Virus record (IMG/VR): IMGVR_UViG_3300024239_000013
Coordinates: 248,001-312,000 of that record
Length of the DNA: 64,000 nucleotides
Strand: one strand, 5' to 3'
Shown: positions 1 to 64,000 of the stretch, in pieces
How positions within the stretch are numbered: position 1 is the first letter of the stretch
Layout of the letters: every line of letters begins with the position of its first letter
Notes under the pieces: generated by a model
The model's database searches: none
Seen by the model: the letters and a program-made list of their open reading frames with translations, nothing else
What the model was told of the DNA's origin: nothing
Translations under genes and position numbers: made by a program

Positions 1-138
1 ATCACCTAAAACCTCTCCCTTATTAGTAAGAAGGAGCATTTTAAGTTGACCTATACAAATCTCTATTGGATCTGTAATTTCTAACTGGTACGGATTGTAA
101 TTTGGATCTAGTGGATCTCTGTTATAAATCTCTCTCAT
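1..138 (-). CDS. gp25-like baseplate wedge protein (5' part, runs off window start)
   Basis: Not in ORF track. Manual translation from ATG at 138: MREIYNRDPLDPNYNPYQLEITDPIEICIGQLKMLLLTNKGEVLGD. LLTxKGExLGD resembles the gp25/GPW motif; late motif 19 nt upstream. Confidence 0.65.
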   Translation of the reverse strand, partial: MREIYNRDPLDPNYNPYQLEITDPIEICIGQLKMLLLTNKGEVLGD

Positions 139-157
139 AGGAAAATTAATTTCCTAT

Positions 158-165
158 TATATATC
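158..165 (-). promoter_or_regulatory. late promoter motif GATATATA (representative copy)
   Basis: GATATATA also at 3671, 15694, 17514, 24465, 30086, 33533, 36307, 45096, 49186, 51478, 62195; GATAAATA at 8182, 16874, 58777; all just upstream of minus-strand starts. Confidence 0.75.
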
Positions 166-272
166 CATAATCAAAGAGAGGTCAAAAGAGGGGAAATTAT
201 ATAAATATCTGGATAATATTTCTTTTTTTATTTTCATACTTATCATAATACCATATGACCCCTGTGTATTTT

Positions 273-1049
273 TCAATTCCACTGTAAGAAATAAGATGGA
301 GTATTCTCACCATTGATCATGTCCATTACTTCCTGAAGCTCATTTGCTCCTTGGCTTCCGATTTCACTGGCGTTTATTTGAACTCCTCCCGGAAGATTAT
401 AAGTGAAAACACTCAACATCTGTGATAAGGCAATTTTACATTTGGCTATACAATATCTAACGAAGAGCTCATCATCGTATAAATATTCATCCAATATAGC
501 TACGTGACATCTTACTGATACATCAACTCCGCCTACACTGAATCCTTGAGCCATTTGACCCTTTCCTGATCTATTTGGATCTCTCCCTAATATTGTTAAA
601 AATTTAGTGTTCTTATTATATTTAAAAGCATATGTATTTAAAAGATAGGCTTTAGCCAAGTCGAAATATGAATACATAACTGTTCTATAAACTAAGTTAT
701 CTCCTACAAAAGGTGACAATAAAAGTTCGGAACCTAATAATTTAGAATCACCAAAATCTCTATCTGGGTTTCCTGATATACCATATCCACCAAGTTCTCT
801 AACCTCATAAACACTAATTATCGATTTCGGAAGCTTTATCTGTCTAGTTCTTTTAAATTCTTGATGTTGGAAAAGTTTATTTTCCAGAACAAATATTCTT
901 TCCTCTACCGCATATTGGTAATTATCATAAAACCAAGCCTTTGCCCTGTCTATAATTCTCTCAATCTCTGCGACATTTAGATTGTAAGGTAAAGCACAAC
1001 TAAAAGAAAGTGAATCTTGTATTTCCTGTATTAACTCTTCCTGTGTCAT
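273..1049 (-). CDS. neck protein, T4 gp13-like
   Basis: 258 aa; C-terminal LPGGVQINASEI..QG..EL motif typical of gp13. Confidence 0.65.
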   Translation of the reverse strand: MTQEELIQEIQDSLSFSCALPYNLNVAEIERIIDRAKAWFYDNYQYAVEERIFVLENKLFQHQEFKRTRQIKLPKSIISVYEVRELGGYGISGNPDRDFGDSKLLGSELLLSPFVGDNLVYRTVMYSYFDLAKAYLLNTYAFKYNKNTKFLTILGRDPNRSGKGQMAQGFSVGGVDVSVRCHVAILDEYLYDDELFVRYCIAKCKIALSQMLSVFTYNLPGGVQINASEIGSQGANELQEVMDMINGENTPSYFLQWN

Positions 1050-1065
1050 TTGTTATTAATTTTTT

Positions 1066-2472
1066 TTAGTAATTCATATTACCGAATCTTTGATCTTTGT
1101 ATTTATCATTTAGATCTTTTAATCTTTTATCAGTAACGAATCTTATCATTCTCTGGTCTTCAAGATTTTTAACTTTCATGGTCTCTTTACTAACATCTGC
1201 ATTTTCTCCAATGTTACCAGCTCTAAGAACTCCTCCTTCAATTTTACAGTTTATATTTTTTCCCTGACAGTCTATAAAGCAATCTTTAAGTTCATTCGAA
1301 TAATCAACAATAGTAGATTTAACCTTTGAAGATATAACTTTTGTCCCTGAAAAAATATAGGAATCTTCAACTGAGGATTTCTTAATTTCACAGTTGTATA
1401 TGTTACAATTTCTAATTATTGCATTTTTAATATCACAAAGGATTAAATCTATTCCTTCTATTTCAAAAGAGTTCCTAAATCTGGCTTCCTTTACCTGATA
1501 TCTTCCTGTTGTAGTATCATAATTAAAATAGCAAGATGTAATATTACCCTCTATAATAAGATCGAATATTTTATCTCTTATTGCAGGAAAGTAAGTTTTT
1601 ACATTCTCGTCCCACCCCTTTAGATCTATAAATATATGGAAGTCTGGATAATTTCTAAAGAAAAAATCTGGATTTGAAAAAGATCTTACAACTTTAGAAT
1701 ACTTATTCATCATTTTCTGAAGTTCTGCTAAATCATCTTTACTATATCCAGATATTCTATGACTAAGTATGTCGTATAAATAGAGTATAATATAATCTAT
1801 TATCTCTCTTATTTCTTTTATTTTTTTCTGATAATCTCTGTTACCTAAGTATCTAAATTCAATATAACCTTTAGGAATTTTGGTAAAATTAACTCCATAA
1901 TATTTGTCATCCGGAACTCTATACATTTTAGGATCTATTGTTTGTATATTTTCTAATATAGAAAATCTATTTCTCGGAACTACTTTTTTTATAGATTTTG
2001 CATAGACATTTTTTTCCCTATTCCCGAATCTAGAATAAATAAATCCTTCATCCAATCCTAAGATAAACTTAAGCTTGTCCAAAGTTTCTATTTTATCCTT
2101 TACGTCTCTCCTGTTTTTATCGAAGCTCACAGAAAATTGGAATGCACATCTATCCGTTGTCCATCCATTTTCGTCTATCCAATTTAAAACTTTAATTAAA
2201 ATTGGTATTGCTTCATTATAAGGAAGTGGTCCTGTTATAAACTCCATCATTTTACTTCCACCTGAATAATCGGGTTCGAGTTTAAAGTTATCTGAATCAA
2301 CAGGTACATTAGAGTGATATTTCTCAGAAACCACCACTTTCTTTTTTAAAAGTTTTGCCAATGACTCCGCAGCCTGACCTTTTAAAAGATCTGTATAGAA
2401 TTCAAATTCAAATCCTATTACTGAAGAGCCAAGGGCATTTATTTTATCAAAATGTGTTCTATTATCTGACAT
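1066..2472 (-). CDS. amidoligase-like (COOH-NH2 ligase fold) protein with C-terminal beta-helix-like repeats
   Basis: IGFEFEF, EPDYSGG, MEFITGP, YYGVNF and YIEFRYLG motifs; short I/C/S/N repeats at C-terminus. Confidence 0.6.
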   Translation of the reverse strand: MSDNRTHFDKINALGSSVIGFEFEFYTDLLKGQAAESLAKLLKKKVVVSEKYHSNVPVDSDNFKLEPDYSGGSKMMEFITGPLPYNEAIPILIKVLNWIDENGWTTDRCAFQFSVSFDKNRRDVKDKIETLDKLKFILGLDEGFIYSRFGNREKNVYAKSIKKVVPRNRFSILENIQTIDPKMYRVPDDKYYGVNFTKIPKGYIEFRYLGNRDYQKKIKEIREIIDYIILYLYDILSHRISGYSKDDLAELQKMMNKYSKVVRSFSNPDFFFRNYPDFHIFIDLKGWDENVKTYFPAIRDKIFDLIIEGNITSCYFNYDTTTGRYQVKEARFRNSFEIEGIDLILCDIKNAIIRNCNIYNCEIKKSSVEDSYIFSGTKVISSKVKSTIVDYSNELKDCFIDCQGKNINCKIEGGVLRAGNIGENADVSKETMKVKNLEDQRMIRFVTDKRLKDLNDKYKDQRFGNMNY

Positions 2473-3628
2473 CTATTAGTTCAACATATATTTTTCCTGA
2501 TATAGTGTCTACCTCATAAGGAAGAACTCTCAGGTCATCTCCAGGTTTGATATTAGCAGCTTTTTTCCCGAGTTTATCTTGAGGAACGAGAGCCATTAAA
2601 CCAAATTCAGTAAGCTCTACTAAAGCTCCATTTTTTCTTTTATGTTTAACTTTAGCATCTATAGCTTCACAGGTTCCTTCATTAACTTGTGATTCTAATT
2701 TTTGTATAATTATATTTCTTTCTAGAGGCTTATCTAAGGTTAAAGTTAATCTATTATTATCCTTTATCTCCTTAACATAAAATTCTACTTCAGATCCAGG
2801 AGAAAGAGTTGACAAAGAATCTTCTTCCGAAAATTCCGTTTTATGAATCAATCCGGTATAAACACTGTCCCATTCTACAAAAACTCCAAAATCACTGGTT
2901 CCTGTTACATATCCTTTATATTTTTTAGTAAGATCCAATTCCTGTATTTTGGAATCCATTATCTTATTAAGATATTTTTTATACGAAACGATAAAGATAT
3001 CCTTAGCTTCCACATAACCTTCAATCATAACATGAAGTTCTTTTCCGATGTATGATTCAAAATCTGTTATTTTATTAGCAGCTGCTAGTGATCCAGGTAA
3101 GAAACATTTAATTCCAGATAGTTCAGCAATATATCCTCCCTTATTAACACTGATTATTTTAACTTTATATGCACTGCTTTCCTTCTTAATTTGCTCAAAA
3201 AGTTCAGCTCTTAAAGTATGAATATAATATTCTATAACTGATCCTAAATAGTTACCGTTAGATTTTCTAACTCTAGCTTTAAGTTCAGCTCCAGGATTAA
3301 ACGAAAGATTTATAATATTAAGTCTTTCTGCGTCTCTCTTTTCCTTTTTAATATCTATATAAATAGTCTGACCTGATGCTGTCTGAGCTAATGCTTCATC
3401 CTCTTTCAGTTGTACTATTTTACAAAGATAAACAGATCCATCTACTAGATCTTTAGGTTCGAGTTCATAATCTGAAGAACCATAAGAATCAAAGTATAAT
3501 TCTGCTAATTCCTGAGCATAGGGTTCGTGACAAAAAATCTTATTACCCTTTGCTGATTTAATTTTGTTATTGACTGTTAGCCTGCTAGGTACGTCCCATT
3601 CAAAAGTGTCGAAATGATTCGAATTCAT
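2462..3628 (-). CDS. rpsA: ribosomal protein S1-like protein (about 4 S1 domains)
   Basis: KGGYIAELSGIKCFLPGS and GYVTGTSDFGVFVE..TGLIHKTE match bS1 domains 2 and 3; fourth repeat GALVEL..ALVP. Confidence 0.75.
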   Translation of the reverse strand: MNSNHFDTFEWDVPSRLTVNNKIKSAKGNKIFCHEPYAQELAELYFDSYGSSDYELEPKDLVDGSVYLCKIVQLKEDEALAQTASGQTIYIDIKKEKRDAERLNIINLSFNPGAELKARVRKSNGNYLGSVIEYYIHTLRAELFEQIKKESSAYKVKIISVNKGGYIAELSGIKCFLPGSLAAANKITDFESYIGKELHVMIEGYVEAKDIFIVSYKKYLNKIMDSKIQELDLTKKYKGYVTGTSDFGVFVEWDSVYTGLIHKTEFSEEDSLSTLSPGSEVEFYVKEIKDNNRLTLTLDKPLERNIIIQKLESQVNEGTCEAIDAKVKHKRKNGALVELTEFGLMALVPQDKLGKKAANIKPGDDLRVLPYEVDTISGKIYVELIDVR

Positions 3629-3663
3629 ATTTTTTTTAGTTTAAAGTGATTAAAAGTATCTTT

Positions 3664-3692
3664 ATTATACTATATATCATACATTGAGTTCC
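3664..3692 (-). promoter_or_regulatory. middle-type promoter GGAAC-N18-TATAAT with nested late motif (S1 operon)
   Basis: Exact 18-nt spacer; GATATATA at 3671-3678 lies inside the spacer. Confidence 0.65.
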
Positions 3693-3711
3693 TTTGTAAA
3701 GAAGTTTTTTA

Positions 3712-5148
3712 CTAAAAAACCAGAGGGACAAATCCTATCATTGATGTAGGTCCTTTAGCGGTAGGGATACCTCCACGGTATATAAATTTAAGTTCTAATA
3801 AATGCATAGCAAAGGAAAATGCTATAGCAGTCGAAACTAATTTACTAGCTATTGGAATCTCCCCGGTTTTTTTAAATCTTTTTCCGGTGTTAAAAGATCT
3901 TCTTAAATAGTTTGCGAGATTTTTCTGACTTCCATAATATACTGGAATATATTTACCTCCCTGAGGTTGTACTATAAGTGCAGGAAATACAGGGGGATTT
4001 GACGAAAGAGGTTGATCCAAGGTTGATTTCCAATAATCTATTATTCCCCTTGCCATAATATGATATGGGTCATTTTCTTCAACTGGATCTTCTTGGGGTT
4101 TTTCTGAATTGGCTATCTCTTCTATCCATTTAATTCTAAGATTTCTATATCTTTCATTTTCTTCATCATACTCTTTTCTTTTGGATTCTATAGATAAATT
4201 AAAAAATGTAGGGACACCTTCATAATCAAAAAGATTTGCATTAATATACGAATTTAATAAGGAAGATTCTGGATACTCATCAGACAAAACACTTATAACT
4301 TTTTTTATAGAAATTTCGTTGTTGGGAAATACTGTTTCCTTTATTGTGCTACTTAAATCATAATCAGACTTCCCTATGATTTTTTTAAAAAAATCAGAAT
4401 CATTAGAAGGTGAATATGAAAATTTTACGATAAAGTCTTTTGTTAAATAATCCGGTACTCTTTCTGGGTTGGTTGAATTATCTACCTGTAAAATTCTCTC
4501 CGTTATATTAATATCATCCAGATTCTTAGATACATCTATTAAATTTAGAGTAGATTCTTTGGATCCGCTTTCTTCTATAAGGACTCTAGCAATTTCTTTT
4601 AAAACATCAGAACCCCAATCTGAATATGTTCCATATTTTAAGGAATACAGCCATTCTATATAAGAAACTGAATTATATCTGGAAAATTGTGATATTAATT
4701 TTCTTGACAATTCCTTAATTGTTTGACTTCTATCTTTTGGGAATCCGGGGAACTGTGAAAAAAATTGTGAATATTTAAAAGGTTCGATGTCTTCCTCGTT
4801 TAGATCTGTCCAATCTCTGAAGTCTAGTTCTATTTGATCTATTGCTCCTTCAACACTAGTTTCCGGCAACTTTTCTTCTAGGTCTGCATACATCGGGTCG
4901 GATTCTTTCTCCTCTAGTGTTGGAGACGTTTCACTTTCTAACATTTTAAATGCCCTTGCAAAGGACGAAACTAAAATATCTGAAGATCCTTTTTTATGCA
5001 CATTACCAAAAGGCGACTGAGCCTTATCGACGGTTGCTTTTAAATATTGATCGCTTATAAAATTAGCAAAATCTTCAGAATCTTTTATATCTTGAGATTC
5101 TAATTTTTTACTAACGTTATCTATAAATGATTTCCAATCTGCTGGCAT
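3712..5148 (-). CDS. hypothetical protein (probable baseplate/virion)
   Basis: 478 aa ORF directly downstream of the spike gene. Confidence 0.45.
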   Translation of the reverse strand: MPADWKSFIDNVSKKLESQDIKDSEDFANFISDQYLKATVDKAQSPFGNVHKKGSSDILVSSFARAFKMLESETSPTLEEKESDPMYADLEEKLPETSVEGAIDQIELDFRDWTDLNEEDIEPFKYSQFFSQFPGFPKDRSQTIKELSRKLISQFSRYNSVSYIEWLYSLKYGTYSDWGSDVLKEIARVLIEESGSKESTLNLIDVSKNLDDINITERILQVDNSTNPERVPDYLTKDFIVKFSYSPSNDSDFFKKIIGKSDYDLSSTIKETVFPNNEISIKKVISVLSDEYPESSLLNSYINANLFDYEGVPTFFNLSIESKRKEYDEENERYRNLRIKWIEEIANSEKPQEDPVEENDPYHIMARGIIDYWKSTLDQPLSSNPPVFPALIVQPQGGKYIPVYYGSQKNLANYLRRSFNTGKRFKKTGEIPIASKLVSTAIAFSFAMHLLELKFIYRGGIPTAKGPTSMIGFVPLVF

Positions 5149-5151
5149 TTT

Positions 5152-5853
5152 TTATTTAGTTTTAGATACATTACTAAGATGTTCATTTTCTACCATTTTC
5201 TGTATAGGGATACCAGAAGGACCGACACCAGTTGGGTGAGTATGTGAATTAAAAAGTTTCATAAACTTATCACCTAGAATTATTTTTTCCATGGCTTTTT
5301 CACCAAGTTCTATATTTTCTGATTTAATTATAACCTTTTGCTTCCCACCATTTTTCTCCATTCTAATCTCGTCATCATTCATCTTAAGTTTAATTCTAAG
5401 TTTCTCTTTATCCTTTCCTGCATTTTGTGTATCTATCTGAATTGTTGCGTCGCCTAATTGGAATAATAATCCATTTTTTCTGGTGTATCCTATTTTTAAA
5501 ATCCCAGGTTCCGCCTCAGAATCATACACTAGGGCATGAGTTCCTTCATAAGAATTTTCTTGTTTCAGTTCATCCAAGAGTGCCTTGTCAAATTCCTTTA
5601 TGAAGTGATAAGACAATTTATAATAATTATTATGTTCGAAGTGAACTGCAACTATAGTACCTAAACGTGGTATAGATATGTTACCCCCTCCGTAATCCCC
5701 ACCAAAAGACATACCAGCAATTTGCTCAGCCCAAGGTAAATCTTCTACTGGAATACCATCAAAAAATCCAAAAACATCAATTTTAGCTCTCCCCTGATAA
5801 AGAGGATCTTTTATATCAACTATTCTACCTAGATATGTTTTTTCACTTGGCAT
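5152..5853 (-). CDS. baseplate spike, gp5 N-terminal OB-fold/gpV-like
   Basis: GRIVDIKDPLYQGRAKI..DLPWA, IPRLGTIVAVHF, C-terminal HTHPTGVGPSG apex motif; no lysozyme domain. Confidence 0.75.
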   Translation of the reverse strand: MPSEKTYLGRIVDIKDPLYQGRAKIDVFGFFDGIPVEDLPWAEQIAGMSFGGDYGGGNISIPRLGTIVAVHFEHNNYYKLSYHFIKEFDKALLDELKQENSYEGTHALVYDSEAEPGILKIGYTRKNGLLFQLGDATIQIDTQNAGKDKEKLRIKLKMNDDEIRMEKNGGKQKVIIKSENIELGEKAMEKIILGDKFMKLFNSHTHPTGVGPSGIPIQKMVENEHLSNVSKTK

Positions 5854-5858
5854 AATTA

Positions 5859-8159
5859 TTAAAATTCAGTTTCGGGAGTATTAAATCCTCCAGTACTTAT
5901 ATTGTATTTATTTTTAGGTTTTAGATTTCCCAGATTTTTAGGTTTGTCCATAATAAAATCTCCACTAGTTGGTGGGTAGATTCTACCGATATCTCCTCTA
6001 CTTTTTTTATCTATGGGTTTTTTATAGACTGGTAAAGGTTTTTGCTCAAATGAATTAGACTGATCTCTTAATTCTCCTCCAGAATTTATTATTCTTTTCT
6101 CAGGATAAACCATTTCTCCTAGATTATTTATATCTATAGATTTACCTTCGTCTTCATATACCCTATCTTTAGCTAAGAATTGGTAACTTGGCGTTTCTTT
6201 ATAAACATCTATATTATTCGGAAGCTGTTTAGTTTCTTCGGACTTACCATAAACGGAATCATTAAAAGAAGGATATTTTCTATTAGGGACACCAAGATCT
6301 TCTCCAGGTACCTTAGAATAAACATCATCATTTAAACCTCGATAAACTCTTTCAGGTAAACCTAAATCCTTGCCTGGAACGTTCTCATAAACATCACCAG
6401 ATGGTGCAGGATAGACTCTTCCAGACACACCCAAATCCTTGCCTGGAACGTTCTCATAAACATCTTCAGACGTTGAAGGATAGATTCTTTCAGGAGATCC
6501 TAGATCTTTCCCAGGAACATCAGAATATACGTCTCCCGTTGGAGTTTTATAAACTCTATCAGGAACACCTAGATCTTTCCCGGGAACATCAGAATATACG
6601 TCTCCAGTTGGAGTTTTATAAACTCTATCAGGAACACCTAGATCTTCACCAGGAACTTTGCTATATTCGTCTCCCGTTGGAGTTTTATAAACCCTTTCTG
6701 GAGGTCCTCCTAGTCCATTAGTTTTCGGATTTGGTAATTTAGATTTATTAAATCCACCATCAATACCACCTAAGCTATTTAAAAAATTCTGAGCATTATT
6801 ATACGAAAAATTAGAAGTCATCTGTGCTGGATTGAAACTATAAGAATTACCAAGAACTAAGCTATCTAATCCTCCTATATTAGGTTGAACTAAATTATTA
6901 ACCCCCTCGTTAATTAAATCATTAAGCGAATTACTCACAAAATTGGTTAAAAGTTCTCCTCCTAATGAAAGGATATCATTTGTATCTCTAGGATTTTTTT
7001 GAACCGATGATCTTGAAGAATCCCAGCTATCTCCAAGAATTAGAGGTTTTCCGTCTTGCCTGATATTAGGATATTGAGTTCTCATTCTAACCTTACCAAC
7101 ATGTATTTTAAATTTCTGTGTTACTGGTTCTGCGCTAATACCAACATTAATACTATTTGGTATAGGAGTACTTTCGGTAAAATCAAATTCGCAATTTCTA
7201 CACTCAAAAACAATCATTGGTTTTATTCCTGTTTGATCTTGTTGATTTTTAAGCAAAGAAAGATCATTATCTAAACCAGATTGATTTATTATATTACCTA
7301 CGAATGAATTAAAACTACTTGCAGGATTTATATTAGAATTACCGGATTTAAAATTTTTATCTTGATCTCCAATTATGGTATTAACCACACCTAAATTACT
7401 ACCTGGATTGTTACCAGACCCAAGTAAAGTAGAAAGATTATCAATTGCTGTAAGTGCTGCAGAAGAACCTAACAATCTAGAGGTCTTAAAAAAATTACGT
7501 ATCTCTGAAACAAAAATGTACATAGTAAATTTTCTAAGATTTCTTGGAAGCAATTCTCTCATATTATCGTAATCAAAAGTAGCTTGATTATAAAGATCTG
7601 CTAATGCAGTCATTCTTAGATTTAAAGATTCAAGTGTAGTAAATTCGAGTACCTTTCCTGCGGTTCTTTGCGGATTAAAAGCATTCTCTGAAGGATTTGA
7701 TTGATATCCGGGTCTAGAAACTTTAGCCAATTCGTCTAATCCATTTATCGATTGTATAAACCAGGGGGAATTTGATAAAAGATCGCTGAGTATTACCTTA
7801 AATTGTCTAAGCATATCTGATCTTTTCCCACCATAAAGGAAATCGGATTCTCTCTGTTCTAAATAACTTGCTGCAGAATAATAAGCAACCTTACCATTAG
7901 GTGATGGATTTATATAGTCATATTGTCTTTGTCCAAATGGATTTTCGCTAAAAAAGCTATTTCCTGATCCGTGATAATAGCTATCATCTTTAAAAAGTGG
8001 ACTTGGGGGAAGCCCGTCGTCAGCATTTATTGGAAGGGTTCCGAAATCAAAAACAAGTTTAAATCCAAGATATGTTGGATCCTCATAATTTCCTTGTTTT
8101 GATAGTTTAAATCCTTTTAAAAATAAACTTCTATGTTTGTCTGTTGCTCCTAATGACAT
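5859..8159 (-). CDS. baseplate/tail-tube-initiator-like protein with 23-aa tandem repeats
   Basis: 766 aa in baseplate cluster; repeats PDRVYKTPTGDVYSDVPGKDLGV; own late motif. Confidence 0.45.
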   Translation of the reverse strand: MSLGATDKHRSLFLKGFKLSKQGNYEDPTYLGFKLVFDFGTLPINADDGLPPSPLFKDDSYYHGSGNSFFSENPFGQRQYDYINPSPNGKVAYYSAASYLEQRESDFLYGGKRSDMLRQFKVILSDLLSNSPWFIQSINGLDELAKVSRPGYQSNPSENAFNPQRTAGKVLEFTTLESLNLRMTALADLYNQATFDYDNMRELLPRNLRKFTMYIFVSEIRNFFKTSRLLGSSAALTAIDNLSTLLGSGNNPGSNLGVVNTIIGDQDKNFKSGNSNINPASSFNSFVGNIINQSGLDNDLSLLKNQQDQTGIKPMIVFECRNCEFDFTESTPIPNSINVGISAEPVTQKFKIHVGKVRMRTQYPNIRQDGKPLILGDSWDSSRSSVQKNPRDTNDILSLGGELLTNFVSNSLNDLINEGVNNLVQPNIGGLDSLVLGNSYSFNPAQMTSNFSYNNAQNFLNSLGGIDGGFNKSKLPNPKTNGLGGPPERVYKTPTGDEYSKVPGEDLGVPDRVYKTPTGDVYSDVPGKDLGVPDRVYKTPTGDVYSDVPGKDLGSPERIYPSTSEDVYENVPGKDLGVSGRVYPAPSGDVYENVPGKDLGLPERVYRGLNDDVYSKVPGEDLGVPNRKYPSFNDSVYGKSEETKQLPNNIDVYKETPSYQFLAKDRVYEDEGKSIDINNLGEMVYPEKRIINSGGELRDQSNSFEQKPLPVYKKPIDKKSRGDIGRIYPPTSGDFIMDKPKNLGNLKPKNKYNISTGGFNTPETEF
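6270..6701 (-). repeat. 69-bp (23-aa) coding tandem repeat, 6 full copies plus a degenerate one
   Basis: Near-identical units such as ggagttttataaactctatcaggaacacctagatct seen directly. Confidence 0.9.
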
Positions 8160-8196
8160 CTGAGTTCTATAATATTTACTATATTTATCCTACATT

Positions 8197-9750
8197 TTAA
8201 AATTGTCTATTTTGGATCGATATCGGGAAAGCTTTAGGTATAGCCCCAGATTCATTAGCGACCCAAGTTCTTTTAGATAAAATAAGTATGTGTTTCATAC
8301 CACCTGCTGTTTCTGACCAGGTAACATGCATACCCATAACCACATACAACCCAGAAAGGAATTCATCCCTTGTTGGAATTAGATCAGTGTTTGTTTTTCT
8401 GTTTGGTATTTTTCCAACATTCTGTTGTCTAACTCCACCATCAAAAACATAAATTTCTACAGGTACTACTTGACCTCTATAGATACCGGGAAAATAGCCA
8501 TTCAATTCAACCTCCAATGTCATCTTAGTGACGTCATTAATATTTATTATATTTTGATATTTTGAATGATAATAGTTCTTATGAACTCCCTCTCCATTTT
8601 GAGGATCAGTATTTAGAATTCCTATCCATTCCCTTCTAGTTTCTAACTTATAATCATTACTTCTTGCCCTACCTTTTTGTAAAATACCACTAGATGGAAC
8701 GTTATCAGTTGTAAGTGATTCTATCTCGTAGCTTATGTATTTTTTTGAAGGGTCATCGGTTTCTAAATTTTCATCATAGAACCCTATGTTTGTAATATAC
8801 CCCATTTCGTTGCTGTTTATACCAGCTCTAGAAGTTAATGTATATCCGTTTATCATAAAAGGGTTTACTGCAGCTCCTATTACATTAGTCAAAAGTAAAG
8901 GGAGGCTAACTGGATCTCTAGTAGGGGTTCCAGGAAACATAGTATCAGCCTTTCCTCCTAAGTTGGTGTACCCTGGTACTATTACTATTTCTTCCTTGGT
9001 ATCTCCAGAAAAAGAAAATTGATTTCCTAAATTTGCAAAATTTAGATTATAATAACTGTCTATCCAGCAATCATAAAAACTGGATTCGTCATCCTTGTAT
9101 GATCTAATTGAAACTTCTTGTATAAAATCATAATAAGAGTAATTTGGACATATCCATGTCATCGAATCTTCAGTGTTTTTCTCGTTTGTAGAAAATCCTA
9201 AGTTTAATTCCTGAGAAACCTCTAATAATACATCAACAGAACTCATCGATTTGAAGGACTTTATCTTCGGTGTATATAAACCAGGAATATAACATTCAGC
9301 GACAACAAAAAATTTAAAATAAGATCCATTTGGGTCTGTTCCATCATTTGAATATCTACTAGAAACATCACCATCAACGGAAAGGATCTTGAAATCCATT
9401 CTGAATGGTTTATAGAAATCTCCAGGAGCTCTCATGTAAACCGAAACTATATCTCCGTCTTTTGGATAATTTACTGAAATAAAAGCTGTTTCTGCAGCAC
9501 TAAAAGTAAAATTAATAACAGGTAAAAATCCACTAAGATTTAAGCTAAAGTTTATTAAATATGTTGTAACATTATAACCATTAATTGAGATATAAGGGGA
9601 AACCACACCAGTTGCTTTCTCGTCAATTGATCCCATATTTCTCTTAGTTTCGATGCTTTCTGATCCGTTTGCAGCATCGATCTTAATAAGTTCATCAAGT
9701 TTTATATTATTTAGAGCTAGTGTTCCAAATTTTATATCATCTACAGTCAT
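8197..9750 (-). CDS. baseplate hub-like protein (gp27/gpD-like)
   Basis: Size and position; C-terminal GIYRGQVV...LSGLYVVMGMH pattern typical of hub proteins. Confidence 0.5.
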   Translation of the reverse strand: MTVDDIKFGTLALNNIKLDELIKIDAANGSESIETKRNMGSIDEKATGVVSPYISINGYNVTTYLINFSLNLSGFLPVINFTFSAAETAFISVNYPKDGDIVSVYMRAPGDFYKPFRMDFKILSVDGDVSSRYSNDGTDPNGSYFKFFVVAECYIPGLYTPKIKSFKSMSSVDVLLEVSQELNLGFSTNEKNTEDSMTWICPNYSYYDFIQEVSIRSYKDDESSFYDCWIDSYYNLNFANLGNQFSFSGDTKEEIVIVPGYTNLGGKADTMFPGTPTRDPVSLPLLLTNVIGAAVNPFMINGYTLTSRAGINSNEMGYITNIGFYDENLETDDPSKKYISYEIESLTTDNVPSSGILQKGRARSNDYKLETRREWIGILNTDPQNGEGVHKNYYHSKYQNIININDVTKMTLEVELNGYFPGIYRGQVVPVEIYVFDGGVRQQNVGKIPNRKTNTDLIPTRDEFLSGLYVVMGMHVTWSETAGGMKHILILSKRTWVANESGAIPKAFPISIQNRQF

Positions 9751-9763
9751 AATAAATTATAAA

Positions 9764-10354
9764 TTATACGGGTTTATTGAATCCCCCTCCACCTGCGCTA
9801 GGAGCAAATATTAAGAATCCATCTTTCTTTTCTATCGATTTATCGTTAGGTTGAGCTACATTAGGTGCCAATATCATAGAAGGCTGGTTCTTAATTTTGG
9901 ATTCTAAGAATTTTTTTCTACCTTCACTAACTTTGAATTTTTTCTGCTCCTGATTTTCTCTGAAAACCTGGTTCGGATTAGTATTAGTGTTTGATGATGA
10001 TGTTCTTTGGTTCTCATTTTTTTTAGACATAAAGCTTTCTTCCACAGTAGAAGAAGTTGGAATTAATAATACATTTCCCTCCATTAAAGAGAAAGGATTG
10101 CTGATATTATTCATTTTAAGAAGTGATCCTACTGAAGAATGGTCACCTAACTTTATAGCAGCTATTAAATCAGGCCTCATTTGATAGTATTCAGTAACAA
10201 GAAATACACTATCTACAGAAACTTTTACTGCATTATAAGTAATAGATGATTTAGTCAAGTCCCAAATACCATAGTTTCCACTAGATTCTAATGTTTTGTC
10301 AGGATTGAATATGTTCTTATTCCTATATAAGGTATCTATTTTAAAATATCCCAT
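9764..10354 (-). CDS. baseplate wedge gp53/LysM-like protein
   Basis: MRPDLIA...LLKMNNISNPFSLMEGNVLLIP motif. Confidence 0.6.
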   Translation of the reverse strand: MGYFKIDTLYRNKNIFNPDKTLESSGNYGIWDLTKSSITYNAVKVSVDSVFLVTEYYQMRPDLIAAIKLGDHSSVGSLLKMNNISNPFSLMEGNVLLIPTSSTVEESFMSKKNENQRTSSSNTNTNPNQVFRENQEQKKFKVSEGRKKFLESKIKNQPSMILAPNVAQPNDKSIEKKDGFLIFAPSAGGGGFNKPV

Positions 10355-10366
10355 TGTCTATTAATA

Positions 10367-12226
10367 TTATTGTTGTCCAGGAGCTTTTTGATCAGGTAAA
10401 TCTGCTCCGTAAGGATTAAGTGTCAATGTATCCTTAATAACTTCTTCACTCAATATATTACCAGCAGTATCAGCATAAGCATCATAACTTTGTAAAGAAG
10501 ATGAAGTTTCTAATGAGCTTTGATATAATCTACCATCACCTCTATTAAATATACTTTCTATTTCACCTCTTTCTCTGGATCTGGCATGTTTTAATGTAAA
10601 AGTAGCCTTTATCGTCGTAGGAAAATCGTCAGGACCTAAAGCATCTCCGAATTCTATTTTTAAATCATCACAGATCAAATTACCTATCATTGCTATAGGA
10701 TTACATGGATTTCCTATTGTTAAATGCCATTCTCCTATAGGAGTCCCTGTTAATAAACTTGAAGATGCCTGGATCTTTTCGATATAATCTGCTGTTACTA
10801 CGTTCTGTAAAATTCTACGAAGTGCACCAGGAAACTTTTTACTAAGATCTCTTATTTTATTAATATCTACTGTGGCTCCGTCTTTATTTGTTAATTGTAA
10901 TATCTGTGCTCTCAATTCAGCTAGATCTGAATTTTCCGTTGATGTTGAAGCCCCTGGGGATATTTCTCCAGTTATTTGTGCTCCTTGAGCGGATTTTGTC
11001 GCTTGTCCCTGTGCATTTAATATTTTTTCGCCATAAGTTAAAATAAAATTAAGCGGATCCTTATAGAATTGTAAAAGCCCTTCCTCTCCTCCAGGAAATC
11101 CCACTGCAGGGAATTCGCTATTGTATTTAATATCAGGACTTAAAAAATTACCATAGTTTGTTCCGATTGATAGTAAATTTCCCATTATATCCAGCATAGC
11201 AGCCTTAGTATTAACTTCACCGACTGATGTTAAATCATATTCAAATACAACATTCAGATTTTCCCACGTAAACTTAAGTCCAGATTTTCTTACATAGGTA
11301 TCTTTAATAACATCCATAGGAACCCATTGATATTTACTCAAAAGACCAAAATTTCCTTCAGTAGCTCTGTCCCTCAATCCACTGTACCTTCTACTTTCTA
11401 CTGTTGTGTTATTGGGGTCTGCATAAATAGCTGCATTTTCCCCTATAGACTGCAAAGCTAAAGAAAGGTCATCCGTACCTGTAACAACCCTAGCTGCTTC
11501 TGAGAACCATTTATAAGGTAAATCCCCATAGAAACCCTTTGATGTTGCTTCCTGCGTAATGACATCTGCTTGGGTATCTTGATCCCATTCTAGTCCGGTT
11601 GTAAATTGGATTAAACTACTAAGTACATTACCGGTATTTCCACCAAACCAGGTAACAGCTTGTGCTACTGGTCTTCCTGCACCTTTAGTAAGGTAAGCTT
11701 CTGATGTCTTAACCGATTCGGGTACTGATAAATTATCGAGAACTGGAGTTGGAAACCTTCTTAAGGTTATCATGTAATTATTAGGTATCGTTCCATAATA
11801 CTTACAATATAAAAAATCTTTCCAGTAATAAGGAGCAGAAAGTCCCCCGATAATACTTTTTTCGAATTTAGAAACAAATCCGGATAACCTTCCTTCATTG
11901 TTACCGATTATAGATTCCAGATCAGAGGTCTCTCTTACTAGATATCCTGCTGAAGGATTTTTTGATTTTAGTGAGGATACTCTTCTATTATATTCGGCAT
12001 TTTCCGATTTATAATAGGAATCCACAAAGTCATTTTCATTATTTCCTAATGAATAAAATAAGAACTGTCCATACGCATTTGGAGTTCTTTTTGCAGCTTC
12101 GTAGAAAAGACTTCTGGCTGTAGGTCCCTTAAATGGATTATTTGATCCTAGATTGCTATATCGTTTTACAATCGTAGAAACATTTTTTCTTAAAAGAGTT
12201 TCTTGTAAACTTGGTCCTGGAATCAT
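10367..12226 (-). CDS. probable baseplate/tail-tube-associated structural protein
   Basis: 619 aa; C-terminal WHLTIGNP..IGNLIC..GPDDFP..ATFTLK tube-like region; baseplate cluster. Confidence 0.45.
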   Translation of the reverse strand: MIPGPSLQETLLRKNVSTIVKRYSNLGSNNPFKGPTARSLFYEAAKRTPNAYGQFLFYSLGNNENDFVDSYYKSENAEYNRRVSSLKSKNPSAGYLVRETSDLESIIGNNEGRLSGFVSKFEKSIIGGLSAPYYWKDFLYCKYYGTIPNNYMITLRRFPTPVLDNLSVPESVKTSEAYLTKGAGRPVAQAVTWFGGNTGNVLSSLIQFTTGLEWDQDTQADVITQEATSKGFYGDLPYKWFSEAARVVTGTDDLSLALQSIGENAAIYADPNNTTVESRRYSGLRDRATEGNFGLLSKYQWVPMDVIKDTYVRKSGLKFTWENLNVVFEYDLTSVGEVNTKAAMLDIMGNLLSIGTNYGNFLSPDIKYNSEFPAVGFPGGEEGLLQFYKDPLNFILTYGEKILNAQGQATKSAQGAQITGEISPGASTSTENSDLAELRAQILQLTNKDGATVDINKIRDLSKKFPGALRRILQNVVTADYIEKIQASSSLLTGTPIGEWHLTIGNPCNPIAMIGNLICDDLKIEFGDALGPDDFPTTIKATFTLKHARSRERGEIESIFNRGDGRLYQSSLETSSSLQSYDAYADTAGNILSEEVIKDTLTLNPYGADLPDQKAPGQQ

Positions 12227-12244
12227 TTAGTACACATTCTTTTT

Positions 12245-12592
12245 TTAAAGAGTGTGTATGGTATATCCAAATTCTTCGGAATGCTCGTCTAAGAAGGTCT
12301 CAAAATTTTCTAAAAAATCCGGAGAAATGTTCTTATAGCAAACTAGTATACCATCACACTTCGTACTATATATTCCTTGTAGTATTTTCTTGCGAATAGT
12401 GTAGTTTATTATAAATTCAGATTCATTAGATAAATTGTCGATATCATATCCAAGTTCTCTTATTATTTTAGAAATATCTACTACATAAAAATCTGAGCCA
12501 TGAGTTGATCTTTTCTTGGCTTCTTTTGGTGAATATCGGGATATGTAGAATTTTACAATAATTTTATTATGCATCGGATTCATTAGATTCAA
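12245..12592 (-). CDS. hypothetical protein
   Basis: ORF in operon with neighbours; start uncertain. Confidence 0.5.
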   Translation of the reverse strand: MNLMNPMHNKIIVKFYISRYSPKEAKKRSTHGSDFYVVDISKIIRELGYDIDNLSNESEFIINYTIRKKILQGIYSTKCDGILVCYKNISPDFLENFETFLDEHSEEFGYTIHTL

Positions 12593-12863
12593 GACTATCC
12601 CAATTTTTATTTAGTAAAAAGGATTTAAGTGATGAATATTCAGTGGATTCGTTTCTATAAAAAAAGACATCATTAGAATCTGGTTCTTTACCAAATTTTT
12701 CTTTTTCTTGCTTTATAAGGTCGTTTTTAACAGCCTGAAGATGTTTTCTGTGTCTATTCTTTCCATATTCTACAGTTTCTTCAAGTTTAAGATTTTTTGA
12801 TTTTATGTCACCCAAAAGGCCCATTTTCCTTAAAATTTTTCTTCTTTCTTTTCTATTACTCAT
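12567..12863 (-). CDS. hypothetical basic protein
   Basis: 98 aa; starts MSNRKERRK. Confidence 0.55.
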   Translation of the reverse strand: MSNRKERRKILRKMGLLGDIKSKNLKLEETVEYGKNRHRKHLQAVKNDLIKQEKEKFGKEPDSNDVFFYRNESTEYSSLKSFLLNKNWDSLESNESDA

Positions 12864-12873
12864 AATAAATATA

Positions 12874-13455
12874 TTAGATATCTATACTAAATCCTTTATT
12901 TTTACCGAAAACTGAATCATCCCTGTTATAGAGATCCATTCCTACAACAAATTTAAAAAGCTTAAGGAATAGAGAAGGTATAAAAACATCCTTAACTTTA
13001 ACCACATCATTAGCAGGGATAAATTGGAAAGTTGACGATAACTCTTTATCTGAACCGTCCGTAATTGGCTCATTTCTTTTCATATCACTAACATCTATAG
13101 CAAAACAAGGATATTCCTTATCAATAAATTTAGAAGCGGTAACGGTACCTAAGAAATACCATTTATTATTATCCTGAATATCATACCCGGATTCCTCTTT
13201 TAGTTCTCTTTTTGCTGTTTGTAGATAGTCAGGATCTTCATCTTCTGAAGTTCCAGTAATTAAAGTTATCGAATATCCACCTTCTCTAAATGGGTTTTTT
13301 TCTTTTAGTACACCTAACATCAGAGGTAACCCGTTATCATCCTTTATGAAAGGTAACAAGATAACAGTTTCAGTATTCGAGCATATTCCGATACTATTTT
13401 CTCTTTCAACGACATTAAAATTAGGAGAACTGTATAAAATTTTTTCGTTATTCAT
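12874..13455 (-). CDS. Nudix hydrolase
   Basis: GTSEDEDPDYLQTAKRELKEESGY Nudix box. Confidence 0.8.
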   Translation of the reverse strand: MNNEKILYSSPNFNVVERENSIGICSNTETVILLPFIKDDNGLPLMLGVLKEKNPFREGGYSITLITGTSEDEDPDYLQTAKRELKEESGYDIQDNNKWYFLGTVTASKFIDKEYPCFAIDVSDMKRNEPITDGSDKELSSTFQFIPANDVVKVKDVFIPSLFLKLFKFVVGMDLYNRDDSVFGKNKGFSIDI

Positions 13456-14071
13456 TATTCTTAGAATTTTTTCCTATAGTTGATTTTTCTAAAACAAGAT
13501 TCTTTTCTGATTCTACTTTTTTATTTACAGAATAATAAGTTTTTTTTATAGAATCTGCCAGAGAAGATTTGATATCTTCAATATCAATACCATCTAAAAC
13601 AAAATTTATAATCTCACTATCTGCATCATCAAAAGAACTAGATAAAACTCCATATAGCTCTTTTGGAGGTAGATTTAACTTTAATTTTATAGAAACCTCT
13701 ACAATGTTTTCTTTTTGTTTTTTTAACAGCTTATATATCGGAGAATCCGTATCAACAAATAACTGAGGATCCTTATAAACTACCTCAGTAACAGATGATG
13801 TTTTTGACTGCGGGATCGCTTTTATAATATCAGATTCTCTGTGATCTATTTGTTTTAATTTTGGTTGGGCTGGAAAATAAGTCATATACTCTTCCAAAAG
13901 TTCTAAATTAATTCTCTTTCCACTTTCAAATTCAACAAAAACGCTCTCGCCGACTTTATTGACTCTTTTGAATGATTCTATCGATAAACTATCGTCTCCT
14001 TTTATCCATTGGAACTCCATATTAGAATACATACTACTAAGTTCTTCGAGATTAACTTTTTTATTTTCCAT
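13448..14071 (-). CDS. hypothetical protein
   Basis: ORF track gives 14122; ATG at 14071 (MENKKV) has the typical A-rich leader. Confidence 0.5.
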   Translation of the reverse strand: MENKKVNLEELSSMYSNMEFQWIKGDDSLSIESFKRVNKVGESVFVEFESGKRINLELLEEYMTYFPAQPKLKQIDHRESDIIKAIPQSKTSSVTEVVYKDPQLFVDTDSPIYKLLKKQKENIVEVSIKLKLNLPPKELYGVLSSSFDDADSEIINFVLDGIDIEDIKSSLADSIKKTYYSVNKKVESEKNLVLEKSTIGKNSKNNE

Positions 14072-14194
14072 TTTTTTATTTTTTTTATTTTTACCGAATA
14101 AAAGACCAATGAAATTAGGCATCTTTATACAATTTTACGTTTAGTATATGATTTTTTCCTACTATTAATAAATATATTTTAATAAAAAAATAAA

Positions 14195-14224
14195 ACCATC
14201 CAAGATTGTAGAATCCGGGATGGT
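14195..14224 (-). terminator. intrinsic terminator
   Basis: ACCATCCCGGATT-CTAC-AATCTTGGATGGT followed by a T-rich tract on minus strand. Confidence 0.65.
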
Positions 14225-14250
14225 CTTTTGTTTCGTATATGTTAAAATAT

Positions 14251-15207
14251 TTAATCCTTATTTTTAGAAACTTCCCTTATTTTTTTATCTGATATGAAGA
14301 AGCGTAAAAGTTTTTTTAATTTTTTTACATATTTTTCATCTTTCTTGCTTCTTTCTTGCTTTTCTTTTTCGTCCAAATCATTATATTTCCAATCTTCTCT
14401 ATTTTCAACTTCTAGGAAGTGGTTATATAATCTTTCTTCATCTTCACTATTTTCTATACCTAAAGATTTTTTAAGAAGATAGTTTAAATAATCGTTTTTA
14501 TTTATATCCTGGATATCTGATTCTATTTCCTCCTCTTCAAAACCATCTATATTAAAATTCAAGATTGTTTTACCTCTTTCGCTATTTATTGAAACTGAAG
14601 GATAAACGTCAGATTTTTTTCTAAATATTTCAAAATTACCTATGAATTGATCTGGAGATTTTTTTCTTATGTCCACCTGCATATCATTCATAAGAGATAT
14701 TTCATATTTCCCATCTTCGCATTTTTTCAAATCTTTAACTTCGCACGGAACTCCGAGTATTTCCATTATAAAATAAACATCATCCTTAACTGTGTCCAAT
14801 TGTCTAGTTTTATATGTCTCGTTATCTATTTTAGAATTAATGTAATCTTCTATAAAATCTTCTAGTATTTCTCTATTGGATCTTTTATTTAGCCATCTTT
14901 GATTAGGATCAATTTTTATAGAATATTGATTTTCCTGGATTTTATTAATCTTGATAGAATCTTTGGGCAGATTTATTTTTTTGTCCATTTTACCAAATCT
15001 ATTACAGAAAGAAATTGTAACGTTATTATCATCTTGTGAAGTAATCAATAACTTACCAACAGGGGGTATAGATTCATTCCCACTAAAATTTTCGGCGAAT
15101 ATTTCATATCCGTCTTCTATTATATTTTTAATTTCGTCAATTTCATAATTAAAAGACTCAGACTCCTTTATCATGAATTCTCTAAAATTTAGTATTCTGT
15201 TATTCAT
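14251..15207 (-). CDS. putative internal head protein (CTS-like leader)
   Basis: N-terminus MNNRILNFREFMIKES. Confidence 0.45.
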   Translation of the reverse strand: MNNRILNFREFMIKESESFNYEIDEIKNIIEDGYEIFAENFSGNESIPPVGKLLITSQDDNNVTISFCNRFGKMDKKINLPKDSIKINKIQENQYSIKIDPNQRWLNKRSNREILEDFIEDYINSKIDNETYKTRQLDTVKDDVYFIMEILGVPCEVKDLKKCEDGKYEISLMNDMQVDIRKKSPDQFIGNFEIFRKKSDVYPSVSINSERGKTILNFNIDGFEEEEIESDIQDINKNDYLNYLLKKSLGIENSEDEERLYNHFLEVENREDWKYNDLDEKEKQERSKKDEKYVKKLKKLLRFFISDKKIREVSKNKD

Positions 15208-15227
15208 ATTATCTACAGTCTAGCATA

Positions 15228-15677
15228 TTATTTTTCACCAAAATAAACAGTAATATCAAAGTTTCTTGGGTCTGTTGACTTATTCATATTTATTTCTAAT
15301 TTTTCAGGATAAGTTGGGATTGGTGAATCACTTACTTCATTTTTCAACTGGCTGTAGTCTATGGTTTTACCTGGAATTAAGTCTATATCAAATTCTTTAA
15401 TTCCATTTGGATAATCATCAACCTCAAATTCAAGCTCTATTGAATTTAAAGAGAATATGATTCCGTCGATTCCTCCCTTCTTTACAATTAGATCTACTGA
15501 ATACTCAATAAAAGCTTTACAGTCGTTTATTTCTTCATATTCTTCTGGTCTATCATATAAATCTATATCAACGTACTTTAACTCCCACCCAAAAGAATAG
15601 TCATTGATTCCGCCTCCTATTTTCTTTCCATTTGAATTGTTTTCTGAAAAAGCAGTATAATCGTATATTTTCGACAT
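15228..15677 (-). CDS. hypothetical acidic protein, possible head protein
   Basis: MSKIYDYTAFSEN leader; late motif at 15694. Confidence 0.45.
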   Translation of the reverse strand: MSKIYDYTAFSENNSNGKKIGGGINDYSFGWELKYVDIDLYDRPEEYEEINDCKAFIEYSVDLIVKKGGIDGIIFSLNSIELEFEVDDYPNGIKEFDIDLIPGKTIDYSQLKNEVSDSPIPTYPEKLEINMNKSTDPRNFDITVYFGEK

Positions 15678-15759
15678 TTTATTTTTTTTATTCTATATAT
15701 CCAAAGTAATATTTTTAGATTTAAAATATATAGATAGAGCATTTTAAAAAAATTGTATC

Positions 15760-16482
15760 ATGAAGCAAATAAGTCCAGTATGGTTTATAAAGAAACCACT
15801 AGATCAAGAACACAAGGAATACGTACTTTTAGATTATCTTAAAAAATTAAGTAGAAAATTAGATAAAGAAAATTGTTATTCCATACTAAGAGAAATCTCC
15901 AACAAAATAAAAATAATAAACGAATTTAAAGAATCTAAGATTATAAGTGAATTTCTAATAAATAATCTTAAGAAGGAAGATAAAAAAATAGCTAAAGAGT
16001 TTATATATGATAATTTAGACGAATCTGATAAATTATTATTGGAAAAAATATTAGAAAGTTCTCTAGAAATACTATACGAATATTTAGGTATTTGTTTAGA
16101 TATGATAAAAGAAGAAGAATCTAAAATAAGGATATTTAAAATAGACCCACCATCAGGAGTAGAAGATAGACAAAAATCTGGTATAGTAATAGTTAGAAAT
16201 ATGATAACAGATAGAATTATACCATATTATTGGCAGGATTCGGTTACTCTAAAAACAAAGGAAGGAGATAAAGAAATTTTTATATTAAAAAAAATTCATA
16301 TAAAAAACCAAACATTCTCCTTAAATTATGAGTACATTTATCACGAGATATTGGAAAAATTCAGTAAAAGTTCCAAGAGATTGTCCCCTGATTTACACAT
16401 AATTGAAATATATGAGAATTTTGAAGAAGACTCTGGTATTTATAAATTAGCAAAAGAAAAATTTATAGAAATGTTATCATAA
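15760..16482 (+). CDS. hypothetical protein (only convincing plus-strand gene)
   Basis: 240 aa ORF filling the gap between minus genes; ends at a bidirectional terminator. Confidence 0.7.
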   Translation: MKQISPVWFIKKPLDQEHKEYVLLDYLKKLSRKLDKENCYSILREISNKIKIINEFKESKIISEFLINNLKKEDKKIAKEFIYDNLDESDKLLLEKILESSLEILYEYLGICLDMIKEEESKIRIFKIDPPSGVEDRQKSGIVIVRNMITDRIIPYYWQDSVTLKTKEGDKEIFILKKIHIKNQTFSLNYEYIYHEILEKFSKSSKRLSPDLHIIEIYENFEEDSGIYKLAKEKFIEMLS

Positions 16483-16514
16483 AAAAAGAGAGCTAATTTT
16501 TAGCTCTCTTTTTT
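16482..16514. terminator. bidirectional intrinsic terminator
   Basis: aaaaaagagagctaa-ttt-ttagctctctttttt between convergent genes. Confidence 0.85.
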
Positions 16515-16515
16515 A

Positions 16516-16851
16516 TTAAAAATCATTTAGTTTTTTAATACTGAATTGTTCGGATTCACTAGTATCCATATTGAATATTCCACCTGATGCCGAAGCGTCA
16601 GCCATACCAGTAGTATCTCCTACATTCATTCTATATCCAGGTACTTCTATTTTAGACTGCTTACCAAAAACTGAATCAGCATAACCTACATAGTCGTAAG
16701 CATGTTGTCTAGTAATTTCAGATAGTCCAGTTTTTTCTGGTTGATGAGTTTGGTTTTCTTTTGAAAATGGTTTATATTCATTATCGTGGACTTTACCTAA
16801 AAATTGTTCATAGTCCAATATTTCTCTTTTTGCAACGTTTTGTTGGTTCAT
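16516..16851 (-). CDS. small putative head protein
   Basis: ILDYEQF near N-terminus and IKKLNDF at C-terminus; GATAAATA motif upstream. Confidence 0.45.
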   Translation of the reverse strand: MNQQNVAKREILDYEQFLGKVHDNEYKPFSKENQTHQPEKTGLSEITRQHAYDYVGYADSVFGKQSKIEVPGYRMNVGDTTGMADASASGGIFNMDTSESEQFSIKKLNDF

Positions 16852-16872
16852 GATCGATTTATTAATATTTTA

Positions 16873-17493
16873 TTATTTATCACTCTTACCAAAGAGTCCT
16901 TCCCAAAAAGATCCAAAAGAATTGGATTTTGTTTTTTCAGGATATTCTTTTACTAGCTGTTGCGATAGAGCATCCTTCATTTTTTCTTTACTTTCATCGT
17001 CAAGCTTATTGATAACATCTTTACCTACTGGTTCTTCTCCTAAAACTTTCAGAAAAAACTTAGTTAAATTTTCCTTACCCATTCTTTCCTGTAAACTTTC
17101 TCTTATTATGGAAGCTAACCATCCGTTAGGCATTATACCAAATGGAGTATAAAGGGAATCGAAACCTTTTCTTTGGATATATTCTTGTACGGCTTGAGCT
17201 AAACGAGGAGCTAAAAATTGAGCATTAGCATTTTTACCGGTTAATAATCCTGGGATTTCTTTAATCTCTATGGCGTCTACAACTTCTTGAATTATAGTAG
17301 AGGCTTCACTATTTTCAGAGATCCCTAATTTCTCCAGAAGCGAAGCTGCAAGTTTTTGTTTAACGGTTTTAACAAAACCTGCTCCTAATAAAGGAAGCAT
17401 CCTACCAAATATTGAGTTCATATCGGATATAAGATCTTCATTAACCTCATTTGAATCGTATGAAAAATCTTCAAAACTTTTTATCTTTGACAT
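16873..17493 (-). CDS. putative internal head protein
   Basis: MSKIKSFEDF...VNED leader; late motif at 17514. Confidence 0.5.
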   Translation of the reverse strand: MSKIKSFEDFSYDSNEVNEDLISDMNSIFGRMLPLLGAGFVKTVKQKLAASLLEKLGISENSEASTIIQEVVDAIEIKEIPGLLTGKNANAQFLAPRLAQAVQEYIQRKGFDSLYTPFGIMPNGWLASIIRESLQERMGKENLTKFFLKVLGEEPVGKDVINKLDDESKEKMKDALSQQLVKEYPEKTKSNSFGSFWEGLFGKSDK

Positions 17494-17546
17494 TTTTGGA
17501 TTTTATTTTAGTGTATATATCCAATAAAAATAAAAATATTCGAAGA

Positions 17547-18953
17547 TTAGGCTATAGCTAAAAATAATTCAACAGCCTTTTGTCTATAAGTTAATTTATC
17601 CTTTTTTATTTCTGGATTTTTGAGAGCCTCTTTTTTTCTATTTATTATTGATTCTGGTAACATAGGACCAAAAGTATCTTTTAATATCTTTTTGTCCTTT
17701 CTCCATTCTAGAGGAAGATGCATTGCAAATCTAACAATTTCTAAATTTAAAAACGGATTTCTTAATTCCAATGTATGAGCCATTGACATCTTATCAAGTC
17801 TTGGTAAATGATAGAAAGTAAGTTCTTCAAAAATATCAGATTTTTGTGAATCGTATTCATGAATTCTTGAATACCCTCCAAATAACTCATCTGCTCCATC
17901 TCCACTTAATACTATTCTATAATCAGTATTATTACGAATTGATTCGAATAAATGATATTGGGGTATAACAGATCCCAAATCTATCGGGCTTTCGTTCCAT
18001 TGTGCATATATAAGACCATTTTTTGCAGGATCCATATCATAGCTAAGGAAATTTACAGGAGTGTCTAAATGAGCTCTTAAATCGTTTATAAAGGGAGTTT
18101 CCCCATTTTCTATACTAAACCAAGTAACCTTTGCATCTAACTCTTTTAAAATAGCAGCAATTATAGAAGAATCCAATCCTCCGGAAACTAAAAGGGATAT
18201 CGGATAATTTCTAGATACCAATCTATTCTTAACACTTTCAAACATCTTATCCCAAAGCCAATCGACGTATGAGTCATAATCAGCACCTTCCAATTCAGGA
18301 ATTGGAAGATCCCATAATCTATAATAGTCCTTGTAGGTTTGTTCAAATCCGGGTGATTGCATATTATGATAATAAATTGTATTAGGAAGAACTCTTTTTA
18401 TATTTTTATATGCTGTTCTCGTATCCGTATTATATCCCCATTTTCTAACTGAGCTTATAAAAATTTCATCTATATCAGAAAAATTAGTATAAAGTCCTTT
18501 TATCTCAGAGCAGATTTCTCCCAATTCATTTTTATATAAAGATTTCTTTCCAAGAGGATCTGTAAAATATATAACGTCTCCGTTTTTTGAATTGTAGACC
18601 ACAATAGACCAAAAACCATCCCATTTTACAATGTGAGGAACATACATAGCAACAAAAAATTCTAAATTACCTCCTTTATAATTTTTAAAAAGATCACATA
18701 GGTATTCAGTATCAGATTCAAATATATTCGAATCATAATTAAAAATTTCACCATTAAACATCAGATAAATACCGTCGTTTATTTCTATTGGTTGGTTCCA
18801 ATTATCACCGTCTAAAGTTTGTATAGGTAATCTATGATGACATAGCGTTATGTCACCAAATGACTCTGTTGATCTTTCTATTCCCCTGTGTTTAATAGAG
18901 TCTAATATTCTATCATCAGAATTTCCTCTTGTAGTAAGTAATATTCCACACAT
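17547..18953 (-). CDS. asnB: asparagine synthetase B-like glutamine amidotransferase
   Basis: MCGI, HHRL, FNGEIFN, SGGLDSS, SGDGADELFGGY, ELRNPFL. Confidence 0.85.
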   Translation of the reverse strand: MCGILLTTRGNSDDRILDSIKHRGIERSTESFGDITLCHHRLPIQTLDGDNWNQPIEINDGIYLMFNGEIFNYDSNIFESDTEYLCDLFKNYKGGNLEFFVAMYVPHIVKWDGFWSIVVYNSKNGDVIYFTDPLGKKSLYKNELGEICSEIKGLYTNFSDIDEIFISSVRKWGYNTDTRTAYKNIKRVLPNTIYYHNMQSPGFEQTYKDYYRLWDLPIPELEGADYDSYVDWLWDKMFESVKNRLVSRNYPISLLVSGGLDSSIIAAILKELDAKVTWFSIENGETPFINDLRAHLDTPVNFLSYDMDPAKNGLIYAQWNESPIDLGSVIPQYHLFESIRNNTDYRIVLSGDGADELFGGYSRIHEYDSQKSDIFEELTFYHLPRLDKMSMAHTLELRNPFLNLEIVRFAMHLPLEWRKDKKILKDTFGPMLPESIINRKKEALKNPEIKKDKLTYRQKAVELFLAIA

Positions 18954-18955
18954 AA

Positions 18956-19537
18956 TTATTTAGATAAAATTTTTTTAAAGTTTTTTGTTATGTTTTGTAT
19001 CGAGGTCTCATCAAAATTATTTAGAAATCTATGTATTTTAGCTATTTCATATTTTTCAAAAACAGAAATGACCTTTAAATATGATTCAATTTCTCTAGAA
19101 TCTCCATCGATTCTATCCCATTGATCTTTATTCCTGTTATTTTTATTTGGATTGTCTCCATATAGGAATATAATCTCGATATTTTCCATTAGATTGAAAT
19201 CCTTAATTAGCTTAATTTGATCCTCCATTTCAGATTCAGATATTCTTCCTTCCATTATTCCCCAAGCAAGTACAGTAAGAATACCTCTATCGTGAATAAA
19301 AGAAAAAACATTTCCATTAGACTCAATAGGAACTAAATCCTTAAAAAGCTGCATTAACATAAGTTCTTTCCCCATAGAAAAAGCATGAGCTTCTTTACTA
19401 TTTTGACTTTCTAGACCAAGTCTAGAAAAATAGCCAGCAAAGGAAAATTGATACCTTTGGATGTTGAATTTCTCCGATATTAATTTGGAGATGAATGTTT
19501 TTCCAGAATTTCTAGGACCTTCAAATACGTATACCAT
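18956..19537 (-). CDS. P-loop nucleoside monophosphate kinase (thymidylate kinase-like)
   Basis: VFEGPRNSGKT and IHDRG; ATG at 19537 preferred over TTG 19552, which lies inside the promoter motif. Confidence 0.65.
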   Translation of the reverse strand: MVYVFEGPRNSGKTFISKLISEKFNIQRYQFSFAGYFSRLGLESQNSKEAHAFSMGKELMLMQLFKDLVPIESNGNVFSFIHDRGILTVLAWGIMEGRISESEMEDQIKLIKDFNLMENIEIIFLYGDNPNKNNRNKDQWDRIDGDSREIESYLKVISVFEKYEIAKIHRFLNNFDETSIQNITKNFKKILSK

Positions 19538-19541
19538 GTAT

Positions 19542-19570
19542 TTTATATCCAAAAAATACTAAATGTTTTC
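19542..19570 (-). promoter_or_regulatory. middle-type promoter GAAAA-N18-TATAAA (kinase-asnB)
   Basis: Variant -35; 4 nt before ATG. Confidence 0.5.
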
Positions 19571-19601
19571 AAAATAGTTATAAAAATTGACTTAAAATAA
19601 A

Positions 19602-19633
19602 AAAAAAAGAGGGATTTAATTCCCTCTTTTTTT
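19602..19633. terminator. intrinsic terminator
   Basis: aaaaaaagaggga-tttaat-tccctcttttttt. Confidence 0.8.
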
Positions 19634-19636
19634 ATT

Positions 19637-22120
19637 TTAATTTTTGAATTCCTTACATTTGAAAGGTGATGTTTGTGGTACCTGTTCGAATGTGTTTGCA
19701 TTCATTCTCTTTAGATGAGTTTTTATACTTGGATATATGTCTGCACCTATATAGTAACAGTTTTTGGCAAGAGATTTTCTTATAGGTGAATCTGGATTTA
19801 CGTCAGAAAGTATTCTAAGACCAGCTAAGTCTTCGCTAACTTCACCATTTTTATTAACTTTCCTCTCTGCTATCTTTTTGGAAGGTGCTGTTATTATGGT
19901 AGATTTTTCAAACCCTAATAAATTACCGGTATCTTCATCTTCATTAGTAGCTGAAAACATTTGGTCTCTATTTATTCTTTTAGCGGTAGCTTCACCCAAT
20001 AAATTATCATGAATCCATTTAACACAGCTGATGAATTTATTACCATCGAAAGATATTGCGTTTGCTATCATCACTAAGAAGTTATTTATAGCAACAAAAT
20101 CTTCTTTACCTAAATCTGGATTTTTTTCAGCAGTCTGTAATGCAATTTTAAATGCTTTTGCTATATCGCCTTTAAGGTCGTCATATTCTATGAAAGGTAT
20201 ACTCTTATTCTTAATAGAAGCACTCATCATTTCATAAGAAGAGCTTAGATCTAATTCATCATTCTGTGAATTTTCTCTGAGTAATGATTTTATACCTTCG
20301 TATCTATATTCAGGTCTAATCATACCAAAAGTTTTCCACCCTTTTAAATAATTCTCTATAAAATCAACCGAATCATCATTACCTAAATTTTTTATCCCTC
20401 TGGCATCTGCCCATTTATTCCAGTTACATGGATTTTTTAGAGAACTTGAAGATAGATTTAGATTATAAACACCTCCAGAAAAAAAGAAATATGAGTATTC
20501 TTCAATATCTTTTTCTTTCACTATCTTTTCTATACTGTCGTTCCAAGCTTTAATAAACTGTGGGCTATATGAAGATTTTAAAGATCCATCAGATTTAAGG
20601 AAATCCTCTTCCTCAACTTTTAGGTTATAAACAGACCTTAAATTTTTTGATAGGGTCTTAATTCCTGAAGAAGATCCTCCTCTACTTGGGGATTCGTAAG
20701 TTTCACCCTTATCTGAGACATTTCCTCCTAAATTTTTATATTGAGTATTAAGCTCTTTTTCGAAATCTGAATTATTTATGACTATTTTACTTTCATATAA
20801 CTTACTAAAATCATCTAGACTAACTACTGGACTATATCCCTCATTCATCTTGTTTCTTATAATATCCAAAGATCTTTGTATCGATTTCTTATCCTTATCA
20901 GAAACCCAATCAGAAGAAAGAATATCATCTAAAAGAACCTTATCTATTTCACCATTGTTGTTTTTATTTCCTATTATTTTCTGAAGAGTAGAAACTACAG
21001 CAGTTGTTGCTGGACCATATTTACCATTAGGACCGCCTTTAGATTTTATCAATTTAGAAGCAGAAGGAATCCCATTTACAAGTGCATTTTGAACGGCATA
21101 AATAAGTCCGCTTCCTTTTATTTTTTTATCCGAATCTGAGTCACCTCTTTTAAGTGGAAATACTGATTTAACTATCTGATTTTCTTCAGCTATTTTATCT
21201 TCTTTTATCTCCTTTGTTGTTATAGTATATTGTGCTTTAGCTCTAGTCAAAAGATCCAGTGCAGCATTAGTAAGATCTGTCACATCAGAATATGATGTAT
21301 AGACTTCTTCATCATCTTCTAAATTCTGTAAAGATCTATTAGCAGTTTGAATTAATGTTTTATTGAAATCCTCCTGGTATTTCTCAACTTGTTTCTCCAA
21401 CTCCTCTAGTGCTTTTCTGTCTCTTTCTCCAAATCCACCTCTGGTGGTATCCAAAACTTTTCTTTTCTCGTCAAGATCGATGAATGTTCTTTTCCAATCT
21501 CTACCATAACCATTTCTTTGGTCCTTTCCCTCTGCAGAAGTTATGAGATTATATAGAAGTTTTTTGAGATTCTCTATTCTTCCTTTATAACCGGTAAACA
21601 TGGATTCTAATATAGGATTACCCAGGAATAATTCAGATTCGTCTACTTTCTTACTTTTTAATTCCTTCTCTGCTTCTTTTGCTATATTATCTAAAGTGTT
21701 TTGTAATTTTACTGGAGACTTTCTAAAACTTTTTAAAATAACCTCGTCCTTATCTTTACCGATCTCAGAAGCTCTCTTTAGCGCTTCTGCAAGCTTTTTA
21801 AGAGCTTCCAAATAAAGTCTCTTAGTTTCAGCGTATTTAGAATTTAGCAAATCATTATCGTCTGCATAATCCAAAAGTTTAGCAGTTAACTCTTTAACAT
21901 TCTTAGAATTACTAATATCTGAAAGTTTTACTCTCATAACATCAGGATTTCTATCTCTGGCAGGAGCCAAATCAAAAGTCAATATTTTGAAAGCATCTAG
22001 AGCATTATCAGATATCTTATTTAAAAGTGCATCTACTTTTTCGTTCTCCAAAATTACTTCATAGTGCTCATTAAATAAAGATTTTGCTACTGGATTATTT
22101 AAGTATGGATTTTTTCTCAT
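19637..22120 (-). CDS. large coiled-coil virion protein with peptidoglycan-binding-like domain
   Basis: LKRGDS..IYAVQNAL..NGKYGPATTAVVSTLQK resembles PG_binding_1; several (I/L/M)xE sites. Confidence 0.5.
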   Translation of the reverse strand: MRKNPYLNNPVAKSLFNEHYEVILENEKVDALLNKISDNALDAFKILTFDLAPARDRNPDVMRVKLSDISNSKNVKELTAKLLDYADDNDLLNSKYAETKRLYLEALKKLAEALKRASEIGKDKDEVILKSFRKSPVKLQNTLDNIAKEAEKELKSKKVDESELFLGNPILESMFTGYKGRIENLKKLLYNLITSAEGKDQRNGYGRDWKRTFIDLDEKRKVLDTTRGGFGERDRKALEELEKQVEKYQEDFNKTLIQTANRSLQNLEDDEEVYTSYSDVTDLTNAALDLLTRAKAQYTITTKEIKEDKIAEENQIVKSVFPLKRGDSDSDKKIKGSGLIYAVQNALVNGIPSASKLIKSKGGPNGKYGPATTAVVSTLQKIIGNKNNNGEIDKVLLDDILSSDWVSDKDKKSIQRSLDIIRNKMNEGYSPVVSLDDFSKLYESKIVINNSDFEKELNTQYKNLGGNVSDKGETYESPSRGGSSSGIKTLSKNLRSVYNLKVEEEDFLKSDGSLKSSYSPQFIKAWNDSIEKIVKEKDIEEYSYFFFSGGVYNLNLSSSSLKNPCNWNKWADARGIKNLGNDDSVDFIENYLKGWKTFGMIRPEYRYEGIKSLLRENSQNDELDLSSSYEMMSASIKNKSIPFIEYDDLKGDIAKAFKIALQTAEKNPDLGKEDFVAINNFLVMIANAISFDGNKFISCVKWIHDNLLGEATAKRINRDQMFSATNEDEDTGNLLGFEKSTIITAPSKKIAERKVNKNGEVSEDLAGLRILSDVNPDSPIRKSLAKNCYYIGADIYPSIKTHLKRMNANTFEQVPQTSPFKCKEFKN

Positions 22121-22135
22121 TTTTGATTAATCTTT

Positions 22136-22405
22136 TTAGTATATATTAGTATTTCCTGCATCTGGATTTGCTCTAATTTCCGCAGCTAAAGTTTTAAGAA
22201 GATTTGATATCTGTAAGTAAACAACTGATTGTTTATTCAGAGATTCAATTTCAGAATTAACATTTCCTGGTTTTTTAGCTTTTTTAATTGCAGATATCTC
22301 AGAGAATTTTTTCGAAAGATCCAATTTCGTTTGTTCCATCTTAGATATTTCTGCTTCATTCATTTCAGAATATCCACCCATTTTAAATTCATTAAAACTA
22401 ATCAT
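22136..22405 (-). CDS. putative internal head protein
   Basis: MISFNEF...MNEA leader. Confidence 0.5.
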   Translation of the reverse strand: MISFNEFKMGGYSEMNEAEISKMEQTKLDLSKKFSEISAIKKAKKPGNVNSEIESLNKQSVVYLQISNLLKTLAAEIRANPDAGNTNIY

Positions 22406-23288
22406 GATTTCTTGCTACTGTTATTTTAGATCTGAGGTCTCTTATTTGACCCATATATTTTTCTCTAATTTCCTTTATTCTCTTAGCTGCTGATTCTCTA
22501 GTTTCTCCGTTCCCGGTTTTATTTGAAATTTCATTATTAAGAGCATCCCTTTCCAAATCCATCTGAACGTATAAAGAATCTCTTTCCTTTATAAGAGAGG
22601 AAGTTAGTTTTTTGATTTGTTCCTTGGTAAGAGATGAAATTTCTTTCGTAAACTCTGATATTGACATTGATGTATATCGATCGATAGAGCTATCATTTAA
22701 ACCAGAAGATTTCTTTTCGTCCTCCTTTGATTTAACTTCTCTACTAACCAAATCACCATAGTTTTTTTTGAATTCCAGATCTCTTTCCTTTGCTTTAAGA
22801 ACTGCCTTTTTGTATTTGTCATAAAGATCCTTAGATGTGGAAGAATCTGCTAATTCTTTAGACTTCTTATACATTTCCTCTGCAACTTCAGCATCGACTT
22901 TAGCTTTATTCACCTCCCAGAAATTTTGCAATTTAATGCTATCACTAATTACATCTTTAACAACCTTCATTAAATGATCTACTTTTTTAGCGTGAACCTT
23001 TTTAGAATTAGCTAAAACAGCATTATTTCTTTGGATATATCTTTCGGCTTTTTTTGCTTCTGCTGGGTCATTTTTAGATTGGGCTCTTTCCAATTCTAGT
23101 TTATCTATTTCAATTAAAACTTCCTCCCATTCATCAACAAATTCCAATTCTAGATTTTTATAGTCATTTAGGAGTCCTTGAAGTTTACTCATAGCTCCAC
23201 CAAAATTAGCACTAAACCAATCTTTAACTTTATCAAAAAAGTTTGCTTCATTTAGGGTTTCCCATTCTTTAAATTTAAGAGTCTTCAT
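22398..23288 (-). CDS. putative internal head protein, coiled-coil
   Basis: MKTLKFKEWETLNEA leader. Confidence 0.5.
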   Translation of the reverse strand: MKTLKFKEWETLNEANFFDKVKDWFSANFGGAMSKLQGLLNDYKNLELEFVDEWEEVLIEIDKLELERAQSKNDPAEAKKAERYIQRNNAVLANSKKVHAKKVDHLMKVVKDVISDSIKLQNFWEVNKAKVDAEVAEEMYKKSKELADSSTSKDLYDKYKKAVLKAKERDLEFKKNYGDLVSREVKSKEDEKKSSGLNDSSIDRYTSMSISEFTKEISSLTKEQIKKLTSSLIKERDSLYVQMDLERDALNNEISNKTGNGETRESAAKRIKEIREKYMGQIRDLRSKITVARNHD

Positions 23289-23289
23289 T

Positions 23290-24438
23290 TTAATCTATTA
23301 ATTTTGATTTAGCTTTTTTAATTCTTCCTACGTTAGCTGGAGAATTCTTATCTTTTTCTATACTAGCAAAAAGATCAGATACCACCTTTTTAGTTCCTGA
23401 ATTAGCATCATCTCCGTTAATAATCTCCTGATTTATTTTATTTGTTAACTTAGTAAAATCAGATTCTTTGGATAAAACCTTAGTTATCTCTGATTCAGTT
23501 TTACCTAGACCTCTAAATAGATGTAAGAGATTTTCCTTTGCATCTAAAGTAGAGCTCAGTTCAAGAAGATCCATTTTAAAAGTCTCTATGTACTTTAGTG
23601 ATATTGTTTTAGGGCTCTTAGCCATTTTAGATTCTAAAACATTCAATTTTCTCTCAATATCAGATCTTAAATCTGCTATTTCTTTTTCTAATTCATTTTT
23701 TCTTTGTATTAGGTCCTTACCCTTTCTACTCGAGATTTTTTTCTTCTCCTTTTCTAAATCTACAGATAGATCATTTTTAGGGGCTCTGTCCTCTAAATCT
23801 CTCTCAGTTTTAGCTTTTATATCATTAGCCTTTTCCTCTGCATCTCTCTTTGCATCTTCTATTTTTTCTTTATACTTTCTAATTTCAGTTTGGTCTTTAG
23901 ATCTTTCTGAAGCTAATTTATATTCTAGTTCTGCTATAGCAATTTCATCCTCTGCATATCCTGCAGCTAAATATTGTTTTCTTCTAGAATTATCATCAGT
24001 AAGTCTATAAGCAACATCTTTTGATTTTTTAATCTTTAATTTTTGAGCTTTCACATAAGCTTCAAATTCTTTAATTTTAGAATCTCTTTCTTTCTCTAAA
24101 GAATCTATTTTTTCTTTATTTCCGGATCTAGATAAGCTATCTATTTGAATATCTATTTTTTCTATATTCTTTTCAAACTCGTCTTTTTTTTCTATTAAAT
24201 CTAATTCTAAATCAAGAATAATTTTTCTAGCCTGATCAATCATACTTATTCTTGACATAGATCCAAGGAAAAATTTAGATAAGCTATTCTTTAAATTATT
24301 CATAAGATTCCCTTCATTAACCGAATGTATAGGTTCAACTCTTTCTAGGGAATTAAGCTCATTCAACAATTCAGGACTTACACTTTCCATCAAATCCCCA
24401 TATTTTTTGAATTCACTAAAAGATGGTATATTTTTCAT
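23290..24438 (-). CDS. putative internal head protein, coiled-coil
   Basis: MKNIPSFSEF..LMES..VNEG leader; late motif at 24465. Confidence 0.5.
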   Translation of the reverse strand: MKNIPSFSEFKKYGDLMESVSPELLNELNSLERVEPIHSVNEGNLMNNLKNSLSKFFLGSMSRISMIDQARKIILDLELDLIEKKDEFEKNIEKIDIQIDSLSRSGNKEKIDSLEKERDSKIKEFEAYVKAQKLKIKKSKDVAYRLTDDNSRRKQYLAAGYAEDEIAIAELEYKLASERSKDQTEIRKYKEKIEDAKRDAEEKANDIKAKTERDLEDRAPKNDLSVDLEKEKKKISSRKGKDLIQRKNELEKEIADLRSDIERKLNVLESKMAKSPKTISLKYIETFKMDLLELSSTLDAKENLLHLFRGLGKTESEITKVLSKESDFTKLTNKINQEIINGDDANSGTKKVVSDLFASIEKDKNSPANVGRIKKAKSKLID

Positions 24439-24502
24439 ATATAGACAATTATATTTTTCTATTCTATATATCCAATAAGATTTTTTATATGTTACCTAAA
24501 CT

Positions 24503-26239
24503 CTAATGAATTCCATATTTATAATTACCACAGTCCCATATTTTATAATATCCCATAGAATGCATAATATCATCAGCTTTTAAGTTTGGATCAAATCCAA
24601 GAGAAATCAATTTAGATTTTGTCCAGTTTAGTCGATTAGATTTTCTATCGTCAACAACCCAATAATATCCAGGAGTTGTTTTTCCGATATAAATAAATCC
24701 ACTTTTATAATAAGAAGTTTCTTTGTGATTGGGGGAGAAAGAAACATCGCAATAAGTAACTATAGATTTGGTAATATTATCTTTTATATACTTAATAATC
24801 CTAGAAACTCCACCAACTACAGTTGTATTAATAAGACTACAACTTCTGATTACCTCATATTCATATTTAGATTTTTTACTATCTATTAATTTTCTAGTTT
24901 TCGCTAAACTCATCAGAGAAACTAATACATTCTCGTAATATAATCCTATTATTATACTTGCTGGACAATATCCCTTGAGATGATTCTTCTGTGTAAAATG
25001 CTTATATTCACTTTTAGTGACCTGTTTTATTTCACACTTTCTGGCAAAAATTTTTCTTGAAATAGCACCAACTGCAGAAGATATCATAGACTTAACTATT
25101 TCTTTTTTATACCTCCAATCATCCTCCCATATATGATATAAACTAATACCTTTACTTGATAAAAATTCAGTTTTTTCTTGGTGATATTTAGAATTCTTAT
25201 ATATCTCAGAGTGCCAATAAAGTCCATTAAACTCAAAAGCAACGTTTATTTTTGGCAAATAGACGTCAACTTCAGAAAATTGTTTATTGTTTTTAAATAA
25301 ACTTCTATTATTAGATAATACCTCTCCAGGATATATTTCTTCTATATATTTTAGTAATTCCCTTTCCAAAACAGAAGATTTCATGTCTATTGGGTTACAA
25401 TATGGACATGGATCTATTCCATTTCTAAGTTTAGCATTTATAGTTGTTGAATGGAAACTAAAATCATGATTGCATCTTTCACAATTTAGATCAACCTTAG
25501 TTGTCGAATAACTAATCAATCCAATAGAATAAGAATCCAATTTACTAGAAAGTGTTTTTTGCTTAGTTATCGATGAAGACTCCGAAACTTTCTTAGCTAT
25601 TTCAGGATTTTTCATAGTATTCTCGTGTCCATACTTAAGAATATTGGTATTTCTTGACGACTCCGAATTAATAAAATCCAAGGTTCCATATTTTTCAATA
25701 CAGGTTTTAAGTCTTTTTTCAGAAATCTCCTTATTTTTTAAGGGAGAGTCTACACCATATTTTTCATTAAGGGTTTCCCTTATTTTTTCTTTTACTTCAT
25801 TGGATTTGAAATTATGATCAACCCCATATTTTGTTAACATAGTAGCTTCATATTTTTTTCTTTCTTCCGAACCTTTTTTGAAATACGAGTCTCCGTATTT
25901 TGACTTTATTGTATTTTTAAAACTATCGACTTTAATTTTTCTTTTACATTCAGAATTACCACATGTATTAAAGTAACCATCACTGAATCTATAGAATTTT
26001 TTAGGGTTTCCGCATATGCACTTTTCTACTAATTCCAAATTATTTATTATATGATATAATCTTTGTCCTATAGTAATGTCAAAATATACTTGATTTAGAA
26101 AATGTGTTACGTTCTCGATATCTGAAATTAATTCCTTATCGTTCCTTATTCTAGTGAATATGCCATTTAATGACATATTATTCGAAAGCTTATCGTTGAT
26201 GTCATTCGTTATTAATATCAGATTATTGCTAAGTTTCAT
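24503..26239 (-). mobile_element. free-standing homing endonuclease-like gene (KYG repeats, CxxC, PD-(D/E)xK/Vsr-like nuclease, GNAT/Mom-like C-terminus)
   Basis: EKYGV repeats, CERC/CPYC, EVDVYLP..AFEFNGLYWHS, HIWEDDW, ARKCEIK..YCD..IWDCG; sits downstream of the MCP terminator. Confidence 0.6.
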
Positions 26240-26276
26240 GTTTCGTAAAATTGCTTATATTGTTTAATATTATAGC

Positions 26277-26311
26277 AAAAAAAAGCTTTAGTTTTCACTA
26301 AAGCTTTTTTT
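26277..26311 (-). terminator. intrinsic terminator after major capsid gene
   Basis: aaaaaaagctttag-ttttca-ctaaagcttttttt. Confidence 0.85.
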
Positions 26312-26329
26312 ATTTATTTAATGTTTAGA

Positions 26330-28042
26330 TTATGCTAGACCTCCTGCAGGTACATTAACAAAGAATGTTAAGTACATAGTTTCAGGTAACATACCAGCTT
26401 CAACTAGAGCGTATCTAGATTTAACTGCTATTTTAGGTGACATAGTACCTTCAGAGATTGTCTGAATTGACTCTGCCATCATATAAGGCATGAATTTAAG
26501 ACCTGGTTCGTCGTCTCCACCTTTTCTACCAACTAATACTCTAGTATCTCCGTAGCTCATGTTTTGATCTACATAAACAGTCATACCAGCAAGAGATCCT
26601 ACCGGATATAATGTACCGTTATTTTGAGTTAGAGTGTTAGAGAAAGGAGCAAAAGTGAATTGAGAGATGTCTTGAAGTGCACTTGCAACTGCAGCGTTTG
26701 TTACGATGAAGTTAGCTGGACCTCTTCTACCTCTGTTAGCTACTACGTTAGCAGCTGCAAGAATTCTAGAGAATAATCTTCTTTGTAAAGTTGATAAGTT
26801 CTCGTAAGAAGTTGATGCAGGACCTGCTGGAATAGCCATAGCTACACCTTGATCTGATTTATTAACGTAAGCTGCTGTTGTACCAGTAGATCCGTTAAGT
26901 ACTAAGTTTAAGTTCAAGTTTTGGTTTTCAACGTTGTTGAATTGAACGTGGTTAGACCAACCTAGAGCAAATGCTCTTGAAAGGATGTGCTTGTTAATTG
27001 CTTGAGAAACCTCGTTAACTAATGCATTCTCGATCATTGAAATAACGTCGATACCGAATTGTTTGTTAAGGTCTTGGATTTGCTCAGTTGTAACTGAAGC
27101 AGCAACTTGGAAAGTCTCAGCTTCTACGAACTTAGTGAAAGTAGAAAGACCCATTGAGTTATAGTAAGTAGATTCAGCTACTCCTCTTAACATTGGGTTA
27201 TAAGTTTTAGTACCATCAACATAAGGTCCTTGCCAATCAGCATCGTTATTGAAACCAGCACCAGAGAATCCTTGGATGTGATCTTCTAAAGCTTTAACTA
27301 ATTGAGCAACGTATCCGTTAACTGAAGTAGAAGTACCAGTGTACATACCGCTAGTACCAACTTGTACTGAAGTACCGTTGACGATAGAAGCTATTGTATA
27401 GTTTTGAGTAACTCCAGCAACCTCGAAAATTGGGAAACCGTCAATTCTTGAAAGTCCAACGAAAGTTAAAGTTAAAGTACCACCGTTAACTACAGTGTAA
27501 GAAGTTCCTACTGTAAAAGTACCAGCTGTAGCACCAGTAGCACCAGCAGCAGATCCTTGATAAACAGGGAATTTAATCATTGATGGAGCTTTTGCTAAAG
27601 CATCTGCAGCAGAAGCATCTGAGCCAGTAGCACCAGCTAATTTACCACCTGCATATACATAATCTAGATAAGATAAGATACCAGTTGGTCCTGACATAGG
27701 AATAACAGGAACGATATCAAACCCGATTGTTTTAGCAGCTACTTGAATAGCTAAAGGTAACAATGATGGGAATTTATCTCCTGAACCTTGCCAAGATGCG
27801 TTATAGAAACCAGCATTAGCACCAGTTGATAATCCACCTGCTCCTGGGAATGATGGAGGGGTTACGTTACCCATACCATTTACAACACCTAAAGAGTTAT
27901 ATGCACCCGCAGATTCGTTTAATGAGTGATAGTGACAATATTTAGTTAACCACTCTTTTTTGCTTGAGTCAGTGATTCCTGCTTTACTCTCGATGATAGG
28001 AGACCAGGTTTCATAGATTTCTTGTTCGTTAATCAATTTCAT
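26330..28042 (-). CDS. gp23: major capsid protein, T4 gp23-like
   Basis: DIVPVIPMSGPTG, TEQIQDL, EVSQAINK, RGPANFIV, FMPY, PKIAVKSRYAL; strong codon bias; SLNES processing site. Confidence 0.92.
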   Translation of the reverse strand: MKLINEQEIYETWSPIIESKAGITDSSKKEWLTKYCHYHSLNESAGAYNSLGVVNGMGNVTPPSFPGAGGLSTGANAGFYNASWQGSGDKFPSLLPLAIQVAAKTIGFDIVPVIPMSGPTGILSYLDYVYAGGKLAGATGSDASAADALAKAPSMIKFPVYQGSAAGATGATAGTFTVGTSYTVVNGGTLTLTFVGLSRIDGFPIFEVAGVTQNYTIASIVNGTSVQVGTSGMYTGTSTSVNGYVAQLVKALEDHIQGFSGAGFNNDADWQGPYVDGTKTYNPMLRGVAESTYYNSMGLSTFTKFVEAETFQVAASVTTEQIQDLNKQFGIDVISMIENALVNEVSQAINKHILSRAFALGWSNHVQFNNVENQNLNLNLVLNGSTGTTAAYVNKSDQGVAMAIPAGPASTSYENLSTLQRRLFSRILAAANVVANRGRRGPANFIVTNAAVASALQDISQFTFAPFSNTLTQNNGTLYPVGSLAGMTVYVDQNMSYGDTRVLVGRKGGDDEPGLKFMPYMMAESIQTISEGTMSPKIAVKSRYALVEAGMLPETMYLTFFVNVPAGGLA

Positions 28043-28071
28043 GATTTTATTTACTTTTTTTTAATTTTAAT

Positions 28072-30060
28072 TTACCTTTTTGAGAATTTTTGCTCTAGTG
28101 CTGAAGCTATATAATTCATATAATCATTTGAATAAGCTTTTGGAGCATCGTCTTGAGCTAGATTTTCATTCTCGTTTAGTTTTTGAACACCAACTGGTTT
28201 AGTCCCTAGCTGTCTAGTAGACCAGAAGTTTTTGATCTGGTAAGGTGTATCTAATCTATAGAAGTTACTTTGAGCAATGATAGATTGCTGGTGGCCTTCG
28301 TTAAGAGATTCCCAAACCTGAACATATTCTTCAGGCATCTCGTCGATAAACTTAAGTCCTGTTTTGTTAGTGTTCTCGTTAAGAGTTTCTTCTGCCTTCT
28401 GTGTGTCGGCTGGTGCTTCTACAAATCTAGAAGCTTCGTTTATATTTGATTCAGTTTTTTGTGTTTTAACTGATTCTATCAAATTGTCAATTTTTGTTGA
28501 AAGATTATCATAATCTCCAGCAAATCCAGATTCATTTAAACCTGCTTTAGCTGAAAGATCTACGCTTTCTCTTAGTGATTCTTCTTTTTGCATAATTCCG
28601 TTATTAACGCTTTCTGCTATATATTCAGTATAAGATATTGATCTTTTAACTTTTTCTGCTAAATATTCAGAATAATCCAATCCTCTATTAAGATTTTCAG
28701 CTAAATAATCAGAATATTCGATTGATTTGTTTAAGTTTTCTGCTAAGTACTCAGTATATTCAATTCCATCATTTAGTTTTTCTGCTACGTATTCAGTGTA
28801 GGCAATACCTTTATCTAAGTTTTCTGCAATATATTCAGTGTAAGCAATACCTTTATCTACATTTTCTGCAAGATATTCAGCGTAGGCAATACCTTTATCT
28901 ACATTTTCTGCAAGATATTCAGAATATTGGATATTCTGATCAACTTTCTCTGCAAGATACTTAGAATATTCAATGGATTTATCTACATTTTCAGCAACAT
29001 ACTCAGAATAAGAAATGGATTTATCTACATTTTCAGCTAAATACTTAGAATAAGAAATATTCTTATCAAGATTTTCAGCTAAATATTTGCTGTAGCTGAT
29101 ACTAGAATCTAAATTCTCTGCAAGATATTCTCCGTACTTGATAGCATTATCTAAGTTTTCAGCAAGATATTCAGAATATTTTTCTAATTTTTTTACTCTT
29201 TCTTCTAGTGCTGAAGTATTAGAAGATTCATCAGATTCTGTCAATTTTTCTCTTTGGTCTTTAATTTCTGCTATTGAACTTTTCATAGCATCCATCTCTT
29301 TTTTTAAGAAAATCGAATATCGATTAAGTTCTTCTGCAGTAACAAGTTCTTTATTCTCCATGAGGATTGTTTTATTTTTGTCTATTTTTGATACGAGTTT
29401 GTTAAATTCTTCGTTATTTTCAACTTTATATATCTTTACTGAGGATTCATTTTCTAGGCCTAATGATTCATTCACACAAATTAAATCAGATAATACACTA
29501 GAATTTCTCATTTCGAAAAATTCTTCAAATGTATAACCTGCACTTTCATAAACTCTTTCAAGCTGTGCGTCTTGAAATCCAGGATCTGCAACTAGGTCGT
29601 AAGTAAATATCTTTTTAATTTGAACTTTCTTATCGTTACCTACCGCTCCTGCTGCTCTAGATGATATAGATAAAGGAACTCCAGCATCTACTAATTTCTT
29701 AGCAATCTGACCCGCTGGTGTATCTAGAAGTCTTACTTTAATTCTAATTTCTCTAGTATTCTTATCGTAAGTAAGATCCGTAATTATGTGGGATATGTTT
29801 TTTAAAGAAACGTCAAACTTTTCTGGGTGGTCTAATTCTCCAACCAGTCTTTTTTGAGCTATCTTATCTTTAAGATAATTTAAATGTGGAAGATATTCAG
29901 CTTCTTCATATATCCTATTGTTGTTGTTCTCTTTTCCGAAAACAGCAGCAATACCCTCAAGTACATATTCTTCAGAATCTGTTTTTTTAGATTCCAAAAC
30001 CGTTTCCTGTCTTTCTAGAATAAAAACTAAATCTTCGTTCAATTTTTGAGTTGTCGGCAT
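28072..30060 (-). CDS. gp21: prohead protease (gp21-like) fused to scaffold/core domain
   Basis: NNNNRIY, GELDHP, LLDTPAG, ISSRAAG, TYDLVADPGF, then 14 x 14-aa repeats. Confidence 0.88.
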   Translation of the reverse strand: MPTTQKLNEDLVFILERQETVLESKKTDSEEYVLEGIAAVFGKENNNNRIYEEAEYLPHLNYLKDKIAQKRLVGELDHPEKFDVSLKNISHIITDLTYDKNTREIRIKVRLLDTPAGQIAKKLVDAGVPLSISSRAAGAVGNDKKVQIKKIFTYDLVADPGFQDAQLERVYESAGYTFEEFFEMRNSSVLSDLICVNESLGLENESSVKIYKVENNEEFNKLVSKIDKNKTILMENKELVTAEELNRYSIFLKKEMDAMKSSIAEIKDQREKLTESDESSNTSALEERVKKLEKYSEYLAENLDNAIKYGEYLAENLDSSISYSKYLAENLDKNISYSKYLAENVDKSISYSEYVAENVDKSIEYSKYLAEKVDQNIQYSEYLAENVDKGIAYAEYLAENVDKGIAYTEYIAENLDKGIAYTEYVAEKLNDGIEYTEYLAENLNKSIEYSDYLAENLNRGLDYSEYLAEKVKRSISYTEYIAESVNNGIMQKEESLRESVDLSAKAGLNESGFAGDYDNLSTKIDNLIESVKTQKTESNINEASRFVEAPADTQKAEETLNENTNKTGLKFIDEMPEEYVQVWESLNEGHQQSIIAQSNFYRLDTPYQIKNFWSTRQLGTKPVGVQKLNENENLAQDDAPKAYSNDYMNYIASALEQKFSKR
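28610..29180 (-). repeat. 42-bp (14-aa) coding tandem repeat, 14 copies of Y-x-E-Y-L-A-E-N-L-D-K-x-I-x
   Basis: Counted directly in the translation. Confidence 0.92.
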
Positions 30061-30085
30061 TTTTCTATATTCTTTTTATCTTTCT

Positions 30086-30093
30086 TATATATC
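30086..30093 (-). promoter_or_regulatory. late promoter of protease-capsid operon
   Basis: GATATATA 25 nt upstream of ATG 30060. Confidence 0.75.
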
Positions 30094-30128
30094 AATAAAG
30101 ATTTTAATATTTTTAATCTTTTTTTATA

Positions 30129-32711
30129 TTATTCATATTTTATTCTATCTTCAACTTCAGTCGTAAACTTTTTAGCTATTTGGAAAGCTTCACCGTCGGT
30201 CACTCTATATTTTCTAACTCTATCCCCAGGGGATGCAAATTTATTTTTAAGTTTAACTTCTACTATATCTCCTCTGTTATCCTGTAGTGCTTTTGCGAAA
30301 GATATTGCCTTCCATCCTTCTACGCCTAGAACTTCTTTTTCCTTATCTGATAAGAACTTATCTATTAAGTTTATTCCACCAGTTACTGAATTGTCTCTTA
30401 TTATCGTAGAACTTCTTCTATCCTTAATTTTAACATCATTTGGATCAACCTTGATATAATAATCATCAGAAACCTTACCTTCTACTTTATCACCAGAAAC
30501 TTCTGGTTTTTTTTCATCGGTTTTTGGATTTACTACTGTTACGATATCAGATTCTCTTCCGTCTTTTTTATTATCAAGTTTGGCTTTTTTAAATTGATAT
30601 ACACCTCTCTTAGGATTGTTTATATCCTCATTTATGGTATTTGTCTGAACCGAAATCGATTCACCTCTTTTGGCTCCATAGTCACTTGGATCTATAGTAA
30701 AGTTAGTGAATTTTCCAGTTTTATATTTTCTTAATTCTGGATCTGCGTATTCTCTATCAGTAACCCAATATATTGCGACTTTTGCTGGTGTTGATAAATC
30801 GGCTGAAGATAGACTAACAATATCTCCTGATTTTTTATCCTCATTTATACCATAAATTCTATCGCTAAACGAAGAGAAGCTTGTAATGACATCATTTTCA
30901 TTAACAAGGTCCATGTATACTAAGCCACCGTCTTCTGATTCATTCTTTTTAGAACCATTTCCTGAATCTTCTTTAACTTCCTTAGGTATAAATATTTTAT
31001 CGATGTCATCTTTAGAAGTTGATCTTAATTCGTCATTATTCATAAGTCTACCAACAACATTTATTATATCACCTTCATCGTTCTGATAATAAAATTCATA
31101 ATTTTCTGGTGCACTATCATCTGAAATTATAAGTTGATCTGAAGAACTGTCCAAAGCTGTTTTAAAAACATCCCAATCACACATACCCTTAAATTTAAAG
31201 ATAGTTGCTAATTTAGATATTCCGTCAACATAAGATATTTTAAAATCAAGGTCTTCGTTATCGAAAACTCTAGCTATAGTATTTAGAGCACCTTCTTGGT
31301 CATTAACAATGTCGTTATTGTCCAATGCAATTAAAACAAGATCATGTTCTGCAAGTTGTTTCTGTGCTTCTTTAGAATTTATCTGAGTTAATATAAGTAT
31401 GGAGTAATTGTTCTTATCCGCTATTTTAATAAATTCTGCTGTTGTTCTCGTTTCATTGTTAAAAAGGAAACTAGTAACAGTGCCCCATCCTCCTCCTGCT
31501 GGCTGAGACCAACAAACTGTAATAGGTACTCCGATTGGGATTTTTTTAGAATCCATTTCCCTCTGTGCAAATGATTTAACCTCATTATATTTTGGAGCTT
31601 GCTTATCACTAAACCAATTCCAAGCTGATCCTATTACGTCAGTTAAAATAAGTATTTCACCAACAAAAGGAATAAGTTTAGCTCCTCCTTGAGCTGCTCC
31701 TCTTGTAAATCCTTTAGAAAATGCTTTTAAAGCACCCTTTGCTCCAACCTTACCTAATGTATAAGCTGATTTTGCTCCCTTTGCTCCTCTAACTATCGAA
31801 GATCCAATAGTTCTGGTGTTTTTAAGTAAAGCAACATCTTTAGCTCCTCCCCATAGACTTTTTATAGCAGAACCACCATAATTTTTTATCTTATCCATTA
31901 CACCAGGGGGAACCTGAGTTGCATTTTTTGGATTTATTCTAAATCCCGATATACTCTTAAGTAAAAGTGCTCCAGATAATGCTCCACCCGCAGCTTTTAA
32001 TGCTCCAAAAAGAGTGATACTAACCCCACCCATTACTGCTAATATTGATGCATCTTGTATAATTTTTTGAGTAAGACCTTCAGCAGTTTCATTTTCTGGA
32101 ATTTGACCACCGGGATACATCTCATTAACATCAAGAAGCATTATCTTTGATGCAGATTGAGATTTAGTGAAAGATTTCATTTTTACCGCCTTTAAGGTTT
32201 CCTGTATATCTTCTCCAGTATCTGGATCATTTCCACAGATAAAAATTGCCTTTTCCTTTCCATCTAATATTTCACCAGGACTTAAAGTTTCGTCTATTTT
32301 ACCTTCACTCTTTAATTTATTGTAAGCAAAATGGAATTTTATGGCTTCCCTAAATTTAGGATCATCATCAGCAGTATTAGTATCTTCATTCAATTTAGAA
32401 AAATTAGAAAAAGAAATTACTCCGTTATCTAAATCGTTCTCATCTAACGAAACGTTTATATCGTCTAAATTAAAATTATATTTTTCCTTGATGTATTCTG
32501 CAACATTAGAATATTTACTCATATCTTCAGAATCAGCGACCCAAGATCTAGGATTTTTATCAAGCCATTTTTGAAAATCCTCAGATTTTGCCCACCATTG
32601 AAAATCTTCAAAAGATGCACTTTCTGCTCCTTTCATATCAAGGGGAACTGTTAAGAATGGGAAATCGTCTCCGTTTTTATATTCTGTTTTTTTAGGTAGT
32701 AGTATAATCAT
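30129..32711 (-). CDS. large putative head/ejection protein with Gly/Ala-rich hydrophobic segments
   Basis: Internal ISFSNFSKLNED and ITSFSSF..INED motifs; ASILAVMGGVSITLFGAL and LIPFVGEILIL segments. Confidence 0.45.
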   Translation of the reverse strand: MIILLPKKTEYKNGDDFPFLTVPLDMKGAESASFEDFQWWAKSEDFQKWLDKNPRSWVADSEDMSKYSNVAEYIKEKYNFNLDDINVSLDENDLDNGVISFSNFSKLNEDTNTADDDPKFREAIKFHFAYNKLKSEGKIDETLSPGEILDGKEKAIFICGNDPDTGEDIQETLKAVKMKSFTKSQSASKIMLLDVNEMYPGGQIPENETAEGLTQKIIQDASILAVMGGVSITLFGALKAAGGALSGALLLKSISGFRINPKNATQVPPGVMDKIKNYGGSAIKSLWGGAKDVALLKNTRTIGSSIVRGAKGAKSAYTLGKVGAKGALKAFSKGFTRGAAQGGAKLIPFVGEILILTDVIGSAWNWFSDKQAPKYNEVKSFAQREMDSKKIPIGVPITVCWSQPAGGGWGTVTSFLFNNETRTTAEFIKIADKNNYSILILTQINSKEAQKQLAEHDLVLIALDNNDIVNDQEGALNTIARVFDNEDLDFKISYVDGISKLATIFKFKGMCDWDVFKTALDSSSDQLIISDDSAPENYEFYYQNDEGDIINVVGRLMNNDELRSTSKDDIDKIFIPKEVKEDSGNGSKKNESEDGGLVYMDLVNENDVITSFSSFSDRIYGINEDKKSGDIVSLSSADLSTPAKVAIYWVTDREYADPELRKYKTGKFTNFTIDPSDYGAKRGESISVQTNTINEDINNPKRGVYQFKKAKLDNKKDGRESDIVTVVNPKTDEKKPEVSGDKVEGKVSDDYYIKVDPNDVKIKDRRSSTIIRDNSVTGGINLIDKFLSDKEKEVLGVEGWKAISFAKALQDNRGDIVEVKLKNKFASPGDRVRKYRVTDGEAFQIAKKFTTEVEDRIKYE

Positions 32712-32713
32712 TT

Positions 32714-33514
32714 CTATTTTTCTGTGTAAATTTTATCGTATGATTTTGAAATAATATTTATCAATTTTTCTATATATCCTTCATTTCTAAGCTTTTTAAA
32801 TGCTAGGTTTCCTATAGACATTTCTCCTCCTTTTTCTAACCCCTCTCTTCTCATTTTAAATATTTTTTTCTTCATCGTAAGACATCTCTTATAAAGTTGT
32901 CTAGCATTTGAAGGTATCATCGAGTCAACAAGAAGTCTTGAATGTAATTGTTCTATGTCAGAAACTATGGAATTATATTTCTTTTCAACATCTCTCTCGT
33001 CTATTGAAGGTGGATTATATGATGGAGATTTTATCCATTCATTTTTTAAAAGAGAAAAGAGAGCAGATGCTGTATGTGGTTCTGATTCGTCCTGTACGTA
33101 AAGTTCAACGTCATAACCTCTAATAACGATATCATGTCTAAGATTCCACATGAATCTAATCCCACCTATGGCTTTTTTTAGTATTTGAGGATTGTCATCA
33201 TCAATACCTTTAAGGTTAACTATAATATGAACGTCAAGATCAGAAAAATCTGTGTAGTTGTAATTTGATAAAGATCCAGTTAATTGTATATCAACAATAT
33301 CCTTTTGTTTTAATACATCTTCATAATTAGAAAAAAATTCATTGGCTATCCTAAGTAGCTTTCTTCTAACTCTCTGGTCAAATACCCATTTATCCTTCTT
33401 CTTAGTCCAAAAAACTGGAGCCAACTCATCATGGTAGAAAGAATTTACCTTTCCTTCATTTAATGAATTGCTTCTTTTATTTAAAAATCTATTAAACTCT
33501 AATAATCTATCCAC
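32714..33514 (-). CDS. Pol-beta superfamily nucleotidyltransferase with CTS-like leader
   Basis: TGSLSNYNYTDFSDLDVHI (GS..DxD) and VELYVQD; GTG start; MDRLLEFNRF..LNEG. Confidence 0.75.
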   Translation of the reverse strand: MDRLLEFNRFLNKRSNSLNEGKVNSFYHDELAPVFWTKKKDKWVFDQRVRRKLLRIANEFFSNYEDVLKQKDIVDIQLTGSLSNYNYTDFSDLDVHIIVNLKGIDDDNPQILKKAIGGIRFMWNLRHDIVIRGYDVELYVQDESEPHTASALFSLLKNEWIKSPSYNPPSIDERDVEKKYNSIVSDIEQLHSRLLVDSMIPSNARQLYKRCLTMKKKIFKMRREGLEKGGEMSIGNLAFKKLRNEGYIEKLINIISKSYDKIYTEK

Positions 33515-33519
33515 AAAAA

Positions 33520-33553
33520 AAAAGCTTTTCTCTATATATCGAGAAAAGCTTTT
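33520..33553 (-). terminator. terminator hairpin whose loop is the late promoter motif
   Basis: AAAAGCTTTTCTC-GATATATA-GAGAAAAGCTTTT then T-run on minus strand. Confidence 0.8.
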
Positions 33554-33572
33554 AATGTATTTGATTTTTTTA

Positions 33573-34274
33573 CTAGAAGCAGATTTTTTTCATGATAAGC
33601 ATTAATGTTCTAACGTCGGACTCACAATATCTTGATATCTTCAAGTGATCTTTGTCCAACCAATACGTTTCATTTACTTTGGATCCATCAAGATCTCCTT
33701 TAGGAGATTCTATATTTAGGGAGCAGGCTAATAAATCTAAGCTAAGATATTTTTGTTGAACCCAGCTACCAAATGAAAATATCTCAGAGGTATCAACATA
33801 AGGGATTTCCCATGGTTTTTTGTCCCATACTTGTAAATTTCCTGATGGATTTATTCCATTGAATATCATTCTTTTACCAAGACATGGAACATCAAATCCC
33901 TTAATATTATGACCACACAATTTCCAATTTTTGGCCATTGCATTATTGAATATCTTGTTGGTTTTGTTTAGTATATCAACCTCATCGTCACCATAAAAAG
34001 ATTTAAACGACATTTCACCATCCGCACTAAAAGATCCAAAACTAACACATACAACTTTTGAAAATTCGGGTTCTAGAGATCCTTTTTGTAAAAATATTTC
34101 ACTGTCAGATGCTTTTTCTAGCTCTATATTAGATCCTCTATAATAATTTGCTCTCTTAGTCCAAAGAAGAGCAAGTCTAGGATTTAAATATTCCATGGAT
34201 GAGTAGGATTCGTATGCGCATGCTGTCTCTACATCAAAATAAAGTAGATTTTGTATTACTTCTTTTTTAAACAT
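33573..34274 (-). CDS. PolB-related 3'-5' exonuclease (DEDD)
   Basis: YFDVET, GHNIKGFDVP, YCESDV. Confidence 0.8.
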   Translation of the reverse strand: MFKKEVIQNLLYFDVETACAYESYSSMEYLNPRLALLWTKRANYYRGSNIELEKASDSEIFLQKGSLEPEFSKVVCVSFGSFSADGEMSFKSFYGDDEVDILNKTNKIFNNAMAKNWKLCGHNIKGFDVPCLGKRMIFNGINPSGNLQVWDKKPWEIPYVDTSEIFSFGSWVQQKYLSLDLLACSLNIESPKGDLDGSKVNETYWLDKDHLKISRYCESDVRTLMLIMKKICF

Positions 34275-34291
34275 AAAAAATTATTTTTAAG

Positions 34292-34299
34292 CAAATTTA
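34292..34299 (-). promoter_or_regulatory. Bacteroidota-type -7 element TAAATTTG (exonuclease)
   Basis: Matches TAnnTTTG; 17 nt before ATG. Confidence 0.55.
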
Positions 34300-34322
34300 A
34301 TAAAAATTCCCGAGAATAAAAA

Positions 34323-35225
34323 TTATTTTTTTAAAATTTTATTTATTATAGTAGGAGGAAGAGCTTTATAGGTTTTCATATATTTAATATATGATAGTTC
34401 TCTTTTAGGTGAATCTATTATAACATCACAATCTAAACCAAAAGTAGGTATTCTTCTGCTTAAAAATTGTACTGGATTTGGTGAAATAGAAATTCCGTTT
34501 TCATTTATTTCCTCAGATTCGGAATGTATATAAAAAGGTTTTTGACCGGGTCTCCATGTGGAAGCAGCTAAGAATAGTGCTTCTCTTATCGAGAGTCCAC
34601 CGTCATTAAATTGATGAGGAAGAGATCTGAAACAAAGAGGAATTCCAGATTCATAATATATTCCAGAAAGAAGATCAGTGATTGAAAATAAACTTGGCTT
34701 ATCGTCATTTGTTACACATAACTTCTGTCTAGTTCTATCAGATAACAATGAAAGTCTCTCGCAAAACAATTTCATCGTTTGTTTTCTGTTGCCATAAGCA
34801 GATCCAATTCTAACTATTATAGATGGATAATTAATGCCGAGAAGGTCTAGTATAGAACTCAATCGGTTTAAAAATAATACACTATTTTCTTTTACCGATT
34901 CTATTTGACTTCCTAAGAAATGTTCCTTCCCTACAAAAAAACAAATCTTTAGAGAATTCTTGTTAATTAATGAATTTATAGAATTTATTCTTGACGATAT
35001 CTCAGGATCCTCTTCCTCTATAACATCCAGGAAAAAAGATTCATGAAAATCAATTTCACCAACATCTAAACAAACAATATTTGCATGGATCCGTGAATTT
35101 ATTACACAAACATCCAATATTAACGAAAGTATATCCTTATAAGAGGTTATTGTAAAGTCCCCCTTTATATGTTCTCTTGGAATTCCAAGATATGAAATAT
35201 TCGGTTGATTATTTCCAGATAACAT
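34323..35225 (-). CDS. uvsE: UV damage endonuclease UvsE-like (divergent)
   Basis: IGSAYGNRK, TNDDK, HQFNDG, AASTW..PFYIHSE. Confidence 0.6.
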   Translation of the reverse strand: MLSGNNQPNISYLGIPREHIKGDFTITSYKDILSLILDVCVINSRIHANIVCLDVGEIDFHESFFLDVIEEEDPEISSRINSINSLINKNSLKICFFVGKEHFLGSQIESVKENSVLFLNRLSSILDLLGINYPSIIVRIGSAYGNRKQTMKLFCERLSLLSDRTRQKLCVTNDDKPSLFSITDLLSGIYYESGIPLCFRSLPHQFNDGGLSIREALFLAASTWRPGQKPFYIHSESEEINENGISISPNPVQFLSRRIPTFGLDCDVIIDSPKRELSYIKYMKTYKALPPTIINKILKK

Positions 35226-35237
35226 TTATTTTTTACT

Positions 35238-35266
35238 ATTGTATCTGAATAACAGTAAATAGTTTC
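35238..35266 (-). promoter_or_regulatory. middle-type promoter GAAAC-N18-TACAAT (uvsE)
   Basis: Read directly. Confidence 0.65.
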
Positions 35267-35271
35267 GCTAG

Positions 35272-35751
35272 TTATCCACCAGTAGTTTCCAAGCCAAGTT
35301 CGTTTGAGCTATATACAGTATCTGAATTGTAAGCAGATCCTGGTATTTCGTTATTTTTATATTTTGAAAGGGTTTCCATGTTACCGTGATCCCCACCTTC
35401 TGCAAATTTAACGGTGTCACTTTTAACCTCAATAACGCTTTCTGTTTTTTTACCGTCAGTATAAACTTGTATAAAATATCTATATTGCTGATTATCAGGA
35501 TTTCTAAAAGCTCTAACTATTACACCAATAACCTTCTTCTTTGAATTCAATGGCTGAGCAGTGATAACATCACCCAATTGAAATTGTGAACCCTTAACAG
35601 TTCTATCCACATTAGGATCTGGGCCAACGGAAACCGAAAGATCACTGAATGGCTTATAATTTATTTTAAATACACCATTGGCTCCGCCATATCCATAGCT
35701 GTCTCCAAATGCATTGCTATCAAATTCATTTATTGAGATTATGTGTTTCAT
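35272..35751 (-). CDS. hypothetical protein with CTS-like leader
   Basis: MKHIISINEF. Confidence 0.5.
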   Translation of the reverse strand: MKHIISINEFDSNAFGDSYGYGGANGVFKINYKPFSDLSVSVGPDPNVDRTVKGSQFQLGDVITAQPLNSKKKVIGVIVRAFRNPDNQQYRYFIQVYTDGKKTESVIEVKSDTVKFAEGGDHGNMETLSKYKNNEIPGSAYNSDTVYSSNELGLETTGG

Positions 35752-35752
35752 A

Positions 35753-36301
35753 TTAATTAATGTCGGGATTTTCCGAGTTATTTTGAAGCTTTATAACTTC
35801 TTTTATCTTAGAAGCTAATTCATATTGTTCATTGTCAATAGCCTTTTTGAACATAATCTCGAGTTTATTCTCATCGGAATCCTCAAATTTATTATTCTTA
35901 TATTGAGAATTTTCTATAGTTAGGACCCTTTGTGGAGAGTAGATGACTTCTAGTGTAGAATCTAGTACAATCTCTTCGAATTCCGCTTCTTCATCATCAT
36001 ATTGTTCCATCAGCTGGTTTAATGATTCTTCGGTCCATTCTGCATTGTTCCAGAAAATCATCCAATACCCATAAATTAATTCGGAAAGATCATTTTCTAT
36101 GACGTATTTTAATAGGCATTTTAGCTCATTTTTTATATCTGATTTGGTTATACCGGTATCAAAAGATTTTCTCTTAATTCCAGGTATAGCAGAGGTTCCG
36201 TCTCCGACACCTTTTTTAAAGCAAGTATTTACCGCATAAATAGAATCCCAGTCTAGACTAGAAATTACTTTTTCGATTAATTTATTGTTGGGCTTTTTCA
36301 T
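35753..36301 (-). CDS. hypothetical protein with C-terminal UVR (UvrB/C) motif
   Basis: LEIMFKKAIDNEQYELASKIKEVI. Confidence 0.6.
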   Translation of the reverse strand: MKKPNNKLIEKVISSLDWDSIYAVNTCFKKGVGDGTSAIPGIKRKSFDTGITKSDIKNELKCLLKYVIENDLSELIYGYWMIFWNNAEWTEESLNQLMEQYDDEEAEFEEIVLDSTLEVIYSPQRVLTIENSQYKNNKFEDSDENKLEIMFKKAIDNEQYELASKIKEVIKLQNNSENPDIN

Positions 36302-36317
36302 TTTTTTATATATCCTT

Positions 36318-36731
36318 TTATCTTCCTATTTGCTCTGCTATATCGGATATCCATTTCTGGTATCTTTCTGGATAGAAACTTTTTAACTGTAAAAGATCTT
36401 TTTTTGTAATTTTGTATTTTTCCCTTATTAAATCTTCAATATCAGGTAATTCTTTTACTGAATCTATCTTCTCCTTTTCTAATTTTTTAGTTTTTGTATA
36501 TATCCAAGTTGGAGGTTTGCTGTATCTGTGAGATAGATTGTCTCTCCACCAATCTACTACCGGAGGGGAGACAACCTTTAATTTATTGAATTGATTAGCC
36601 TGTATGGGAAATTGTATCGACATGATTCGATTGACCATAAAAAAATTCTTAGACTTATCAAATTTACCTACAGTTTTCCAAACTTTATCGTCACTTGAAA
36701 ATATATTTTTTATTAAAGTAAATAATTCCAT
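36318..36731 (-). CDS. clamp loader small subunit gp62-like (tentative)
   Basis: FFMVNRIMS resembles gp62 motif; same operon as gp44. Confidence 0.4.
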   Translation of the reverse strand: MELFTLIKNIFSSDDKVWKTVGKFDKSKNFFMVNRIMSIQFPIQANQFNKLKVVSPPVVDWWRDNLSHRYSKPPTWIYTKTKKLEKEKIDSVKELPDIEDLIREKYKITKKDLLQLKSFYPERYQKWISDIAEQIGR

Positions 36732-36736
36732 TGTTA

Positions 36737-37885
36737 TTAATTTAGAAAATTTTCAAAAGGATCAAATCCTTTAGGTTGGTATCCACTAGTTACCCATTCG
36801 GTTCCTTCTAATATTTTTATTCTATCTAGAGTTACTGATCTTTTTTCAATATTAGATCCTCTCTCAATCTCACTTAAACAACCTTTAGCTACAAAATCTG
36901 GTATCATACTTCGATCCAACCACATCAATTTAAAGTTCCTAATTATATTAGATTTAACTTTTACCCTGTTTTCTGTACTATCTACGCCTTTAGAAGTTCG
37001 AATTACAATACCACTAAGCCAATCCAGGAAATTCTCGCTATCTTCGGAATTTAACAAATAGCTAAAACTCTTATCAGACCATTCTGATTCTAGGAATGCA
37101 CCGTAAACAGCTTCTGCTTTTTTTTGTGTGAAATTGACAATCTTATTGTTATTGGTATAAGACCATACACTAGGTACAGAATCTCCTTTATCCCCGATTA
37201 AAATTTTATTAAATATGAAAGGTCTACTTTCAATTTCCTCTATCTGAACTTTCTTAAGAAAATCTTTAAACCTTTCCTTTTCTGGGGAAATTGCAGAAGC
37301 CATATTAAAAATATCAATAGACTCGTTTTTATCCAGCCAATCCTCTTTCCATCCTTTAGGAACCGAAATCACATTTTTCTTAGAGTTATTGTTCCATATC
37401 GTAGTCCACGATTTATTAGAAATTTTTGCTAATTGGTGCAAATCCTTATCACCAGTTATGATTATGCAATTTTCTCCTGCTTCGTTAAAGTGATCTGACC
37501 AGTACATAAGTAAATCGTCACCCTCTGCACCTTCGGTTTTAGAAAAAATGAATCCCATTTTTTCTAATTGGGCACCAAAAGATTGCATGAGATCAAAAAA
37601 TATAGTCCAGTCTACTGCTTCATCTTTTACTCTTCCTGATTTATACCCCCCGTCCTCTATTTCAATATCCTTCCTCCAGCTTCTACTATCAGAAGTAAAA
37701 ATTAATCTTCCCCCTTGTGGGATCATTTTCAGGGAGGAGCAAAGATCGGTAGAAACTTTTCGGATAAATGCAGCTTGTTCAGATTTATCTTTTAAGATTT
37801 TACCAGGATCTACATTTCCATACCCACCAAATATTCCAAAGGTTTTATGAAATATATAATTCCCGTCTATTAATATATTAACCAT
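36737..37885 (-). CDS. rnh: 5'-3' exonuclease / T4 RNase H-like
   Basis: LIDGN, DSRSWRK, EGDD, TGDKDLHQL, GDKGDSVP. Confidence 0.85.
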   Translation of the reverse strand: MVNILIDGNYIFHKTFGIFGGYGNVDPGKILKDKSEQAAFIRKVSTDLCSSLKMIPQGGRLIFTSDSRSWRKDIEIEDGGYKSGRVKDEAVDWTIFFDLMQSFGAQLEKMGFIFSKTEGAEGDDLLMYWSDHFNEAGENCIIITGDKDLHQLAKISNKSWTTIWNNNSKKNVISVPKGWKEDWLDKNESIDIFNMASAISPEKERFKDFLKKVQIEEIESRPFIFNKILIGDKGDSVPSVWSYTNNNKIVNFTQKKAEAVYGAFLESEWSDKSFSYLLNSEDSENFLDWLSGIVIRTSKGVDSTENRVKVKSNIIRNFKLMWLDRSMIPDFVAKGCLSEIERGSNIEKRSVTLDRIKILEGTEWVTSGYQPKGFDPFENFLN

Positions 37886-37893
37886 TTCTTTTA

Positions 37894-38415
37894 TTATATT
37901 TTATATTTATTAACATCTGCCCATTCAACATCTAATTTAAAATTAGGGTCGGTTATTTTATAATCGAAATCAGTAAAGTTTTCAAAATCCTTTTTATCTG
38001 ATTCCAATCTTCTATTTACAGTATCAGCATCTTTCCTATCGGATAATCTTTTTTTTCTTATCTCCTCGTCTATATCAAAATAAACTATAAAAGACTCCTT
38101 TCTATCTTCAGGTTTTAATCTCATGATCCCGGATGGTGTCATTATAAATAAATTGGATTTAGAAAATTCTTCAATAGTTGTTCCGTATAACCATCCATTA
38201 AAAATTACATATTCATAAAATAAATCTTTAGCTATAAAATGATGGTTAGCAGAGTCCATAGATATAAAATGATAATCCTTCCCATCAACCTCACCAATTC
38301 TAGGAGGTCTTGTGGTATGGGATATACAATAGACAAATCCAGATTCCTCCAGAATTTCTCTAGCATAATCTTTTCCTGAAGCTCCTTTACCCACTAATAT
38401 AATTCTTTTCATCAA
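37894..38415 (-). CDS. gmk: guanylate kinase
   Basis: GKGASGKD, SHTTRPPRIGEVDGKDYHF, WLYGT. Confidence 0.88.
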   Translation of the reverse strand: MMKRIILVGKGASGKDYAREILEESGFVYCISHTTRPPRIGEVDGKDYHFISMDSANHHFIAKDLFYEYVIFNGWLYGTTIEEFSKSNLFIMTPSGIMRLKPEDRKESFIVYFDIDEEIRKKRLSDRKDADTVNRRLESDKKDFENFTDFDYKITDPNFKLDVEWADVNKYKI

Positions 38416-39356
38416 TCTATCATTTTTTGTATCTGATAAACTAAGGATAAAAGGGAAACCATCGGATCTATTACCTGTGTTCTTTGAGCTTGATGTTCGG
38501 CCACTAGTATTATAACACCAGGTATTATTTTTTTATGCTCAGGCTTATTGTCGATTATCCATTTTATGAATTCATCTCCTAATGCAGACATTACATCATC
38601 TACCTTACCTTGATATTCACCAACTATAGATTGATAATTCTTGATAGGATCCTTCGAATTTAATATGAGATCGTAAAGAGTCTCGTAAGACCAGCCTAGT
38701 TCCTTCATTTTATTCTGATCTACGGTTTTAACTCCTTCGATAGTCCAACTTTGAATTTTATTTAAAGCTGATCTAAAATCAGGATAATAATTTCTCTGGA
38801 ATTCTAAAAGTGATTCGCTATCGATAGAAATATTCAATTTGCTAAGAATTAAACTAATTCTTTTATTCCATTCTTCTTTTAGTTGGTTTTCTTCTTCAGT
38901 TGTTGCTGGAGTAAAATCTATAACTTCGAATCTACTTTTTATAGCATCTGGGATTTTGTTGATATAGTTACATGTGGATATGAATCTGGTATTTCCAGCA
39001 AATTTCTCGATAGTTCCTCTTAAAGCTTTATGAAACTGATCTGAAACCCCATCAAACTCATCCAATATTACCACTTTTTTTGAAGACTTACCATCCAATA
39101 CAGATATTGTTGAGCAGAAATCATTTATCTTAACTCTAAGGGTTTCTACTGAACTCTCATCTGATCCATTTATGAATATATGGGGATAAGGCGCAGCTAA
39201 AATTTTAGCCAGAGTTGTCTTCCCACACCCCGGAGGTCCACTAAGAAGTACATTTTGATTTAATCCATTTTCAAACACTCTTGAAATTCTTTGAGGCAAT
39301 ATCATATGTCTCAATTCTTTCGGTCTAAGCTTTTCTGTTAATAATTCTTGTATCAT
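38412..39356 (-). CDS. gp44: clamp loader AAA+ subunit, gp44/RFC-like
   Basis: EKLRP, GPPGCGKTT, ILDEFD, SRF, PDFR. Confidence 0.88.
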   Translation of the reverse strand: MIQELLTEKLRPKELRHMILPQRISRVFENGLNQNVLLSGPPGCGKTTLAKILAAPYPHIFINGSDESSVETLRVKINDFCSTISVLDGKSSKKVVILDEFDGVSDQFHKALRGTIEKFAGNTRFISTCNYINKIPDAIKSRFEVIDFTPATTEEENQLKEEWNKRISLILSKLNISIDSESLLEFQRNYYPDFRSALNKIQSWTIEGVKTVDQNKMKELGWSYETLYDLILNSKDPIKNYQSIVGEYQGKVDDVMSALGDEFIKWIIDNKPEHKKIIPGVIILVAEHQAQRTQVIDPMVSLLSLVYQIQKMID

Positions 39357-39360
39357 ACTA

Positions 39361-39389
39361 ATTCTAGTGAATAAATTAATTCTTGTTTC
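39361..39389 (-). promoter_or_regulatory. middle-type promoter GAAAC-N18-TAGAAT (clamp loader operon)
   Basis: Fills the 33-nt intergenic gap. Confidence 0.7.
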
Positions 39390-40721
39390 TTAAAATTTAT
39401 TAGAAAAGTCATCTGAAGTTGTCTTGTCGGATCTTATCTCTATAAATCTTGGTAAAAATAAAGATCTGTTTCCGTGTTTATCCTCTATAGTTACGTTATA
39501 TTGGACAGCAGCAATTTTTCCAATATGAGAATCTGGATCTTCACTTAGTGTTTTTAAATCATTGTCAGTAAATCCGGCTCCGACTTTAACATTAAGAGTC
39601 CCACTTGAATCTGTTAAGATAAATCCACCAATAAATCCTTCTCTCTTTCCCTCTCCTGGATACCATCCAGTTATAAGAAGATCGCAATCATTAACCTCTT
39701 TAAATTTTATCCAAGACTTAGATCTTTTACATTCATAAACAACATCAGCTTTACAAATAACTCCCTCCCCACCTTCATCGACAATCTTTTTATAAATAGA
39801 CGAAACTTCACTGGCATCTTTAAGCTCCCACATTTTAGCTAATTTAACCGGGGATTCTTCTGAAATCGAGGATAAAACTTTTTCTAACGTATCTCTTCTT
39901 ATTTTGTAATTAATAACTCCAGAGCCAGTATCTAGAGTAGATGCTTCCTCCAGATCAAAAATATTAAAAAGAAGTCCCTTTTCTATAGATGAATCAACTT
40001 TACCCTTAAGTATCTGAGTAACCTTGCCACTGACTGATTTTCTATTCAAATCCGTTAATTCGCCATCGAAAAACCAATCACCCTTCAATCCGCTATTTAT
40101 CATACACGTTTTAAGATCGAAAGTTATTTTAGGAAAACAAGAGGAATCAAGTTCATTAAATGCTCTAGTAAAGTAGGAAAATTCACCATTCTTATAAAGT
40201 GCTATTACTCTCACTCCATCATATTTCTCCTCACAATATACTTTTCCCCATTTTTCTATGTTATCGTGATCATCTGTTGCCAGCATAAGAGAAGGATCGG
40301 GGATTAATTCTCTCTTAAGTGCTTTATTGATAAGTTTTGCACCTATACCTATGTTCATTCTTTTGGTTAATATTTTCATAAGTACAGTTCTGAGTTCCAA
40401 ATCCTCAGCATCATCTTCAGATATTCTCTGTGAGATGATATTTTGAGCTCTACCTCTAAGTATATCGTTTGCTGCAGGGGCTTTTTTAAGCTCTTCTACA
40501 AGGGCTTTAAATTCATCCCAATGATTAGGATTACTTTCACTTAAAGATTCGTTAAAAGATATCTTATGAAGTTTTGTGGTAATAAATGGGTTATAACAGA
40601 CGTCTAGAATATAAGAGAATTTGTCTGTTAAGTTTTCTTCGATTAATTTTTGTTTTGCCTTTTGAGATCCCTCTCCTGTAAGATTTTCTAGATTTTTAAA
40701 AATTCTTAATTCTTGTATCAT
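39390..40721 (-). CDS. ATP-dependent DNA ligase
   Basis: EKYDGVR, FDGEL, EGVICK, KRSKSWIKFK, SLFLPRF. Confidence 0.92.
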   Translation of the reverse strand: MIQELRIFKNLENLTGEGSQKAKQKLIEENLTDKFSYILDVCYNPFITTKLHKISFNESLSESNPNHWDEFKALVEELKKAPAANDILRGRAQNIISQRISEDDAEDLELRTVLMKILTKRMNIGIGAKLINKALKRELIPDPSLMLATDDHDNIEKWGKVYCEEKYDGVRVIALYKNGEFSYFTRAFNELDSSCFPKITFDLKTCMINSGLKGDWFFDGELTDLNRKSVSGKVTQILKGKVDSSIEKGLLFNIFDLEEASTLDTGSGVINYKIRRDTLEKVLSSISEESPVKLAKMWELKDASEVSSIYKKIVDEGGEGVICKADVVYECKRSKSWIKFKEVNDCDLLITGWYPGEGKREGFIGGFILTDSSGTLNVKVGAGFTDNDLKTLSEDPDSHIGKIAAVQYNVTIEDKHGNRSLFLPRFIEIRSDKTTSDDFSNKF

Positions 40722-40738
40722 ATTGATTTATTTTTTCA

Positions 40739-40746
40739 CAAATATA
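40739..40746 (-). promoter_or_regulatory. Bacteroidota-type -7 element TATATTTG (ligase)
   Basis: Matches TAnnTTTG; 17 nt before ATG. Confidence 0.55.
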
Positions 40747-40770
40747 ATACAAAAATTCGAACTGAAAAAA

Positions 40771-41742
40771 TTATAAATTGAAATATTTACTATTATAGAC
40801 ATCTTCTATCCCGACCGAAACCGCACCTACACTAGAGCATGCGATAGATCCAGCTATATTACATAATTTTAAAGATTCTTTTATATCCAACCCAGAAGAA
40901 AAACATAAAGATATCATAGCGGTAACGGTATCACCAGCACCCGAAACGTCGGAAATTTTCACAGGATATGAAGGAGAGTGATATGATTCATTAGCAGTGA
41001 TGAAAATTACCCCATTTTCTGATAAGGTGACTAGTATAGATTCTATACCTAATTTAGATATAATATTCCTTCCCTCATAAACTATGGAATCGAAATCATT
41101 GGGACTCAATTTTTTATTGATTAAACTACAAAACTCTAAGAAATTGGGTTTAATCAAAGTACAACCGCTATATGAATCAAAATTTTTTAATTTAGGGTCT
41201 ACTAATACTGGCTTATTTTTTTCCTTGCAAATTTTTATAATTCCCTTTATAAGTACAGAGGTTAATAATCCTTTATTATAGTCCTCCATAATAACACAAT
41301 CATAAAAATCTATAACGGATTCTATTTTTGATAATATAATAGATTCTAAATTACTATCAATATCAATTATATCCTCATTATCAACTCTTAATAATTGATG
41401 AGAATTTGAAATGTATCTTGATTTAGTAGTTGTCTTTATTCCCGACCTTTTTATAAGAAGGCTGAGATCAGATTTTTCTGAAACCAAACTTTCTACCTTA
41501 TCTCCATTAAGATCATTTCCTATAACAGAAATAATATCGCTATATCCACCTAAAGAATGAATGTTTAGAAAAACATTACCTGCCCCTCCTAAATAGTAAT
41601 TTTCAGATTTATTTAATAATACCGGTACTGGAGCTTCTGGGGATATTCTAGATACGATTCCATTTACATAATGGTCTAGCATGATATCTCCAATGACCAA
41701 TATTTTAAGTCTGGAAAAAATATCCCTGATGTCTAGATTCAT
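40771..41742 (-). CDS. rfaE: heptose-7-phosphate kinase (RfaE/HldE kinase domain, PfkB family)
   Basis: GDIMLDHY..RISPEAPVPV, GGAGNV, DYNKG, VDPK, DVSGAGDT. Confidence 0.85.
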   Translation of the reverse strand: MNLDIRDIFSRLKILVIGDIMLDHYVNGIVSRISPEAPVPVLLNKSENYYLGGAGNVFLNIHSLGGYSDIISVIGNDLNGDKVESLVSEKSDLSLLIKRSGIKTTTKSRYISNSHQLLRVDNEDIIDIDSNLESIILSKIESVIDFYDCVIMEDYNKGLLTSVLIKGIIKICKEKNKPVLVDPKLKNFDSYSGCTLIKPNFLEFCSLINKKLSPNDFDSIVYEGRNIISKLGIESILVTLSENGVIFITANESYHSPSYPVKISDVSGAGDTVTAMISLCFSSGLDIKESLKLCNIAGSIACSSVGAVSVGIEDVYNSKYFNL

Positions 41743-41774
41743 TTGAGATTGAGTTTTTTAGAGATTATTTATTA

Positions 41775-43442
41775 TTATAGTGTCACTTCCGGAGTTTCTT
41801 CATCTGTTCCCCCTTCTGCTGGTGTTGTTCCCTCGGTCGGTGAAACTTCTTCACCAGTAGCGGATTCTGCTCCAGCTTCTCCTGATTCTGCTTCATTTTT
41901 TTTAGCAGCTTTAGCTTCCTTTTCTTTATAGATTTTATTCATTTTTATTTCGTCTGGATTCATTCCAAGAAATCTCTGGATTAAGAAATCATTATCGAAA
42001 TAAGATTTTTCCTCTTCTCCGACTTTAACTTTAAGTTCAGCTAATCCCTTAATAAATTCACTTCTTTTTGTAAATGACGTCATCTGTACAGATTCCTCAA
42101 ATTCATTATCTCTATAAAAATTTAAACCAAGATTTGATTTAAAGCTTTTATCTTTAGATAATTCAGGATGATCTAAGCACATCTGAATATAAAGAGGTTT
42201 TACTAGGATCTCCTGGAATATCGATCTAAGTCTTCTAAGGAATTTTTCAAATCTTATTTCGTCTCTTTCTAGCTGATCTATAGCTATTTGATAATTGGCA
42301 GGTGTTCCATTTTTAGAGGCAAATCTAGCATAAGGTATTTTAGAATCCATTTTAAGTTTATTGAAGAAAAATAAAACACTCTCCATCACATTAAAATCTG
42401 GTCCAGATGGGTTTAACGATTCTATCTGTGGGGACTGCCCATCTTTCTCGGGAAACAGATAATTCTTATAGAACTGAACTTTAGGTCTACCGTTAATCGT
42501 CAATTCTCCAGAAGCATCATTGATAGAAATATCCTCTTTATAGTTAGACATCAGTTGTCCCAATGTTTGCATAGCTTTTTGTGAAGATTGACTTCCTATA
42601 GGTATAATAAATTTAAGTCTATATGAAGCATTCATAACATTCCATATAACTCTGGAGTTTTCCATTATTCTTAGAATATTATAAGATCTCACCAATCTTT
42701 CTACGTAACTTACTCTTGAAATACTATTTCCCTTTGCATAAGAAATATAGATAACCTGTTCGTTAGTGAGTTTTCGGGTCATCTGTGGATTTTTTGGATA
42801 TTGTAGCCAAAATTGAACATATTCGCTTTCTCCAACCTTTTCAACTACAGGTTGCAAAGAAGCAGGATCTAATTCTTTAAATCCTATAATCTCTTTCCCC
42901 TTGTTATCATAAATTATTTCAAAAGCTAAAAACCCATCTATGAGAAACTGTCTAAAATACTGCCACCCCAAAACACTATTCTGAAATCCAAAAACATTAT
43001 ATATTCTATTATAATGTTTGAACATTTTTTCCTTCATTTTTTCCTTCAGATCCATGTTGATAAATGAGGGTTGTGCAAAATAATTTCTATCGTCGTAATT
43101 TATTGCCTCGTCACTAATAGTATCCAATATAAATTCTATCTCACCATTCAAAGAAAACTTTCTGAGATAATTTCTCTTATCGTTATAGTCTCTATCGAAA
43201 TATGCAATATATTTTCTTACCTTTGTATCCTGGTAAGAAGCTGTCCAATAAAAAGCATCATTTTGGGTAAATCCTGTTCCCTCTTGACTGGAGAAGAATC
43301 CCTCAGTTTTCCCAATGGCCTGTGAATTTCTCACAACCATATCGTCATACTGCATACCAAATTTTGATATATTCCCTAGATTTTTTAATATATTACCTAG
43401 TGCGGATTGGTTTGGTTTTAAATAATCTAAAAATCCTGCCAT
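41775..43442 (-). CDS. gp20: portal protein gp20-like, copy 2
   Basis: FRQFLIDG, SYVERL, KIPYARF, RDEIRFEKFLRRLRSIF. Confidence 0.85.
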   Translation of the reverse strand: MAGFLDYLKPNQSALGNILKNLGNISKFGMQYDDMVVRNSQAIGKTEGFFSSQEGTGFTQNDAFYWTASYQDTKVRKYIAYFDRDYNDKRNYLRKFSLNGEIEFILDTISDEAINYDDRNYFAQPSFINMDLKEKMKEKMFKHYNRIYNVFGFQNSVLGWQYFRQFLIDGFLAFEIIYDNKGKEIIGFKELDPASLQPVVEKVGESEYVQFWLQYPKNPQMTRKLTNEQVIYISYAKGNSISRVSYVERLVRSYNILRIMENSRVIWNVMNASYRLKFIIPIGSQSSQKAMQTLGQLMSNYKEDISINDASGELTINGRPKVQFYKNYLFPEKDGQSPQIESLNPSGPDFNVMESVLFFFNKLKMDSKIPYARFASKNGTPANYQIAIDQLERDEIRFEKFLRRLRSIFQEILVKPLYIQMCLDHPELSKDKSFKSNLGLNFYRDNEFEESVQMTSFTKRSEFIKGLAELKVKVGEEEKSYFDNDFLIQRFLGMNPDEIKMNKIYKEKEAKAAKKNEAESGEAGAESATGEEVSPTEGTTPAEGGTDEETPEVTL

Positions 43443-43446
43443 TTTA

Positions 43447-45036
43447 TTATAATGTTACTTCCGGGGTTTCTTCACCTTCACCCTTATTTTCGGCTTTCTT
43501 TTTTTCCCTTTCCTTTCTTTCTAAAGCTTCTTTATTTGCAACTATATCTTGTTTAGAAATACCTAAGTAGTTTTCTATAAGAAAAGCATTAGAAAAATAC
43601 GGTTCTTCATTATCTCCTAAAATTCCACTCATGGATAGAATTGCTTCTTTCTTCTTTTCTATTGTTGCTATTTCCTGATTTATTTTAAATGGATTATCAG
43701 AGAAATAATCTAAACCTAATTGGCTTTTAAATAAGAAATCATCTTCAAGATTAGGATATTTCTTAACCATTTGTATCCAAAGTGGTTTTATTAGAATCTC
43801 CTGGAAAGTAGATCTTAGTCTAGATATGAATTTTGAAAATCTTATTTCTTCCTTATCCAGTCCCTCTGCACCATTTGAATAAGGAGACGTACTTCCTCCA
43901 TCTGGATTATGAAACCTAGAAGGAGGTACTTTAGATTCTAATATAAACTTATCGAAAAAATAACTCAAAGGTTGAGGATCGTTTAAATTAGGACCCTCCG
44001 TATTTATAGGTTCTATAGTAGGTGTACCATTTACACCAGAAGGCATCAGATAGTTTTTGTAGAATTGTATCTTTGGTCTACCGTCTATTGTCAATTCACC
44101 ACTTTCATCATTAAGTTCTATATCCTCCTTATAAATGCTCATTAGTTCGCCTAGAGTTTGCATTCCTTTTTGCTGGGATTTAGATCCTATCGGAACTGTC
44201 ATTTTCAGCTTAAATGAAGCGTTCATAACGGACCAAATAACTCTAGTATATTCCATGATTCGTAGAATATTATAGGGTCTTATAAGTCTCTCTATATAGC
44301 TTATTCTTGATATAGCATTACCCTTCGCATAAGAAATATAAATTATCTGTGGATCATATAAAACTCTTTTTCTTTTAGGATCTTGTGGATATTGTGTCCA
44401 TGTATTTATAAAAGTCCCATCTATTTGTTTTTCTACACTAGGAACTAGGGTTACCGCATCTAATTCTTTAAATCCTATTATATTTTCTCCTCTATCATCA
44501 TAGATTATCTCAAATGCTAAGAAACCATCTATTATAAATTGTCTGAAATATTGCCAGGCTGTTATATCGTCCGAAAATCCCCAGATGTCATATAATTTTT
44601 TATATGATTCATAAAGTTCATCCTTTAATTTTTCATTTATATCAGTAATATCAATAAAGTCGGGATAAGCAAAGAAATTTGAAGGATCATAGGATATCGA
44701 CTCGTCACATATAGTATCTAGGACCCATTCAATCTCAGGATTAAGTGAGAATTTTCTTAAGAAATCTCTTTTCCCTTTATAGTCCTTATCGAAATATCCG
44801 ATAAACTGTTTAGTAGTTATATCCTGCTTTGCTAAAGTCCATAACATACTTTCGTCCTCCACGTTGGACTTATTCTTGTTTAAGAAGTTTGCTTCGGTTA
44901 CACCTACAGCCTGTGAATTTCTGATGACCATGTCATCATACTTCATACCAAAGGTACTTATCTTCCTAACAGAGTCTCGGATTCTCTGTATAACAGGAGT
45001 CTGTGATGGATTATTATTATCTACAAAGCCAGCCAT
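43447..45036 (-). CDS. gp20: portal protein gp20-like, copy 1
   Basis: FRQFIIDG, SYIERL, KVPPSRF, KEEIRFSKFISRLRSTF. Confidence 0.85.
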   Translation of the reverse strand: MAGFVDNNNPSQTPVIQRIRDSVRKISTFGMKYDDMVIRNSQAVGVTEANFLNKNKSNVEDESMLWTLAKQDITTKQFIGYFDKDYKGKRDFLRKFSLNPEIEWVLDTICDESISYDPSNFFAYPDFIDITDINEKLKDELYESYKKLYDIWGFSDDITAWQYFRQFIIDGFLAFEIIYDDRGENIIGFKELDAVTLVPSVEKQIDGTFINTWTQYPQDPKRKRVLYDPQIIYISYAKGNAISRISYIERLIRPYNILRIMEYTRVIWSVMNASFKLKMTVPIGSKSQQKGMQTLGELMSIYKEDIELNDESGELTIDGRPKIQFYKNYLMPSGVNGTPTIEPINTEGPNLNDPQPLSYFFDKFILESKVPPSRFHNPDGGSTSPYSNGAEGLDKEEIRFSKFISRLRSTFQEILIKPLWIQMVKKYPNLEDDFLFKSQLGLDYFSDNPFKINQEIATIEKKKEAILSMSGILGDNEEPYFSNAFLIENYLGISKQDIVANKEALERKEREKKKAENKGEGEETPEVTL

Positions 45037-45069
45037 TTAAATAATACTTTATTAATTTTATCGAATTTC

Positions 45070-45672
45070 TTAAATTAATTTCGATCTATATTCATTATAT
45101 ATCCCCTGTATGGATAACCCCTCTATCATATTAAAACTAAGATAAGGAATTTTTGGCCAATCCTCCATGGAAATAACCTTAACATTTTTTATGAATTTAT
45201 ATTTAAATCCAAAATAGGAATTTAAATATCCAGTACCTTTAAGAATATTCTTTAGCACAGGGTCCTTTAAATTCACTGGAACTTTGGTCGATCCTCTTTC
45301 GTATGAATTCTTATTAGCTAATAATTGTTCATAGAAATTATCATATATTCTTTCTATTATATCAACTCTTATTATATTCGGTACAGTTATTAAATCTATA
45401 CCTTTTATTACAGTTCCAGATTCTAATGTGTTGAAAACATCGGTACAAATAACAAGAGGCATTCGATCTACGAAAGGCCTTTTTTTGCTAATTTCAGAAT
45501 CCGTTAAATACCTAAAAGAGTAAATCTCTCCTGGGATGAATGGAGGAATGAAAGATATATCTGGTGAATCGTTCTTAAAATATTTACTTAAGAACAGATC
45601 ATTAGTTGAAGTGAATATGTTTCCCGAACTAGTTTCATCTTCTTTGTATTTAAGAACTAAATCTTTATACAT
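45070..45672 (-). CDS. DNA end protector gp2-like (tentative)
   Basis: PGEIYSFRY..DRMPLV pattern; adjacent to gp4. Confidence 0.5.
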   Translation of the reverse strand: MYKDLVLKYKEDETSSGNIFTSTNDLFLSKYFKNDSPDISFIPPFIPGEIYSFRYLTDSEISKKRPFVDRMPLVICTDVFNTLESGTVIKGIDLITVPNIIRVDIIERIYDNFYEQLLANKNSYERGSTKVPVNLKDPVLKNILKGTGYLNSYFGFKYKFIKNVKVISMEDWPKIPYLSFNMIEGLSIQGIYNEYRSKLI

Positions 45673-46157
45673 TATTTACTTTTAAATAGGAAATTTTCAT
45701 CAATAACACCAAATTTATAGCCCCTTTTTTCAGCCCATATTTTTGCAGCTTTGAATTTTGCTTGGTTTGTTATCCAGATCTGCATATTTCTATTATATGA
45801 TTTTAACTTTGCAACCGTCATCTTACCCTCATAAATTGGTTTTTTCGTTTGATTCTCTGGTTTTATTTCAATTATCCATTCTTGAGCATCTCCAGATTCC
45901 TTTACAACCTTGATATAAAAATCTACATTATATTTATGCTCTTTTTTATCTAATGGATTATAATACTCGATAGCAATTGGTTCGGAACTCCACTTTACTA
46001 TAGAATCATTTGTATCACAATACGTACAAAAACGATACTCCCAAGAGGATCTATATATGATGTTATGAATATCTCCTATATACTTTTCAGGATTTCTGGG
46101 TTCGTATTTACCGGATTTATATTCACCGTTTGGTTTTATCTTCTTTATATCAGGCAT
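45672..46157 (-). CDS. gp4: head completion nuclease, gp4-like (TnsA-like)
   Basis: GKYEPRNPEKYIGD, YRSSWE, WSSE, YNVDF, EIKP, NQAKFKAA. Confidence 0.85.
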   Translation of the reverse strand: MPDIKKIKPNGEYKSGKYEPRNPEKYIGDIHNIIYRSSWEYRFCTYCDTNDSIVKWSSEPIAIEYYNPLDKKEHKYNVDFYIKVVKESGDAQEWIIEIKPENQTKKPIYEGKMTVAKLKSYNRNMQIWITNQAKFKAAKIWAEKRGYKFGVIDENFLFKSK

Positions 46158-46163
46158 ATGGTA

Positions 46164-46523
46164 TTAAATATTATATGAATTATCATCACCAGTGATATAG
46201 CTAAATGGTATAGTTTTAGGATTTTTAGGGGGATGTAATTTTTTCCATCCCTTAGCAAATCCATTTTTAGCAATCTGTGTAAAATAAGCAAATGGATTAT
46301 TAGACTTTTCAGGATTGAATCGATTCCAATATTTACAGAGATCTTCCATAGCAAAGGCCATACAATCTTCTTTATCTTCTGGATCTTTATATGACATTTT
46401 CTTAGCTATACCGTTTATCATTAAGGTAAACATTTCTATAGTTTCCGGTGTCAGCTTACCGGCTTTCTTTGATTCTATTACAGCAAGCATAAGCTCACTA
46501 TTTTTAACATATTCTTTTGCCAT
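46164..46523 (-). CDS. gp55: late-transcription sigma factor, T4 gp55-like (short)
   Basis: YVKNSEL, FNPEKSNNPFAYFTQIAKN; start reassigned to ATG 46523 because the longer ORF crosses a terminator and promoter. Confidence 0.8.
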   Translation of the reverse strand: MAKEYVKNSELMLAVIESKKAGKLTPETIEMFTLMINGIAKKMSYKDPEDKEDCMAFAMEDLCKYWNRFNPEKSNNPFAYFTQIAKNGFAKGWKKLHPPKNPKTIPFSYITGDDNSYNI

Positions 46524-46549
46524 TAATTGTTTAATTAGTTTGGATTTAT

Positions 46550-46578
46550 ATTCTAGTATAAAAAATGGTAAATATTTC
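46550..46578 (-). promoter_or_regulatory. middle-type promoter GAAAT-N18-TAGAAT (late sigma gene)
   Basis: Between terminator and ATG 46523. Confidence 0.65.
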
Positions 46579-46580
46579 AT

Positions 46581-46617
46581 AAAAAAAGAATGTAGCTTTT
46601 TGGTTACATTCTTTTTT
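46581..46617 (-). terminator. intrinsic terminator
   Basis: aaaaaagaatgta ... tacattctttttt inverted repeat. Confidence 0.75.
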
Positions 46618-46775
46618 ATTTTTATTCCTTTCTTCTCCGGTTTCGTCTGCATCCGAATCGTCTTTTATTTCTTTTCCATCTGGTGCCTTACTTAATTTTC
46701 CTTCCGAAGATTGAACGAAGGGTTCACCCGGTTTATTTTGATCTTCCGATTTTGGAGCAAAATAAAAGTTACGAC

Positions 46776-49163
46776 TTAGTTTTTTTTTAAAGTTTCAGAT
46801 TCGGTTAAATTCCCATCATTTTCAACTTTACCCTCTCTAAGATTATATCCAATTTCATATTTTTCCCCATCTGCATCTTCTGCATCAAAATTAGTTTTAT
46901 CTTTGGTTTTAGGTGAATCAGCTAAAAGTTTTTCTCCTTCCACTTTACCCTTTTCTTTTTTATTGTTTCCTGGGGCTTTTGCAAGATCGTCATTACCATC
47001 TTTCTTCTTAGCTTCGTTCATAGTAATATTATACCCATGAAGAGAATCTAATTCCATTTCTATGGAATCTTGTTCTCCCTTAGGAGCTTTAGAAAAACTG
47101 TGGCTATCTGCAAAATTCTTTAAAAGAGTTTTTTGCTCTTCTATGCTTAGGTCTGATTTATTAAGATTATTTGACTCTTTAACTTCTTCTGCTTCCTCCT
47201 CCTCTTTAGCATCTTTTTCATTTTTATCTGCAGCTTGACTTAAAGCTTCTTCCAAATCAGAAATTTCATTAACTAGGAAATCTTCGGTTTTTCCGTTGTC
47301 TAAAAGTATAGTATATCTTCCAGATGTCCCATCTACTGAAATTATCTTACCGGTTTCTCCTGATTCTTTAACTTTTATAAAATCTCCAATATTGAATTTT
47401 TCATCTTCTGATATATTAATTTTGTCAGCAAATGAAATTTCTTCTTCTATTTTAGATATTTCAGTGTTTATTTGGTTCCATTTTTCTCTTAGAACATTTA
47501 GTTCGTTTTCTAATGCAGATTTAGCAGTTAGAATTTCATTAGAGCTTTTATATAAAGGTGAAGATTCTAATAAAGAATTTATTTTATTAATCTCATTCTC
47601 AACTTTAGAAATATTTTCTAAAACTTTATTTCTATCATTTACCATGATAGATTTTAGTTTATTTTCGCCTTCCAAGAACTCAGTTAACCCTTCCGAAATA
47701 TCATATTTTAAATAAGACTTAACCATAGAAACTGCTTGAGTTCCACTAACTTTGAAAATTGAATTTTCATTCATAGTTTGGTTAATCTTTTGTAAATAGA
47801 TCTGATTATTCCACTTGAACATATTTACACCAACTCCTTCATAGATATTAGAATTTATACTTTTTGCAAAATCTAACTCAACTATATCTGAATAGTTATT
47901 GTATAAGAACATTGTATCATTAACAACTTCTGATTCATTTACTCCAAAATAAGAGCTAGACTCTAATCCTAATATTTTAGCAAGTCCAATATTATCTGAA
48001 AATCTTAATTTATCTTTTCCTAAATAAACTGCTACATTTTCTCCCTCTTCTACTAGTTTAACTATTTTTTTACCAAATCTAATGGAAATACCATTCTCAT
48101 TAATAGTAACATGTGGTTTTTTAGTAATCTCCACTAATTTAAGATAATCTGAAGGTAATTCAGAAACCTGTTTTTCTGTTAATTTAACTAATTCTTTTTC
48201 TGATGCTTCGAATACAGAATTTCCTATATGGAAGAAAGTTCTTCCATTTTCAAATAAAATAGGCGAGTAAACTCTAGAAACGCTAGATTCACCCTGAGCT
48301 TTTATTGGAATTTCCAAGAATCTATTATCCTCTTTCTCGTTTATATTTAGAAAATTTATTAAATTTCTAACAACTGGATTGAAACTATATTTAGAAATAT
48401 CTCTAACTAATAAACCATTTGACTTTTCTTCTGAAACCAACCAAGAATTTAAAGTTTCAGAAAGTTCAGAATAGAATGCATAGCTTCCACTATTTTTGAT
48501 AGATTCTAAAACTTTAGAAACCTCAATTTCTCTAGAATATTTTTTAGCTTTATTCTTTAACTCTTCTGCTATACCTCTAACTGAATTTTCCCAATTAAAA
48601 GATTCTAATTCAGCAATAAAATTATTCACTACAACAAACTCAGGAAGATTCTTATTTAAAATAAGATTCTGATATTGTTCAAAAAGTACTTTTGCTTTAG
48701 GATACTCACAGATAGAAGATTCTTTCAACTTGGAAATTGCCTCCATAACTCCCAAGTTTTTAATTCCTTGAGATTCAATAAATGAAATAGCAGATCCGTC
48801 TTTATCTTCTAAACTAGATATACTCTCTAATAGTTTTTCAGATTTGGCATCGTCCATTTCATTACCAGGAAGATATGATCCTGAATTTGATGATGTGTTT
48901 TTACCTAATCCTGACCAAGATTCCATAAGTGCTTCTGCTGCTCTTTTAGATACCTCAGCTTCTTCCTTTCTTATTGCTTCAATGTGATTGACAATACTAG
49001 GAGATTCGTTTTGTGTCATTTCTGAATTATTATGTTCGTTGATAGAAGCTATTAATTGATCTTTAGAAACGGATTCGCCTCTAAGAAAACTCTCACATAG
49101 TGATTTTACCTCTGGAGATTTTGTTACCTCTTTTAATTTTTTTACTTGGTTTATAAAGTCCAT
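46776..49163 (-). CDS. large acidic virion/prohead-core-like protein with KOW-like domain; possible -1 frameshift extension
   Basis: 795 aa; many (I/L/M/V)xE sites; FNIGDFIKV..GKIISVD; late motif at 49186. Confidence 0.5.
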   Translation of the reverse strand: MDFINQVKKLKEVTKSPEVKSLCESFLRGESVSKDQLIASINEHNNSEMTQNESPSIVNHIEAIRKEEAEVSKRAAEALMESWSGLGKNTSSNSGSYLPGNEMDDAKSEKLLESISSLEDKDGSAISFIESQGIKNLGVMEAISKLKESSICEYPKAKVLFEQYQNLILNKNLPEFVVVNNFIAELESFNWENSVRGIAEELKNKAKKYSREIEVSKVLESIKNSGSYAFYSELSETLNSWLVSEEKSNGLLVRDISKYSFNPVVRNLINFLNINEKEDNRFLEIPIKAQGESSVSRVYSPILFENGRTFFHIGNSVFEASEKELVKLTEKQVSELPSDYLKLVEITKKPHVTINENGISIRFGKKIVKLVEEGENVAVYLGKDKLRFSDNIGLAKILGLESSSYFGVNESEVVNDTMFLYNNYSDIVELDFAKSINSNIYEGVGVNMFKWNNQIYLQKINQTMNENSIFKVSGTQAVSMVKSYLKYDISEGLTEFLEGENKLKSIMVNDRNKVLENISKVENEINKINSLLESSPLYKSSNEILTAKSALENELNVLREKWNQINTEISKIEEEISFADKINISEDEKFNIGDFIKVKESGETGKIISVDGTSGRYTILLDNGKTEDFLVNEISDLEEALSQAADKNEKDAKEEEEAEEVKESNNLNKSDLSIEEQKTLLKNFADSHSFSKAPKGEQDSIEMELDSLHGYNITMNEAKKKDGNDDLAKAPGNNKKEKGKVEGEKLLADSPKTKDKTNFDAEDADGEKYEIGYNLREGKVENDGNLTESETLKKN

Positions 49164-49247
49164 TTTTTACTTTTTTTTTACTGTTTATATATCCAACTAA
49201 GGACAAGAAACTTTTACTATATATTTTACGATATAATCTTTTTTTTC

Positions 49248-49742
49248 TTAATGACATACTAATATTTCCAATTTAACTGTTATATCAGTACTTGGATTAT
49301 AAAATGATATTCCACCATCACCAATATTACCGGAAACTGTTCCAGGTTTAGATAGATTCCATCCAAGATATTCTGAATTTATAGTAGAAACTTTAGGTCC
49401 GGAAAGCACCATCAATTCACCCATATTATTAATATTTCCCTGATATGTCCAATTTATGTATTTTCTAGATTCTACGACCGTGCTCGGGTATACTGCTTTT
49501 ACTGCTATGAATGAAACATATCCATTTTCATCTGCAATATCACTTTGACTCAATAGAGATCTACTACCAGGTCTTAAAGTTACTCTAGATCTAGAAAATT
49601 TATTCACGGGTATACTCAAATCACTCAAAGAAAGGTATTTTATGGGATTCATAGAATTGCCATCATCTAATACTAAGTCTTCTTTATAAAATCTAAGTCC
49701 TTCTGTTACGTCATAAGGACAATTGATAGGTTGTGTTGCCAT
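49248..49742 (-). CDS. hypothetical virion protein (paralog of 49744-50418)
   Basis: Shared VSxIxxKAxY, MGExMxLSG and F.NP motifs. Confidence 0.55.
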   Translation of the reverse strand: MATQPINCPYDVTEGLRFYKEDLVLDDGNSMNPIKYLSLSDLSIPVNKFSRSRVTLRPGSRSLLSQSDIADENGYVSFIAVKAVYPSTVVESRKYINWTYQGNINNMGELMVLSGPKVSTINSEYLGWNLSKPGTVSGNIGDGGISFYNPSTDITVKLEILVCH

Positions 49743-49743
49743 T

Positions 49744-50418
49744 TTAATTTGCTGTTATTACTATTAATTTTACCTCTGAAGATGTTGGGTTAGTAAAAAT
49801 AAAACCACCCATCGAAGAATCCGAATTTTCGCTGTGGTCATACGTAGAAAATGGATCTACGTCCCATCCCATCCAAGATGAATTATTTTTAATTGCACCA
49901 GAAAGAATCATAATTTCACCCATTACATTTCTCTGATTTGCCTTATAGTCCCAAAATAATATCTTATCCTCTTCGGGGGTTCCTGGTAGATATTCGGCTT
50001 TAGCTATTATAAGGGAAACTTCTCCGTTTGTGCTGGTAAATGAAGAAGGGTCCAAATTAGCTGATGTTTTTGGCGATATAACAAAGGTTTGCTTTTGGTA
50101 ATTAGAAAATTCTTGAAGTGGATGAAAAAAATCAATCACACTAAGCTTATCCAATATTTTATCCTGGAAAACAACATCAAAAGCTCTGTTTATGAACTTT
50201 ATTTGATTAGGATCGTTGAATCTTTTAAATGTAGCTTCTATTACTTCCATCTGTGGTATAGATCTAGCTATATTTTGATATTCTATATCAAAAGAAGCAG
50301 TATCACCAGAAGGTGATATCGAGAACTGTGAATTCCCACCTAATATTGAATTAGAACTACTTTGTATCGAATTCCCTCCATCGAAATTTTCATTGTTTAA
50401 TATTTCTGTATCTGACAC
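49744..50418 (-). CDS. hypothetical virion protein (paralog of 49248-49742)
   Basis: Same shared motifs; GTG start. Confidence 0.55.
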   Translation of the reverse strand: MSDTEILNNENFDGGNSIQSSSNSILGGNSQFSISPSGDTASFDIEYQNIARSIPQMEVIEATFKRFNDPNQIKFINRAFDVVFQDKILDKLSVIDFFHPLQEFSNYQKQTFVISPKTSANLDPSSFTSTNGEVSLIIAKAEYLPGTPEEDKILFWDYKANQRNVMGEIMILSGAIKNNSSWMGWDVDPFSTYDHSENSDSSMGGFIFTNPTSSEVKLIVITAN

Positions 50419-50435
50419 TTTTACTTGTGATATTT

Positions 50436-51140
50436 TTATAGTTTGGTTGGATCTATATCCTGATGTATTCTATTTCTATTTACGTGTTTTAATTTCTCAT
50501 CATATTCTGAATTAGAGTTACTAGAATCTGATAAATCTAATATCTGGATCTCATCAGTATTATTAGTTTCAGATCCCAATCCATCAACAAAAAATTCAGA
50601 TTCTTCCTCTTTTTTTTCAAAATCCATCAATTCCTCATTTATTTTAGAATTAGTATCAGAATCGTTATTATCTGATTGTGTTCTACTATTTCCAATTTCA
50701 ACTTCTTCTTCCGGTTTTATGTAGTCAACTAGGGATTTAATAAAACCCAAAGCAATGACAGGAAGAACTGCTCCACTTATAATAGACAATACTCTTTTCT
50801 GATAGATTTTCTCTTCCTCGTCAAGACCAAATAATTCAGACCAACCCTGAAAATCTTGTAGATGAGTATATGCATAGAAAGTATTACCCATTGCTTGCAT
50901 AAGGGTTAATATAATAAATAAGCTCCAAACCATTCCCTTGTTCATTTTATCTAAGGAAATTAAAGATGCTAATGATGCAGCCGCACCAATCTCAAAGGCA
51001 ATAGCCAAACTAACTGCTAGCCAAGTGGGATTGGAGAGTTTAAAGAAATCTATAACGTGAATGGTCGATATAACCGAAACCATCAGATATAAACTAACAA
51101 ATGTACCTATTATAAAATAACTTACTGTTTTTTTGCTCAT
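50436..51140 (-). CDS. multi-pass membrane protein with acidic tail
   Basis: Four hydrophobic helices in the first ~140 aa. Confidence 0.65.
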   Translation of the reverse strand: MSKKTVSYFIIGTFVSLYLMVSVISTIHVIDFFKLSNPTWLAVSLAIAFEIGAAASLASLISLDKMNKGMVWSLFIILTLMQAMGNTFYAYTHLQDFQGWSELFGLDEEEKIYQKRVLSIISGAVLPVIALGFIKSLVDYIKPEEEVEIGNSRTQSDNNDSDTNSKINEELMDFEKKEEESEFFVDGLGSETNNTDEIQILDLSDSSNSNSEYDEKLKHVNRNRIHQDIDPTKL

Positions 51141-51154
51141 TATTATCGATTCTG

Positions 51155-51457
51155 TTATTTTTTAAGACTTTCAAGTTTTTTTATTTCTAAATCAATTTCA
51201 CTCTGTCTGTTCACGTCTAATATTTTTCTATCCGTAGATTGAATCATTCTTTTTTCAACTTTAAGACCTTCTATTTCGATCATATTTTTTAATTCCTGTT
51301 TATTCGCTACAGAATCAAGAATAGCTGATTGTATTTTAGATTGTTTAGCTAATTTTTCAATATCACTATTAGCTCCACACTGTTTAACGAAAAGAACAGC
51401 TAAAAACACAAGTACAATAACTTCAAAATTAGATTTGATTTTCTCGATTATTTTCAT
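51155..51457 (-). CDS. single-TM coiled-coil protein (spanin/lipoprotein-like)
   Basis: Start reassigned to ATG 51457, downstream of terminator and late motif; VIVLVFLAVLFVKQC then coiled coil. Confidence 0.5.
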   Translation of the reverse strand: MKIIEKIKSNFEVIVLVFLAVLFVKQCGANSDIEKLAKQSKIQSAILDSVANKQELKNMIEIEGLKVEKRMIQSTDRKILDVNRQSEIDLEIKKLESLKK

Positions 51458-51502
51458 AATATTAATTTTTATTTTTTTATATATCCAAAAACAAACTCCA
51501 CA

Positions 51503-51535
51503 AAAAAACCAGTAATAAAAATCACTGGTTTTTTT
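51503..51535 (-). terminator. intrinsic terminator
   Basis: aaaaaaaccagt ... actggttttttt. Confidence 0.75.
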
Positions 51536-51554
51536 CATTTTTTTTATGTTTATA

Positions 51555-52112
51555 TTAACCTAGAGTAACTCCTTGCATAGCTGCAGCTAGTTGTTTTTCT
51601 AAATCTTTTACTAAAGCTGCATCTTCTTTTGCATCGGATAATGCTTGATCGAATGCTTTAAACAGTCTAAGAAAATCTTCAGCGCTCTTTAAACCAACAC
51701 CTTTGGATTTAGAAAGGAAATAGTGACTTGCTTCCAGAGGTAAAGCACTCATATAAATAGTATTGTCTTTAATTCCTTCTTTTCTGATCTTTTTAATCTG
51801 TTTATTAACTTCAACAACACCTAAAGCTTCAGTTGAATTCCATTCAGCCTTTTCCTGCATGAATTTTTCATATTCAGAGAAAAGATCTTGATTACAAGAA
51901 ATAGCATAAAGCTTTGTCTTAATCTCTTCTTTTTTAGCAGAAATTTCTTTATGTAATTGATCCACTTTTTCTTGATCAATTCCTATAGGTGAATCCAAAA
52001 TTGAATCTTGAGGAACAGTTGGACCATTAGTATTAAATTTGATTACATTCGATGCTAGAGGTTCGGTATTTCCAATCTCTATTTTTTGTGAATTCTTCTT
52101 AGTTGATGACAT
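51555..52112 (-). CDS. hypothetical protein
   Basis: 185 aa with own GAAAC-N18-TAGAAC motif and terminator. Confidence 0.6.
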   Translation of the reverse strand: MSSTKKNSQKIEIGNTEPLASNVIKFNTNGPTVPQDSILDSPIGIDQEKVDQLHKEISAKKEEIKTKLYAISCNQDLFSEYEKFMQEKAEWNSTEALGVVEVNKQIKKIRKEGIKDNTIYMSALPLEASHYFLSKSKGVGLKSAEDFLRLFKAFDQALSDAKEDAALVKDLEKQLAAAMQGVTLG

Positions 52113-52129
52113 ATTTTTTTAATTTTATA

Positions 52130-52158
52130 GTTCTAGTTATTTTTATTTGTTTTGTTTC
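52130..52158 (-). promoter_or_regulatory. middle-type promoter GAAAC-N18-TAGAAC
   Basis: Read directly. Confidence 0.65.
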
Positions 52159-52977
52159 TTATCTTATATCAAAAATATCAAAATTAGTTCTATTTTGTTC
52201 GAGATATGCTCTCAGAGGCTCTCTTAGATCTTTTGCCGGATATATTTTGGGATTTGAATTTGGTCCTATGTGACAAAGAAATCCACTTTCGGTTTCTATT
52301 CCAATTTCCTCCTCCAATATTAATCTATATAGACTTATTTGTATAGAATATAAGTTGTGCTCATTCTCCCATAAATGAGTAAAAGGTCTTAATAATCTTT
52401 TATACCTTCCTTCAGGATGATCATCATGCTTAAATACACCATTTGTTTTCCAGTCTCCTATAAGTAGAAATAATTTTTCTCTTTTCTGGTCCCAAAATAA
52501 AAATGGTTGGTCGACAGTTCCAGCAAGTCTCCACCTTCTAGAGAATATTTTGAGCTCAGAAGGAAGTGGTACCAATACATGAAATTTTCTATTGTAGAGT
52601 TCAATAAATTTATTTACTCTCAATGAATATTCATCATCAGGATCTATAGAAGGAATCTCTGGATTTTCACCACTCCAAAAATCCTCTATAAATTTATGAA
52701 CCTTCGTACCAAGTTCATTTGCTACATTTGCTTTATTTTTCCATTCATCTAATATAACCGAAACGTCGACTCCTCTTTCTGCTGCTTTTCTCTTAGACCA
52801 ATATTCTCTATTAAAAGGGGCCTTAAAATTTTTAATGTATGTTGTTACGGAATCGAATAATATACCATCATATCTATATGTATGCGTGGCTTCATCAAAA
52901 ACAAATTTAGGATCCTTCGAAAAAATAGCCAATTTGCTTTCTATATCTTTTTTTGTGCTTTCTATGTATTCCTTCAT
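52159..52977 (-). CDS. PD-(D/E)xK exonuclease
   Basis: SVTT, GTKVH, SE, AGTVD, DWKTN, YSIQISLY. Confidence 0.75.
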   Translation of the reverse strand: MKEYIESTKKDIESKLAIFSKDPKFVFDEATHTYRYDGILFDSVTTYIKNFKAPFNREYWSKRKAAERGVDVSVILDEWKNKANVANELGTKVHKFIEDFWSGENPEIPSIDPDDEYSLRVNKFIELYNRKFHVLVPLPSELKIFSRRWRLAGTVDQPFLFWDQKREKLFLLIGDWKTNGVFKHDDHPEGRYKRLLRPFTHLWENEHNLYSIQISLYRLILEEEIGIETESGFLCHIGPNSNPKIYPAKDLREPLRAYLEQNRTNFDIFDIR

Positions 52978-53420
52978 TAAACTAAATTAATAATTTTTAA
53001 GAGCCATTCCCACTTAATAGCAACAAAAACTATAAGTGAAACCTCAACAATAAATCTAAGAATCCACAATAGACTAATATATCTAAATAAGAATTGATAT
53101 ACTACTAAATATGATTCTTCATCGGTTCCTTTTACTGGCTCTATCCACATCGTAAGTAACTCCTCTAAATTAAGAGATTTGAAATACTCGTTAGTAGGCT
53201 TAATTTCACTTATAACAAAAGAAGGTCTAGCATCTTTAGGAAGATCTACAGAAAGAGTAACCTGTGGGGGAAGATTAACGACAGTGTATATTCTATTTAA
53301 ATAATCTCTTCTTAAATTTCTTCTTGCCCATATAGGAGAATCTGTCTCCTCTTTTTTTATGATTTTCACATATTCAAGATAGAGTAAAAATTCTTTTATA
53401 ACCTTAAAAATTCTAAACAT
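52977..53420 (-). CDS. hypothetical protein with C-terminal TM helix
   Basis: Hydrophobic C-terminus. Confidence 0.55.
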   Translation of the reverse strand: MFRIFKVIKEFLLYLEYVKIIKKEETDSPIWARRNLRRDYLNRIYTVVNLPPQVTLSVDLPKDARPSFVISEIKPTNEYFKSLNLEELLTMWIEPVKGTDEESYLVVYQFLFRYISLLWILRFIVEVSLIVFVAIKWEWLLKIINLV

Positions 53421-53432
53421 GATGGTTTATTT

Positions 53433-53461
53433 TTTATATCATCGTAAATCTTTATTGTTTC
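53433..53461 (-). promoter_or_regulatory. middle-type promoter GAAAC-N18-TATAAA
   Basis: -35 lies in the last codons of the ECF sigma gene. Confidence 0.6.
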
Positions 53462-54060
53462 TCGTCTATTTTTTTTCTGATTTTACTGCGAGCTCTTCTG
53501 ATCCTTGTAGCGATGGATCTTTTCTTTATCCCATATTTTTCTGCAATGTCCTTATATTTCATATTGTTTATCTCTCGGTCGATCATAATGTCTCTGTATA
53601 ACTCTGGGAGATCTCTAATCTCATCCAGAACGGATTCATAAAACTCATCAAAAGTAGATTCCTCCTTATAGAATGCATACAAAGGATCCTCTTCTAAAAC
53701 ATACTGTCCTCCTATCTCATTGGATTCGTTTTTTGAAGAAAGATATTCGAGTTCAGCATCAGTGTGATTGTGATATCTTTTTCTGGACTTCATTAAGAGG
53801 AGAGATTCATTTCTTGCTATATTATAACACCAAGTTGAAAAATTTCCTCTTTCATTGTTATACTGGTCTATTTTTATCCAAATTTTAGACATGGTATTAA
53901 TGAAAGCATCTTCAGCAAGTTCCTGTTCTTTTACAATCAAAAAACAATGGTTTAGTATACCAGGTCGGAGTCTCTCGAATAAAATTTTAAAATTCTTATC
54001 ATTTTTCACAGTTATGAAATCCTCAGCTATCTTTTGGATATTCTTTTCTTTTTGTTGCAT
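53452..54060 (-). CDS. ECF-type (sigma-70 group 4) sigma factor
   Basis: Region 2 AED...FSTWCYNIARN; region 4 LPELYR..MKYKDIAE..SIATRIRRAR. Confidence 0.85.
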   Translation of the reverse strand: MQQKEKNIQKIAEDFITVKNDKNFKILFERLRPGILNHCFLIVKEQELAEDAFINTMSKIWIKIDQYNNERGNFSTWCYNIARNESLLLMKSRKRYHNHTDAELEYLSSKNESNEIGGQYVLEEDPLYAFYKEESTFDEFYESVLDEIRDLPELYRDIMIDREINNMKYKDIAEKYGIKKRSIATRIRRARSKIRKKIDEKQ

Positions 54061-54063
54061 ATA

Positions 54064-54669
54064 TTAAAATTGGTTTTTTATTTTACTGTTTGAAAATTTT
54101 ACTATTTCTATATTGGCTTCTACCAAGAACGATAAAGATTCAGGTTTTCTATAAACCTCTGAAAAAATAACTCTCTTTATACCAGATTGGATTATTAGTT
54201 TAGAACACTCATAACAGGGAGAAAGAGTTACATATAAACTAGAACCCTCAGAACTCTGAGTTCCCTTCGCTAGCTTAGTTATCGCATTAGCTTCTGCGTG
54301 TAATACATAAGGAAGAGTTATATTATCCACATTTTCACAAATGTTCGGGAACCCTGTAGGAGATCCGTTATATCCGTCCGATATTATCGATTTGTCTTTA
54401 ACTATTAAACATCCAACTTTCATTCGATTGCAATGAGAATTTTTAGACCAAACCGAAGCCATTTCCAGGTAAATTGAATCTTTTTTATCCGTTACTTCCG
54501 AAAATTCACGATCGGACAATTCAGATTCAGAATAGAATACTTCTAATTTTTTATCTTCGTTAGTTTTAACCGACCAAAAGGGTAAAGACAGAAAATCATC
54601 CGTCATAAAAGACATGTCATCACAGACTCGTCTATTAACATTTTCTGTAATTTTTATAGATTTTAACAT
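54064..54669 (-). CDS. dCMP deaminase
   Basis: KVGCLIV, GYNG, HAEANAI, SPCYEC. Confidence 0.88.
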   Translation of the reverse strand: MLKSIKITENVNRRVCDDMSFMTDDFLSLPFWSVKTNEDKKLEVFYSESELSDREFSEVTDKKDSIYLEMASVWSKNSHCNRMKVGCLIVKDKSIISDGYNGSPTGFPNICENVDNITLPYVLHAEANAITKLAKGTQSSEGSSLYVTLSPCYECSKLIIQSGIKRVIFSEVYRKPESLSFLVEANIEIVKFSNSKIKNQF

Positions 54670-54689
54670 ACAACTACATTTGATTGGTG

Positions 54690-54697
54690 CAAATGTA
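54690..54697 (-). promoter_or_regulatory. Bacteroidota-type -7 element TACATTTG (dCMP deaminase-ECF sigma operon)
   Basis: Matches TAnnTTTG; 20 nt before ATG. Confidence 0.55.
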
Positions 54698-54737
54698 GAT
54701 CAAAATCTCGCTATAAAAAAATATTTTGTATTATTTT

Positions 54738-56255
54738 TTAGATTCTTCTCGAATCCGGTCTTAATACTCTGTCACCTGAGGTAACGTTTAAAGGTCCTTC
54801 TAGTAATAAAGCTATTCTAACTAAGGTAGCTTTCATTTCTTGTATATCTTTAGAACTTAAGCTTTCAGATTGATTATTACTTTTAGATGGATCCTTATCA
54901 TCAGATTTAGAAACTGTTTTTATATCATTAACTGGTTTCTGTAAATTATTATCAGGTAAACCTGTATCTGTAGTAGAATTTTCAATAACTGATGGGGATA
55001 ACTTGGACTGAGGTTTAGGGGAAAGACTAGTTATAGACTTCTTTATCTCGGGAGCTTTTATAGCTGGAATTTTAGTAGATAGTGAAGGTATTTTATTCTC
55101 TTTAAAAGTTGGAGTTATATTTTTAGATTGTAGAGGTTCTATCTTATTTAAAAATGAATCCTGTTTATTTTTACTGAACATACTTCCTACACTCTTAGCT
55201 AAACCAACTCCAGTACCCATTAAATTATTTTTATCTAAGCCCTTTAATAAAGATCCACCCTTTTGTATTAATTCCGAAGGATTATCTAGACCAAAATCTA
55301 AATTTTTTACTTTATTTAAAGTGTCAAAAGCACCAGATAATAGAGGGGATTCTTTTAGATTTAATTTTCCACTAAAATTTTTACCTATATTACTAACAAA
55401 ACCAGAAAGAGAATCGGGACTTAATATATTTTCTATCTTAGATGATATTGATTTATTTAAATTTCCCAATCCTTCCTTAAATATTGGATTTTTATCATCA
55501 AAATTCAAAAGTGATGACATTTCTTTTAGAGGGGATTCTATATTCTTCAAAAGATCTGTTGGAATTAGACCCTTTATATTATCCATCACGCTATTACCAG
55601 AATTCTTGGTAAAGGTTTCAAGTATGTCATTTATAGGATTTTCTGTGGTTTTTTTAGAGAACTCTGTTTTTATTAATTCTGGTAGTTTATCCCCCATTAA
55701 CGAGTTAAATGCTTCTTCAAGATTCTTAGATTCATTAGGTATACCCAACAAATCATTACCTTTTTTTAATAAGGTTTCCATAGAACCAGAAACGATTTCC
55801 GAAATTTTATCAGAATTTAACGGTTCGTCTGGTTTTTTAGCTATAATTTCTTTAGCTAAATTTGGAATATTTTTTATATCTGTTTTTATAACATTACTGA
55901 TATCCTTTAGACCAAGATTTTCTATCCCTTTGTAAACCCCCTTGAAATCTAGAGATTTTATATCATTAGAAAGTTCTTTAAAATCTAGAGTTTTCAGGTC
56001 AGTAGAAAGACCTTTAAAATCCAGCTCACCAATACTTTTAGTGAGCTGGTTAAATTCATTCTTTAGACTATTTAGATCTAGTCCGTTTATTTTTTCAACT
56101 ACCTTTACTATTTTATCCCCACTCTCTGAACTTTTTTCGTGGGATTCTATTAAATCATCTGTAGATGCTATATTTTTTCTAATGTCGCTAGAAAGTTTAT
56201 CAACGTTTCTAGACAAATCCAATAGAGAGGATATAAGTTTTTGATCTGTGGCCAT
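54738..56255 (-). CDS. tape-measure-like protein (short)
   Basis: Follows tube and chaperone genes; helical low-complexity sequence with 11-aa LDFKxLSxDxK repeats. Confidence 0.4.
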   Translation of the reverse strand: MATDQKLISSLLDLSRNVDKLSSDIRKNIASTDDLIESHEKSSESGDKIVKVVEKINGLDLNSLKNEFNQLTKSIGELDFKGLSTDLKTLDFKELSNDIKSLDFKGVYKGIENLGLKDISNVIKTDIKNIPNLAKEIIAKKPDEPLNSDKISEIVSGSMETLLKKGNDLLGIPNESKNLEEAFNSLMGDKLPELIKTEFSKKTTENPINDILETFTKNSGNSVMDNIKGLIPTDLLKNIESPLKEMSSLLNFDDKNPIFKEGLGNLNKSISSKIENILSPDSLSGFVSNIGKNFSGKLNLKESPLLSGAFDTLNKVKNLDFGLDNPSELIQKGGSLLKGLDKNNLMGTGVGLAKSVGSMFSKNKQDSFLNKIEPLQSKNITPTFKENKIPSLSTKIPAIKAPEIKKSITSLSPKPQSKLSPSVIENSTTDTGLPDNNLQKPVNDIKTVSKSDDKDPSKSNNQSESLSSKDIQEMKATLVRIALLLEGPLNVTSGDRVLRPDSRRI

Positions 56256-56271
56256 ATTGTATATATTTATT

Positions 56272-56508
56272 CTACTTTTTTAGATTAAATACTTGTTTCA
56301 CACCTCCTTCATTCTGTGCTTCTGCATTTTCAGCTTCTATGGTAGCATTTAATTTATTTAGCCATATCTGATATTCGTAGAAAGGTATGGATTCTAACCA
56401 TTCTGGGTCTATTCCATGTTCTCTCCACATTCTAAACTTAATATCAAAGAAGTTCTCTAAAGATATCTGAAATAACGAAAAGAGATCTAATCCCTCTGGG
56501 AAATGCAA
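56272..56508 (-). CDS. gp51-like / tail chaperone second ORF (possibly made by frameshift)
   Basis: SLENFF..LESIPFYE pattern; TTG start only; overlaps upstream gene in +1 frame. Confidence 0.5.
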   Translation of the reverse strand: MHFPEGLDLFSLFQISLENFFDIKFRMWREHGIDPEWLESIPFYEYQIWLNKLNATIEAENAEAQNEGGVKQVFNLKK

Positions 56509-57529
56509 GGTAAGCGGATACCTCTTCTTGTCCGCACAATTCGCACTTTTGTTTAACGGTTAATTCAGTTCCCAATTTTATTCTTTCGGAAAGCTCAAAA
56601 TATAAACTATATTCTTCTTTTGTCCAATAATCAGATTCCCTCATTTTGAACATTATTTTTTCAGTTGTTAAATCTCTCCACTCTTCAAATAGGAAAGGTG
56701 ATATTTTAAGGAATCCCTCATCTATTTCTATTCCTTTTTTAACTGAATCTGCCACAAACTTAGATATTGCTTTAGTAACTCCTATGCTAGGTATAAACAT
56801 TTCTATTTTTTTACCAATTCTCTTAACATCAAAAACAAAAGATCTAGTTTCCGGATTATAATATTCCATTATTTTTTCATCAAGTTCATATGAACTTAAA
56901 ACGCCGGTTCTTAATTCTATTCCATCCTTATATGGACACTGTGGATTATTACCACATTCCTTATTTAAAGGAAGAATTATCGAATTCTCTCCTTTTACAA
57001 AAGTAAGATCCCTGATTGCCATTATAACAAAAAATCTATCCTCCTGCTTAAGATCCATATATGAAACTACTCCTTCCCCTGGAAAATCGATTCTTAGACA
57101 TCTGTCCAAGATATAGCTAAGCTTATCTTCTACGTCAAGTCTATCTTCGTCATCAATAGTCGAGAAATGTCTTATCTCTCTTACCTCAGCAGATCTTATA
57201 GCTAATTTAGATCCATCGGGATAAAAAAGACCCATTGAAGGAAGTATTTCAACTGGAAGATTTTTCCAACCAGTATCAAAAGCTGGAGAAGCTGATTGTG
57301 CCTTACCAAAACTATTAACTAGTGGTTCCTCCGAATTTAAACTAGATTCTAGTTTTATCGGTTCCTTTCTGATTAGATTATCAGGGATGTTAATTTGTTT
57401 TGACTGATCTATTTCTACTCCAACTACTGAACTTTGCATATTTTCGTTAGAAGTTACCGGATCATCATAAACTATTCCTCCTGACAATTCCTTATTCTTT
57501 AGAATTTCTTCTGGTGATATGTTATCCAT
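56444..57529 (-). CDS. gp26-like baseplate hub / tail assembly chaperone
   Basis: LPSMGLFY, EDRFF..IRDLT, CxxC motifs. Confidence 0.6.
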   Translation of the reverse strand: MDNISPEEILKNKELSGGIVYDDPVTSNENMQSSVVGVEIDQSKQINIPDNLIRKEPIKLESSLNSEEPLVNSFGKAQSASPAFDTGWKNLPVEILPSMGLFYPDGSKLAIRSAEVREIRHFSTIDDEDRLDVEDKLSYILDRCLRIDFPGEGVVSYMDLKQEDRFFVIMAIRDLTFVKGENSIILPLNKECGNNPQCPYKDGIELRTGVLSSYELDEKIMEYYNPETRSFVFDVKRIGKKIEMFIPSIGVTKAISKFVADSVKKGIEIDEGFLKISPFLFEEWRDLTTEKIMFKMRESDYWTKEEYSLYFELSERIKLGTELTVKQKCELCGQEEVSAYLAFPRGIRSLFVISDIFRELL

Positions 57530-57562
57530 AATTTTTTATTTATTCATTATATAACCAAAAAC

Positions 57563-57594
57563 AAAAAAAGAGACCAAAATTGATCTCTTTTTTT
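57563..57594 (-). terminator. intrinsic terminator after tube genes
   Basis: aaaaaaagaga ... tctcttttttt. Confidence 0.7.
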
Positions 57595-57619
57595 TATATA
57601 ATTTAAAAAAATTATCAAA

Positions 57620-58195
57620 TTACAAGAAAAGGTCTTCCCAATAATCACAAACCCAACTAGTTGTTATTGTATAGATAGTTGCTTGTTCATAGTCTAGTTC
57701 CATGGGATTTATAGCTTCACTCAAGAAACATGAGGGTATTCTTATTCTCCTAAAAACATCCCCTCTTTTATTAAAGATTGATATTGAGATAGATCCTACA
57801 TAGTCTGCTTTTATCCCCATTGCACCTGTAAGAGGATTATAAATTAAATCTGACCATTGTCTAAGTATTTTATAAACGCTCATCGAATTAGCATCATTTA
57901 AGTTAACCTCAAATTCCATGGTCAATGTCATATCACTTTGAGAAGGTTCTCCCCCTGCATATCTTCTTGTTGCAAACTTATAGTTTTGGTTAATAGTCTG
58001 TGCAGGAGCAATATCAACAGCTAACCCTGTTATAGATTTAACTTGTTGTGCTAATATTCCCTCCCCATTAAATGCCGTTGTTGCATCTAAAATACCAGCA
58101 GGAGGATTTATAATAACTTCAAACTGGTTCAAAAATACCGGTTCATAGTTATTTATTGCTGCTTTAGAATTCGTAAAATGTGGTAATCCTGCCAT
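57620..58195 (-). CDS. gp19: tail tube protein gp19-like, copy 2
   Basis: Directly after sheath and tube 1; LRQWSDLIYNPLTG, DYWEDLFL. Confidence 0.8.
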   Translation of the reverse strand: MAGLPHFTNSKAAINNYEPVFLNQFEVIINPPAGILDATTAFNGEGILAQQVKSITGLAVDIAPAQTINQNYKFATRRYAGGEPSQSDMTLTMEFEVNLNDANSMSVYKILRQWSDLIYNPLTGAMGIKADYVGSISISIFNKRGDVFRRIRIPSCFLSEAINPMELDYEQATIYTITTSWVCDYWEDLFL

Positions 58196-58212
58196 TTATT
58201 ATTTTTAATTTT

Positions 58213-58767
58213 TTATAGGAATAAATCTTCCCAATAATCAACCGCCCAAGTCATATCGTCAATTTTATATAAATCGGTAGAGGTATAATTTAAATTCATA
58301 GGAGATATTGGTTTAGTAGGAAAGCAATCCTTACATGTTATTCTTCTAAAAACGTCTCCTTGTTTATTAAAAATCGATATAACTATAGTTCCCGTATAGT
58401 CGCTTTTAATGCCCATTGCACCAGTCAATGGATTATAAATCAAATCTGACCATTGTCTTAATGTTTTGAAAACATACATAGAGTTAGCATCATTAAGGTT
58501 TACAGTAAAACTTAAACTAACGTCCATAAATGTATTTTCGGGTTTAGCTCCAGCATAATTTCTTTTAGCAAATTTATACTTTTGGCTAGTTACTCCGGGA
58601 TTCTTATCTAAAGAAAGTCCGCTAACCTTAGTAACATGTTGGAGTAATATTTCACCACCAGCTACAGCAGCAGGAGGTATTATTGTTACCTCGAACTGGT
58701 TCAGATAAACAGGTTCAAATTTGTTTATAGCTGAAAGTGAATTTTGAAAATGTGATAGTCCTGCCAT
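58213..58767 (-). CDS. gp19: tail tube protein gp19-like, copy 1
   Basis: Follows sheath; same motifs as copy 2. Confidence 0.8.
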   Translation of the reverse strand: MAGLSHFQNSLSAINKFEPVYLNQFEVTIIPPAAVAGGEILLQHVTKVSGLSLDKNPGVTSQKYKFAKRNYAGAKPENTFMDVSLSFTVNLNDANSMYVFKTLRQWSDLIYNPLTGAMGIKSDYTGTIVISIFNKQGDVFRRITCKDCFPTKPISPMNLNYTSTDLYKIDDMTWAVDYWEDLFL

Positions 58768-58811
58768 AGTTAGTTATATTTATCTTTACTTATGAAAATC
58801 ATCAAATTACA

Positions 58812-61800
58812 TTATACAAATTGTATAAATCCTCCTGATGATATTCCTCCTGTTTTACTAACAGTAAGTCTGTTGATGAATTTTTGAATTCCTTTTGCAG
58901 GTTCAACAATAACATCAATTATACCCATATTCATATCTATGATTGAAGGGGTGTTATTAGAAGCATCCATAATAGTCTGATATGCATAAATACCTCCTCC
59001 TGCTCTAACTCCATCAAGATAATTATCAACTAAAGTTTTTATCTCAAGTCTGATTGTGTCTTCATTGAAATCAAAAAGATAATTAGCTAGAATTTCTTGT
59101 ACGTCAGTTTCGATACTAATTAAAAGATCTCTAACATGTATAAGATTAAAAGCAGAGTTAACTTGTTGATAAGCAGTTTGGTTACCATAGATGGCTACAC
59201 CAACCCCTCTTCTTTTTATAATTGGATTGATACCAAAAGGCTCTAAATTACCTCTATCTTCTTCATCGAAATCATATTCAACCCCTACTATATTAGATCC
59301 GCTTATTAAACCTCTTTTTTGACCAGCAATGATAGCATAAGGTTCTCCGTTAGAAAATTTTCTAAGGAAATTGTTAGAAACAAATGCTGCAGGAGGAACG
59401 TTTATATTTCTATTTCCCTCTCTTACTGTTATGTATGGAGCATAGAAACCACAGAATTTAGCTCCATCTTCTTCGCTAGGTAAGCTGAAAGTGTAGGTTG
59501 GATTTAATGATAAATTACCTCCTTCCGTAATATAAGCTGTATTTAGCTTAGGATATGGGTTTACAGAAGTAGGAGCATCGGTAAATCTAGGGTCTGTACT
59601 AGCTCTAAATTGTTCCATAGAAGGAGCATTTATAATAGCAAGTGCTTGTTGTCTTAGTTTAGCAAGTCTACTTAATTGATATTTAGAATTAGGTAGAATT
59701 TGACCAGAGAATGTGTCTACAATATATCTAAATGATATAACGTCTTTAGAGGATAAAGTTTTAGCTATGTTTGTGTTGTACATAACATCTAAAATCTCTG
59801 ATATTCTCGCGTCTGTTCCGTTAGGTCTATGCCAATCATTCATACTAAATCCTGAAAGATATGAGAAATCAAAAGATCTAGTAAATTGAGCAATAGATGC
59901 AAATTTTTGAACTCTGACCCCATTAGCAGTAGAATAGTATAATACAGGTCTTGAAGAAACTACTTTATAAATACCTGCTGTACTAGTTCTTGAAACTGAT
60001 GTAATTTTAGCTAATCTATTTTGTCTGTTTCCATTAACATTTTCACAAACATCCAAGTCTGTAGATACTACCAAGTCACCTACAGAAAATGGAACATTAC
60101 CGTTCAAATCTAATCCAATAGTGAACGTATTAACATCTATTCTTGTACAATCAATAAATTGATTAATGGAACCATTTTTAGAAACGATATCAAATTTCTG
60201 AGTGTCTACTGGATATCCAATATTATCTGAAGCATATGTCGTGCCAAAAGAAGGAACGTCTGTTATCGTAGCATCATCTAGATCTACATTGCTATAAGCC
60301 CTAGTATAAACTAGATTAAATTGGTCTCTATCTACTGTAGATTCAAACCCCAAATATCTAACTTGCGTTCCTGCAGAGTTAATCCAAGCAAGATCCCCTG
60401 TAGTAATTTCCGAATATTTATGATCCTGATAAAGTTGGGATGCATTATAAGCTAAGATTGCATTAGAAATACCCAAAGGTGCTCCAGGCCCAGTTATTCC
60501 ATTAGGTGTAAATATACTTTCTATATTAACATAATCCGAATTACCAAATTGATAAGCTTTAGCGTAGAACGGTTGGCTACTTCCCGATGCTCCTGTATTA
60601 TAAGAATTTAAATTATAAGTAGGGGTAACGGTTATACCCTGAGATCTATAGAAAGGAGTATCTAAAGGATGTGTGAAATAAATTCTAAGTGCTCCAGAAA
60701 CCTCCTTAGTTCCAGTAACTTTAAGTTTAACTATACTTGCTTCAGAGAATTGATTTATTAATGCACCTGTTAATCCCCCAGTGTATCCTGAAACTACTCC
60801 TAGTATAAATTTCTGATCGTTTGAAGAGGTAACACTTAAGAAACTTTTAAGTTCAGCAACATCTGTATTATTTTGGATGTAACCTGCGGTAACACCATAA
60901 GTAGTTTTAGTTTGCAAATAATGTAAACCACTATCATAAGCAGAAGGATCATAGATTTCAAAAGAATCAGAAACGATCCCTGCAGTAGCTCCTTCGGAAC
61001 CGGTTAAAGTAAATAAAGTACCAACTTTAGTTCCTGTAGTAAATACAGTTGCTCCAGTTGGACTAGTAAATCCAGTAGCACCAGTTACACCAACTACTTT
61101 TTGAGAGTATAAGTAATCTGCAACTAAAACCTGGTCATAACTTAAGAAATTGATCTTTGGTGTTTTAAGGTCTCTGTCTCCTGTTAATTCATCAATTAAG
61201 TGGTTACCAACTAAATCTATTCTAGATGTATTTTGACAAATGCTATCAAATGCTTGTTCATCAATAGCACAGAATAACCCAGTTGACGGAGTATTATTAT
61301 TAACTAGTGTTTGTATATACTGATTAACTCCATTTAAATCAACGAAATCTGGAATTATACATCCAGTAACATTCGTAACAATAGAAACATCAGGATCGTT
61401 TAGAAATTGATCAATTCTATCTTTTATAAATCCATTATTGGTAAAATATTTACTCCATTTCGGATCTATTGAAAGTGCTTGATAATTTGTCCAGTTACCA
61501 TAAACTGCTATAACATCAATAAAATAATCAGATATGTAATCATAAGGGTGCATGAAACTAGGAACATTATCAGCACCATACCAATCTATTGCGAAAATAT
61601 CATAACCTTTAAGCGGCTTATTAGAATCTGTAGATTTTCTAACTATTACGCTCATAGGTGATTTACCGAGATTCGTTAAATTAAACAATTTACCTTGGTC
61701 TTCTACGCTTAGTGTTGCAAGGAAATAATTTGGATCTGCAAACCAGAATCTCTCCTTATTATAATAAGAAGAATAAAGTCTGCTTGTTACAACACCATTA

Positions 61801-62165
61801 TTTTCTTCAGTGTCAATTGAATATGATTGATATGTTGCTTTATCTGGGTTAGATGATTCTTCGTCGTCATTTAATCTTAATAGATTTAACGCAAAGACTG
61901 GTCCAGTATTTAGACATGTTAATATTGACCTTTGAAAGAAAGATCCTTTATTTTCTAGTGATCTATCGACGTCACCGAAAATAGATATAAGAGTTGTTAC
62001 GTCTGGAATATAGACTGGTGTATTGAACGGTCCCTTATTAGAGAATCCTACAACTAATCTGATAGTCTGAGATGTTAATATTACATTTTGAGTTGTCTCA
62101 AATTCCAATGTATAAACTCCAGATGCTCTAAATTGAGAGTAGTCTATTTTTACCTTATTTGCCAT
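58812..62165 (-). CDS. gp18: contractile tail sheath protein gp18-like
   Basis: GVYTLE, GPFNTP, VPPAAFV, INPI, GNQT, VRDLL, FDFN, NNTP. Confidence 0.9.
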   Translation of the reverse strand: MANKVKIDYSQFRASGVYTLEFETTQNVILTSQTIRLVVGFSNKGPFNTPVYIPDVTTLISIFGDVDRSLENKGSFFQRSILTCLNTGPVFALNLLRLNDDEESSNPDKATYQSYSIDTEENNGVVTSRLYSSYYNKERFWFADPNYFLATLSVEDQGKLFNLTNLGKSPMSVIVRKSTDSNKPLKGYDIFAIDWYGADNVPSFMHPYDYISDYFIDVIAVYGNWTNYQALSIDPKWSKYFTNNGFIKDRIDQFLNDPDVSIVTNVTGCIIPDFVDLNGVNQYIQTLVNNNTPSTGLFCAIDEQAFDSICQNTSRIDLVGNHLIDELTGDRDLKTPKINFLSYDQVLVADYLYSQKVVGVTGATGFTSPTGATVFTTGTKVGTLFTLTGSEGATAGIVSDSFEIYDPSAYDSGLHYLQTKTTYGVTAGYIQNNTDVAELKSFLSVTSSNDQKFILGVVSGYTGGLTGALINQFSEASIVKLKVTGTKEVSGALRIYFTHPLDTPFYRSQGITVTPTYNLNSYNTGASGSSQPFYAKAYQFGNSDYVNIESIFTPNGITGPGAPLGISNAILAYNASQLYQDHKYSEITTGDLAWINSAGTQVRYLGFESTVDRDQFNLVYTRAYSNVDLDDATITDVPSFGTTYASDNIGYPVDTQKFDIVSKNGSINQFIDCTRIDVNTFTIGLDLNGNVPFSVGDLVVSTDLDVCENVNGNRQNRLAKITSVSRTSTAGIYKVVSSRPVLYYSTANGVRVQKFASIAQFTRSFDFSYLSGFSMNDWHRPNGTDARISEILDVMYNTNIAKTLSSKDVISFRYIVDTFSGQILPNSKYQLSRLAKLRQQALAIINAPSMEQFRASTDPRFTDAPTSVNPYPKLNTAYITEGGNLSLNPTYTFSLPSEEDGAKFCGFYAPYITVREGNRNINVPPAAFVSNNFLRKFSNGEPYAIIAGQKRGLISGSNIVGVEYDFDEEDRGNLEPFGINPIIKRRGVGVAIYGNQTAYQQVNSAFNLIHVRDLLISIETDVQEILANYLFDFNEDTIRLEIKTLVDNYLDGVRAGGGIYAYQTIMDASNNTPSIIDMNMGIIDVIVEPAKGIQKFINRLTVSKTGGISSGGFIQFV

Positions 62166-62194
62166 TATTTTTCAAGATATTTTTGCTTCATGTC

Positions 62195-62202
62195 TATATA
62201 TC
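62195..62202 (-). promoter_or_regulatory. late promoter of sheath gene
   Basis: GATATATA 29 nt upstream of ATG 62165. Confidence 0.75.
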
Positions 62203-62247
62203 AAAAAAGAAAACGGAATTATTGGTAAGAGAGATTAAATGGATATA

Positions 62248-64000
62248 TTACATGAGTTTACTAAAGTCTCCATAGCTCCTTCCTTCCTTAGTAGAAGGTC
62301 CCCTTTGTTCCTCATCAAACGACATTCCATCTTCGAGTTTACCGATAATAATATCCTTGTATGGATTATCTTCCATCTCATCAAAAACTTCTCCAATCAA
62401 TTGATTGAAATCATATCCTTCGAAAAGACCAGAAAGATTTACTAAAGTCATTACAACATCGTCATGTCCACTTTGACTTGAGTATGTTCCTCTTGAATTT
62501 AATCCGAATGTAAAAAGCTCTGGTATGGTCCATTTCTTTTCATTGATTAGTATCTTGTCTGATTTAACTAAACTTCTGAGAACCTCACAGTATTTCATTT
62601 TGTTCTTTTCGTTGTATTTTATACCAGGTTTTAGAATCCTTGCACTTTCTGTGTGTTTGGTGAAGAGGAACATTTCATCGAAAAAGTCATCTCTTGATAT
62701 CAGTTTATCATATAAAAGTTCACCCTTGAAGTTCATTTCAAGTGCTATTTTAACTCTATCTACAGTGAAAACATCAGTACAAAGGAGTTGTAAGAGTTTA
62801 GTTAATTCTTCCAATTTTATTTCATTATCTCTAAATACACCAACCTGTACAAGACCGAAGAAATCAGATTCATCATCAAACTCTTCAATTCTTTCTATAA
62901 CAACTCTGGGTAAAGGAACAATCTTAAGTATATTAATTACGGTAAAGTCCCCACTCCCACCTGCGCTAAGATCTACAGATAAAACAAATTTTTTACCTGG
63001 TCGGTCGCATTTATCGAGATTAAATTTTGGATGCCATATCAGATTCTCGTAGTTTATTCCGCTATCATGTAAACACTCAATCTCTCTCCAGATGTACTCA
63101 ACCTCATTTTTTCTAATCTTTCTAAGCTCGCTAGAGCCTAATAATAAACTAGACGAACTTAAAAATTGATTCCCATATTCCTGATTAAAAAGTTCCTCGC
63201 TACCAAGGTTACCAATTTCTTTCTGTTTCCACTCTTCGTCTCTACCTGGAACCTGCCACCAATCAACACGGATTGGATTAAAGCTATTCTCCCCTGTTAG
63301 TGCTCCCTGGTATATCTCATAGAACTTATTCATTCCATTAGGAGTTGAAGTAATAATAATTCTGGAGACTTTAGACGAAGAAACAGTTGGGTATGTAGAT
63401 CTAAAGAAAGCTTCTATAAAGTTGGGATTAATGTGAGCAAATTCATCCATGTATAGAAAGTGTATCGTAAAACCAATACCCGACGTTTTTGTAGTTGTCT
63501 TAGCTAATACTCTGCATCCATTATCGAAACGCATTGACATCACGTTATTCACCATTATACCTGGTTTAAGGAAGAATGGCAGACCTTTTATTATGGATTT
63601 AATCTTATCCATTAATTCTTCTGCTGTATCCCCTACGTTCGCCAATATCATAGCGTTTTTATCATGATTGAAAAGAAGATACCAAACAAGTATTATAGAA
63701 GAAGTGATAGATTTACCAACTTGTCTGGGTGCTAGAAAAACATTAAATCTATTGCTCTGGTATTCTCTAAGAACCGATTCCTGATAGTCTCTAAGTCTAA
63801 TATATTCTAATCCAGTATCAGTCATTACTTTACAATATTTAGCAAAGTAGGTAACGTCCTCTGCACATTTTTTCATTTCAAGAATTTCCTCTTTGGTATA
63901 CTCCCAAAGAATATTTGCTCTTTTTAGTTCTGGATTATTATCATGAAATGGATTCTCGACACTTTTATAGTCAAGTCCTTCTTCATCAACTCTTCTTAAA
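62248..64000 (-). CDS. gp17: terminase large subunit gp17-like (5' end beyond window)
   Basis: PRQVGKS, YMDEFA, TSTPNG, QEY, VDLS, HDDVVM; frame open from 63999 (LRRVDEEG...) through ATG 63876. Confidence 0.92.
   Translation of the reverse strand, partial: LRRVDEEGLDYKSVENPFHDNNPELKRANILWEYTKEEILEMKKCAEDVTYFAKYCKVMTDTGLEYIRLRDYQESVLREYQSNRFNVFLAPRQVGKSITSSIILVWYLLFNHDKNAMILANVGDTAEELMDKIKSIIKGLPFFLKPGIMVNNVMSMRFDNGCRVLAKTTTKTSGIGFTIHFLYMDEFAHINPNFIEAFFRSTYPTVSSSKVSRIIITSTPNGMNKFYEIYQGALTGENSFNPIRVDWWQVPGRDEEWKQKEIGNLGSEELFNQEYGNQFLSSSSLLLGSSELRKIRKNEVEYIWREIECLHDSGINYENLIWHPKFNLDKCDRPGKKFVLSVDLSAGGSGDFTVINILKIVPLPRVVIERIEEFDDESDFFGLVQVGVFRDNEIKLEELTKLLQLLCTDVFTVDRVKIALEMNFKGELLYDKLISRDDFFDEMFLFTKHTESARILKPGIKYNEKNKMKYCEVLRSLVKSDKILINEKKWTIPELFTFGLNSRGTYSSQSGHDDVVMTLVNLSGLFEGYDFNQLIGEVFDEMEDNPYKDIIIGKLEDGMSFDEEQRGPSTKEGRSYGDFSKLM

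Follow-up and report, generated by a model that had tools for sequence, protein, structure and literature searches.

Two intact, tandem genes encoding T4 gp20-type portal proteins, referred to here as A (the upstream copy) and B (the downstream copy), were identified in a 319,334-bp phage genome, and the same pair was retained in a large group of uncultivated giant phages. The analysis centred on a window of 64,000 nucleotides of this genome, and the coordinates within the window are listed in Table 1. The existence of two full-length, diverged portal genes in tandem, as described in the original prediction, was confirmed. Its interpretation, that retention of both copies reflects a heteromeric ring or a second specialised vertex with a shared C-terminal docking peptide, was only partly supported.

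Table 1. Features of the two-portal locus (window coordinates)
Position	Strand	Feature	Size	Supporting evidence
43447-45036	-	Portal paralog A	529 aa	ORF; PF07230 (3.5e-56); phrog_213
41775-43442	-	Portal paralog B	555 aa	ORF; PF07230 (8.6e-64); phrog_213
43443-43446	-	Spacer between the stop of A and the ATG of B (coding strand TAA-TAAA-ATG)	4 nt	Sequence
45025-45036	-	MAGF N-terminus of A, at the position of the T4 gp20 N-whisker		Sequence and ortholog comparison
43431-43442	-	MAGF N-terminus of B		Sequence and ortholog comparison
43450-43521	-	C-terminal tail of A (about residues 506-529), lysine/glutamate-rich linker ending ETPEVTL (43450-43470)		pLDDT below 50 for residues 519-529
41778-41924	-	C-terminal tail of B (about residues 507-555), acidic Gly/Ala/Pro/Thr-rich linker ending ETPEVTL (41778-41798)		pLDDT below 50 for residues 521-555
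45070-45672	-	Upstream neighbour, at the position of the gp2-like (DNA end protector) gene in relatives	200 aa	No family hit of its own; the gene at this position in relatives carries PF26869 Phage_T4_gp2
45672-46157	-	Head closure (T4 gp4-like) gene		phrog_218 (8e-48); PF08722
46164-46652	-	Late sigma factor (gp55-like), beginning the conserved block sigma - gp4 - gp2 - portal(s)		phrog_234; same order in relatives

The two proteins are 48% identical over 558 columns by BLASTP (E = 0). Both match the Pfam profile PF07230 Portal_T4 far above the cut-off of 22.9 bits, with 191.2 bits over profile positions 9-431 of 433 for A and 216.3 bits over positions 4-428 of 433 for B, and they are the only two Portal_T4 matches in the genome. 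The AF2 model of A (pLDDT 74) returned T4 gp20 chains as its best PDB matches (9mkb, 6uzc, 9lu7 and 3ja7; E 1e-19 to 1e-14, probability 1.00), with a sequence identity to T4 of only about 16-17% in the structural alignment. The AF2 model of B (pLDDT 76), with which no fold search was made, has the same order of helices and strands, and both copies keep the N-whisker, wing, stem, clip, tunnel loop and crown. The genomic context is that of head, neck and packaging genes, as the sigma factor, head closure and gp2-position genes lie directly upstream on the same strand, TerL, sheath and tube genes lie further up, and the order is conserved in relatives. The 4-nt spacer provides a second in-frame stop for A. 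In a six-frame scan of the whole genome, the heptapeptide ETPEVTL occurs only at the two portal C-termini, and no other protein carrying the same tag was found. The tail codons differ at 3 synonymous positions and no stretch of the two genes is near-identical in DNA; the pair is therefore old, and is neither a recent copy nor an assembly artefact.

Decay of one copy in relatives had been named in advance as an observation that would count against the original prediction, and it was not seen. Both copies were intact, in the same order and 1-23 nt apart in every one of the 80 related viral contigs with enough flank, in which the A orthologs are 66-91% identical and the ortholog identities of the two copies are equal. 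Across 58 non-redundant genomes the median spacer was 9 nt. Two full-length genes were also found in 5 related large genomes, and four genomes rated complete, two of them with terminal repeats, have exactly two portal genes each. In phylogenetic analysis, A and B formed reciprocally monophyletic clades with mirrored branching, each with 100% support. One further lineage (P0121), whose A copy is only about 50% identical, also has a B-like second portal 10 nt downstream; P0121 groups with A at 97.7% support, and grouping it with B is rejected (p-AU 0.017). A single duplication predates lineages whose A copies are only about 50% identical. Five sister lineages (P0122, P0125, P0126, P0133 and LR756500.1) have one portal. 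The median dN/dS was 0.023 for A and 0.019 for B, and retention of both copies by selection is therefore shown.

To address where the copies differ, columns fixed within each paralog were compared. There were 31 columns fixed differently in A and B, against 169 fixed identically, and the differences were enriched outside the capsid-facing part. Only 4 of 84 conserved columns in the N-terminus and the first part of the wing (wing-1) differed, against 27 of 116 in the stem, clip, tunnel loop, alpha-8 and crown (Fisher p = 2.8e-4), although this domain split was chosen after seeing the data. When the sites were polarised with outgroups, B carried the derived state at 17 and A at 13, so neither copy is simply the original. 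The sites were not mapped onto a 12-mer interface. In T4, the clip forms the inter-subunit beta-sheet and binds gp17 and gp13 (PMC4493910; PMC12929587).

The proposal that ETPEVTL is a docking peptide shared by both copies was weakened. The MAGF start is conserved in all A and B orthologs and in most single-copy relatives, and the MAGF start and an acidic or glycine-rich linker ending in a hydrophobic residue are found across single-copy relatives and in T4 gp20 itself, which ends in QEQEDF. Only 25 of 58 non-redundant genomes share 4 or more identical C-terminal residues between A and B. In about 19 of 58 genomes, A ends in PPAT, PPQE or PPTE with no hydrophobic tip, while all 58 B orthologs end in a hydrophobic residue, mostly as [VFI]-T-[LI]. 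Recent gene conversion as the source of the identical ends was rejected for this genome, as 5 of 8 tail codons are identical and there is no near-identical DNA stretch. Across genomes, however, tail codon identity was 63% against 50% in the core, with single cases such as one at 9 of 9, and occasional conversion of the 3' ends is therefore likely elsewhere.

The best explanation, to which we assign a probability of roughly 0.45, is that both genes encode working, non-redundant portal subunits that arose by one ancient tandem duplication and then subfunctionalised. In this view, the genes would be translated from one transcript, and the products would most likely co-assemble into a single mixed dodecameric ring, probably alternating A6B6, at the one portal vertex of the capsid. 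Both copies keep the parts that embed a portal in the capsid, namely the MAGF N-whisker, the FGMxYDDMVxRNSQAxG block and the first half of the wing, while each has fixed its own residues in the stem helices, the clip (the docking site for terminase and neck), the tunnel-loop/alpha-8 channel lining and the crown. A ring of two alternating subunits would have six-fold rather than twelve-fold symmetry, which matches the six-fold neck and tail. The analysis establishes the paralogy and age of the pair, its universal co-retention, strong purifying selection on both copies, their symmetric divergence, the location of the differences, and the presence of single genes for the major capsid protein (MCP), the prohead protease and the terminase (TerL), whereas co-expression at similar levels, co-assembly, alternation and the change in symmetry are inferred.

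Direct evidence of co-assembly is lacking. A complex prediction of A (residues 20-505) with B (residues 20-505) from paired alignments, performed without controls, scored 0.01, a value which is no evidence either way and leaves the association of the two subunits undecided. Assembly into a dodecameric ring at one capsid vertex and presence in virions were not measured, no transcript or virion protein data were obtained, and no cultured member is available. The relation of the recently isolated ~390-kb Flavobacterium jumbophages FKo-1 and FTs-1 (accessions within PZ831762-PZ831801, PMC13573597) to this clade was not tested. The RNA-Seq runs that contain the sequence are wastewater and other metagenomic libraries flagged as probably DNA and were represented by contigs only, so they say nothing of transcription; they do show near-identical strains with only substitutions inside both ORFs. 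No terminator-like site lies between the genes, and promoter and terminator scans, as well as a scan for the T4 late-promoter motif TATAAATA, were at chance level. A search for a neck-protein duplication to match a C6 portal returned only one weak T4_neck-protein match, in an 829-aa ORF just outside the window, which is uninformative. No two-portal phage and no heteromeric portal was described in the papers searched.

All of the evolutionary signals fit two separate homomeric rings equally well. The two paralogs could form homododecamers with different jobs, one nucleating the prohead and the other sitting in the mature packaging and ejection vertex; they could mark two virion populations; or a second ring could lie elsewhere, stacked or at another vertex. 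The paralog-specific residues include clip beta-strand positions that form the inter-subunit sheet in T4 and could make each copy self-specific, and the differences in the clip and channel would suit different partners. Mimivirus offers a precedent for separate exit and packaging portals in one capsid (PMC2430901), though with unrelated proteins. However, the genome has one MCP, one prohead protease and one TerL and no gp24-like vertex paralog, both copies keep the capsid-anchoring N-terminus and wing equally well, the tight spacing suggests similar dosage, and no tailed phage is known to have two portal rings. We regard separate rings as less likely than a mixed ring, and a second specialised vertex, in particular, has no support.

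It is more doubtful still that one copy is the structural portal while the other has taken over a non-structural, host-directed role, such as inhibiting stringent-response enzymes as T7 gp8 does or acting as a decoy for portal-sensing defence, with the duplication resolving a conflict between the two roles. The portal proteins of T7, P1 and N4 bind RelA and SpoT and moonlight as counter-defence factors (bioRxiv 10.64898/2026.01.27.700999), which shows that a portal can have a second function that a duplicate could take over, but T7 gp8 is a single gene doing both jobs, belongs to an unrelated portal family, and nothing here points to a host-directed role. Both copies evolve equally slowly, their derived states are split between them, and they share the same secondary structure, whereas host-interaction proteins usually evolve fast and shed structural constraints. 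A redundant, dosage-raising or decaying duplicate, or an assembly artefact, is effectively refuted by the saturated synonymous sites, the intact copies in more than 80 independent contigs from many samples, the strong purifying selection and the paralog-specific fixed sites; nothing beyond the bare fact of duplication speaks for it.

The locus departs from the canonical system of one portal gene per genome. Among GenBank phages, 2,217 records with a gp20-like match gave 2,219 places, and the two extra places are a 101-aa fragment in one genome deposited twice, so that none has two full copies. T4 gp20 (PF07230; PDB 3JA7, 6UZC, 9MKB) shares the family, the fold, the tail style and a neighbourhood of gp2-, gp4-, TerL-, sheath- and tube-like genes, but is encoded once. 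The nearest relatives by sequence are the portals of huge uncultivated phages, at 44% identity to LR756500.1 (462 kb) and 36-37% to Lak megaphages, together with metagenomic portals beginning MAGF; these share the start, the tail style and the gp4-gp2-portal synteny but are single-copy. T4 gp23 and gp24, the major capsid protein and its vertex paralog, provide the model proposed for A and B, as a structural gene was duplicated and both copies were kept because each fills a different, quasi-equivalent position in one assembly. However, gp23 and gp24 form separate hexamers and pentamers rather than a mixed ring, and nothing comparable is described for portals.

We also noted that the two-portal genomes have two tail tube genes where LR756500.1 has one. 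A more far-reaching possibility, held only tentatively, is that a widespread clade of 290-430 kb environmental phages builds its portal as an obligate hetero-dodecamer of alternating paralogs, lowering the ring from 12-fold to 6-fold symmetry to match the neck and tail, and that the tube duplication reflects a coordinated move to two-subunit rings along the DNA conduit.

The portal is the textbook homo-dodecamer of tailed phages and herpesviruses, and how its 12-fold ring, seated in a 5-fold vertex and joined to a 6-fold tail, handles these symmetry mismatches is a long-standing question on which two diverged subunits, kept for a very long time in a large natural group of phages, give a direct handle. 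A mixed ring would be the first heteromeric portal and would show which parts can be specialised position by position (the clip, channel loops and crown, but not the capsid-facing wing), while separate rings would represent the first tailed phage with two portal assemblies. In addition, g20 is used as a marker of T4-like phage diversity (PMC5259590), and two paralogs per genome at about 50% identity would be counted as two lineages.

Analysis of the minus strand of the 319,334-bp IMG/VR virus record from which the window (bases 248,001-312,000) was taken, and which is rated as complete by CheckV, showed two consecutive portal ORFs, here termed A and B. The two ORFs are separated by the bases TAAA, which provide a second in-frame stop that is followed by the ATG of B. 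The encoded proteins align end to end at 48% identity. Both matched the Pfam Portal_T4 profile (PF07230), with scores of 191 bits for A and 216 bits for B against a cut-off of 22.9 and with coverage of almost the whole profile, and both matched phrog_213 'portal protein'. No other portal matches were found in the genome. The AlphaFold2 models had a mean pLDDT of 74 for A and 76 for B and showed the same order of helices and strands, and the best PDB matches of the model of A were the T4 gp20 structures 9MKB, 6UZC, 9LU7 and 3JA7. Both proteins begin with MAGF and end with ETPEVTL, a heptapeptide that occurs nowhere else in any frame of the genome. The original prediction, that two full-length, diverged portal genes lie in tandem 4 nt apart, was confirmed in every detail.

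Features of the portal region and of other loci noted in the analysis, in the order read along the minus strand for the window (window coordinates unless marked otherwise)
Feature	Position	Strand	Product length
829-aa ORF upstream of the terminase region, just outside the window	genome 312,859-315,348 (1859-4348 of the extracted stretch L093)	-	829 aa
Large terminase	62248-63876	-	
Tail sheath	58812-62165	-	
Tail-tube paralog	58213-58767	-	
Tail-tube paralog	57620-58195	-	
Highly acidic protein rich in lysine and glutamate	46776-49163	-	795 aa
gp55-like late sigma factor	46164-46652	-	
gp4-like head-closure gene	45672-46157	-	
Gene at the position where relatives have a gp2-like gene		-	200 aa
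Portal A	43447-45036	-	529 aa
Portal B	41775-43442	-	555 aa
PfkB-family sugar kinase and (ATP-dependent) DNA ligase, between portal B and the clamp loader	40771-41742	-	
gp44-like clamp loader		-	
Prohead protease	28072-30060	-	662 aa
gp23-like major capsid protein	26330-28042	-	
HNH/homing-endonuclease-like gene	24503-26239	-	578 aa
Paralog of the HNH/homing-endonuclease-like gene	genome 174,378-175,952		
Tandem array of 11 paralogous genes, outside the window	genome 38,629-50,802	+	231-315 aa
Other expanded paralog families	genome 105-121 kb		
ORF in phage LR756501.1 matching part of the portal profile (L087)	LR756501.1 15,166-15,351		101 aa

The portal genes are preceded by genes for packaging, tail and head closure, with nucleotide-metabolism and unknown genes lying between the tail-tube paralogs and the late sigma factor. 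The acidic 795-aa protein just upstream of the late sigma/gp4/gp2/portal block had no family match. The 829-aa ORF carries the only match in the genome to the T4_neck-protein profile (PF11649), over residues 332-385, with a score of 26.8 bits against a cut-off of 25. One prohead protease and one major capsid protein lie further down, and the genome therefore has one head-building gene set and two portal genes. The protease matches cover only residues 19-234 at most of the prohead protease ORF; the long C-terminal part, which includes an acidic repeat-like region, may be a fused scaffold or core protein, and such a protein would be a candidate partner for the portal tails. The HNH/homing-endonuclease-like gene (phrog_3339, 6e-103) lies directly after the major capsid protein gene, and its paralog elsewhere in the genome is 32% identical to it.

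To address how widespread the pair is, IMG/VR was scanned for relatives of A, which identified 292 stretches, and the best 80 of these (66-91% identity) were analysed. Decay of one copy in relatives had been put forward in advance as an outcome that would refute the original interpretation, and it was not observed: in every locus with enough downstream sequence, the A ortholog was followed by an intact B ortholog, and A and B stayed about 50% identical to each other throughout. The gap between the genes was 1-23 nt, with a median of 9, in 58 non-redundant genomes. Five large related records, of which four are rated complete and two of these have direct terminal repeats (373 and 430 kb), were searched whole, and each of the five had exactly two portal genes. 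A partial A ortholog is filed in GenBank under an Actinobacteria MAG (NCX05047.1), which is probably a binning artefact.

In a maximum-likelihood tree that included 74 more distant portals, A and B were each monophyletic at 100% support, with mirrored internal branching, and together with one representative, P0121, they formed a clade at 99% support. The contig of P0121 showed a second MAGF portal ORF 10 nt downstream, which carries the B-specific KYIAYFD signature. P0121 grouped with A at 97.7% support, and forcing it to group with B was rejected (p-AU 0.017). The duplication is therefore older than a split at which A orthologs are only about 50% identical. The nearest other lineages, namely P0122, P0125, P0126, P0133 and LR756500.1 (which equals P0124), each have one portal. 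In P0122 the portal is followed directly by the clamp loader, without the intervening sugar kinase and DNA ligase genes. Among the GenBank phages, 2,217 records matched A at the protein level in 2,219 places, the two extra places being one 101-aa crown-like fragment in a genome that was deposited twice. In the 735-kb phage LR756501.1, a 101-aa ORF far from the full portal gene matched only the C-terminal part of the portal profile (positions 374-431). No report of two portal genes in a phage was found in full-text searches of the literature.

For ortholog pairs with unsaturated synonymous sites, the median dN/dS was 0.023 for A and 0.019 for B. Strains 98-99% identical to window 41000-46500 occur in wastewater libraries labelled 'RNA-Seq' and in several older public runs; these differed from the window only by substitutions inside both ORFs, and the only indel, at 41754, lies outside the ORFs. 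Across the 58 genomes, 169 alignment columns were fixed to the same residue in A and B, while another 31 were fixed in each copy but to different residues. About 20 more columns were conserved in only one copy, in roughly equal numbers for A and B. The domains were mapped using the alignment with T4 gp20 and the published T4 boundaries, together with the secondary structure of the model. The paralog-specific columns were rare in the N-terminal region and the first wing segment (4 of 84 conserved columns, against 27 of 116 in the stem, clip, tunnel loop, alpha-8 and crown; Fisher p = 2.8e-4), although this split was chosen after seeing the data. In T4 the N-whisker and wing face the capsid, whereas the clip carries the inter-subunit beta-sheet and binds the terminase and then the gp13 adaptor, whose arm inserts between the alpha-6 helices of adjacent portal subunits. 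When the 31 sites were polarised with 22 outgroup portals, B carried the derived state at 17 and A at 13. Both copies have changed, which is the pattern of subfunctionalisation and not of one original gene plus one drifting copy.

ETPEVTL had been proposed as a docking peptide shared by the two copies. The MAGF start is shared by most single-copy relatives, and many of these also end in an acidic or glycine-rich stretch closed by a hydrophobic residue, for example ...AFTL, ...NFGF, ...GDMF and ...APSL. T4 gp20 itself ends ...QDPDQEQEDF. These are family traits and are not features tied to the duplication. Within the two-portal clade the tails of A and B often co-vary within a genome (APAVTL, APEVTL, PPQVTL, TPAVTI); only 25 of 58 genomes share four or more identical terminal residues. 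In about 19 of 58 genomes, A ends in PPAT, PPQE, PPTE or similar, with no hydrophobic tip, while all 58 B proteins keep one, mostly [VFI]-T-[LI]. The codon identity in shared tails was 63%, against 50% at identical residues in the core, with cases such as 9 of 9 codons, and occasional gene conversion of the repetitive 3' ends probably adds to the similarity. In this window 3 of 8 tail codons differ, and no part of the two genes is near-identical in DNA. The tail is predicted to be disordered, and by analogy with the T4 crown it would point into the capsid, where the scaffolding core is the suspected partner, a role that is inference only.

The interpretation offered with the original prediction, of a heteromeric ring or a second specialised vertex with a shared docking peptide, was partly supported. 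While the age, conservation, constraint and complementary divergence of the pair are shown, the arrangement of the two products is inferred. In the reading we favour, both genes are needed, and both look like full structural portal subunits that sit in the same capsid environment. The simplest mechanism consistent with one capsid gene set, tight translational linkage, equal constraint and complementary divergence is one ring made of both subunits, most simply alternating A6B6. We place this reading at a probability of about 0.45. The one direct computational test available, a complex prediction, returned no answer. Such a ring would have six-fold symmetry; in T4 the 12-fold portal hands over to a 12-mer of gp13 and then to a hexamer of gp14, and a two-subunit portal could make part of that step itself. 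Two separate homomeric rings with different roles are considered unlikely, and a structural copy plus a moonlighting copy, a possibility prompted by the work on T7 gp8 and RelA/SpoT, less likely still. A similarly small share is left for arrangements that we have not thought of, while redundancy, decay or artefact is effectively excluded.

Each protein is a member of the gp20 portal family by sequence, fold and context. What departs from every described system that we could find is the conserved pair: the parts are known, but the two-subunit arrangement is new and of unproven architecture. The two tandem tail-tube genes (phrog_32623 and tail tube families) are likewise paralogous, at 58% identity. 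Four related two-portal genomes also carry two tail-tube genes, which are 58-62% identical to each other, while the single-portal relative LR756500.1 has one match; a second ring-forming structural gene was therefore duplicated in the same clade. This hints that ring-forming parts of the DNA conduit were duplicated together, although it rests on one comparison. Expanded paralog families of unexamined function were also present elsewhere in the genome, the 11 genes of the tandem array being 48-77% identical to each other and accompanied by one more distant member.

What the first reader, a model, noticed from the sequence alone, without database searches (positions are those of the whole stretch)
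46164..54697. Three-tier sigma cascade readable from the promoters: host sigma -> phage ECF sigma -> gp55-like late sigma
Seen: three motif classes that sort by gene function. The ECF sigma (53452-54060) is second in an operon behind TACATTTG, the Bacteroidota housekeeping -7 consensus. The gp55-like gene is cut off from upstream transcription by a terminator and preceded by GAAAT-N18-TAGAAT. Structural genes carry GATAWATA. Known: ECF sigmas often read GAAC/AAC-type -35 boxes with rigid spacing; T4 uses MotA/AsiA rather than a sigma for middle genes; SPO1 uses a sigma cascade. Inference: a T4-like phage that uses an ECF sigma for middle transcription, and that sigma switches on the late sigma.
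Basis: partly seen in the sequence, partly recalled or inferred. Interest (0 to 1): 0.85.

Follow-up and report, generated by a model that had tools for sequence, protein, structure and literature searches.

The report
Sigma-factor cascade in a huge phage
A huge uncultivated phage of Bacteroidota carries three conserved promoter types, wired so that the host sigma factor should turn on a phage ECF-type sigma, which should turn on a T4-like late sigma; the wiring is well supported by comparison with hundreds of relatives, but which sigma reads which promoter is still inferred.

Summary
The raw motif counts are not above chance. The evidence comes from strand, position and conservation in 278 related loci from IMG/VR. 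The window is part of a 319-kb viral contig. Its distant kin are Lak-type megaphages.

- **Host-type promoters:** a T-run followed by TAnnTTTG, kept in 44/46 relatives before the dCMP-deaminase/ECF-sigma pair.
- **Bipartite class:** G(G/A)AAC or GAAAT, then N16, then aCTAnAA. It is kept before the gp55-like gene (35/47), the clamp loader, and at least four other genes.
- **Single-block class:** (G/A)ATAWATA, kept before sheath, tube, prohead protease and other virion genes (79-100%).
- **Terminator:** it insulates the gp55-like gene and has compensatory base changes.
- **Corrected start:** the gp55-like gene starts at 46523, not 46652.

The bipartite class has ECF architecture, like SigW promoters and like phage 7-11 sigma promoters (GTAAtg-N16-aCTA). 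It is absent from a Chryseobacterium phage that lacks the ECF sigma.

There are no transcript data, because the "RNA" runs are DNA. The sigma assignments and the timing therefore remain inference. Sorting by gene function is imperfect, since some promoters are dual. This is a new variant of a known kind. Confidence in the full cascade is about 0.55.

The parts
54690..54721 (-). Host-type (Bacteroidota sigma-A-like) promoter of the deaminase/ECF-sigma operon. The T-run is at 54715-54721, a conserved CG at 54709-54710, and the -7 box TACATTTG at 54690-54697.
   Evidence: TA..TTTG is kept in 44/46 distinct relatives. The family consensus is tAtTTTTTttt..CG.a.tttTtt.TTAtaTTTG. The palindrome partner CAAATGTA (54675-54682) is not conserved.
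54064..54669 (-). dCMP deaminase gene, first gene of the operon.
   Evidence: phrog_174, 2.7e-52. It lies directly upstream of the ECF sigma gene in 57/57 distinct loci.
53452..54060 (-). ECF-type sigma factor (202 aa; sigma-2 plus sigma-4 only).
   Evidence: Pfam r2 and r4_2; TIGR02937 at 69.6 bits against a cut-off of 42.9; best solved homologue is B. subtilis SigW, 5wuq, 3e-10. It has no conserved promoter of its own.
53434..53461 (-). Bipartite ('middle') promoter GAAAC-N18-TATAA. It overlaps the last codons of the ECF sigma gene and drives 52977-53420.
   Evidence: Kept in 53/55 relatives.
52977..53420 (-). Conserved 147-aa protein with a C-terminal membrane helix. It always follows the ECF sigma gene. 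Function unknown.
   Evidence: Synteny in 57/57 loci. AF2 pLDDT 80 with no PDB fold match, and no family hit.
52130..52158 (-). Bipartite promoter GAAAC-N18-TAGAAC before the 185-aa gene 51555-52112.
   Evidence: Kept in 43/45 relatives while the spacer varies.
49186..49193 (-). Late-type promoter GATATATA before the 795-aa gene 46776-49163.
   Evidence: Kept in 46/47 relatives.
46581..46611 (-). Intrinsic terminator (7-10 bp stem, then T7) that closes the late transcription unit upstream of the gp55-like gene.
   Evidence: dG -11 kcal/mol, z -5.97. In 24 relatives, 5 of 10 pairs show compensatory changes.
46550..46578 (-). Bipartite promoter GAAAT-N18-TAGAAT of the gp55-like gene.
   Evidence: Kept in 35/47 relatives with a rigid N18 spacing. 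The -35 is GAAAT rather than GAAAC in nearly all of them.
46164..46523 (-). gp55-like late sigma (119 aa, region 2 only). The in-frame extension up to 46652 is an ORF-calling artefact.
   Evidence: phrog_234 at 2.8e-14; T4 gp55 7d7c_F at 4.9e-4; the start is fixed by relatives.
39361..39389 (-). Bipartite promoter GAAAC-N18-TAGAAT, 4 nt before the clamp-loader gene 38412-39356.
   Evidence: Kept in 31/39 relatives; clamp loader is phrog_168, 1e-61.
40739..40746 (-). Host-type -7 box TATATTTG before the DNA ligase gene 39390-40721.
   Evidence: Kept in 32/39 relatives.
35238..35266 (-). Bipartite promoter GAAAC-N18-TACAAT before the endonuclease-like gene 34323-35225.
   Evidence: Kept in 35/41 relatives, some with a GGAAC -35.
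34292..34299 (-). Host-type -7 box TAAATTTG before the 3'-5' exonuclease gene 33573-34274.
   Evidence: The same extended architecture is seen in relatives. 16/48 match strictly and 23/48 when the last base may be A.
45055..45103 (-). Tandem late (GATATATA, 45096-45103) and bipartite (GAAAT-N17-TAAAAT, 45055-45082) promoters before portal paralog 43447-45036.
   Evidence: Late motif in 42/45 and bipartite motif in 36/45 relatives.
3665..3692 (-). Overlapped dual promoter. GGAAC-N18-TATAA has the late block GATATATA (3671-3678) inside its spacer. It lies before gene 2462-3628.
   Evidence: Late motif in 22/22 and bipartite motif in 15/22 relatives.
62195..62202 (-). Late promoter before the tail sheath gene 58812-62165. 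Other conserved late promoters lie at 58777-58784 (tube), 30086-30093 (prohead protease), 24465-24472, 17514-17521, 15694-15701, 8182-8189 and 32755-32778.
   Evidence: Kept in 79-100% of relatives. Functions are from PHROGs.

Best explanation
The window is part of a huge T4-core phage of Bacteroidota, probably of Saprospiraceae. Its transcription program is a three-tier sigma relay.

- **Tier 1.** Host RNA polymerase with the host primary sigma starts at T-run/TAnnTTTG promoters. These serve early genes, including the dCMP deaminase/ECF-sigma operon.
- **Tier 2.** The phage ECF sigma has both sigma-2 and sigma-4. It redirects core polymerase to bipartite promoters of the form G(G/A)AAC or GAAAT, then N16, then aCTAnAA. 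These serve replication genes (clamp loader, nuclease-like genes), several unknown genes and the gp55-like gene. The gp55-like gene is shielded from upstream read-through by an intrinsic terminator.
- **Tier 3.** The gp55-like sigma has region 2 only. It reads the single-block promoter (G/A)ATAWATA before virion genes, as T4 gp55 reads TATAAATA.

Shown here: the three promoter classes, their conservation, the gene order and the terminator.

Inferred: which sigma reads which class, and the order in time.
For: **Classes and wiring**
- Motifs occur in 74-100% of orthologous upstream regions against 1.4-4.2% of random 80-mers. Spacers and flanks vary freely.
- Position statistics in the window support this, as does unbiased 7-mer enrichment.
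- The deaminase, ECF sigma and 147-aa genes keep their order in 57/57 loci. The two sigma genes lie 7.1-8.0 kb apart in 101 loci.
- The terminator shows covariation.

**Host class**
- TAnnTTTG is the published Bacteroidota -7 element (PMC6847099).
- Saprospiraceae genes fetched here carry TATGTTTG before their start codons.
- Close ECF sigma copies sit on contigs binned as Saprospirales.
- E. coli-type TTGACA/TATAAT sites are not enriched (54 found, 69 expected).

**ECF sigma and the bipartite class**
- A bipartite promoter with rigid spacing needs a sigma with region 4. The ECF sigma is the only such protein found in the window.
- The -35 box (GAAAC 131, GAAAT 56, GGAAC 28) and the -10 box aCTA match ECF architecture.
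- The best solved homologue is SigW. Its promoters are tGAAAC/CGTA (PMC5758882).
- The sigma of phage 7-11 was shown in vitro to read GTAAtg-(16)-aCTA (PMC8948821).
- Chryseobacterium phage MA9V-2 has a gp55-like gene but no homologue of this ECF sigma. It has host-type promoters but no bipartite class.

**gp55-like sigma and the late class**
- It is homologous to T4 gp55 and has region 2 only.
- The late motif is a single block without a -35 element.
- GATATATAA also appears in intergenic regions of LR756500, whose gp55-like protein is 47% identical.
Against: - No transcription start sites or timing data exist. The wastewater "RNA-Seq" runs that hold the phage behave as DNA and are available only as contigs.
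- Only 64 kb of at least 319 kb was visible, so other sigma factors or activators may exist.
- 12 of 47 relatives lack the bipartite promoter before the gp55-like gene.
- More distant phages with ECF-like sigmas (LR756500, Lak) show neither the gene order nor that promoter.
- No gp33 or sliding-clamp homologue was detected in the window.
- No anti-sigma partner or autoregulation was found, although both are usual for ECF sigmas.
- Some virion genes carry bipartite promoters as well, so class and function do not map one to one.
Confidence: 0.55

Rival explanations
1. The three promoter classes are real, but the bipartite class is read by something other than this ECF sigma. Candidates are a second phage sigma encoded outside the window or a host alternative (ECF) sigma. 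The window's ECF sigma would then serve another purpose, for example a small regulon or host genes.
For: Only a fifth of the contig is visible. Jumbo phages of this group are reported to carry more than one kind of sigma (PMC7824862). The ECF sigma lacks the usual autoregulatory promoter. Distant ECF-like homologues are not linked to this motif.
Against: The ECF sigma gene is universally kept next to a bipartite promoter and 7-8 kb from the gp55-like gene. The motif matches ECF architecture, including the promoters of its best solved homologue. Dependence of a lytic program on a stress-induced host sigma would be unusual (inference).
Confidence: 0.2
2. Both phage sigmas act, but not as an ordered relay. 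The classes would overlap in time, with the ECF sigma and the gp55-like sigma acting concurrently. The terminator-plus-promoter unit would only set the dose of the gp55-like protein.
For: Dual promoters (bipartite plus late) occur before portal paralog 43447-45036 and gene 2462-3628. A quarter of relatives drive the gp55-like gene differently. There are no timing data.
Against: The sigma gene of each tier lies behind a promoter of the previous tier. This wiring enforces order in SPO1 and T4 (established knowledge). Replication genes and virion genes largely separate by class.
Confidence: 0.12
3. The bipartite class is read by the host primary sigma after remodelling by phage factors (sigma appropriation, as with T4 MotA/AsiA). 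The GAAAC box would be an activator site rather than a -35 element.
For: T4 uses this solution for middle genes. The -10 part TAnAAT looks like a generic sigma-70-family -10 hexamer.
Against: No MotA or AsiA homologue was found among about 60 window proteins. Bacteroidota primary sigma prefers TAnnTTTG, not TAnAAT (PMC6847099). The rigid N16-18 spacing to a GGAAC/GAAAC box is the ECF pattern.
Confidence: 0.08
4. The conserved blocks are not promoters. They would be RNA processing, translation or packaging signals, or by-products of coding constraint.
For: Two apparent hits turned out to be coding-sequence conservation: TAnnTTTG before 45070-45672 and the bipartite match before 5152-5853.
Against: The other sites are intergenic, strand-specific and at promoter-like distances from start codons (median 16-23 nt). 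They often follow terminators and keep bipartite geometry while the spacers vary.
Confidence: 0.03

Closest known systems
T4 late transcription (gp55 with gp33 and the gp45 clamp; promoter TATAAATA)
   Same: A small region-2-only sigma homologous to gp55. A single A/T-rich block without a -35 element lies a short distance before virion genes. The clamp-loader gene is expressed from the preceding class.
   Different: The motif is (G/A)ATAWATA. The protein is shorter (119 against 185 aa). No gp33 or clamp was detected in the window. The sigma gene is driven by an ECF-type promoter rather than by MotA/AsiA-dependent middle promoters.
Bacillus phage SPO1 sigma cascade (host sigma-A, then gp28, then gp33/34)
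   Same: The logic is the same: each tier's sigma gene sits behind a promoter of the previous tier (PMC13401047 abstract; established knowledge).
   Different: The sigma families differ (ECF-type and gp55-type), as do the host phylum and the virion lineage. This is an analogy in circuit design, not homology.
Sigma factors of Salmonella phage 7-11 (gp47) and coliphage phiEco32 (gp36)
   Same: They are phage-encoded small sigmas that redirect host core polymerase. 7-11 gp47 has region 4 and reads the bipartite GTAAtg-(16)-aCTA in vitro (PMC8948821). The -10 box is the same as here and the geometry nearly so.
   Different: Those are podoviruses with one phage sigma, used for late (7-11) or middle plus late (phiEco32) genes. 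There is no second, gp55-type sigma downstream, and the -35 sequence differs.
Cellular ECF sigma promoters (B. subtilis SigW, SigM, SigX, SigV; E. coli sigma-E)
   Same: The -35 element has an AAC core (tGAAAC), the spacing is rigid, and the -10 element is short (CGTA or CGTC) (PMC5758882). SigW is the best solved homologue of the phage protein.
   Different: The -10 box is aCTA(n)AA rather than CGTx. There is no adjacent anti-sigma, no autoregulation, and the gene is under a housekeeping-type promoter in a virus.
Group 2.2 jumbo phages as surveyed by Iyer et al. 2021 (includes Lak megaphages)
   Same: That survey notes a minimal sigma, a fuller sigma and gp33 in these phages, and it infers use of host core polymerase (PMC7824862).
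   Different: No promoter classes or regulatory wiring were described there, nor in the 2026 jumbo-phage review. The fuller sigma here is ECF-type, not RpoD-like.

Membership tests
ECF (group 4) sigma-70 family | Only sigma-2 and sigma-4 domains, about 200 aa, no region 1.1 or region 3. | tested here: met
   202 aa with Pfam Sigma70_r2 at 27-95 and Sigma70_r4_2 at 142-194, and no other domain.
ECF (group 4) sigma-70 family | Scores above the curated cut-off of the ECF superfamily model. | tested here: met
   TIGR02937 at 69.6 bits against a cut-off of 42.9. The nearest subfamilies (Sig70_bacteroi1 at 80 bits, sigma_PG0214 at 71.5 bits) are below their own cut-offs, so no known subfamily is assigned.
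ECF (group 4) sigma-70 family | Reads promoters with an AAC-core -35 element and a short -10 element at rigid spacing. | tested here: inconclusive
   Such a conserved promoter class exists in the genome. That this protein reads it was not testable.
ECF (group 4) sigma-70 family | Adjacent cognate anti-sigma and positive autoregulation (usual, but not obligatory). | tested here: not met
   There is no conserved ECF-type promoter upstream. The invariably adjacent 147-aa membrane protein matches no anti-sigma family or fold.
T4 gp55 late sigma family | Sequence homology to gp55. | tested here: met
   phrog_234 'late sigma transcription factor' at 2.8e-14. phmmer to T4 gp55 (7d7c_F) gives 4.9e-4 over residues 4-97. 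tblastn hits cyanomyovirus genes annotated as late sigma.
T4 gp55 late sigma family | Region-2-like domain only, with no -35 recognition domain. | tested here: met
   119 aa with Pfam Sigma70_r2 only.
T4 gp55 late sigma family | Single-element TATAAATA-like promoters before late (virion) genes. | tested here: met
   (G/A)ATAWATA is kept in 79-100% of relatives before sheath, tube, protease and other genes, with no conserved upstream element. Recognition by the protein was not tested.
T4 gp55 late sigma family | Works with the gp33 co-activator and the DNA-loaded sliding clamp. | not testable with these tools
   No gp33 or gp45 homologue is seen in the 64-kb window. The rest of the genome was not available.
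Phage sigma cascade (SPO1 type) | Each sigma gene is transcribed from a promoter of the preceding class. | tested here: met
   At sequence level, the ECF sigma gene lies behind TAnnTTTG (44/46). The gp55-like gene lies behind a terminator plus a bipartite promoter (35/47).
Phage sigma cascade (SPO1 type) | Temporal succession of the classes during infection. | not testable with these tools
   The only runs that hold the phage are effectively DNA and are stored as contigs.
T4 middle mode (MotA/AsiA sigma appropriation) | A MotA box at -30 with a sigma-70 -10 element, and MotA and AsiA genes. | tested here: not met
   The upstream element is G(G/A)AAC or GAAAT at ECF spacing. No MotA or AsiA hit was found among the window proteins. 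The rest of the genome was not seen.
Bacteroidota primary-sigma promoters | A -7 element TAnnTTTG, with a weaker -33 TTTG. | tested here: met
   The -7 box is conserved before three genes. At about -33 the family has a T-run rather than TTTG, which fits the weak -33 reported for F. johnsoniae (PMC6847099).
Intrinsic (Rho-independent) terminator | A stable stem-loop followed by a U-run, with the stem kept by compensatory changes. | tested here: met
   z -5.97. 5 of 10 pairs show double changes across 24 relatives, and the T-run is invariant.

The most novel reading that the evidence does not exclude
The ECF tier is itself a timer. The gp55-like gene and a portal gene keep a weaker GAAAT -35 box, while replication genes keep GAAAC or GGAAC. 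The late sigma would therefore come on only once the ECF sigma has accumulated. The ECF-dependent 147-aa membrane protein always lies next to the sigma gene. It would feed back on the sigma as a new kind of anti-sigma and close the middle phase.
Probability: 0.1. Interest if true: 0.75.

Novelty: new variant of a known kind. Interest (0 to 1): 0.6.

Why it matters
T4-type phages are the textbook case of stepwise takeover of host RNA polymerase. Their middle step (MotA/AsiA) is confined to enterobacterial relatives. How the many other T4-core phages bridge early and late transcription is largely unknown.

This finding proposes a concrete bridge for a very widespread family. About 270 contigs in IMG/VR, from environmental samples, belong to it, and some exceed 430 kb. 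An ECF-type sigma under a host-type promoter would switch on replication genes and the gp55-type late sigma.

It yields promoter consensus sequences for three classes and exact templates for in vitro tests. It also gives a way to predict expression timing of hundreds of unknown genes in uncultivated huge phages of Bacteroidota. This matters because Bacteroidota promoters differ from the E. coli paradigm.

Tried and rejected
1. **Transcript evidence.** Of the 19 runs listed, four wastewater "RNA-Seq" runs were laid on 43400-49399. They are flagged as probably DNA and are contigs only, with flat depth and no start or end pile-ups. This was a dead end.
2. **TACATTTG-N7-CAAATGTA palindrome as an operator or terminator.** The second arm is not conserved, so it is incidental.
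3. **An autoregulatory promoter (GAAAT-N18-TAAAAT, 54080-54108) before the ECF sigma gene.** It is not conserved. The GAAAT is part of a conserved codon run of the deaminase.
4. **TAnnTTTG before 45070-45672 and the bipartite match before 5152-5853.** Both lie in conserved coding sequence and were discounted.
5. **The 147-aa neighbour as an anti-sigma.** It has no family, no Atlas lead and no PDB fold match. The AF2 model is alpha/beta with one membrane helix.
6. **The same wiring in distant phages.** LR756500, Lak-B5 and MA9V-2 lack the bipartite promoter before their gp55-like genes. The ECF-like gene of LR756500 has different neighbours.
7. **E. coli-type sigma-70 promoters.** They are not enriched.
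8. **Stop-codon recoding or read-through joining deaminase and sigma.** The two genes share a frame in the window. However, TAA is the main stop (51/59), and relatives have varied gaps with several stops.
9. **The long ORF 46164-46652.** It was rejected in favour of 46164-46523.
10. **Autoregulatory ECF promoters before cellular Saprospiraceae homologues.** Only housekeeping-type boxes were found.
11. **tRNA and Rfam scans.** Both were empty.

Full report
**What the window is.** About 60 genes lie almost all on the minus strand. GC is about 31%, and TAA is the stop in 51 of 59 genes, so the standard code fits. PHROG, Pfam and NCBIfam scans find a T4-type core:
- virion genes: terminase, sheath, two tube paralogs, two portal paralogs (48% identical), prohead protease, a gp23-like capsid protein and a gp5-like hub;
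- replication and nucleotide genes: clamp loader, ligase, nucleases and nucleotide kinases.

The window is identical to part of IMGVR_UViG_3300024239_000013, a 319-kb contig. About 270 IMG/VR contigs of up to 434 kb encode close relatives. In GenBank phages, the nearest kin of both sigma genes are uncultured huge phages (LR7565xx) and Prevotella Lak megaphages, at low identity. Copies of the ECF sigma at 66-71% identity sit on contigs binned as Saprospirales. All distant cellular homologues found are from Bacteroidota.

**Checking the observation.**
- The ECF-type sigma (53452-54060) and the gp55-like sigma are real.
- TACATTTG lies at 54690-54697, the hairpin plus T7 at about 46581-46611, GAAAT-N18-TAGAAT at 46550-46578, and GATATATA at 49186-49193.
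- One correction is needed. The ORF that the finder extends to 46652 contains the terminator and the promoter. Relatives show that the gene starts at ATG 46523, and their upstream gene ends before the hairpin.
- Simple counts do not exceed chance. Strand and position do. The late block is 23 sense and 1 antisense, with 16 within 80 nt upstream of a start codon (p = 1e-13). The bipartite motif is 19 sense and 6 antisense, with 10 in that zone (p = 2e-7). TAnnTTTG is not distinguishable by count (45 against 44, p = 0.045).
- An unbiased 7-mer screen of the 37 intergenic pieces puts terminator T-runs, GGATATA/GATATAT and GAAACAA at the top.

**Phylogenetic footprinting.** For every window gene I located the ortholog in 278 related loci. 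I then took the 80 nt upstream of each, keeping distinct sequences only.

*Host-type class*
- dCMP deaminase 44/46, DNA ligase 32/39, and exonuclease 33573-34274 at 16/48 strict (23/48 if the last base may be A).
- The shared extended consensus is a T-run, a CG dinucleotide, then TTAtaTTTG. The box ends a median of 16 nt before the ATG.

*Bipartite class*
- 147-aa gene 53/55, 185-aa gene 43/45, gene 13448-14122 16/18, endonuclease-like gene 35/41, clamp loader 31/39, portal paralog 36/45, gp55-like gene 35/47, and gene 2462-3628 15/22.
- The -35 box is GAAAC (131), GAAAT (56) or GGAAC (28).
- The spacing to TAnAA is 18 nt in 215 cases and 17 nt in 50. This is equivalent to N16 before aCTA. The spacers are otherwise unconserved.

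*Late class*
- 79-100% before sheath, tube, prohead protease, the 795-aa gene and seven further genes.
- It is a single block, (g)GATATATA, with variants AATATATA and GATAAATA. It lies a median of 23 nt before the ATG.

*Controls*
- Random 80-mers from the same loci carry the motifs in 2.1%, 1.4% and 4.2% of cases.
- Two apparent hits were rejected as coding-sequence conservation.

**The wiring.**
- The ECF sigma gene never has its own conserved promoter. In 57 of 57 distinct loci it directly follows the deaminase gene, so it is transcribed from the host-type promoter.
- The palindrome around TACATTTG is peculiar to this genome.
- Upstream of the gp55-like gene, the stem of the hairpin changes by compensatory substitutions in 5 of 10 pairs across 24 relatives, and the T-run is invariant. 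It is therefore a working terminator that ends the late unit of the 795-aa gene.
- Immediately after the T-run comes GAAAT-N18-TAnAAT.
- The two sigma genes stay 7.1-8.0 kb apart in 101 loci.

**Which sigma reads what (inference).**
- The late block has no -35 partner, and the gp55-like protein has region 2 only. This is exactly the T4 gp55/TATAAATA relation.
- The block recurs in LR756500, whose gp55-like protein is 47% identical. It is absent from Chryseobacterium phage MA9V-2 (34% identical), which seems to use ACATAAAT instead.
- The bipartite class needs a sigma with region 4.
- Bacteroidota primary sigma reads TTTG/TAnnTTTG (PMC6847099). E. coli-type promoters are not enriched here.
- The ECF sigma is the only region-4-bearing protein found in the window. 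Its best solved homologue is SigW, whose promoters are tGAAAC with CGTA (PMC5758882). That the SigW spacer is 16 nt is from my own knowledge.
- The closest experimental precedent is phage 7-11. Its sigma, which has region 4, was shown in vitro to read GTAAtg-(16)-aCTA (PMC8948821).
- MA9V-2 lacks a homologue of this ECF sigma. It has strong host-type promoters but no bipartite class: 3 sense and 3 antisense matches, and 1 of 29 intergenic regions. That is a natural experiment with N = 1.

**Limits.**
- No transcript data could be had.
- Four fifths of the genome is unseen.
- gp33 and the sliding clamp were not found in the window.
- A quarter of relatives, and the distant huge phages, wire the gp55-like gene differently.
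- Class and function do not map cleanly, because one portal paralog and gene 2462-3628 carry dual promoters.
- The 147-aa neighbour of the ECF sigma is itself under a bipartite promoter. It tempts an anti-sigma reading, but it has no supporting fold or family match.

**Comparison and novelty.** Sigma relays (SPO1), gp55-type late transcription (T4) and ECF-like phage sigmas (phiEco32, 7-11) are each known. Surveys note that jumbo phages of this group carry a minimal and a fuller sigma (PMC7824862; PMC13282480). In the library I searched, I did not find the combination seen here: a T4-core phage whose middle tier is an ECF-type sigma that drives the gp55-type sigma, with the promoter consensus for all three tiers. 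I rate it a new variant of a known kind. Confidence is about 0.95 that the three classes and the wiring are real, and about 0.55 that the full relay works as proposed.

Noticed in passing
window 41775-43442 and 43447-45036: There are two tandem portal-protein paralogs (48% identical, both phrog_213). Only the upstream copy (43447-45036) has its own tandem late plus bipartite promoters.
   Followed up: partly
window 57620-58195 and 58213-58767: There are two adjacent tail-tube paralogs (both phrog_32623/phrog_45). The upstream copy (58213-58767) carries the late promoter.
   Followed up: no
window 40771-41742: This gene is very similar to the kinase domain of RfaE/HldE (D-glycero-beta-D-manno-heptose-7-phosphate kinase). 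It scores 315.6 bits on TIGR02198, just under the cut-off of 345. It is an auxiliary sugar-nucleotide gene sitting between the portal and ligase genes. Orthologs were found in only 6 related loci.
   Followed up: no
window 39357-39389: The bipartite promoter of the clamp loader ends only 4 nt before the ATG, here and in relatives. The mRNA would be leaderless or nearly so.
   Followed up: partly
window 46550-46578 and 45055-45082: The gp55-like gene and the portal paralog keep GAAAT at -35 in nearly all relatives. The other bipartite promoters keep GAAAC or GGAAC. This may be a deliberately weaker or later subclass.
   Followed up: partly
window 24503-26239: A 578-aa HNH/homing-endonuclease gene (phrog_3339, 6e-103) lies just downstream of the capsid gene. 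Orthologs were found in only 4 related loci, so it looks like a mobile insertion.
   Followed up: no
window 15678-16515: This region holds the only plus-strand ORF of the window (15760-16482, 240 aa, no family hit). It lies in an 838-nt gap between minus-strand genes, bounded by a terminator-like hairpin.
   Followed up: no
window 57530-57619: A conserved terminator is followed by GTTATATAAT before gene 56444-57529. The sequence is invariant in relatives but fits neither GATAWATA nor the bipartite class exactly. It may be a variant late promoter.
   Followed up: partly
window 43400-49399 in runs X1-X4: Wastewater libraries from 2025 hold strains 95-99% identical to this phage at high depth. 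The phage is therefore common in sewage or activated sludge, which fits a Saprospiraceae host.
   Followed up: partly
L294 (Chryseobacterium phage MA9V-2, 1-50000): Very uniform early promoters (TTTTCAyATGTCgaAAAtT...TTATATTTG/A) recur before many genes. A putative late block ACATAAAT is also present. The phage has no GATAWATA at all.
   Followed up: partly
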